Shown: one piece after another, positions 1 through 19,599 of the stretch
Position numbering within the stretch: the first letter of the stretch is position 1
Layout: every line of letters starts with the position of its first letter
Assembly (NCBI GenBank): GCA_016839445.1
Contig: JAEOUG010000042.1
Location: forward strand, 1 to 19,599
DNA from: Candidatus Thorarchaeota archaeon
Lineage (GTDB): Archaea > Asgardarchaeota > Thorarchaeia > Thorarchaeales > Thorarchaeaceae
DNA length: 19,599 bases
Reading direction: 5' to 3'
Program-made: the position numbers and the translations under genes
Notes under the pieces: model-generated
Told to the model about the DNA's origin: nothing
The model's input: only the letters and a program-made list of their open reading frames with translations
Database searches by the model: none

Positions 1-224
1 AGATATTCATGCGAGCGGGGGGTATTGTGACAAACTCCACATGCGGTGCGTGTGTCGGGGGTCATCTTGGAGTCCTTGGAGCAGGGGAAGTATGCATTTC
101 GAGCACGAACAGGAACTTCAGAGGACGAATGGGGCATCAGGACTCTCGCATATACCTGGCCTCTCCTGCGACGGTGGCAGCCAGTGCCTTGACTGGCGTA
201 ATCACAGATCCGAGGAGGGGCTGA
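1..224 (+). CDS. leuC: 3-isopropylmalate dehydratase / homoaconitase-family large subunit, C-terminal fragment (5'-truncated by window edge)
   Basis: The frame is open from the window edge (..IFMRAGGIV). It contains the [4Fe-4S] ligand motif TCGACVG and the signature [14 protein letters not shown]...[18 protein letters not shown]. The small subunit follows after 3 nt. LeuC versus HacA cannot be resolved from this fragment. Confidence 0.9.
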
Positions 225-227
225 CGG

Positions 228-734
228 ATGGGCAAAAGTCTCTCGGACATAACCGGCCGCGCATGGGTCTTCGGAAACAACATAGACACGGACCAGATCA
301 TCCAAGGCCAGTACCTGACCATACTAGAATACCCGGTGATGGCCAAGCATACATTCGAAATTCCTAGGCCGCTATTCGCATCCAAGGTGAAAAGAAACGA
401 TGTGGTTGTGGCGGGACGCAACTTCGGCGGAGGTTCATCCCGAGAGGAAGCACCAAGAGTCTTGCTGGAACTCGGTGTTGGTGGCGTGGTTGCAGAGTCT
501 TTCGCGCGAATTTTCTACAGGAATTCCTTCAATCTAGGCCTTCCTCTGCTCATCATTCCCAATGTGGGCAAACTGGTTCAAGACGGAGACAGTGTGACAG
601 TGAATCTTCTGGAGGGCACACTGACTGTGAAGAAGAACGGTGACGTTCTCCACGGAAAGCCTCTATCAGAGCGAATGGTGAATCTCCTGAGAGCAGGTGG
701 TGCTGTTGAGTGGTTCAAACAGCACCGAGCCTGA
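228..734 (+). CDS. leuD: 3-isopropylmalate dehydratase / homoaconitase-family small subunit (archaeal type, 168 aa)
   Basis: Motifs GRAWVFGNNIDTDQII, AGRNFGGGSSREEAP and AESFARIFYRNSFNLGLP. SD-like GAGGAGG at 212-218. Confidence 0.92.
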   Translation: MGKSLSDITGRAWVFGNNIDTDQIIQGQYLTILEYPVMAKHTFEIPRPLFASKVKRNDVVVAGRNFGGGSSREEAPRVLLELGVGGVVAESFARIFYRNSFNLGLPLLIIPNVGKLVQDGDSVTVNLLEGTLTVKKNGDVLHGKPLSERMVNLLRAGGAVEWFKQHRA

Positions 735-748
735 ACTATCCATTTCGC

Positions 749-1633
749 CTATCGCTTCTTTGATAGCTGGCGCAGGGCCTCCTTGACATCATCTTCAGTG
801 ACCTCTTCAGACTCGATGTCAAATGATTCTGCGGCACTGGCCGGCGAAGGCGCATCCGCGCGAAGGGCCCGCTTCCTGAAGCCTCCGGCGCGCACCTTAG
901 CAGTAATCGTGGCAATCTGCTCCTCGGACATGTGACCGTCTTCAGGTATATCCTCAATCGATGCGCCAAGTTCTTCCAGGACTGACTGCTGAATGGCAAT
1001 CTTATCGATCTCCTCAATGGCAACTCCAGTGATGATGCTCACAAGCTTCTCGGCCTCGTCAAGCGGGAAGAACTTCCCCCGAGTTCCTGATGCAATCTTC
1101 TCAAAGGTCTTCACTGCATTCTGATAACCCGCAATCTCCGGATAGCATCCAACCGTGTGGACGACTATTCCCTTCTCAAATGCGCGTTCCACTTCTTTTT
1201 CCCATTTGATGCCGCTTGGTGGACCGTCTGGCCAGCGGTCACCAGGCTCAACCCCATGCGGAGGAGCGTCGGCAATGAGGACCACTATCTTCGCTGCATC
1301 AAGTAGGAACTCCATCCGGTTCGCCGCATCAAGAGCATCAGATACGGCCTCGGGGCCGTCACCTCCTCCATCGGCGGCCATCTCTTTCACGTTCTGCTCA
1401 ATCTTGGAGGTGTCTTGAGTTAGCTCGTATTTCTTAGTGACGAAGGTGGTTTCCTCAGGAGGATGGTCCCGGTATGCCACTAGGCCCACCCTGAGGCGGT
1501 GGCAGAGTTCCTCCTTCTTGATGGTTCTGATGATTTCCAGAATCTTGCGTTTTGTCACTTCGATGTATGGACCCATAGACCCCGTGTTATCAACCACGAA
1601 GACGAGGTCCAACTGACCTAGTTTCTCGGACAT
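749..1633 (-). CDS. Soluble von Willebrand factor A (vWA) domain protein with intact MIDAS-like motif, 294 aa
   Basis: DLVFVVDNTGSMG (DxTxS MIDAS), RVGLVAYRDH, GGGDGPEAV and VLIADAPPHG. No signal peptide or TM segment. ATG 1633 is preferred over TTG 1648 because AGGTGA (1639-1644) lies 5 nt upstream of it. Confidence 0.88.
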   Translation of the reverse strand: MSEKLGQLDLVFVVDNTGSMGPYIEVTKRKILEIIRTIKKEELCHRLRVGLVAYRDHPPEETTFVTKKYELTQDTSKIEQNVKEMAADGGGDGPEAVSDALDAANRMEFLLDAAKIVVLIADAPPHGVEPGDRWPDGPPSGIKWEKEVERAFEKGIVVHTVGCYPEIAGYQNAVKTFEKIASGTRGKFFPLDEAEKLVSIITGVAIEEIDKIAIQQSVLEELGASIEDIPEDGHMSEEQIATITAKVRAGGFRKRALRADAPSPASAAESFDIESEEVTEDDVKEALRQLSKKR

Positions 1634-1675
1634 GCTTTTCACCTGCAAGTATTGACCCCACCCCGTATTGAACGC

Positions 1676-1728
1676 CTATAAGGTCTGAGAGTATACATTC
1701 TCGCAGTCTGACTGGAAAACGTTAAGAG
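1676..1728. promoter_or_regulatory. Divergent archaeal promoter region (putative BRE/TATA on both strands)
   Basis: On the + strand, GAAAAC-GTTAAGAG (1715-1728) lies about 50 nt upstream of ATG 1775. On the - strand, TTATAG (1676-1681) lies about 45 nt upstream of ATG 1633. Motif resemblance only. Confidence 0.4.
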
Positions 1729-1774
1729 TCCCCGGACTCAGACCATCCACACACCATCGGAGAGAGGACATCAC

Positions 1775-3553
1775 ATGAATGTCATTGTGTTTCTACTGAT
1801 TTCACTGATTCTGCATGCAATACCAATACCCTTCTCTAAGAGAATGCTGAGACCAAGAGAACTGCTGAAGTGGCTCCCACTCCGCTTGGTCTGGGGGACC
1901 ATTGCATGGATCGCAATTTGCATCGTAATGGTACAGACCCTGCCCTGGGCAGTGATGTCATTGGCCTTCAGCCTAGGCATCCTGTTGGTCTTCTCGAGTG
2001 GAGCAAGACCAGGAAGAATAGAGGACGTATTCGAGGGGATTCGCAAACCGTTCCTCTGCCTTGGGATCATAATCATCATTGTAGTTCCCATGTTCTCAGG
2101 TTTCATGAGCTGGACCTCAGGAGTTGCGAACGCCCAGTACTTCGACTCACGGATAGTAGAAACCGATGAGCCCCTCTTTGAGAATCCGATTCCAGACAAC
2201 ATGGTTCGCCTAGTCACACAGGAATACGCCATCTATGTAGCCAACCTTAGAATAGCCCCATTCGGATCAAACGTGGTGGTTGCTGCGGCGCACATAACGA
2301 CACGCAATGGGCGGCTGGTCTGGGTATGCACGATAGTCTCAACCAATGTTCTTGCTGAGAACTTCGTGAAGGGATTCATTGTCGTGGACGCAAACGACCC
2401 CCAGGAAGAACCTGAGATCATAACAGAAACGACAATGCCGGTAGGAGAGGGTCTGTTCTGGGACAGAAACATCCGCTTCGGCAACTACCTGAATGACATG
2501 ACCGCTTCATACCAGTACGCCTATCCGACATGGGATCCCTCAGGTGGGCTAGTATACGTTCAGACTAGAACACCAATCGGATTCGACTTCGTGGAGCGCG
2601 CAATCGGCCCGATTGTCTATGCTGAGAACGGCTCAGTGTACTCGTACGACTCCATCGAGGAAACTCCCGACTGGATCACTCAGGCATATGCAGAGGAGTG
2701 GCTTGAGAGGCAGGTTTCACGTTGGGGAGGGTACAGGCGCGGTGATGGTTTCGACCTGTTCGCAGGTGGATTTCTCTGGTTCATCAGGCCCTCCAATGAC
2801 AGACTGGAGATTCATGAGGACACCCGTTACATAGTGAATCCTGACACCAACAGGGTCGAGGCGTTTGTGACCATGAATCCGGTGACAAATGACCGTACTC
2901 TGGCAGGCGTCTTCAGAGCCAACAGCACGAAAGTCACATACCACGACATGAGCACGTTGGGGTACCTAAGCGGCGATGCCGCCTGGAAGAATGTCGTGGC
3001 GAACATACCAGATCCTGCCACGGGTATGTATCGCGGAGCAATGCCGCTCCTGTATCCTGTGCAGATCAATTCGACTCTGACGAAGTGGACTTGGTATGCT
3101 CCCATCTACTGGATGGACGGCGGCTATGATGATGAGGGGTACTACTACATCAGCAACATGAACCTGCACGGCCTTGCTTTGGTGGATGCCTCAAACATAG
3201 ACAGATACGTCTTCGTGCCGACGGGAGGAACCCTCTCTGGTGCGGACCTCGTCTACGAAACTCGCTCCAATTATGTCGAGCTCTTCGGCGGCAGTCTTGA
3301 ACCCGAGCCAACAGGCGAGTTCAATATGACTGCTTCAGTAGTGGACATTCGGGAATACATCACCGATGATGAGACCCATATTGTGCTGCGGACCGATAAT
3401 TCAACGTACGAGTACCTCGAAGGCACATCAGTCTGGATGGACACTGAGTCCTGGTACACTCTGCTCTTTGATATCGGAGTGAGTGACAGCTTCACTGCCA
3501 CCGTCCGTGTGGTGAACGGAATCAACCGGATAATCGCAATCATCAAGAACTAG
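1775..3553 (+). CDS. Hypothetical membrane protein, 592 aa: about 4 N-terminal hydrophobic helices plus a large extracytoplasmic beta-rich region
   Basis: Long ORF with SD-like GAGGA before the ATG. Hydrophobic segments in aa 1-112. The remainder is Y/T/D/G-rich with N-glycosylation sequons (NGS, NST x3, NMT). No catalytic motif recognised. Confidence 0.85.
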   Translation: MNVIVFLLISLILHAIPIPFSKRMLRPRELLKWLPLRLVWGTIAWIAICIVMVQTLPWAVMSLAFSLGILLVFSSGARPGRIEDVFEGIRKPFLCLGIIIIIVVPMFSGFMSWTSGVANAQYFDSRIVETDEPLFENPIPDNMVRLVTQEYAIYVANLRIAPFGSNVVVAAAHITTRNGRLVWVCTIVSTNVLAENFVKGFIVVDANDPQEEPEIITETTMPVGEGLFWDRNIRFGNYLNDMTASYQYAYPTWDPSGGLVYVQTRTPIGFDFVERAIGPIVYAENGSVYSYDSIEETPDWITQAYAEEWLERQVSRWGGYRRGDGFDLFAGGFLWFIRPSNDRLEIHEDTRYIVNPDTNRVEAFVTMNPVTNDRTLAGVFRANSTKVTYHDMSTLGYLSGDAAWKNVVANIPDPATGMYRGAMPLLYPVQINSTLTKWTWYAPIYWMDGGYDDEGYYYISNMNLHGLALVDASNIDRYVFVPTGGTLSGADLVYETRSNYVELFGGSLEPEPTGEFNMTASVVDIREYITDDETHIVLRTDNSTYEYLEGTSVWMDTESWYTLLFDIGVSDSFTATVRVVNGINRIIAIIKN

Positions 3554-3559
3554 GAAGCT

Positions 3560-3589
3560 GGTTGGGGCGGCTTCTCAGCTGCCCCCACC
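3560..3589. terminator. GC-rich hairpin between convergent genes (possible terminator or transcript-end structure)
   Basis: GGGGCGGCT-tctc-AGCTGCCCC (9 bp with one G-U), extended by GGT/ACC, just after the 3553 stop. There is no long T-tract. Confidence 0.4.
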
Positions 3590-3627
3590 TACTCTCGGAC
3601 ATTATGTCGGCCCGAACCTCAGCCAGA

Positions 3628-4794
3628 CTAGAGAGAGAACTCCTTGAACACCTCTCGTTGTATGAGAAAACGGAGGATCTCCGCGGTACCACCCCCGATG
3701 GTCATCAGGCGGGCGTCACGTAGAAACCGCTCAATAGGATAGTCCGTAGTGTATCCCATGCCTCCGAGAATCTGCAGCGCGTCGTTGGTCACCTGAATCG
3801 CTGCTTCAGTGGTATAGAGCTTGGCTATCGAGGCCTCTTTTGTGATCTTCTCGCCTCTGTCGTACATTCTCGCTGCGAGCAGAGTGAGTGCTCGTCCTGC
3901 CTCCAGCTTCATGGCCATGTCTGCAATCTTGAAGGATACTCCCTCAAAGGCCCGAATCGGACGACCAAACTGCTGGCGTTCGGTAGAATAACGCACTGCA
4001 ATCTCGTAGGGAGTACGGGCATACCCAATGGCCTCGCCAGCTATGGCGGTTCGTTCGGAGTCCAGCTCATCCATCAATATGTGGAAGCCCTGACCAGGCT
4101 CTCCAAGAACCATGTCTGAAGGGACCCGGACATCCTCCAGCTTCAACCATGAAACGCGTGCTGACTTCATTCCAAGAAGATCGTGGTCCTGGACAACGCT
4201 AAAGCCCTCGCTCTTCGTGTCAACGATGAAGGCCGTCATGCCCTCCTTGGACTTAACGTTCGGGTCAGTGATGGCAAAGGCACACATGTAGTCGGCTTGG
4301 CTACCGTTTGTGATGAACCGTTTCTCACCATTAAGAACCCATTCGTCGCCGTCCTTCTCTGCACGTGTCTTCATCCCTGCAGTGTCAGAGCCCACATCAG
4401 GTTCGGTGATTCCAATGCAGCCGATGAGGTCTCCAGAAACGATCGGCTCCAAGTACTTCTTCTTCTGCTCTGGAGTCCCGAAACGTGCAACTGGCATACC
4501 ATAGAGGGTGGTTGTGGCCATCCGTGCCATATCGAGACCTCCATTTACAGCCGAGATCTCTTCGGCCACAATGATCTCATAGGACAACCCCCTATTAGTG
4601 CCTCCCACGGACTTCTCATGGTGGACACCCATGTATCCTGCCTTCCCAATCTTCTTCAGCAACTCTCTTGGGTAGGGACCCTTGTCAATCTCATCTGCGA
4701 TGGGAGCAATTTCCTTCTGACAGAAACTCCGCACCTCGTGGCGGAATGCAATCTCATCGTCTGTCCACAGGGCTGTAGATAGGTAGTCCTTCAT
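3628..4794 (-). CDS. Acyl-CoA dehydrogenase (SCAD/IVD-like family), 388 aa
   Basis: Motifs IGITEPDVGSD, LNGEKRFITNG, ERQQFGRPI, FKIADMAM, ALQILGGMGY, ERFLRDARL and IGGGTAEI. The C-terminal IxEGT motif reads IGGGT, and LDSER provides the candidate helix-G Glu as in IVD/LCAD-type enzymes. Confidence 0.96.
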   Translation of the reverse strand: MKDYLSTALWTDDEIAFRHEVRSFCQKEIAPIADEIDKGPYPRELLKKIGKAGYMGVHHEKSVGGTNRGLSYEIIVAEEISAVNGGLDMARMATTTLYGMPVARFGTPEQKKKYLEPIVSGDLIGCIGITEPDVGSDTAGMKTRAEKDGDEWVLNGEKRFITNGSQADYMCAFAITDPNVKSKEGMTAFIVDTKSEGFSVVQDHDLLGMKSARVSWLKLEDVRVPSDMVLGEPGQGFHILMDELDSERTAIAGEAIGYARTPYEIAVRYSTERQQFGRPIRAFEGVSFKIADMAMKLEAGRALTLLAARMYDRGEKITKEASIAKLYTTEAAIQVTNDALQILGGMGYTTDYPIERFLRDARLMTIGGGTAEILRFLIQREVFKEFSL

Positions 4795-4827
4795 CGTTCG
4801 AACCTAGAAGTGGAAACAGAACACCTT

Positions 4828-4836
4828 CTTAAAACC
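4828..4836 (-). promoter_or_regulatory. Putative TATA box for the acyl-CoA dehydrogenase gene
   Basis: The minus strand reads GGTTTTAAG, ending 34 nt upstream of ATG 4794. No SD precedes that ATG, which fits a short-leader transcript. Confidence 0.45.
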
Positions 4837-4862
4837 GTAACTCATAGAGAGGGATTGAGTAC

Positions 4863-5186
4863 TCATTTCATGGGCCTGAAGCGGAGCCGCTCAGCATCAT
4901 CAAGACTCAGCTCCACATTTGCCCCAATCTTCAAGTCAGGAAACGTCGTCTTCTCTTCGAGAAGACACAGTACCGTGGCATCCTGTTCTAGTCGCACTAG
5001 GGCCATCATGAGAGGGGGTTCAAATCCTTCCGGAGGCATGTGGAGCAGAGTGTAACTGAGGATCTCTCCGCGGGGAGATAGTTCTGTGGGCTCCATTGAG
5101 CCAGCTATTCCACAGTAGGGGCAGAGGTCCCTGGGAGGTACAACTACTCGTGAGCATTTGCTGCACGTGGAGGACTTGACCTTCAT
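4863..5186 (-). CDS. DUF35-family Zn-ribbon + OB-fold protein (thiolase/acyl-CoA-associated scaffold), about 107 aa
   Basis: CSKC...PPRDLCPYCG Zn ribbon, then LSPRGEILSYT..H.PPEGFEPP..MALVRL OB fold. ATG 5186 (MKVKSSTC) avoids the overlap with the giant gene that the 5267 start in the ORF track would need. Confidence 0.88.
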   Translation of the reverse strand: MKVKSSTCSKCSRVVVPPRDLCPYCGIAGSMEPTELSPRGEILSYTLLHMPPEGFEPPLMMALVRLEQDATVLCLLEEKTTFPDLKIGANVELSLDDAERLRFRPMK

Positions 5187-5218
5187 CTGCGACACAGCCA
5201 CAGAGAGAGCTTGAGTCG

Positions 5219-5241
5219 AGAAAAGAGTTCCGTAAGGACTC
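5219..5241 (-). terminator. Possible terminator after the giant gene (alternatively a promoter/operator of the DUF35 gene)
   Basis: The minus strand reads GAGTCC-ttac-GGAACTC followed by TTTTCT, starting 3 nt after the TGA at 5245. Confidence 0.35.
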
Positions 5242-5244
5242 CCC

Positions 5245-8200
5245 TCACGACTCACCTTCAGGGCCAATGAAGGACTCCAGCAGACTGATCAGTTCCTGCT
5301 TGCTCAGGCGCTTAAGCTCCTTGGCGCTTACGGTCGACTTGATGTCATCAGGTAGCAGATCCATTAGCTCGTTCTTGCTCAGCTCTGAGAGGGGTAGCTC
5401 CGTTGTAAGAGGTACCGAAGGTTCGGTCGGCAGAGGTCCACCCACATCCGGGAGCGGCTCCTCAGGAGGCACGTATGACTCTATGAGACCCTCAATCTCC
5501 TTCTTCGATAGCTTCTGCAAGTCAGCTTCCGGAATTGCCTCTCGAATCTCAGGAGGCATTGAATCGAGTAGCTCCTTCTTGGTCAAAGGCCTCTCCGGAG
5601 TAGGCTCGACCTCCACTTCATCGATTTCAGCGGTCTCCGCTTCCACCACTGTGACTTCTTCTGCTTCAGGCTCAGCATCCGCAGAGGGGAGTTCTTCCTC
5701 AACCACCTCAACCTCGGGCTCGATTACGGGCTCCTCCACAACCTCCTCGACAGGTTCGGCAGCCAAATCCTCAGTTGGTATCTCAGGCTCAGCAGCAAGC
5801 TCAGTGTCCTCAAGCAATGCCGCTTCGGACTCCGCAGCCTCGGGCTCGGAAACGACCTCGTCTACCTCATCAAGCCCAGTTTCCTCCTCGATCTCGGGAG
5901 TGATTGCCTCTTCGATGTCCTCTGCTTCATCGACTCCGACCATGTCTTCCTCCAACGAGACTTCTGGCTCAGCGGCGCCCAGACCTTCGGGCTCGACATC
6001 GAAGTCCAGTCCTCCAGGAACACTTGGTTTTCGTCGGCGAGCAACAACAACTATGCCACCGATGGCAACTACACCCACGACGGCCGTCAGAGCTATCGTC
6101 TCGATGGGCAGACCTACTGAGCCGCCGGGAGCAAACTCCACAACCACACTCTGGGCATTGAGGTTCAGAACTTGGATTCCGTGTTCGTTGTCCCAGATGC
6201 TATCGACTCTGAAGGTGTAGCTACCTGCAACAGACTTTACCACTGACGCGGTCCAATACCCTGCTGCGTTGTAGGTCATGCTATGCACCATTGAACCGTC
6301 GGTCAGGCGAACCTCACCGTCGGTCACCGCGGTCTCGTCAAACTCGTATACCATTGTGACACGAATCTCGACACTCTGCCCCGCATTCAGCGAATCAGTG
6401 GATGCGGTTGTTGTTTCAACCCTAACACGATCCCAGATGACAGTCACATCACTGACTGTCTGCACGAAGTTGTCAATGTTCTCGAGGGACGCAGAGATAA
6501 TGCCGAAGCTTGAGCTCGTCACAGTGCTCTCTGAGTGAGAGGCAATCAGAAAACCGGTAGAAGGCAGCAAACTGATACCTCCGGTCATCTGAGAGACAAT
6601 ACCAGCGGCTACCGGTATGCCTGCGTTCTCAAGCCGTACACTCCAATTGAGTGAGATAGTGTCACCGATGTTGACGTGTGCGTCGGAGACAGACACCGCG
6701 TAGAACTCAAGTCGGTCCCAGTAGAAAGTGACACTCTGACCATCCATGTTGTACTCTGTTATGCCGTGGAGTGTGGCGTCGCAGGTAGTCAGGTCATCAA
6801 GCATGAGGGACTGGTAGGAACTCCTTGAGATAGAGGCCTCCCATCTGCCTGTGCCTACATGGGCCAACGCCTCTCCTGCTATGCTGAAGGATCCTGCCAG
6901 AACCCATGTGCCGTCGTACTCGTACTGGAGTGTGACTGCAACAGTGCCCGACTCATCAGGGTCGAAGTAGAACAGGGTGGCGGAGATGGAGACTACGTGG
7001 ACGCGGTCCCATATGACCCACGTCACATCACTTGACTGTATTAGCGTGATTCCGTGGTAGTCACCTGAAAGCGAGGATGCAACATAGCCCTGCCTCTGTG
7101 GTGATGAGTACTGGAAGTCGGTGTTGTTCAGGGTGACTGTCCCATCGAAGGGTGCGCCATCAAAGGCATAGACAGCTGAGACAAGAATACCTGTTGCATT
7201 GAGCCCAACGTCGATGCGTTGATCCGCGGGATTGGTTATTGACACCACCACGGCATCCCATATGACGCTCTGTGTTGAAGTCAGGACCGTGTAGTTGGAG
7301 ATTCCGTAGGTCGACTCCAAGACAGACACGATATCGAAGAAGTCCTGCTGTACTGATGCACGAGACCCCGACCAGTGCCATCGGGCCTCAACTGAATCCC
7401 AGGTGAGGACCAGCGATCCGTTGATCTCAATGGTCACACCAGATGTAATTTCAGAACTATCGTAGACGTATCTGGCCCTCCACCAGACCTCGCCGACTGT
7501 GTTGACGTTGACTCGCGAGTCAACGGTCCCTGCCTGATAGACCTCCACTCTGTCAGTAATGAACGTGTCAGTGACACTCGCGCCGAAGAAGAGGTCAGAA
7601 GAGCCAGAGCCTGCACCTTCAATCACAATCTTGAATGTGTAGGTGTTGAGACGTACTACGAGCGATGAGGAGATAGACCCGACTGTGAAGTCCCCGGCCA
7701 CAAGATTACCCATCCAAGTGCCCGACACGTCATGGACAATCCATACGTCGGTCTCGTTGGCAAGTGGGGTTATGCTAGAGCCATAGTAGATTACTGAGCC
7801 CTGAGCGACTAGGTCGGTTGTGTTCACATCCCCTCGGTCATCGGACAGACTGGGAGTCGCGGAGTAATCCAGCCTTGTCTCGACATTCCAGCCGAGTGAG
7901 TAGGAGTCTGCATCAGAGTCGATGCCGTCTGTGACGAGTTGCTCCACGTAGCAGCCGGAAACATCCGGATGTGTCCAATCAATCTTGATCATCCAGACAA
8001 TCTCGAGAACATCGCCCGTGCCAGAAGCGTAGGAGGACGCTGAGATGGTGAGGAAGCTACCTCCGAGCTCAACACTGAATACTCCAGTTGCTCGCGTGTA
8101 TCGGAGAATCCAGATAACAGTGCTGTTGTCATCAGCAAGGAGGGTTAGCTCGACATAGCTGATGCTGAGGTACCCGTTTGCATCGCTCACGTTGCTAGTG

Positions 8201-11200
8201 AGCACGTAGTAGCGATAGCGAGCGTACATGTAGTCAGTATCGTCGGCGTTTGTCAGCACAGGAGTCGCTGTGTTGATCGGAACCTCGTTAGGAGCGGCAG
8301 ACCAGACGGCAAGTCTAGTATTGACAGTGAATGCTGTTATCCCGTAGGCCGTTTCAGATGTGATGATGCTCACCGTGTACTCATAGGCAACATCAGTACC
8401 CACATCGACGAAGAGTGAGAGATTAGTGTCCGTGAAGGAATGCCACCACGTGCTGTTTCGAATGACCACAACCTGATACGTAGAACAGACTGAGTCATCA
8501 TAGTCGAAGGTCACGGTGAGAGTGAAGTTGGCCTGAACTCCGTTTACGAGAGATGGGTCATCAACACCAACAGAGATGATGAGACGATCCCAGATTATGG
8601 TCTGAGAGAAGGCGTTCTGGTCAATGGCACTGATACCGTATGTGTTGCCAGAGGCACTCACTGCGTTGAATAGAGCGGATGACACTGAGGCATTCGACAC
8701 AGAGATGCGCCATAGACCACCACCCTGATGAGATGCCGCTTCACCATTGATCAGGACAGACCCTGTTGTGACGGGGGAACTGTCGTAGAGAGACACCAGT
8801 GTGACATCCAGATCCACTGTGTCTCCGATGTTCACACGACCATCAGAAACAGAAGAGGATTGGACCTGAATCTGGTCCCACACAATGGCCACGCTCTGCC
8901 CATTAAGGTCGAGGAGTGTGATGCCATGGACTGTACTGATGCTTGAATTGACGAAGTAGGCCCAAGCGCCAACTGACAACTGGCTGACCTGCAGCTCGAA
9001 CCAGGAGTTACCCGCATCCCAAGTCATCGCTGAACCATCAAGGGTCACTGAGTCTGCCGAACCAAGGAATGTGCCATCGTACTCGTGCCAGACTGTGACT
9101 CGCACTTCAGCACTGGTGCTAATGTCAATCCGAGAGTCATCCGCAACTGTGGTCTGCACAACTAGGCGGTCCCAGACAACCGCGACATTCTGGGAGTTAA
9201 GGTCTAGGGCGGTGATTCCGTAGGTCGAGTCAGCTGTTGCGTTCACGAAGTAGAGCCAACTGCCTACCGATGCCTGTGAAACCAGAAGCTCAAACCACGA
9301 GTTGCCTGCGTCATAGGTCATGAGTGAACCATCAAGAGCCACGCTGTCAGCTGCACCCAAGAGAGTGCTATCATAGGCGAGATACAGAGTCACTCTGATC
9401 TCCGCGTTGTCCCCAACGTTGACCCGATAGTCGTCAGCAGCTGTTGTCTGAACCACAATCTGGTCCCAGATGACCTCCACGAATATGCCATTCATGTCCA
9501 GCGCAGTGATTCCATATGTGGACTCAATCGATGAATTGACGAAGTATCTCCACAATCCGACAGAGGACTGCAGGGCACTGTACTCCCACCAGGAGTTGGC
9601 TCCGTCCCAAGACATGGCGCTGTCCTCGAGAGTGACTGTGTCTCCTGCTCCAAGGTATTCGTGATCGTATGCAAGCCAGAGAGTCACACGGATCTCTGTA
9701 GACGTGGTCACATCTACACGCCCATCGGTGACTGCTGTTGTCTGAACGACAATCTGATCCCAGATAACAGAAGCACTCATGCTGTTGACATCCAGACTCG
9801 TGATGCCGTAGGTTGCCTCGGAGCTGGAGTTGACGTAGAAAGCCTGTAGTCCAACATCTGAGAGGGATACAGCAAGCTCAAACCAGGAGTTGCCGAAGTC
9901 CCATGTCATTGATGTGCCGTTCAGAGAAACGGAGTCGCCCGATCCCAGGAATGAACTGTCATAGGCAAGCCAGAGAGTCACACGGATCTCCACGCTATCA
10001 CCGACGTTTGTTCTCGTATCGCTAGCCACGGTCGTCTGTACCACAATCTGATCCCAGATCACATCCTGACTCATGGCACTCTGGTCCACCTGAGAGAGGC
10101 CGTGAGTGCCACCCGAGTATGCAACCGTATCGTAAGTGACCAGCTGAACGCTGGACTTCATGTCAGTGAATCGCCAGACCCCTCCACCCTGATGAGTAGC
10201 GGAGAGTGTGTTGACAGTGACTGTGCCGTCAGTTACGGGGCTCGAGTCGTACTCGTATAGGAGCTCGACATCAATGGTAGCCGTGTCACCAATGTTGATT
10301 CGAGGATCAACGGCCGTGTATACTTGCACCTGAACTCTATCTGAGATGTAGCTGGACTGGGTTGCTGACTCCAGCAGACTCGTGCCACCGCTACCAGCGG
10401 ACTCCGCTACGGCCTTGATGGTTAGGTTGGCCAGAATGACCGAGTTGGCGGCGTAGGCGGTCAGACTGAACTGACCTGAGCTAAGTGTCAAGTCACTCCA
10501 CGGTCCGACATTTGTGCCGTAGGCGTCACTAGAGACCCAGACGTCAGTCTCGTTAGACAACGGGAAGTCGTCACCTGAGCCATAGTAGATCACTGTGCCA
10601 GATACAACGAAAGAGCCATCGAGAGGCCCTCTACCAGCAGTCCCTGAGCCATCATCGACCGTGAGTCCTGTTATCTCAAGCCGAGTCTCTACGTCCCAGT
10701 TGGACTCGTAGTAGTCCTCTACTCCGACTGTACCGTCATTCACGTACTGGTGCATGTCGACATCCACGAGATCTGGATGATCCCAGTCGACCTTGATGGC
10801 CCATGTGATGTCTAAGTCATTCCCGACCATGACAGCGGAACATGAGCCAAGAGCTATGTAGCTTGCTCCTGCCTGGATGCTGAAGGTTCCGCCAGCAACA
10901 GTGTATCTGACTGTCCAGAAAGCGAAGGTTCTAGCGTTATCGTACATGGAGAACTCCACGTATTCGATATCAGCATAGCCATCCGCGTCTGACACGTTGC
11001 TTGTGATGATATAGTATCTGTACCTGGCGTATAGATTGTCCGTGTCATCGGCGTTGATTAGCACGGGCTCCGCGTCGTTGACAGGTGCGATGTTGGCCGC
11101 TATGGACCAAGTCACCTGGCGGCTATTGGAAGTGAAGGCAGTCACACTGAACGTGCCTTCAGAAGTGACAATGGCCACCGTGTATGTGTAAGTCATATCT

Positions 11201-14200
11201 GAATTTGTGTCCACGAATCCTGATTTGTTGGAGTCCGTGAAGGAGTGCCACCATGTACCGTTACGGTACACCACAACCTGATAGGTTGTGCATGCGGCAT
11301 CGTCATAGTCGAAAATCACGGCCAGAGTGAAGTTGGCCTGGACTCCGTTTGTCGGTGACGGATTGTCCACACCAATAGTAATCACAAGCTGGTCCCAGAT
11401 GACGGACACGCTCTGGCCATTCTGATCGATGCTGGAGATTCCGTATGTGTTGCCAGCTGCAGAGACCGTGTTGTATAGGTTCCCAGTCACCGTTGATTCG
11501 GAGTCGGAAGCTCTCCAGACACCCAATCCTATGTGGGTTGCTGAAATGCCGTTCACGGTGACCGTGCCGTCGGTCACCGGGCTATCGTCGTAGTCATAGT
11601 ACAGTGTCACGTCGATGTTGACCGCATCGTTAATGCTAACGCGACTGTCTGAAACTGAGTAGCCCTGCACCTGAACCCTGTCCCAAATGACCTCCTGCGT
11701 CTGAGAGTTCTGGTTGACCGAGGTGATGCCAAGAGTGTTACCTGAGCACACGACAAGGTTGTAGGTGTTCATAGTGACAGCAGACTCGGTGTCAGTAATC
11801 CTCCAGACACCAGATCCCTGGTGAGATGCTGAGATGCCATTAATGGTAACAGAGCCATCTGTGACCGGAGCGTCATCGTACTCGTATTCTAGGGTCACTT
11901 CAATGGTGGCTGCATCATTGATGTTCACGCGCGCATCTGTGGCACTATAGGACCGGACCGCAATCTCATCCCAGACTACCTGCTGGCTCTGACCATTCTG
12001 ATCTACAGAGTCTATGCCGTGCAGGTTCCCGGAGGCAGCCACTGTGCTATAGGTGTTGGCCCAGACTGAGGCCTCTGTGTCACTGAACTGCCAGACACCA
12101 CCCGAGATGTGAGTGGCAGTCAGACCGTTCACTGTAACTGTGCCGTCGGTGATGGGGTTGTCATCATAGTCATAGATTAGTGTGACATTAACATCCACAC
12201 TTGCTCCGATGTTCACACGAGCATCTGCAACTGCGTAGCCCACAACCTGCACTCGATCAAAGATAACATCGACCGACTGGGAGTTCTGGTCGACTGCACT
12301 GATTCCATGCAAGTTGCCTGAACAGCTGACTAGATTGAATGTGACCAGCTGCACAGAACCACGAGTGGCCGTGATGTTCCATATACCAGACTGGAGATGC
12401 GTCGCGCTGTTGCCGTTGATGAGAACGGACCCATCGGTGACGGCTGCATCATCATAGTCATAGATCAGAGTCACGTTGACATCCACGTTGTCATTGATAC
12501 TAGTTCTAGTGTCAGAAACAGAATAAGACACAACGACTACCTGATCCCAAATGACATCCTGCGAAAGGGAGTTCTGGTCTACAACTGAGATGCCGTAGGT
12601 ATTGGCCGAGCAAGCAACCGTGTCATAAGTCACAAGTTGCACCGCAGCCTGCGAGTCTTGAATCCACCAGACTCCAGAGCCGAGGTGATTAGCAGCCTCG
12701 CCGTTGATTGTGACGACTCCGTTTGTCACAGGACTGTCATCATAGTCATAGTAGAGCATCACTTCGATGTTCACAGCTACGTTCACGTTGACTCGGTCAT
12801 CGACGACTGAGTAACCCTGGACCTGGACCCGGTCCCAGATGACCTGTTGAGTCTGCCCGTTCTGGTCAACTGCAGTGATACCGAGGGAGTTCCCAGAGCA
12901 GGCAACTGTATCGTAGGTGTTGGCAATCACTGAAGACTCGGAGTCACTAATCCTCCAGACACCGGACCCCTGATGGACTGCTGAGATTGTGTTAATGGTG
13001 ACAGACCCGTCTGTGACAGGTGAGTTGTCATAATCGTAGTAGAGGGTGACGTCCACATTCACTGAGTCACCGACATTGACCCGGTTGTCTAGAACCGTGT
13101 AGGACTGGACCTGAACACGGTCCCATATCACATCAGTTGATTGGCTGTTCTGGTCTACTGCGGTGATGCCAAAGGTATTGCCAGAGCAGGCGACTGTGTC
13201 GTAGGTGACAAGCTGAACAGAGCTCTGACTGTCCGTGGTCTGCCAGACACCTGAACCCACATGAGTCGCGGAGAGGCTGTTGATAGTAACAGATCCATCT
13301 GTGACAGGTGTGCTGTCGTAGACGTACAGAAGTGTGACGCTCACATCGACGTTGACATTGAGGCCGACTCTATTGTCAGTGGTAGAATAGGATTGAACCT
13401 GTATCTGATCCCAGATTACTGATACACTCTGGGAGTTGAGATTGAGAGCAGTGATACCGTAAGTGGCCTCGGTTGTTGAGTTCACGTAGTACAGCCAGAC
13501 ACCGACTGAGGCCTGTGAACGCGTAAGGTCGAACCAAGAATTGGTGCCATCCCAAGTCATGGCAACGCCATCCAGAGTGACAGAGTCGCCGGCTCCAAGG
13601 GGTGTACTATCGTATTCTAGGATGAGTGTGACCCTGATTTCTGCACTTGCGCTCACATCGACGCGGCCATCGTCGACAAGGGTGGTCTGGACAACGATTC
13701 TGTCCCAGATAACCGAAGTTAACTGCCCGTTCTGGTCGACGGAGGTGATGCCTTCAGTGTTTCCAGAGCAGGCAACTGTATTGTACGTAACCGACTGAAC
13801 TGTGCCTCGGGTCTGAACGACGCGCCAGACCCCCAGTCCTTGGTGGGTAGCGCTGAACCCATTAATGGTCAGACTGCCGTCAGTGACGGGTGTGCCATCA
13901 TAGGCGTACTCAACTGTGACATCCACGTTCACATTGGCGTCTACGTTGGCTCTTGCATCAGATACTGAATATGAGTCTACCAGCACCTGGTCCCAGACCA
14001 CTTGCTGGCTCTGCCCGTTTTGGTCGACAGAGGTGATGCCCTCTGTGTTTCCAGAGCAAGCTACAGTGTCATACGTGACTGATTGGACTGTGCTCTGACT
14101 CTGGACGATGCGCCAGACCCCCAATCCTTGGTGGGCAGCGCTGAACCCATTGATGGTCAGACTGCCATCAGTGACGGATGCGCTGTCATAGGCGTATTCG

Positions 14201-17106
14201 ACTGTTACATCAACGTTGACGCTGTCATCGATGTTCACCCTTGCGTCTGCGACCGTGTAGCCAGTGACAAGAACCTGATCCCAGATTACTTCCTGACTCT
14301 GGCTGTTCTGGTTCACCGAAGTGATTCCATGGGTGTTCCCACTCGCCGCCACGAGATTATATGTCACTGCGGTGACAGAGGCCTGAGAGGGAGAGATTCT
14401 CCAGACGCCAGATCCTTGATGGGCTGCCGAGATAGTGTTTATCGTTACAGTGCCGTCGGTCACTGGGGCGTCGTCGTAATCGTATATCAGTGTGACATCG
14501 ACATTAACGCTGTTCCCCACATTGACGCGGTCGTCAGCAACCGAGTAGGAAACGACCAACACCTGGTCCCAGATGACCTGCTGTGATTGCCCGTTCTGAT
14601 CAACCAGAGAGATTCCGTGGGTTCCACCCGAGTAAGCAACTGTGTCGTAGGTGTTTGCCATGACTGTAGATTCCGACTCTGTGATTCTCCAGACGCCGCT
14701 TCCTTGGTGTGTGGCTGCGGCTGAGTTGATAGTGACCGTGCCGTCTGTGACTGGGCTGTCGTCGTAATCATAATAGAGGGTCACATCGACATTGACATTG
14801 GCATTGATGTCTACTCTGGCATCAACGACGGAGTATGACTGAATCTGCACTTGGTCGGCGATGTAAGTGTCAGTTGTGCTTGTGGTGTAGTACAGGTCGG
14901 TGCCGCCGGACCCTGCCCCTTCCTCGACAACTGTGACTGTGTAAGTGTCCTCTCCAACAACATCGTCTGCATAGCAGGTGACCGAGAATTGGCCAGAGGT
15001 CAAGGTGAGATCGGACCATGGTCCTACTGACGTTCCATACTCTGGTGCTGAAACCCAAACATCAACACTCGCCGAGTCTGGAAAATCGTCACCAGAACCG
15101 TAGTAGATGATGGTGCCTGTGATTGTGAAAGAGCCATCGAGGTCGCCTCTGTCGAGAGTGCCTGAGCCGTCGCTGATGCTTGGTGCAACGGAGTAGTCAA
15201 GCCGGGTCTCTGTGTCCCAATTAACCTCATACCATGTTGTTGATGATTCTGTCTGTGTATCCACAACGTAGACTCTTGCGTCTAGGTCGGTCGAGTCTGG
15301 AAAGTCCCAGTCAATCGTGAAGTAGAATGTTGCATCAATATCATTCCCGCTCTCTGTCGCGGTCGAGCTTCCCGTGTTCAGGGCGACATAAGTTCCTGCG
15401 TCGTATTCCTCAGTGAAAGAGTTCGTGTCCTCGTCATACCTGAACCTACAATACTCGGTGCTCTGTGCGTTATCCCATATGGAAACTTCAAGGTAGTCAA
15501 TGTCAGCAAACCCATTCTGGTCAGAAACATAGGCTGTGACCTGGTACTCCACGTACTGAGCGTACATGTTGTCAGTGTCAGTCGGATTGTCCAGAGTGGG
15601 GGCCTGGTCGCTTGCAGGTGCGTAGCTGGGAGTCCAGACGTGAATCAGTACAGCGTCGATCTCCCACGTGTTTTGTGTAGTGTCGCCGGTTTCAGTCCCT
15701 CCGACAAATCGTATCTCAAAGGAGGAGCCAGTGAGATAGCTAGTAATGCTGACGTTATTCCACTGATCAGGTGCAAGGTCGGAGATGACGTTTGTCCATG
15801 CACCATTCCAGACATCGACCTTGATGTCCTCCGCGGGCCAACCGCCACCGGTCACCGGATAGATACATAGTTCCTCATTGGTCTCGTCATAGTCCGCGCT
15901 TGTCCAACCCACTTCTAGGTCCAACTCGTAGTTGTCGGAGCCAGCCGTCCACACGTGGAGCAGGACTCCCTCTATCTCCCAAGTCTCCTGCGCAGTCGAC
16001 TCGTCACTTGTGTCTGTGAACCGAATCTCCAAGGCAGTGCCAGTGAGATAGGAACTCACTGATACATTGTTCCAGCCGGCAGCGACATCTGCTATCACAT
16101 TCTGCCACTGAGAACCATCCCAGACATCTACTCTAAGGGCCTCGGTGCCCTGAGTGCCTCCGTAGATGCAGAGTTCCTCATTGGATTCATCGAAGTCAGC
16201 TGCGGTCCAGCCGACCTCCAGATCAAGATCGTAGTTTGTCGTGCCAGCCTGGTACACATCAAGGTAGGCAGCATCGACCCAGTTGGTCGTAGGCGCTCCT
16301 CCGCCCTTCGTCATCGTGAACCTCACCCGACATGCATCAATCTCAGCTACGGTGTCAAGTCCACTGACCGTACCGGTGTTGTACCATGCACCTGCAGGGT
16401 CCGTGAATGAGCCACTAGCATCAGCGGTGCCATCGCTTGTCCAGTCCAGCTCCCACGCAATATCATCGTCATCTGCTTGACCACAGTATACATAGAGAAC
16501 CACTGTGAACGTTCCGGAGGAACCTGTTGTGGCGCCAAAACCATACCAACCTGAGACTGCTCCGTTGCTTGCTGTTGAGATGTAGCTGGTGGGGTAGTCC
16601 TGAGCGTCAAGATAGGGAGAGGTTCCGGTCTGAGTCCAAGTGACAGGTGTCGGTGCAGTGTCGACGTACAAGTCCTCGGCAATTTCGGGAGAGCCTGTGT
16701 CACCTTCCGTCAGGGTGTCGTAGACAGAATCGGTGTCCTGCATCTCTGCGAAGTTGCTGTGAGTTCCCACATCGGTTGGCGCATGAAGGTTTGATTGCTG
16801 GTCAACATAGTCCTCCAGATTGAATCCGGACGTGCCCGTATTGCCCTCGGTCATCTGGTCATAGTTGACTCCATAGTCCTGAAGGTCGGCAAATACGCTA
16901 TGCGTCCCTATGTCTGTGGGAGCATGCAGATTGGAGAGCTGCTGTACAAAGCTCTCAGTATTATCCCCTATGCCAGACACCGAGAATGAATCTCCGTCGG
17001 CAATCTGAATCGGGGTTGCCTCTGGCACTCTCATGTCTGGGGAAGGAGCAATCATCATTCCAAATAGCGCCAGGAAAAGTATCAGGGAAAGCACATCTCT
17101 TCTCAT
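5245..17106 (-). CDS. Giant cell-surface glycoprotein/adhesin, 3953 aa, type-I membrane topology
   Basis: Uninterrupted 11.86-kb ORF. N-terminal signal/anchor MRRDVLSLILFLALFGMMIA with SD-like AGGGTG upstream. About 30 beta-rich repeat modules and many NxS/T sequons. C-terminal TM IALTAVVGVVAIGGIVVVA followed by RRRK and a 264-aa tail. Confidence 0.93.
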   Translation of the reverse strand: MRRDVLSLILFLALFGMMIAPSPDMRVPEATPIQIADGDSFSVSGIGDNTESFVQQLSNLHAPTDIGTHSVFADLQDYGVNYDQMTEGNTGTSGFNLEDYVDQQSNLHAPTDVGTHSNFAEMQDTDSVYDTLTEGDTGSPEIAEDLYVDTAPTPVTWTQTGTSPYLDAQDYPTSYISTASNGAVSGWYGFGATTGSSGTFTVVLYVYCGQADDDDIAWELDWTSDGTADASGSFTDPAGAWYNTGTVSGLDTVAEIDACRVRFTMTKGGGAPTTNWVDAAYLDVYQAGTTNYDLDLEVGWTAADFDESNEELCIYGGTQGTEALRVDVWDGSQWQNVIADVAAGWNNVSVSSYLTGTALEIRFTDTSDESTAQETWEIEGVLLHVWTAGSDNYELDLEVGWTSADYDETNEELCIYPVTGGGWPAEDIKVDVWNGAWTNVISDLAPDQWNNVSITSYLTGSSFEIRFVGGTETGDTTQNTWEIDAVLIHVWTPSYAPASDQAPTLDNPTDTDNMYAQYVEYQVTAYVSDQNGFADIDYLEVSIWDNAQSTEYCRFRYDEDTNSFTEEYDAGTYVALNTGSSTATESGNDIDATFYFTIDWDFPDSTDLDARVYVVDTQTESSTTWYEVNWDTETRLDYSVAPSISDGSGTLDRGDLDGSFTITGTIIYYGSGDDFPDSASVDVWVSAPEYGTSVGPWSDLTLTSGQFSVTCYADDVVGEDTYTVTVVEEGAGSGGTDLYYTTSTTDTYIADQVQIQSYSVVDARVDINANVNVDVTLYYDYDDSPVTDGTVTINSAAATHQGSGVWRITESESTVMANTYDTVAYSGGTHGISLVDQNGQSQQVIWDQVLVVSYSVADDRVNVGNSVNVDVTLIYDYDDAPVTDGTVTINTISAAHQGSGVWRISPSQASVTAVTYNLVAASGNTHGITSVNQNSQSQEVIWDQVLVTGYTVADARVNIDDSVNVDVTVEYAYDSASVTDGSLTINGFSAAHQGLGVWRIVQSQSTVQSVTYDTVACSGNTEGITSVDQNGQSQQVVWDQVLVDSYSVSDARANVDANVNVDVTVEYAYDGTPVTDGSLTINGFSATHQGLGVWRVVQTRGTVQSVTYNTVACSGNTEGITSVDQNGQLTSVIWDRIVVQTTLVDDGRVDVSASAEIRVTLILEYDSTPLGAGDSVTLDGVAMTWDGTNSWFDLTRSQASVGVWLYYVNSTTEATYGITALNLNSQSVSVIWDQIQVQSYSTTDNRVGLNVNVDVSVTLLYVYDSTPVTDGSVTINSLSATHVGSGVWQTTDSQSSVQLVTYDTVACSGNTFGITAVDQNSQSTDVIWDRVQVQSYTVLDNRVNVGDSVNVDVTLYYDYDNSPVTDGSVTINTISAVHQGSGVWRISDSESSVIANTYDTVACSGNSLGITAVDQNGQTQQVIWDRVQVQGYSVVDDRVNVNVAVNIEVMLYYDYDDSPVTNGVVTINGEAANHLGSGVWWIQDSQAAVQLVTYDTVACSANTYGISVVDQNSLSQDVIWDQVVVVSYSVSDTRTSINDNVDVNVTLIYDYDDAAVTDGSVLINGNSATHLQSGIWNITATRGSVQLVTFNLVSCSGNLHGISAVDQNSQSVDVIFDRVQVVGYAVADARVNIGASVDVNVTLIYDYDDNPITDGTVTVNGLTATHISGGVWQFSDTEASVWANTYSTVAASGNLHGIDSVDQNGQSQQVVWDEIAVRSYSATDARVNINDAATIEVTLEYEYDDAPVTDGSVTINGISASHQGSGVWRITDTESAVTMNTYNLVVCSGNTLGITSVNQNSQTQEVIWDRVQVQGYSVSDSRVSINDAVNIDVTLYYDYDDSPVTDGTVTVNGISATHIGLGVWRASDSESTVTGNLYNTVSAAGNTYGISSIDQNGQSVSVIWDQLVITIGVDNPSPTNGVQANFTLAVIFDYDDAACTTYQVVVYRNGTWWHSFTDSNKSGFVDTNSDMTYTYTVAIVTSEGTFSVTAFTSNSRQVTWSIAANIAPVNDAEPVLINADDTDNLYARYRYYIITSNVSDADGYADIEYVEFSMYDNARTFAFWTVRYTVAGGTFSIQAGASYIALGSCSAVMVGNDLDITWAIKVDWDHPDLVDVDMHQYVNDGTVGVEDYYESNWDVETRLEITGLTVDDGSGTAGRGPLDGSFVVSGTVIYYGSGDDFPLSNETDVWVSSDAYGTNVGPWSDLTLSSGQFSLTAYAANSVILANLTIKAVAESAGSGGTSLLESATQSSYISDRVQVQVYTAVDPRINIGDTATIDVELLYEYDSSPVTDGTVTVNTLSATHQGGGVWRFTDMKSSVQLVTYDTVAYSGGTHGLSQVDQSAMSQDVIWDQIVVQTTVASDTRTNVGDSVEIRVTLWLAYDSSFLGSGDSVSLNGTSMTWDFGNSWFELAVSLSDVGLQAFYVNSSSEATYGITSLDVNSMSASVIWDQIVVQTTAVTDGRVDVTTSTEIRVTLWLAYDHEYLGAGDTVTLEDSAMSWDGANSWWEYSALQSSVGLWRYFVNSSIESTYGITALDMNGIFVEVIWDQIVVQTTAADDYRVNVGDNAEIRVTLYLAYDSTLLGAADSVALDGSLMTYDAGNSWFELLVSQASVGSWLYFVNATADSTYGITALDLNSQNVAVVWDRLVVQTTVADDSRIDISTSAEVRVTVWHEYDGTFLGSADSVTLDGSAMTWDAGNSWFELQVSQLSVGAWAYFVNSSISTVHGITLLDLNGQSVAIVWDQIQVQSSSVSDGRVNIGDTVDLDVTLVSLYDSSPVTTGSVLINGEAASHQGGGLWRISVSNASVSSALFNAVSASGNTYGISAIDQNAFSQTIIWDRLIISVGVDDPSLVNGVQANFTLTVTFDYDDSVCSTYQVVVIRNSTWWHSFTDTNLSLFVDVGTDVAYEYTVSIITSETAYGITAFTVNTRLAVWSAAPNEVPINTATPVLTNADDTDYMYARYRYYVLTSNVSDANGYLSISYVELTLLADDNSTVIWILRYTRATGVFSVELGGSFLTISASSYASGTGDVLEIVWMIKIDWTHPDVSGCYVEQLVTDGIDSDADSYSLGWNVETRLDYSATPSLSDDRGDVNTTDLVAQGSVIYYGSSITPLANETDVWIVHDVSGTWMGNLVAGDFTVGSISSSLVVRLNTYTFKIVIEGAGSGSSDLFFGASVTDTFITDRVEVYQAGTVDSRVNVNTVGEVWWRARYVYDSSEITSGVTIEINGSLVLTWDSVEARWHWSGSRASVQQDFFDIVSVLESTYGISNYTVLTSTQSVIWDAVVVSITNPADQRIDVGLNATGILVSAVYAFDGAPFDGTVTLNNTDFQYSSPQRQGYVASSLSGDYHGITLIQSSDVTWVIWDRVHVVSISATLFYFDPDESGTVAVTLQYEYDGTWVLAGSFSIAGEALAHVGTGRWEASISRSSYQSLMLDDLTTCDATLHGITEYNMDGQSVTFYWDRLEFYAVSVSDAHVNIGDTISLNWSVRLENAGIPVAAGIVSQMTGGISLLPSTGFLIASHSESTVTSSSFGIISASLENIDNFVQTVSDVTVIWDRVRVETTTASTDSLNAGQSVEIRVTMVYEFDETAVTDGEVRLTDGSMVHSMTYNAAGYWTASVVKSVAGSYTFRVDSIWDNEHGIQVLNLNAQSVVVEFAPGGSVGLPIETIALTAVVGVVAIGGIVVVARRRKPSVPGGLDFDVEPEGLGAAEPEVSLEEDMVGVDEAEDIEEAITPEIEEETGLDEVDEVVSEPEAAESEAALLEDTELAAEPEIPTEDLAAEPVEEVVEEPVIEPEVEVVEEELPSADAEPEAEEVTVVEAETAEIDEVEVEPTPERPLTKKELLDSMPPEIREAIPEADLQKLSKKEIEGLIESYVPPEEPLPDVGGPLPTEPSVPLTTELPLSELSKNELMDLLPDDIKSTVSAKELKRLSKQELISLLESFIGPEGES
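5269..5586 (-). repeat. Two 38-aa helical repeats at the C-terminus of the giant protein (5473-5586 and 5269-5382)
   Basis: LTKKELLDSMPPEIREAIPEADLQKLSKKEIEGLIESY versus LSKNELMDLLPDDIKSTVSAKELKRLSKQELISLLESF: 15/38 identical with no gaps, separated by a Pro-rich linker. Confidence 0.85.
6028..6096 (-). other. C-terminal transmembrane helix plus positive-inside stop-transfer of the giant protein
   Basis: aa 3671-3689 IALTAVVGVVAIGGIVVVA, then RRRK (aa 3690-3693). Confidence 0.9.
6133..7554 (-). repeat. Membrane-proximal block of five divergent Ig-like repeats
   Basis: Most units keep the frame D[RA]V..., Y[EVA][YF]D, HG/YGI, and V[IF]W/YW-D junctions, but vary in length and are far more diverged than the distal blocks. 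Confidence 0.75.
8590..10341 (-). repeat. Block of six Ig-like repeats (A-B-B-B-B-A; A = 96 aa, B = 98 aa)
   Basis: B consensus DQIVVQTT..DxRV....EIRVTL.L.YD...LG..DSV.LDG..M.WD..NSWFEL..SQ.SVG.W.YFVNS..E.TYGIT.LD.N....VIW. The spacing sums exactly to 584 codons. Confidence 0.9.
11395..14856 (-). repeat. Block of twelve tandem Ig-like repeats (A4-B-A7; 288-nt period for A units)
   Basis: A consensus D[QR]V.V.SYSV.DxRVN....VNVDVTL.YDYDD.PVTDG.VTIN..SA.HQGSGVWRI..S.S.V...TY.TVACSGNT.GI..VDQN.QSQ.VIW. The spacing sums exactly to 11x96+98 = 1154 codons. Confidence 0.93.
15631..16956 (-). repeat. N-terminal tip of the giant protein: two 41-aa repeats, a unique core of about 144 aa, then two repeats of about 100 aa
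   Basis: Short repeats at aa 51-91 and 98-138 (SNLHAPTD.GTHS.FA..QD....YD..TEG.TG, 26/41 identical). Long repeats at aa 291-387 and 392-492 (NY.LDLEVGWT.AD.DE.NEELCIY...WNNVS..SYLTG...EIRF...TWEI..VL.HVWT). Confidence 0.9.
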
Positions 17107-17339
17107 TCTTTTGACACCCTTTGCTGATTAGGCAGATGCGTTTGATTCTTGACGAAGTCTGTTTCCTGCTGCAGTCACTCAACAAGACGACCATGACTTC
17201 GCCATGTGACCGTCAGTTAGCATGCTAGGCCCATATCTGAGCACGTACACAGTCGCTGCCGTCGTAGGTCAAATAAGACAATCTAGGATGAACCGACGTA
17301 TTGCAGGTGGAGTGAAACGCGGACAGACAATGTAGGTTA

Positions 17340-18521
17340 CTATTCTGCCCCCAGAATCGTGACCACGATGTTGTTGCCGAAGCCACCGATATTGTGTGCT
17401 AGACCAATCCGTGGAGACTGCGTCTGCAACCCAGGCGGAGCTTCTCCCCTCAGCTGCAAAACGATGTCTCGAATCTGTGCAACGCCTGTGGCACCAGTCG
17501 GGTGGCCTCGTGCCTTTATCCCACCAGATGGATTGACTGGAATCTCACCAGAGACCTCCAGCGACCCCTTCTTCACGAGATCAATGGAAGCTCCTCTTGG
17601 AGCAAGCCCCAGGTCTTCCACATTCACTAGTTCCAGAATCGAGAAGGCATCATGCACTTCACATACATCTACGTCTGCAGGTCCTATGCCAGCCATTTGA
17701 TAGGCGCGCTCAGACGCTCTGACTGTGGCACTCAAGGACGTCAGTGAGTGTCTGTGTTGAACTGCAAAATAGTCGGTGGCATGACCGATGCCCAAAACCT
17801 GAATCGCATCTCTCGGGACATCCACATTCCTAGCGAGATCGTCTGACGTAATGACAACTGCTGCGGCTCCGTCCGACGTTGGGCTGCAATCGTACAGTGT
17901 GAGTGGGTCCGCGACGACTCGTGAGGAGCACACCTCTTCAATGGTAATCTCCTTCTGGAAGTGTGCGAGTGGGTTCTTCGCGCCATTCCTGTGTGCTTTC
18001 ACCGGTATCAGTGAGAGCTCGTCCCGAGTCAATCCGTAGTCGTGCATATAACGTCGAGCAATCATGGCTGCTAAAGCAGTAGGAGTCGCACCGTACCGCG
18101 CTTCATCTTCGAAGGATATCATCTTTGAGAGAATTCGTGAGGCCTGTCCTCTGTCAACTTCAGACATCTTCTCGACGCCCACCACAAGAACAGCTTCGGC
18201 TGCTCCTGAAGCAACCATGTTGAATCCTGCCTCAACTGCGCTCGCTCCCGAGGAGGGTCCTGTTTCGACACGCGTGGCTCCCGCAGGAACTAGGCCCAGC
18301 CTATCCGCGAGGTGCGTGGAAACGTGTCCTCGCTGGGTGAACTCGTCAGGGTTCTGGCAACCCACACACACGTGGTCTATGGCCCCCGAAGCGAGAGCCG
18401 CATCAGTCATGGCCTCAAAGGCGGCTTGGGCTGCTAGGTCAACGAGAGAGTCTGCTAGGACTCCGAATCTCGTCATCCCAACGCCAATAATGTTGACCGG
18501 CCTCAAGGGGTGCATCCTCAC
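17340..18521 (-). CDS. Thiolase-fold protein (archaeal SCP2/SCP-x type) lacking the nucleophilic Cys, about 391-393 aa
   Basis: Motifs IIGVGMTRFG, KAHRNGAKNPLAH, DCSPTSDGAAA, EVHDAF, VNPSGGIKARGHPTGATG and AHNIGG. The ExACASG motif reads ETGPSSG. The start is GTG 18521 (GTGA overlap with the upstream stop) or ATG 18515. It ends in a double stop TAG TAA. Confidence 0.92.
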   Translation of the reverse strand: MRMHPLRPVNIIGVGMTRFGVLADSLVDLAAQAAFEAMTDAALASGAIDHVCVGCQNPDEFTQRGHVSTHLADRLGLVPAGATRVETGPSSGASAVEAGFNMVASGAAEAVLVVGVEKMSEVDRGQASRILSKMISFEDEARYGATPTALAAMIARRYMHDYGLTRDELSLIPVKAHRNGAKNPLAHFQKEITIEEVCSSRVVADPLTLYDCSPTSDGAAAVVITSDDLARNVDVPRDAIQVLGIGHATDYFAVQHRHSLTSLSATVRASERAYQMAGIGPADVDVCEVHDAFSILELVNVEDLGLAPRGASIDLVKKGSLEVSGEIPVNPSGGIKARGHPTGATGVAQIRDIVLQLRGEAPPGLQTQSPRIGLAHNIGGFGNNIVVTILGAE

Positions 18522-19042
18522 TCGACAAGCACAAGAAGATCGTTGGGAGTCACAGTCGAACCGGGAGCAACATTAACCTCCTTGACTGTGCCTGAACTCG
18601 CAACCTTGAGCTCATTGAACATCTTCATGGCCTCAAGAATCGCTACCGTATCACCGCTCTTGACTTTGTCCCCCACTATGACCTTCACCTCAGTGATCTT
18701 GCCAGGCATTGGAGGATACACTCCTCCCTTGACCTTGACACCGCCAGAGGCAGCCGCTGTTGATGCCGCCGCAGCCTCTTGGCGCCGCACGCGTTCCCAT
18801 TCAACTTCCCGCTCCTGGCCATTAATCTCAAGCAGGAGGGACTTGCCTGATCGTCTGAGAATCTTCACAGCGAAATCGGTACTCGTATCGTTCACATTCC
18901 AGGAGTCGTCTTCAGCCCGGCTCGCTTTGATTGTGTAACTCTCTTCACCTACTTTGACAACTAGAACGCCGCCCTCGTCCAGCATTTTGACCTCTACTGC
19001 ATAGGGCTTCTCGTCCAGGGTCACTTCATACTCCCGACTCAT
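18518..19042 (-). CDS. Biotin carboxyl carrier protein with an extended beta-rich N-terminal domain, 174 aa
   Basis: PMPGKI...GD.V..GD....LEAMKM.NEL biotinylation motif, Ala-rich linker (EAAAASTAAASGG) and a strand-rich N-terminus of about 85 aa. TAATG overlap with the upstream gene at 19040-19044. Confidence 0.95.
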   Translation of the reverse strand: MSREYEVTLDEKPYAVEVKMLDEGGVLVVKVGEESYTIKASRAEDDSWNVNDTSTDFAVKILRRSGKSLLLEINGQEREVEWERVRRQEAAAASTAAASGGVKVKGGVYPPMPGKITEVKVIVGDKVKSGDTVAILEAMKMFNELKVASSGTVKEVNVAPGSTVTPNDLLVLVE

Positions 19043-19599
19043 TACTGTGCCCCCTGGTTTCTACCCTTCATGATATCTCGCCTACCTGCGGTTGCCCATG
19101 AGGAAGATGCACGGTCCCATTTTGATGGCGGGTAGGATGCTGTGCGTCCAGCAATCAAGTCAGCACGACCGGAATCGCCCCAAGCTTCTCCATGGACCGC
19201 AGCCCCTCTCACTGTGCCCTTGGAATTCGCCTCCATATGAAGAACAGAGGCGATGATGGCCACTTCAAGCTCAGGTGTCATCTCGCCTCGCTTCTGGCGA
19301 GCTGCCTTTCTCTTCAGAAAGTCGAGAGCATACTGAGGAAAGAGTGCGTAAGAAACCTCATCTCTTGGATGATGCGGAATATCCTTCAATGTCTCTTTGG
19401 CTGCGGGAAGCTCAGGCTCAAGAAGGTCGGCGGGTCGGCAATCCAGAGGCTCCTCGTCGCCGATAGCCATCCTCTTCACCTCTGGGTCTATCGGGGCGGG
19501 AGGTCGTCCGTAATACCCACGGACATACTGCTTGACCTCAGTCGGAATCATGCTGTACCTCTTGCCAGTTATAACATTCAGCGTGGCCTGAGTACCTAC
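19042..19599 (-). CDS. Pyruvate/oxaloacetate carboxyltransferase subunit (PycB/OadA/transcarboxylase-5S family), C-terminal part; 5'-truncated by window edge
   Basis: The frame is open to the window end and reads VGTQATLNVITGKRYSMIPTEVKQYVRGYYGRPPAP...CRPADLLEPEL...D.VSYALFPQ.A..FL, the conserved PYC_OADA domain. There is no fused biotinyl domain; an extra tail of about 80 aa follows instead. Confidence 0.92.
   Translation of the reverse strand, partial: VGTQATLNVITGKRYSMIPTEVKQYVRGYYGRPPAPIDPEVKRMAIGDEEPLDCRPADLLEPELPAAKETLKDIPHHPRDEVSYALFPQYALDFLKRKAARQKRGEMTPELEVAIIASVLHMEANSKGTVRGAAVHGEAWGDSGRADLIAGRTASYPPSKWDRASSSWATAGRRDIMKGRNQGAQ

What the first reader, a model, noticed from the sequence alone, without database searches (positions are those of the whole stretch)
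5245..17106. 3953-aa single-pass receptor-like surface protein with a real cytoplasmic domain
Seen: signal peptide, about 3650 aa of extracellular repeats, one TM helix + RRRK, and 264 further residues. Established: most archaeal S-layer and adhesin proteins stop a few residues after the C-terminal TM (e.g. PGF-CTERM/archaeosortase substrates). No PGF-type sorting motif precedes this TM. Inference: the layout (distal binding tip, long acidic beta-sandwich rod, TM, disordered tail with terminal interaction modules) parallels cadherin/Ig-type adhesion receptors and could couple outside contact to an inside partner. About 30 domains at a few nm each would give a filament on the order of 100 nm.
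Basis: partly seen in the sequence, partly recalled or inferred. Interest (0 to 1): 0.8.

Follow-up and report, generated by a model that had tools for sequence, protein, structure and literature searches.

The report
Giant Asgard surface fibre with docking tail
A 3953-residue membrane-anchored surface fibre of a Thorarchaeota-type (Asgard) archaeon carries a conserved tail on the inner side of the membrane, so it may link outside contacts to the cell interior.

Summary
Window 5245-17106 (-) is one 3953-aa ORF with a signal-like start, a 3641-aa ectodomain, one TM helix followed by RRRK, and 264 further residues.

What the parts look like:
- The family is Asgard: 23 of 31 related loci are titled Thorarchaeota.
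- The stalk repeat folds as tandem Ig-like domains (pLDDT 97.6; FdeC Z 11.6).
- The N-terminal tip resembles carbohydrate-binding jelly rolls (pLDDT 74; CBM86 Z 11.3).

The tail is real:
- All 21 loci with a complete C-end have TM, basic residues and 106-486 further residues.
- In 10 orthologues the last 48 residues are 65% identical on average, against 35% for the acidic linker.
- This ~40-aa end module is rare: 35 hits in 1.84 billion representatives.
- It is homologous to the repeated module of a soluble HEAT-repeat protein found in 19 of 19 genus genomes (hhalign 92%).

It is not a PGF-CTERM/archaeosortase substrate, although 8 of 11 orthologues carry PGF before the TM.

No binding partner and no outside-in coupling is shown. 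I rate it a new variant of a known kind, interest 0.62.

The parts
17035..17106 (-). Signal-peptide-like N-terminus, residues 1-24 (MRRD followed by a hydrophobic run)
   Evidence: Hydropathy scan. Orthologues start the same way.
16690..17034 (-). Residues 25-139: two copies of a ~45-aa unit (46-95 and 94-139, 61% identical)
   Evidence: Self-BLAST. pLDDT is mostly 26-85 in the model; the first 24 model residues are below 50.
15622..16689 (-). Distal tip, residues 140-495. One ~150-aa domain plus two ~100-aa domains (291-394 and 395-495, 61% identical); jelly-roll, CBM-like beta sandwiches.
   Evidence: AF2 on alignment A5: pLDDT 74, pTM 0.52. VIA wide: CBM86 6sgf Z 11.3, rmsd 3.3 over 122 residues; CBM29 Z 10.1; CBM32 Z 8.9. 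Foldseek: reelin repeats E 2.7e-8.
14842..15621 (-). Super-module head, copy 1 (residues 496-755)
   Evidence: Self-BLAST: copies at 2007-2260 (50% identity, E 1e-72) and 2942-3189 (37%, E 4e-40).
11380..14841 (-). Stalk block 1: 12 tandem ~96-aa Ig-like repeats (residues 756-1909)
   Evidence: AF2 of three repeats: pLDDT 97.6, pTM 0.85. FdeC 4e9l Z 11.6, invasin Z 9.8, titin Z 8.9. Foldseek FdeC E 7.5e-8.
11092..11379 (-). Cap domain 1 (residues 1910-2005)
   Evidence: Second copy at 2845-2940: 64% identity, E 4e-40.
10327..11091 (-). Super-module head, copy 2 (residues 2006-2260)
8575..10326 (-). Stalk block 2: 6 Ig-like repeats (residues 2261-2844)
8287..8574 (-). Cap domain 2 (residues 2845-2940)
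7540..8286 (-). Super-module head, copy 3 (residues 2941-3189)
6130..7539 (-). Stalk block 3: 5 divergent Ig-like repeats next to the membrane (residues 3190-3659)
6040..6111 (-). Single transmembrane helix (residues ~3666-3689), preceded by APGG
   Evidence: Hydropathy peak 2.74. Context.
6028..6039 (-). RRRK positive-inside cluster (residues 3690-3693)
   Evidence: The orthologues read RRRR, RRRK, RRRH or RRGK at this place.
5587..6027 (-). Acidic, Pro-rich linker (residues 3694-3840); variable in sequence and length between orthologues
   Evidence: Over the 214 residues before the last 48: D+E 0.34, P 0.13. Mean pairwise identity 0.35. Linker lengths in orthologues 118-278 residues.
5452..5586 (-). 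Tail-end module, copy 1 (residues 3841-3885)
   Evidence: Iterated HMM, E 2.7e-15.
5263..5382 (-). Tail-end module, copy 2, at the C-terminus (residues 3909-3948). Pattern: L-[ST]-K-x-E-L .. [LI]-P-x-x-I-[KR] .. E-L-[KR]-R-L-[ST]-K-x-E-L-I-S-L.
   Evidence: Iterated HMM, E 1.2e-14. Conserved in 9 orthologous loci. hhalign to the HEAT-protein module: 92%, E 6.6e-7.

Best explanation
This is a giant type I membrane-anchored surface fibre of a Thorarchaeota-type Asgard archaeon.

Shown:
- It is one ORF with a signal-like start.
- It has a tip of CBM-like jelly-roll domains.
- It has a stalk of about 30 Ig-like domains in three super-modules.
- It has one TM helix followed by RRRK.
- Its tail is an acidic, Pro-rich, poorly conserved spacer that ends in two copies of a ~40-aa module.
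- That module is conserved in orthologues. In this genome it otherwise occurs only as the three-fold repeat of a soluble HEAT-repeat/Lys-rich protein.

Inferred:
- The ectodomain is exported by Sec, and the tail stays in the cytoplasm (positive-inside rule; sequons only in the ectodomain).
- The rod stands roughly 110-150 nm off a cell that, like cultured Asgard archaea, probably lacks an ordered S-layer.
- The tip binds a glycan or another surface ligand on particles or partner cells.
- The spacer presents the end module as a docking site for a cytoplasmic partner. The partner would be either the HEAT-repeat protein itself (homotypic module pairing) or a third protein that recognises the module in both.
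- Docking would hold, cluster or position the foot of the fibre. It could possibly report load.
For: Architecture.

Topology: 0 versus 4 basic residues on the two flanks of the TM; 30 versus 0 sequons in ectodomain versus tail.

Folds: stalk; tip.

Taxon: 23 of 31 loci are titled Thorarchaeota, 3 Promethearchaeota and 1 Hermodarchaeota.

Tail conservation:
- 6 of 6 full-length proteins have TM, basic residues and a 192-354-aa tail.
- 21 of 21 loci with a complete C-end have tails of 106-486 aa.
- The end module averages 0.65 pairwise identity, against 0.35 for the linker and 0.61 for the last 300 ectodomain residues (45 pairs).

Module specificity:
- 35 hits at E<=1e-3 in 1.84e9 representatives. 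They are the ends of giant proteins, tails of other TM proteins, and ~400-530-aa HEAT_2 proteins.
- In the own genome the module occurs only in this protein (2 copies) and the HEAT protein (3 copies).
- hhalign probability is 92%.
- The module was found in 20 of 201 genomes of the phylum sample, all in one family.
- The HEAT protein is full length in 19 of 19 genus genomes.

Vertical inheritance: the gene sits in conserved synteny in 9 of 9 loci with the same tail type.

Context from papers, passages only: a cultured Lokiarchaeon has no ordered S-layer but has complex surface proteins (PMC9834061).
Against: - No partner is shown. The complex prediction could not be run.
- Sharing a module with the HEAT protein shows homology, not binding.
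- The module matches no known family. The best Pfam and PDB sequence hits are noise-level: UBM E 0.057, sigma-E region 4 E 0.31.
- Topology rests on hydropathy and the positive-inside rule only; no dedicated predictor was available.
- The tip model has moderate confidence (pLDDT 74, 12 sequences). Z values of 8-11 to CBMs show a fold, not a ligand.
- Only 6 of 15 genomes of the own genus in the phylum sample (5 of 14 others plus the window's own) showed the module at E<=1e-6. This may reflect fragmented MAGs.
- Sister paralogues carry quite different tails, so the ectodomain does not need this particular module.
Confidence: 0.55

Rival explanations
1. Passive anchor. The protein is simply a long adhesin or spacer held by its TM. 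The acidic tail is a stop-transfer and solubility element. The end module serves biogenesis, such as holding the C-terminus for a chaperone, the insertion machinery or turnover. It does not couple the fibre to a structural or signalling partner.
For: The linker is conserved only in composition. Paralogues with the same ectodomain repeats use unrelated tails. No known interaction or signalling domain is found in any tail.
Against: The last 48 residues are as conserved as the folded ectodomain (0.65 versus 0.61). The same module is repeated 3-4 times in a soluble, genus-wide HEAT protein that needs no membrane insertion. Many other large secreted proteins of this genome make do with tails of 0-30 residues.
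Confidence: 0.2
2. Processed sorting signal. The PGF-like motif, TM and Arg cluster are recognised by an archaeosortase-like enzyme. The enzyme cuts the ectodomain free for lipid anchoring or release and leaves or discards the tail.
For: 8 of 11 close orthologues read PGF directly before the TM, followed by a Gly-rich helix and RRR[RK]. Weak PGF_CTERM hits occur in 4 of the 10 segments scanned, 8.8-14.5 bits.
Against: - The scores are below the 24.5-bit cut-off and align only the helix-plus-Arg part.
- This protein reads APGG.
- 166-326 conserved residues follow, instead of the C-terminus.
- PF09721 is found in 0 of 19 genus genomes, own genome included.
- TIGR04125 is not found in the own genome, which is 89.8% complete, while the control rings in Haloferax and Methanosarcina.
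Confidence: 0.05
3. Membrane-tethered signal. Contact or load on the fibre triggers cleavage near the membrane. The released tail, with its end modules, then acts in the cytoplasm or on DNA, in Notch-like or anti-sigma-like logic.
For: - Another giant of the same genome (contig C35, 3071 aa) has TM, RRRR and a ~90-aa tail with weak winged-helix hits: MarR_2 E 0.0019, HTH_24 E 0.006, both below cut-off.
- The best PDB sequence hit of the module is sigma-E region 4, at E 0.31.
- An Rce1-like membrane protease gene lies next to the HEAT-protein gene in the own genome and in 4 of 4 genus loci looked at.
Against: All similarities are below significance. The module lacks a third, recognition helix. 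The tail is strongly acidic, which does not suit DNA binding. No cleavage site or protease link is shown.
Confidence: 0.1
4. Assembly artefact: the ORF is a chimera, or its repeat number is wrong.
For: No public contig spans the gene. Two odd joints within repeats were seen in one run. The genome bin has 6.45% estimated contamination.
Against: - Repeats are at most 75% identical at the DNA level, with no exact repeated word of 31 nt or more.
- Pieces at least 99% identical occur in 4 runs of 4 studies.
- Full-length orthologues of 3357-4195 aa lie in the same synteny in other MAGs.
- GC matches the genome.
Confidence: 0.03

Closest known systems
Bacterial giant Ig-like-repeat adhesins (FdeC/invasin/intimin family; SiiE; MpIBP region II)
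   Same: Long rod of tandem ~95-100-aa Ig-like beta sandwiches with a different binding region at the far end. These are the best structural matches of the stalk model: FdeC Z 11.6, invasin Z 9.8, InvE Z 9.4, SiiE Z 7.3. Conserved Asp residues sit at the repeat borders, as in Ca-stiffened adhesins; the comparison with Ca-stiffened adhesins is recalled, and no Ca site was tested.
   Different: No sequence relation: no Pfam Big family and no PDB sequence hit. Those proteins are exported by type 1 or type 5 systems and held in an outer membrane (recalled). Here there is a Sec-type signal, one C-terminal TM and a long conserved inner tail, in an archaeon with a single membrane.
Eukaryotic type I adhesion receptors (classical cadherins, Ig-CAMs)
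   Same: The layout: signal peptide, tandem beta-sandwich ectodomain, one TM, basic juxtamembrane residues, and an acidic, poorly ordered tail with a conserved docking element. The cadherin tail binds an alpha-solenoid (armadillo) adaptor (recalled textbook knowledge). Here the module is shared with an alpha-solenoid (HEAT) protein.
   Different: No homology: no Cadherin, Cadherin_C or Ig-family Pfam match. The partner is unknown. The module is confined to one archaeal family in the sample searched. This is analogy only.
Archaeal PGF-CTERM / archaeosortase A substrates and S-layer glycoproteins
   Same: Signal peptide, large glycoprotein-like ectodomain with sequons, C-terminal TM with an Arg cluster, and a PGF tripeptide in 8 of 11 orthologues.
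   Different: The TM is not at the C-terminus. The PGF_CTERM model scores below its cut-off. No archaeosortase was found. No S-layer family is matched.
Giant proteins of Asgard archaea listed by Wu et al. 2022 (PMC8813620; passages and the legend of Extended Data Fig. 7 seen, figure and supplements not)
   Same: Proteins of more than 3000 aa are noted as common in Asgard genomes, with tandem giant genes in Thorarchaeota.
   Different: Those discussed in the passages seen belong to mobile elements ('Aloposons'). This gene lies in conserved chromosomal synteny between thiolase and DUF35 genes. The passages I saw say nothing of TM-plus-tail layout or tail modules. Whether this family is among those in the figure could not be checked.

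Membership tests
PGF-CTERM sorting domain (TIGR04126) / archaeosortase A substrate | Match to the PGF_CTERM model above its cut-off (24.5 bits) | tested here: not met
   Window segment: 14.5 bits, E 0.02, aligned to model positions 9-27 only. Among 9 orthologue segments, 3 hit at 8.8-14.4 bits and 6 did not hit.
PGF-CTERM sorting domain (TIGR04126) / archaeosortase A substrate | The domain ends the protein (TM plus a few basic residues at the extreme C-terminus) | tested here: not met
   264 residues follow the TM here. 106-486 residues follow in 21 of 21 loci with a complete C-end.
PGF-CTERM sorting domain (TIGR04126) / archaeosortase A substrate | An archaeosortase gene in the same genome | tested here: not met
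   PF09721: 0 hits in the own genome (89.8% complete) and in 0 of 18 other genus genomes. TIGR04125: 0 hits in the own genome, with the control ringing in Haloferax and Methanosarcina. Not found in those searched; incompleteness applies.
Bacterial Ig-like (Big / invasin-intimin) domain repeats | Ig-like beta-sandwich fold in tandem array | tested here: met
   AF2 pLDDT 97.6. FdeC Z 11.6 over 256 residues; invasin Z 9.8. Foldseek E 7.5e-8.
Bacterial Ig-like (Big / invasin-intimin) domain repeats | Sequence match to a Big-type Pfam family | tested here: not met
   No Pfam family at E<=1 other than three unrelated sub-threshold hits. Profile A3 against PDB sequences: best E 0.4.
Cadherin superfamily | Cadherin repeat and cadherin cytoplasmic (catenin-binding) region, by sequence | tested here: not met
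   No Cadherin or Cadherin_C hit in the Pfam scan of the whole protein or of the tail end.
Carbohydrate-binding module-like jelly roll (tip) | Jelly-roll beta-sandwich fold like CBM families | tested here: met
   CBM86 Z 11.3 (rmsd 3.3, 122 aligned), CBM29 Z 10.1, CBM32 Z 8.9. Model pLDDT is only 74.
Carbohydrate-binding module-like jelly roll (tip) | Ligand-binding residues or measured glycan binding | not testable with these tools
   No sequence match to a CBM family. The best PDB sequence hit is a fucose-binding lectin at E 0.0047 over 48 residues, which is not significant.
Archaeal S-layer protein families | Sequence match to a described S-layer family | tested here: not met
   None in Pfam or NCBIfam. 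Lattice formation cannot be tested here.
Tail-end module shared with the Thorarchaeota HEAT-repeat protein (undescribed family) | Profile-level homology between the tail end and the repeated unit of the HEAT protein | tested here: met
   hhalign 92%, E 6.6e-7, 43 columns. Iterated HMM: E 1e-14 to 1e-15 in the tail and 6e-10 to 5e-9 in the HEAT protein, with no other ORF of the genome hit.

The most novel reading that the evidence does not exclude
Thorarchaeota may have an adhesion-receptor system of their own, built on cadherin-catenin-like logic. In this reading, ~100-nm Ig-like fibres with glycan-binding tips cross the membrane once. They present, on an acidic flexible tail, a two-helix module that docks to a conserved HEAT-repeat/Lys-rich adaptor carrying 3-4 copies of the same module. 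Contacts with partner cells or particles would then be clustered and tied to the cell interior, for example to the membrane-microdomain proteins encoded beside the adaptor gene or to the actin cytoskeleton.
Probability: 0.15. Interest if true: 0.9.

Novelty: new variant of a known kind. Interest (0 to 1): 0.62.

Why it matters
Cultured Asgard archaea lack an ordered S-layer and carry 'complex surface proteins'. These are thought to mediate the cell-cell contacts central to models of eukaryote origin (PMC9834061, passages). What those proteins are, and whether they connect to the cytoplasm, is open.

This locus offers a concrete, conserved candidate:
- a giant type I fibre;
- a defined 40-aa inner module;
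- a named candidate companion, the HEAT-repeat protein found in 19 of 19 genus genomes.

The question 'do Asgard surface fibres talk to the inside?' can therefore be tested with a peptide pull-down, a structure prediction and cryo-ET. Prokaryotic surface proteins with long, conserved, modular cytoplasmic tails are uncommon; that statement rests on my own knowledge. Here at least three tail types are swapped on one ectodomain family.

Five full-text searches found no description of this family, its tail or the module. Supplements and subscription journals could not be searched.

Tried and rejected
Nothing was folded, so there is no result either way.
- The search of earlier findings was not open.
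- The ESM Atlas on the tip gave only unnamed clusters: score 0.93, recognition 1730, which is below the level that known families usually reach.
- Expression: no RNA holder was listed among 20 runs of 7 studies, so nothing can be said on expression.
- Read laying gave only short contigs. Parts without cover and two odd joints within repeats in run X4 are not interpretable.
- Pfam on the tail module is noise-level and inconsistent. The typed 114-aa tail end gave UBM E 0.057, PYRIN E 0.024 and YqbF_HeH E 0.07. Of the 11 rows of A2, 6 hit KIP1, 6 hit S_100 and 2 hit Rho_N.
- I considered a ubiquitin-binding (UBM-like) reading because of the Leu-Pro core (recalled). I dropped it. The hit is sub-threshold, and no ubiquitin (PF00240) or E2 (PF00179) was found in the own genome. 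Those two searches rang in no control genome, so they are weak.
- PDB sequence searches with the tail (A2), stalk (A3) and tip (A5) profiles gave nothing significant.
- Pfam on the other tail types and on tails of other giants of this genome gave nothing above cut-off.
The same profile was then built from window and locus references.
Full report
**1. The observation**

One search lists a single ORF at 5245..17106 on the minus strand, 3953 aa, with an ATG start. One search translates it without an internal stop (P0001).

A hydropathy scan finds exactly two hydrophobic segments. The first is residues 1-24, a signal-peptide-like start after MRRD. The second is 3662-3691. RRRK follows at 3690-3693, and 264 residues (3690-3953) come after the helix.

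The flank before the helix has no basic residue and the flank after it has four. The 3641-aa part between the two segments has 30 N-x-S/T sequons and is rich in S/T/N/Q (31%) and aromatics (10%). The tail has no sequon, 31% D+E, 11% P and 1% aromatics. By the positive-inside rule (established knowledge) this is a type I protein with the tail in the cytoplasm. That is an inference; no dedicated topology predictor was at hand.

**2. Anatomy of the outside part**

Self-comparison and an HMM of the ~96-aa unit (23 copies; 24) give the following order:
- two 45-aa units (46-139);
- a ~150-aa domain (140-290);
- two ~100-aa domains (291-495);
- three super-modules, each made of a ~255-aa head (496, 2006, 2941) followed by 12, 6 and 5 repeats;
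- a 96-aa cap after each of the first two repeat blocks.

Neither Pfam nor NCBIfam matches anything above cut-off.

*Stalk.* Three consecutive repeats were folded with a 117-row alignment drawn from the window and related loci. The model has pLDDT 97.6 and pTM 0.85 and is all-beta. Its best structural matches are tandem Ig-like rods:
- FdeC: Z 11.6, Foldseek E 7.5e-8;
- invasin: Z 9.8;
- InvE: Z 9.4;
- phage Hoc: Z 9.0;
- titin: Z 8.9.

There is no sequence-level relative in the PDB.

*Tip.* Residues 25-500 were folded with only 12 sequences, giving pLDDT 74. The best matches are carbohydrate-binding jelly rolls:
- CBM86: Z 11.3, rmsd 3.3 over 122 residues;
- CBM29: Z 10.1;
- CBM32: Z 8.9.

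Foldseek finds reelin repeats, E 2.7e-8. This is a fold-level lead to a binding tip, not proof of a ligand.

*Length.* About 34 beta-sandwich domains at 3.3-4.4 nm each would give roughly 110-150 nm. The per-domain figures are recalled from titin and SiiE, and the length is an inference.

**3. Whose gene it is**

A scan of species-representative genomes with the alignment of six full-length proteins returned 31 loci:
- 23 titled Candidatus Thorarchaeota;
- 3 Promethearchaeota;
- 1 Hermodarchaeota;
- 2 'uncultured archaeon';
- 2 from one MAG titled 'uncultured Ignavibacteria bacterium', most simply a binning error.

The own genome is 2.91 Mb in 190 contigs, 89.8% complete, with 6.45% contamination. 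It encodes an actin at E 3.4e-132. Gene GC (0.532) matches the genome (0.526 +/- 0.008).

I compared the flanks of 13 loci. The 9 that share this tail type all have the DUF35-type OB/zinc-ribbon gene directly downstream, and 8 also have the acyl-CoA dehydrogenase. The 5 with upstream sequence have thiolase, biotin carrier and carboxylase genes upstream, all on the same strand. The 4 loci with other tail types share none of these flanks. The gene is thus an old, vertically inherited resident of this chromosomal site, not a mobile insertion.

**4. The tail is conserved and modular**

The first search, restricted to residues 3640-3953, found 5 homologues of 3664-4230 aa among 1922 candidates scored. 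All 6 proteins, this one included, have one C-terminal TM, basic residues and a tail of 192-354 aa with 25-36% D+E.

The 31 loci break down as follows:
- 7 end before the TM;
- 3 run off the contig inside the tail;
- 21 have complete C-ends, and all 21 carry TM, basic residues and 106-486 further residues.

Three tail types are seen among those 21 loci:
- 9 loci, plus the window, have an acidic linker and the end module.
- 8 have a ~106-113-aa helical tail of another kind.
- 4 have 279-486-aa tails with a conserved juxtamembrane block and several module-like units.

None of the tails matches a Pfam family above cut-off.

Among the 10 orthologues of the first type (45 pairs), mean pairwise identity is:
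- 0.65 for the last 48 residues;
- 0.61 for the last 300 ectodomain residues;
- 0.61 for the TM;
- 0.35 for the linker.

The linker keeps only its composition (D+E 0.24-0.41, P 0.11-0.20) and varies from 118 to 278 residues. In short, the tail is a variable spacer that presents a conserved end. The window's protein has two copies of the module (3841-3885 and 3909-3948).

**5. The end module elsewhere**

A profile of 11 copies (A2) was scored against 1.84 billion representatives. It found 35 proteins at E<=1e-3, of which 15 were at E<=1e-10. They fall into three groups:
- C-ends of giant proteins;
- tails of other membrane proteins, one of which also carries a helix-hairpin-helix domain;
- soluble proteins of ~400-530 aa with an N-terminal HEAT_2 domain (4 of 4 scanned), Lys-rich stretches and 3-4 module copies.

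In the own genome an iterated HMM finds the module in only two ORFs. This protein has 2 copies (E 1e-14 to 1e-15). A HEAT protein on contig C116 has 3 copies (E 6e-10 to 5e-9). Profile-profile comparison gives 92% probability, E 6.6e-7.

The HEAT protein is present at full length in 19 of 19 genomes of the genus, own genome included. It is present in part in the one same-order genome. Elsewhere only its HEAT region finds matches. Its gene lies between an Rce1-like protease gene and a vWA gene, beside NfeD and SPFH genes. NfeD, Rce1-like and vWA flank it in 4 of 4 genus loci looked at; SPFH was seen only in the own genome.

In a sample of 201 genomes of the phylum, the module was found in 20. 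All 20 are in one family (19 of 43, plus the own genome), and none is among the 157 genomes of 26 other families. There it sits at the ends of ORFs of 1315-3848 aa and in the HEAT proteins. It is therefore a lineage-specific inner module used on several giant surface proteins and on one soluble protein.

**6. What it most likely does**

Shown: the architecture, the folds, the conservation pattern, and the shared module.

Inferred, at about 55% confidence:
- The fibre is exported by Sec and anchored by its TM.
- Its CBM-like tip binds a ligand outside.
- The flexible acidic spacer presents the end module to a cytoplasmic partner that holds, clusters or positions the foot of the fibre.
- The partner is either the HEAT/Lys-rich protein, by pairing of like modules, or a third protein that reads the module in both.

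Sharing a module does not show binding. The prediction meant to test this could not be run.

Rivals:
- A passive anchor whose module serves biogenesis: 0.2.
- A released signalling tail: 0.1. It is hinted at only by weak winged-helix hits in the tail of another giant of this genome and a non-significant sigma region 4 match.
- An archaeosortase-type sorting signal: 0.05.
- Misassembly: 0.03.

**7. The PGF question**

This protein reads APGG, but 8 of 11 close orthologues read PGF directly before a Gly-rich helix and RRR[RK]. Even so, four points argue against a PGF-CTERM signal:
- The PGF_CTERM model scores 8.8-14.5 bits against a cut-off of 24.5, and it aligns only the helix-plus-Arg part.
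- The segment is not C-terminal.
- PF09721 is found in 0 of 19 genus genomes.
- TIGR04125 is not found in the own genome, while it rings in Haloferax and Methanosarcina.

The anchor may descend from, or converge on, such a signal. It does not qualify as one.

**8. Comparison with what is known, and novelty**

It works like the giant Ig-like-repeat adhesins of bacteria on the outside. In layout it is like eukaryotic type I adhesion receptors. It is a member of neither; see the membership tests.

From papers I saw passages only:
- A cultured Lokiarchaeon has no ordered S-layer but has complex surface proteins (PMC9834061; also the review PMC12993045).
- Giant proteins of more than 3000 aa are noted across Asgard genomes, some in mobile elements (PMC8813620).
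- Integrin-like Asgard families of another kind have been reported (PMC9258230).
- A Loki/Thor metagenome paper has no passage on cell surfaces among the terms searched (PMC6737245).

Five full-text searches found no description of this family, its tails or the module. Supplementary tables, which I could not open, may list the gene.

I rate it a new variant of a known kind. The fibre itself is familiar. The conserved, swappable cytoplasmic tails, and a docking-type module shared with a conserved HEAT protein in an Asgard lineage, are not.

**9. Limits**

- No expression data were found.
- No contig of another assembly spans the gene. However, repeats are at most 75% identical at the DNA level, with no exact repeated word of 31 nt or more.
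- The tip model is of moderate confidence.
- Topology and function are inferred.

Noticed in passing
window 4863-5267 (-), 17340-18521 (-), 18518-19042 (-), 19042-19599 (-): The giant gene is wedged, on the same strand, between a thiolase gene and the DUF35-type OB/zinc-ribbon gene. By my own knowledge these two usually sit side by side. Its stop region overlaps the DUF35 ORF start (5245-5267). The order carboxylase, biotin carrier, thiolase, giant, DUF35, acyl-CoA dehydrogenase recurs in Thorarchaeota loci.
   Followed up: partly
window 1775-3553 (+): A 592-aa protein with hydrophobic N-terminal segments and no Pfam match. It is conserved at this place, on the opposite strand, in 8 of the 9 syntenic loci. 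Function unknown.
   Followed up: partly
window 749-1648 (-): A cytoplasmic-looking vWA-domain protein (VWA E 6e-12) that is not part of the conserved neighbourhood (no match in the 13 loci). Another, highly conserved vWA gene lies beside the HEAT-protein gene on contig C116.
   Followed up: partly
L005, L008, L009, L012, L013, L014, L017, L033 (just before the TM): A PGF tripeptide precedes the TM in 8 of 11 close orthologues, but not in the window's protein, L007 (SGF) or L016 (APF). This may be a relic of, or convergence on, a PGF-CTERM-like anchor.
   Followed up: yes
own genome, contig C35 (3071-aa ORF; tail fetched as L040): Another giant secreted protein with TM, RRRR and a ~90-aa tail. 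The tail gives weak winged-helix hits (MarR_2 E 0.0019, HTH_24 E 0.006; both below cut-off). It may be a membrane-tethered DNA-binding tail.
   Followed up: partly
own genome, contig C14 (tandem ORFs of 2634 and 2585 aa; tails L041, L042): Two neighbouring giant genes with 178- and 180-aa tails. Their ends recall the last helix of the module (an L-[ST]-K-A-[ED]-[IL]-D-A-L-L-D pattern), but they were not hit by the module HMM at E<=1e-3. In relatives the module does end tandem ORFs of ~2240-2480 aa.
   Followed up: partly
own genome, survey of 89 ORFs of 800 aa or more: Many large secreted proteins end 0-30 residues after their last hydrophobic segment. A subset, this one included, has more than 100 further residues. 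Long inner tails are a recurring trait of this genome.
   Followed up: partly
L010 and L021: Two contigs of one MAG titled 'uncultured Ignavibacteria bacterium' encode members of this otherwise Asgard family at 38-39% identity. This is probably a binning error rather than gene transfer.
   Followed up: no
L020, L026-L031, L034, L035; L015, L018, L019, L025, L032: Paralogues with the same Ig-like repeats carry two other conserved tail types. One is a ~110-aa helical tail. The other is a 280-490-aa tail with a conserved juxtamembrane block that also occurs in other TM proteins (P0026, P0031, P0032). Single MAGs hold two types, for example MP5_2600 with L009 and L029.
   Followed up: partly
own genome, contig C116, 1155-5722: The gene order is SPFH/Band 7, NfeD, Rce1-like CAAX protease, HEAT/module protein, vWA (convergent). 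NfeD, Rce1-like and vWA flank the HEAT gene in 4 of 4 genus loci looked at. The HEAT gene most likely starts at a TTG that has a GGAGG-like stretch a few bases upstream.
   Followed up: partly
window 9031-9361 and 11584-14748: In one public run (X4) two contig joints fall within the repeat blocks. They may be repeat-number variants in the population or unitig artefacts.
   Followed up: no
window 5267-6220 (+): A 317-aa antisense ORF lies over the tail-coding region. It is most likely a by-product of the biased composition of the acidic tail. It was not examined.
   Followed up: no

Follow-up and report, generated by a model that had tools for sequence, protein, structure and literature searches.

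Split host domains have been described in adhesins, and recursive domain insertion in RNA polymerase (PMC13114784, PMC12077191). Here, we describe an arrangement of domains at the N-terminal tip of a giant archaeal protein, encoded in a window that comprises a whole 19,599-nucleotide stretch of a Candidatus Thorarchaeota archaeon contig. Residues 45–495 of this protein very probably form three beta jelly-rolls resembling carbohydrate-binding modules (CBMs), nested in one another. A first-pass annotation had called such nesting unusual, and that judgement stands, although both recursive domain insertion and split adhesin host domains have precedents (PMC13114784, PMC12077191). A self-nesting archaeal host domain of this kind, which has no match in Pfam or NCBIfam, looks undescribed.

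The protein, P0001, is a single open reading frame of 3953 residues (5245..17106, minus strand, as are all features below), as seen in both the ORF list and the translation. Profile searches of Pfam and NCBIfam found no family in it above cut-off. Judging from the translation, it begins with a hydrophobic, signal-peptide-like segment (residues 1–21; 17044..17106). Beyond the tip, an iterated HMM of P0001 against itself, combined with a motif search, identified a stalk of 23 copies of a ~96-residue repeat (6130..14826), arranged in three blocks of 12, 6 and 5 copies, with a larger module before each block, beginning near residues 510, 2021 and 2956. A hydrophobic segment with a computed position of residues 3671–3688 (6043..6096), followed by RRRK, is by its composition a putative transmembrane helix, and the 265-residue C-terminal tail (5248..6042), with a computed content of ~32% D+E, is presumably cytoplasmic. 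From its sequence features, P0001 is predicted to sit on the cell surface, held there by its C-terminal end. The succession of signal-like N-terminus, tip, 23 stalk repeats, membrane helix and tail is shared with fibrillar adhesins. The tip occurs as a single copy in the window's own genome, in P0001 only.

Residues 51–492 are ordered A1-A2-core-B2-B1. The short segments A1 (residues 51–91, ~41 residues; 16834..16956) and A2 (residues 98–138; 16693..16815) are 63% identical over 41 residues (pairwise E 7e-20) and match the A HMM with E values of 2.7e-22 and 1e-23, respectively. The long segments B2 (residues 291–387, ~97 residues; 15946..16236) and B1 (residues 392–492, ~101 residues; 15631..15933) are 62% identical over 104 alignment columns (E 1e-44) and match the B HMM with E values of 4.9e-41 and 4.6e-47. 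The core lies between the two pairs (residues 144–287; 16246..16677), and linkers between units are 4–6 residues long. Translation, pairwise comparison and HMM envelopes all bear out these repeats as they had first been drawn; the envelopes, derived from homologues, reproduce the segment boundaries to the residue (row L001, offset 7). In the nested arrangement, A1 would be the N-terminal part of the outermost jelly-roll (domain 1), acting as an opening bracket that is closed by B1, the C-terminal part of the same domain, which leads into the stalk. A2 would likewise begin the middle jelly-roll (domain 2) and B2 would end it, while the core, as indicated by structural alignments and a profile match to B, would be a contiguous jelly-roll (domain 3) and the innermost cargo.

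The core had also been likened to the short segments at its start and to the long segments at its end, and only the second resemblance is statistically supported. B2 and the core end share 22% identity over 69 residues by plain BLAST (E 0.013), and profile comparison of B with the core gives a significant and colinear match (probability 96%, E 1.8e-9), in which B columns 23–100 fall on core columns 60–143, the final two-thirds of that profile. A2 and the core start share 32% identity over 37 residues (plain BLAST, E 0.11); the A profile gave no significant match to the core profile (E 0.22), its best placement being at the expected site (A 3–33 on core 4–33). The match columns of A and B (42 and 104) sum to the 146 of the core. 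Searches of Pfam and NCBIfam yielded no match of the core to a known sugar-binding family or Pfam lectin.

An AlphaFold2 model of residues 45–500, built with 22 aligned sequences, contains three jelly-roll domains (mean pLDDT 90.2, pTM 0.62); as the pTM is only 0.62, the folds of the domains are more certain than how they are placed relative to one another. A1 is modelled as a strand, a short helix and a strand, and B2 with seven strands; the blocks covering A1 and A2 have pLDDT values of 77–94 (77–90 for the A1 blocks). We aligned this model to 48,161 chains with VIA-align and considered the 50 rows listed, each given by its first and last aligned residue. Twelve of these place a single CBM on A2 plus B2 (model spans 48–53..341–347), aligning 110–136 residues at an rmsd of 2.9–4.6, where B2 alone has 97 residues; examples are the CBM86 6sgf (Z 11.1, rmsd 3.0, 120 aligned) and 1gwk (Z 9.8). 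Three more place a single CBM on A1 plus B1 (model spans 1–4..446–452), namely 7t7z (Z 9.6), 6orf (Z 9.0) and 1k12 (Z 8.7). Thirty rows align contiguously to the core (model about 95–101..238–244), including IFT25 (2yc2, Z 9.6), a CBM32 (7d2a, Z 8.9) and Eph ligand-binding domains, and the remaining five are two-domain alignments with an rmsd above 15. The single-domain CBM chains, of ~130 residues, align as a whole at an rmsd of about 3 Å. Since VIA reports end residues only, it is the aligned lengths that imply that A packs on B. All three tip domains resemble CBMs at Z 8–11, a match of fold only. The structure prediction that had been proposed as a check thus favors nesting, with a confident model whose alignment spans fit A2+B2 and A1+B1, and the proposal that a short and a long segment make up one beta-sandwich domain gains support from CBM chains that span both pairs with more residues than B alone contains.

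We also analyzed covariation between A and B, evidence that is independent of AlphaFold, giving each pairing scheme a score that averages the top ten mutual-information values (APC-corrected) obtained for any A column with any B column. Among 168 units from 76 proteins with pure nesting, the score was 0.292 for bracket pairing and 0.116 for parallel pairing, and bracket pairing came out ahead in 50 of 50 bootstraps. Random pairing scored 0.073 ± 0.003. The mirrored pairing of A(i) with B(i) is therefore favored over the parallel one, with the reservation that a common history of duplication, and not contact alone, can produce covariation. The column pair with the strongest covariation is D–T in 146 of 249 units, H–E in 49 and R–E in 6, and the switch from D–T to H–E or R–E looks like a contact. 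In P0001, this pair corresponds to His61 (A1)–Glu461 (B1) and His108 (A2)–Glu360 (B2).

If the halves are indeed brackets, relatives should take the form A(n)-X-B(n), as the first-pass annotation had anticipated. Across 151 representative proteins, A behaves like a bracket that opens and B like one that closes; n is matched and ranges from 1 to 6, X varies, and there are branched forms as well. Counting strict matches, 109 of the 151 are balanced (AABB 53, AB 35, AABABB 9, AAABBB 8, A4B4 2, A6B6 1 and AABBAB 1), a fraction that may be inflated, as 150 of these proteins are the top-scoring homologues among 802 matches to an AACBB query, which favors proteins with both A and B. Merging interrupted B units gives 114 balanced proteins, 8 more balanced with partial matches, 17 cut at an end and 12 unbalanced. 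Three of these 12 have a sub-threshold match where the grammar predicts one. Some of the 12 (P0071, P0129 and P0085) have B units with no A detected, although they start with M. Among 20 loci in the genomes of relatives, 19 gave matches, and the 17 that contain both tip ends all have equal A and B counts; in L012 and L019, the N-terminal end is truncated. A contiguous AB unit without cargo, likewise expected, was found once, in P0082 (567–606 / 610–709). Within proteins, an identity test at n of at least 3 gave a mixed picture: it clearly preferred mirrored order in six of nine, P0086 was better explained by the parallel order, and there was no signal in P0038 or P0029. The family is present in Thorarchaeota and Bathyarchaeia.

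The 183 cargo segments are flanked by A and B in 176 cases, by B on both sides in six and by A on both sides in one. By similarity they fall into 25 clusters, the largest of which (75 segments) includes the P0001 core, and a type of cargo can sit at different positions in different proteins. Among the cargo, Pfam recognizes lectin-type domains, with F5_F8_type_C in P0016 and also in P0006 (depth 6), Laminin_G_3 in P0090, and BNR_4 with DUF2341 in P0043; in P0119, a subtilase is joined to the same A/B module. Model spans, A(n)-X-B(n) relatives and covariation together back the proposal that each domain is inserted in a loop of the previous one.

Could A and B instead be two unrelated tandem arrays, a linker-like peptide repeat and an autonomous beta-sandwich, which flank an unrelated center and have equal counts by coincidence or similar slippage rates? 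The within-array identities of 63% and 62% in P0001 are those of ordinary tandem repeats, A lacks significant similarity to the core, and a few proteins (P0071, P0129) have B units without a detected A. However, counts match in 114–122 of the 151 proteins, and every order, branched ones included, is legal as a bracket word. In 176 of 183 cases the cargo occupies the A|B junction, the CBM alignments across A+B comprise more residues than B possesses, and covariation is specific to bracket partners; moreover, a 41-residue strand-helix-strand segment with pLDDT blocks of 77–94 cannot fold independently. This explanation is largely refuted already, and we give it almost no credence.

It is also very improbable that A and B make one domain while pairing otherwise, as A1–B2 and A2–B1 or by intermolecular exchange (domain swapping or donor-strand-like polymerization), so that nesting would reflect a preference of AlphaFold. 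The pTM of 0.62, a model read through aligned end residues, and the parallel order of P0086 lean this way, as do 4 of 50 VIA rows that cover one unit's A together with the other unit's B in a poor model of the branched relative L010 (mean pLDDT 60.4, pTM 0.39). Against this, the covariation signal is lost under parallel pairing (0.116 vs 0.292; 50/50 bootstraps), the spans of the confident model (48–53..341–347 and 1–4..446–452) fit mirrored pairing only, and linkers of 4–6 residues suit nesting, with its adjacent ends. Somewhat less remote, though still unlikely, is that the nested structure is real but belongs to a module that targets substrates or plays a structural part in envelope or polymer-degrading proteins, with a core that has no ligand of its own. 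Relatives do join the module to enzymes or enzyme-like domains (the subtilase of P0119, the BNR_4 propeller of P0043), and the P0001 core matches no Pfam lectin; the fibrillar adhesin layout of P0001, the lectin-type discoidin and LamG cargo of relatives and the CBM-like fold of all three domains (Z 8–11, fold only) argue for an adhesin instead.

The nested tip, taken with its family, its recursion and its role in display, is likely to be the best explanation as a whole, while an adhesion or display function considered by itself is an even bet. In our model, the chain would run through A1 (the first ~41 residues of domain 1), A2, the complete core, B2 and B1 before entering the stalk, and A+B would constitute one host domain of about 146 positions, almost always split, and inserts would be taken up in the loop that follows the second strand. 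In a jelly-roll, the N- and C-terminal strands lie side by side. Because these ends are adjacent, a copy of the same fold suits as an insert, and the arrangement can recurse. The innermost slot would hold interchangeable cargo, in P0001 a jelly-roll related to the host and in relatives discoidin/F5-8 type C, LamG-like, BNR or DUF2341 domains. The stack may form a stiff pedestal, with two strands joining each level, that would present ligand-binding, most likely glycan-binding, cargo where the stalk ends on its far side. As orphan half-domains would be unable to fold, selection would keep the brackets balanced, and the conserved sequences of A and B would serve as sites of recombination that swaps the cargo and alters the depth of nesting.

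The giant surface protein (3953 aa; ORF 5245..17106 on the minus strand) carries, in the order in which the first-pass annotation had placed them, five segments at its N-terminal tip: two short ones, A1 (aa 51-91) and A2 (aa 98-138), a core (aa 144-287), and two long ones, B2 (aa 291-387) and B1 (aa 392-492), all encoded on the minus strand. In the translation, pairwise comparison shows A1 and A2 to be 63% identical (E 7e-20) and B1 and B2 to be 62% identical (E 1e-44), and profiles built from relatives reproduced the segment boundaries. That annotation had also seen in the core a likeness to both kinds of segment. For the long segments this was borne out: over its final two thirds the core profile is matched, colinearly, by the B profile (probability 96%, E 1.8e-9). 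The likeness to the short segments is weak, the A profile falling on the first 33 core columns at an E of 0.22, which is not significant. The lengths of the A and B profiles, 42 and 104, add up to the 146 of the core. Given this fit and the colinear match, we take the core to be a contiguous relative of a host domain that comes in two parts, A and B.

To see how the parts are arranged in space, we modeled aa 45-500 with AlphaFold2 from a 22-sequence alignment (model residue numbers are protein residue numbers minus 44). The model has a mean pLDDT of 90.2 and a pTM of 0.62, with 10-residue blocks over A1 and A2 at 77-94; each A is predicted to consist of two strands with a short helix between them, and each B of seven strands. 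We then aligned the model with VIA-align to 48,161 PDB chains and grouped the 50 listed matches by the part of the model that they cover. The contiguous core (model residues about 95-101 to 238-244) accounts for 30 of the 50, led by IFT25 (2yc2, Z 9.6) and CBM32 (7d2a, Z 8.9). Twelve span A2 and B2 (residues 48-53 to 341-347), among them CBM86 (6sgf, Z 11.1, rmsd 3.0, 120 of 129 residues) and CBM29 (1gwk, Z 9.8), and three span A1 and B1 (residues 1-4 to 446-452): CBM8 (7t7z, Z 9.6, 125 aligned), 6orf (Z 9.0) and 1k12 (Z 8.7). The other five are two-domain alignments over various spans, with rmsd above 15. Each A2+B2 match is to one compact CBM, with 110-136 residues aligned at an rmsd of 2.9-4.6. 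As B2 alone has 97 residues and the core is matched apart as a domain of its own, the extra residues must come from A2, and the topology of the model is therefore A1[A2[core]B2]B1. The nested arrangement that had been proposed from sequence is thus present in the model, as deduced from these spans and aligned lengths.

Together with the CBM spans and the bracket-specific covariation described below, the model points to a split host, in which an N-terminal and a C-terminal part make up one beta-sandwich. It further predicts that a domain inserted into a host of the same fold is itself a host, giving two levels, or three nested domains, in the window tip. We consider it very probable that the tip is built of three nested jelly-rolls, in which A and B form a single jelly-roll with its insertion site after the second strand. 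We also modeled, from a 12-row alignment, a branched relative of 844 aa in the same genus (L010), which reads A A X B A X B B, where X is cargo; the result was poor, with a mean pLDDT of 60.4, a pTM of 0.39 and the second cargo unfolded. Its 50 listed VIA matches comprise 25 to the first of the two inner A+B units, 14 to the other inner unit and one to the outer pair, the remainder being mixed (4), cargo (3) or multi-domain (3), a pattern that is no more than compatible with a grammar in which A opens and B closes a bracket. When B1 (aa 388-500) and A1 (aa 45-97) were given as separate chains, with 8-row alignments and without controls, the complex-prediction score was 0.15 (mark 0.32), which we use neither way.

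Nesting pairs the segments in mirrored order, A1 with B1 and A2 with B2. Evidence on this pairing that is independent of AlphaFold comes from covariation, scored as the mean of the ten highest APC-corrected mutual information values between A and B columns. The 133 balanced proteins provided 249 units (effective number 208); with each A joined to its bracket partner B, the score was 0.265, compared with 0.073 +/- 0.003 in 20 random shuffles. For the 204 units that come from proteins with several units, the score fell from 0.275 to 0.112 when B was rotated within each protein. In the 76 purely nested proteins with at least two units (168 units), the score was 0.292 for mirrored and 0.116 for parallel pairing (maxima 0.411 and 0.125), and mirrored exceeded parallel in 50 of 50 bootstraps over proteins. 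The mirrored pairing that the earlier reading had called for is therefore well supported against the parallel order. Covariation is strongest between column 12 of A and column 71 of B, a pair that is D-T in 146 units, H-E in 49 and R-E in 6, and that corresponds in the window to His61/Glu461 and His108/Glu360; such a charge-complementary switch is typical of a contact, here presumably between A and B. Further covarying pairs link A columns 20 and 35 to B columns 6-9 and 70-74. A shared duplication history could add to the signal; even then, A(i) and B(i) would have been inherited as one unit.

If A and B are halves of one domain, then homologs should carry them in equal numbers around variable inserts, as the first-pass annotation had predicted. 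The tip is single-copy in its own genome. Counting that genome, 25 of 61 related ones have it; within the same family, it occurs in 23 of the 36 other genomes. An exhaustive profile search matched 802 representative clusters at E<=0.001. We examined the best 150 of these 802 together with the window protein (151 proteins), a sample that favors proteins with both halves, as it was scored against an AACBB query. Related loci derive from Thorarchaeota (6 of 14) and from Bathyarchaeia/Bathyarchaeota MAGs (8 of 14). In both loci and proteins, A, B and the window-type core (C) were annotated with iterated HMMs. Matches were found in 19 of 20 relatives' loci: eight read AACBB, five ACB (one of them cut at the N-terminus), four AA-X-BB, X being a different core of 157 or about 267 aa, and one A A X B A X' B B, and one further locus is a fragment.

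Among the 151 proteins (the best 150 of 802 plus the window's), strict matches spell a legal bracket word in 109: AABB in 53, AB in 35, AABABB in 9, AAABBB in 8, AAAABBBB in 2, and A6B6 (P0006) and AABBAB in one each. Read by this grammar, nesting would reach four levels in P0003 and P0020 and six in P0006. Once interrupted B units are merged, 114 of the 151 are strictly balanced and a further 8 are balanced with partial matches, 17 are cut at an end and 12 are unbalanced, so that the expected equality of A and B around a variable X holds in 114 of this sample. With partial matches counted, P0133 balances at six A and six B, with cargo at four places, and P0090 at five and five. Three of the 12 unbalanced proteins (P0048, P0016 and P0013) have a sub-threshold match where the grammar predicts the partner; in three others (P0071, P0129 and P0085) B units are present and no A is detectable. 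The contiguous AB form, whose existence had also been predicted, does occur, although rarely: one unit, in P0082 (567-606 / 610-709), has no cargo.

The B half can be interrupted as well. In six proteins or loci, a partial N-terminal B match and a partial C-terminal B match flank an insert of 140-696 aa (P0028 550-860, P0041 293-603, P0046 745-1054, P0083 730-1575, and the ORFs of loci L033, 362-667, and L034, 366-671), and the host therefore has a second insertion site. Two comparisons of segment identity bear on the order of pairing. Among the nine proteins with at least three units, the identity matrix fits the mirrored order clearly better in six, the parallel order in one and is flat in two, weak support for mirroring. 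When depth-1 proteins were compared with depth-2 proteins, B was nearer the outer B in 26 of 30 and A showed no preference (13 of 30), making this layer test uninformative. Many shorter homologs end 113-120 aa past their last B (for example P0038, P0039, P0044, P0058, P0061, P0065, P0085, P0091 and P0098), which points to a module of about 115 aa that recurs at the C-terminus and may be an anchor.

We next considered what the brackets enclose. We counted 183 cargo segments of 60 aa or more. In 176 cases the segment is flanked by an A and the B that follows it, in six by two B units and in one by two A units, positions that imply two inserts in a single host loop. BLAST sorts the 183 segments into 25 clusters, the largest of which is the window core type, with 75 members. 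Cargo types also shift position: cluster 4 is the first cargo of L010, P0046 and P0058 and the second cargo of P0024, P0050 and P0094. With this many clusters at changing positions, the swappable cassette that had been suggested for the tip is supported at the level of architecture. Pfam families recognized in cargo are F5_F8_type_C (P0016 and the depth-6 P0006), Laminin_G_3 (P0090), BNR_4 with DUF2341 (P0043) and DUF2341 (P0121). The A-X-B module is also found joined to a subtilase S8 with a fervidolysin-like prodomain (P0119) and to an archaeal type IV pilin N-terminal signal (P0016), and in P0112 Laminin_G_3 and DUF2341 lie upstream of it.

The rest of the protein has the layout of a C-terminally anchored surface protein, with the N-terminal region predicted to lie farthest from the cell. 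In the translation, a hydrophobic, signal-like segment at the N-terminal end of the minus-strand ORF precedes the tip. A stalk (6130-14826, minus strand; aa 510-3659) follows in three super-repeats, each starting with a module of about 250 aa (motif at aa 510, 2021 and 2956), after which come 12, 6 and 5 copies, 23 in total, of a repeat of about 96 aa. A hydrophobic, presumably membrane-spanning helix (aa 3671-3688, minus strand) is followed by RRRK and an acidic tail of 265 aa (5248-6042, minus strand; aa 3689-3953; 32% D+E). Two similar segments of about 40 aa, …LSKKEIEGLIESY… and …LSKQELISLLESF…, are seen in the translation at the end of the tail and may serve as a motif for docking in the cytoplasm. 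No Pfam or NCBIfam family matched the whole 3953 aa or aa 1-509 at cut-off.

The window is an entire contig of a 2.9-Mb genome in 190 contigs (estimated 90% complete). Genes of acyl-CoA metabolism flank the giant gene on both sides and on the same strand (3628-5267 and 17340-19551, both minus), encoding an acyl-CoA dehydrogenase, a ChsH2/DUF35-type OB-fold zinc-ribbon protein, a thiolase, a biotin-lipoyl carrier and a carboxylase domain. The DUF35-type gene (4863-5267, minus) shares 23 nt with the end of the giant ORF, and nothing but the 11.9-kb giant gene lies between it and the thiolase gene. As DUF35-type and thiolase genes are usually partners in archaea, the giant gene may have been inserted between them. 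Elsewhere on the contig, a 592-aa ORF (1775-3553, plus) without a Pfam match at E<=0.001 adjoins a von Willebrand factor A protein (749-1648, minus).

The tip domains were compared with several known families. Each of the three superposes on CBM or galactose-binding-like jelly-rolls with 114-136 residues aligned at an rmsd of about 3 A, at Z scores (8.7-11.1) only moderately above the background of 7-8 quoted for the tool. The modeled domains superpose on 6sgf, 1gwk, 7t7z, 2yc2 and 7d2a at an rmsd of 2.9-3.2 over 117-126 residues, which argues for a CBM fold, and the core, which has no Pfam match, is likewise predicted to be CBM-like (Z up to 9.6). Sequence identity to the CBMs is just 3-14%, and no CBM or discoidin family of Pfam or NCBIfam matched aa 1-509 or the whole protein. 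In a Foldseek search with the whole tip model, reelin repeats came out on top (6a48, 2e26 and 5b4x; E 1e-7 to 5e-7), with a TM of only 0.17-0.20. Like the tip domains, reelin repeats are jelly-rolls similar to carbohydrate-binding domains, and two incomplete subrepeats in the N-terminal region of reelin are reported to make one entire subrepeat (PMC11808024). However, reelin is metazoan, contains EGF modules and is not known to be recursive; we rejected membership, Pfam Reelin_subrepeat-B scoring E 0.41 and 10.9 bits against a cut-off of 27, with no EGF match. The sole sequence-level hint of a sugar-binding relative came from a PDB sequence search with the B1 profile (aa 388-500; 15607-15945, minus strand), which matched an engineered triple RSL fucose lectin at E 2.3e-6; single RSL chains gave E 0.05-0.2, and the whole tip 0.02-0.08. 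RSL has a propeller fold and not that of a jelly-roll, so we rejected this kinship as probably an effect of repeats and a Trp-rich motif. The ESM Atlas gave just unnamed clusters at about 0.9, with low recognition and no lead.

Split and nested domains as such have precedents. In bacterial RTX fibrillar adhesins such as AhLap, FrhA and MpIBP, split domains that project ligand-binding domains are an established feature: an insert breaks the chain of a beta-sandwich host, the host portions before and after it fold into one domain, and the insert, a ligand-binding domain whose two termini lie close together, projects from that domain (PMC12077191, which cites Graham et al. 2024, Proteins 92:933). 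AhLap is even a two-level case there, as its inserted vWFA domain hosts a further insert (PMC12077191). The tip shares with these proteins a predicted interrupted beta-sandwich host in a giant fibrillar surface protein. RTX adhesin hosts, though, are Ig-like extender-type domains or RTX beta-rolls of Gram-negative bacteria, with type I secretion and different cargo per host. Unlike them, the tip host is an archaeal CBM-like jelly-roll without RTX features or a Pfam match, the giant protein carries a signal-like segment at its N-terminus and a membrane helix toward its C-terminus, and the host appears to nest within itself to as many as six levels. No Pfam family of the RTX or haemolysin type matched anywhere in the 3953 aa at E<=1. 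Recursion of one fold is known from cyanobacterial RNA polymerase, in the SI3 region of its beta' subunit, where sandwich-barrel hybrid motif domains are nested over six levels and some hosts carry more than one insert (PMC13114784). The notation A1-B1-C-B2-A2 fits both. SI3 has a different fold, belongs to an intracellular enzyme and has an architecture fixed within a lineage; the tip module, presumably extracellular, branches, varies in depth from 1 to 6 among close relatives and exchanges cargo of at least 25 clusters. Its domains are jelly-rolls of a surface protein, with no match to an RNA polymerase family.

As split Ig-like and beta-roll adhesin domains and the recursive insertion of SI3 have been described, the principle is known. 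What appears to be new is an archaeal host domain of CBM-like fold that no family model covers, the fact that it is almost always split, self-nesting whose depth and branching vary among close relatives, and its use at the tips of surface proteins with many types of cargo. Neither the family nor self-nested archaeal lectin domains were described in the material covered by a literature search (full texts, and the terms in an archaeal domain-classification paper, PMC13607799).

How such proteins arise and work can be outlined. Since the terminal strands of a jelly-roll are adjacent, the fold would be both a good host and a good insert, making recursion possible. Two chain crossings would join each level, giving a pedestal stiffer than tandem domains on single linkers, and cargo at the far end would bind a ligand, probably a glycan in view of the CBM-like folds and the lectin-type cargo of relatives. 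Whether the tip serves in display or adhesion is, in our judgment, evenly balanced. Orphan halves would be unable to fold, and selection would for this reason keep A and B in balance; branched words would arise when an entire A-X-B unit is duplicated in tandem, and recombination at the conserved A and B sequences could change depth and swap cargo. On the whole we lean toward the view that A+B is an undescribed archaeal CBM-like 'bracket' domain that is almost never uninterrupted. It would follow a strict Dyck grammar, nested or side by side to a depth of six, with a second site inside B, and would serve Asgard archaea (Thorarchaeota) and Bathyarchaeia as a general-purpose pedestal, gaining length by nesting and not as beads on a string and carrying dozens of exchangeable lectin, propeller and unknown domains, with the foldability of the halves as the selective rule.

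If this is true, the family would be the first extracellular one whose architecture is generated by recursive self-insertion, and the bracket domain would be a natural scaffold for domain-insertion engineering. The family amounts to a natural experiment directly useful to protein engineering, in which one host tolerates at least 25 clusters of cargo, itself to a depth of six, two inserts per loop and a second site. Annotation and repeat finders assume linear strings of domains, to which split, nested families are invisible; the units of this one are both, and it has no Pfam or NCBIfam match despite its 802 clusters. We know of no cell-surface biology for uncultured Asgard archaea and Bathyarchaeia. 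In their giant surface proteins, the A and B halves give a simple rule for locating the cargo, the probable ligand-binding parts, and the two-stranded link at every level suggests a different mechanical way to project a binding site.
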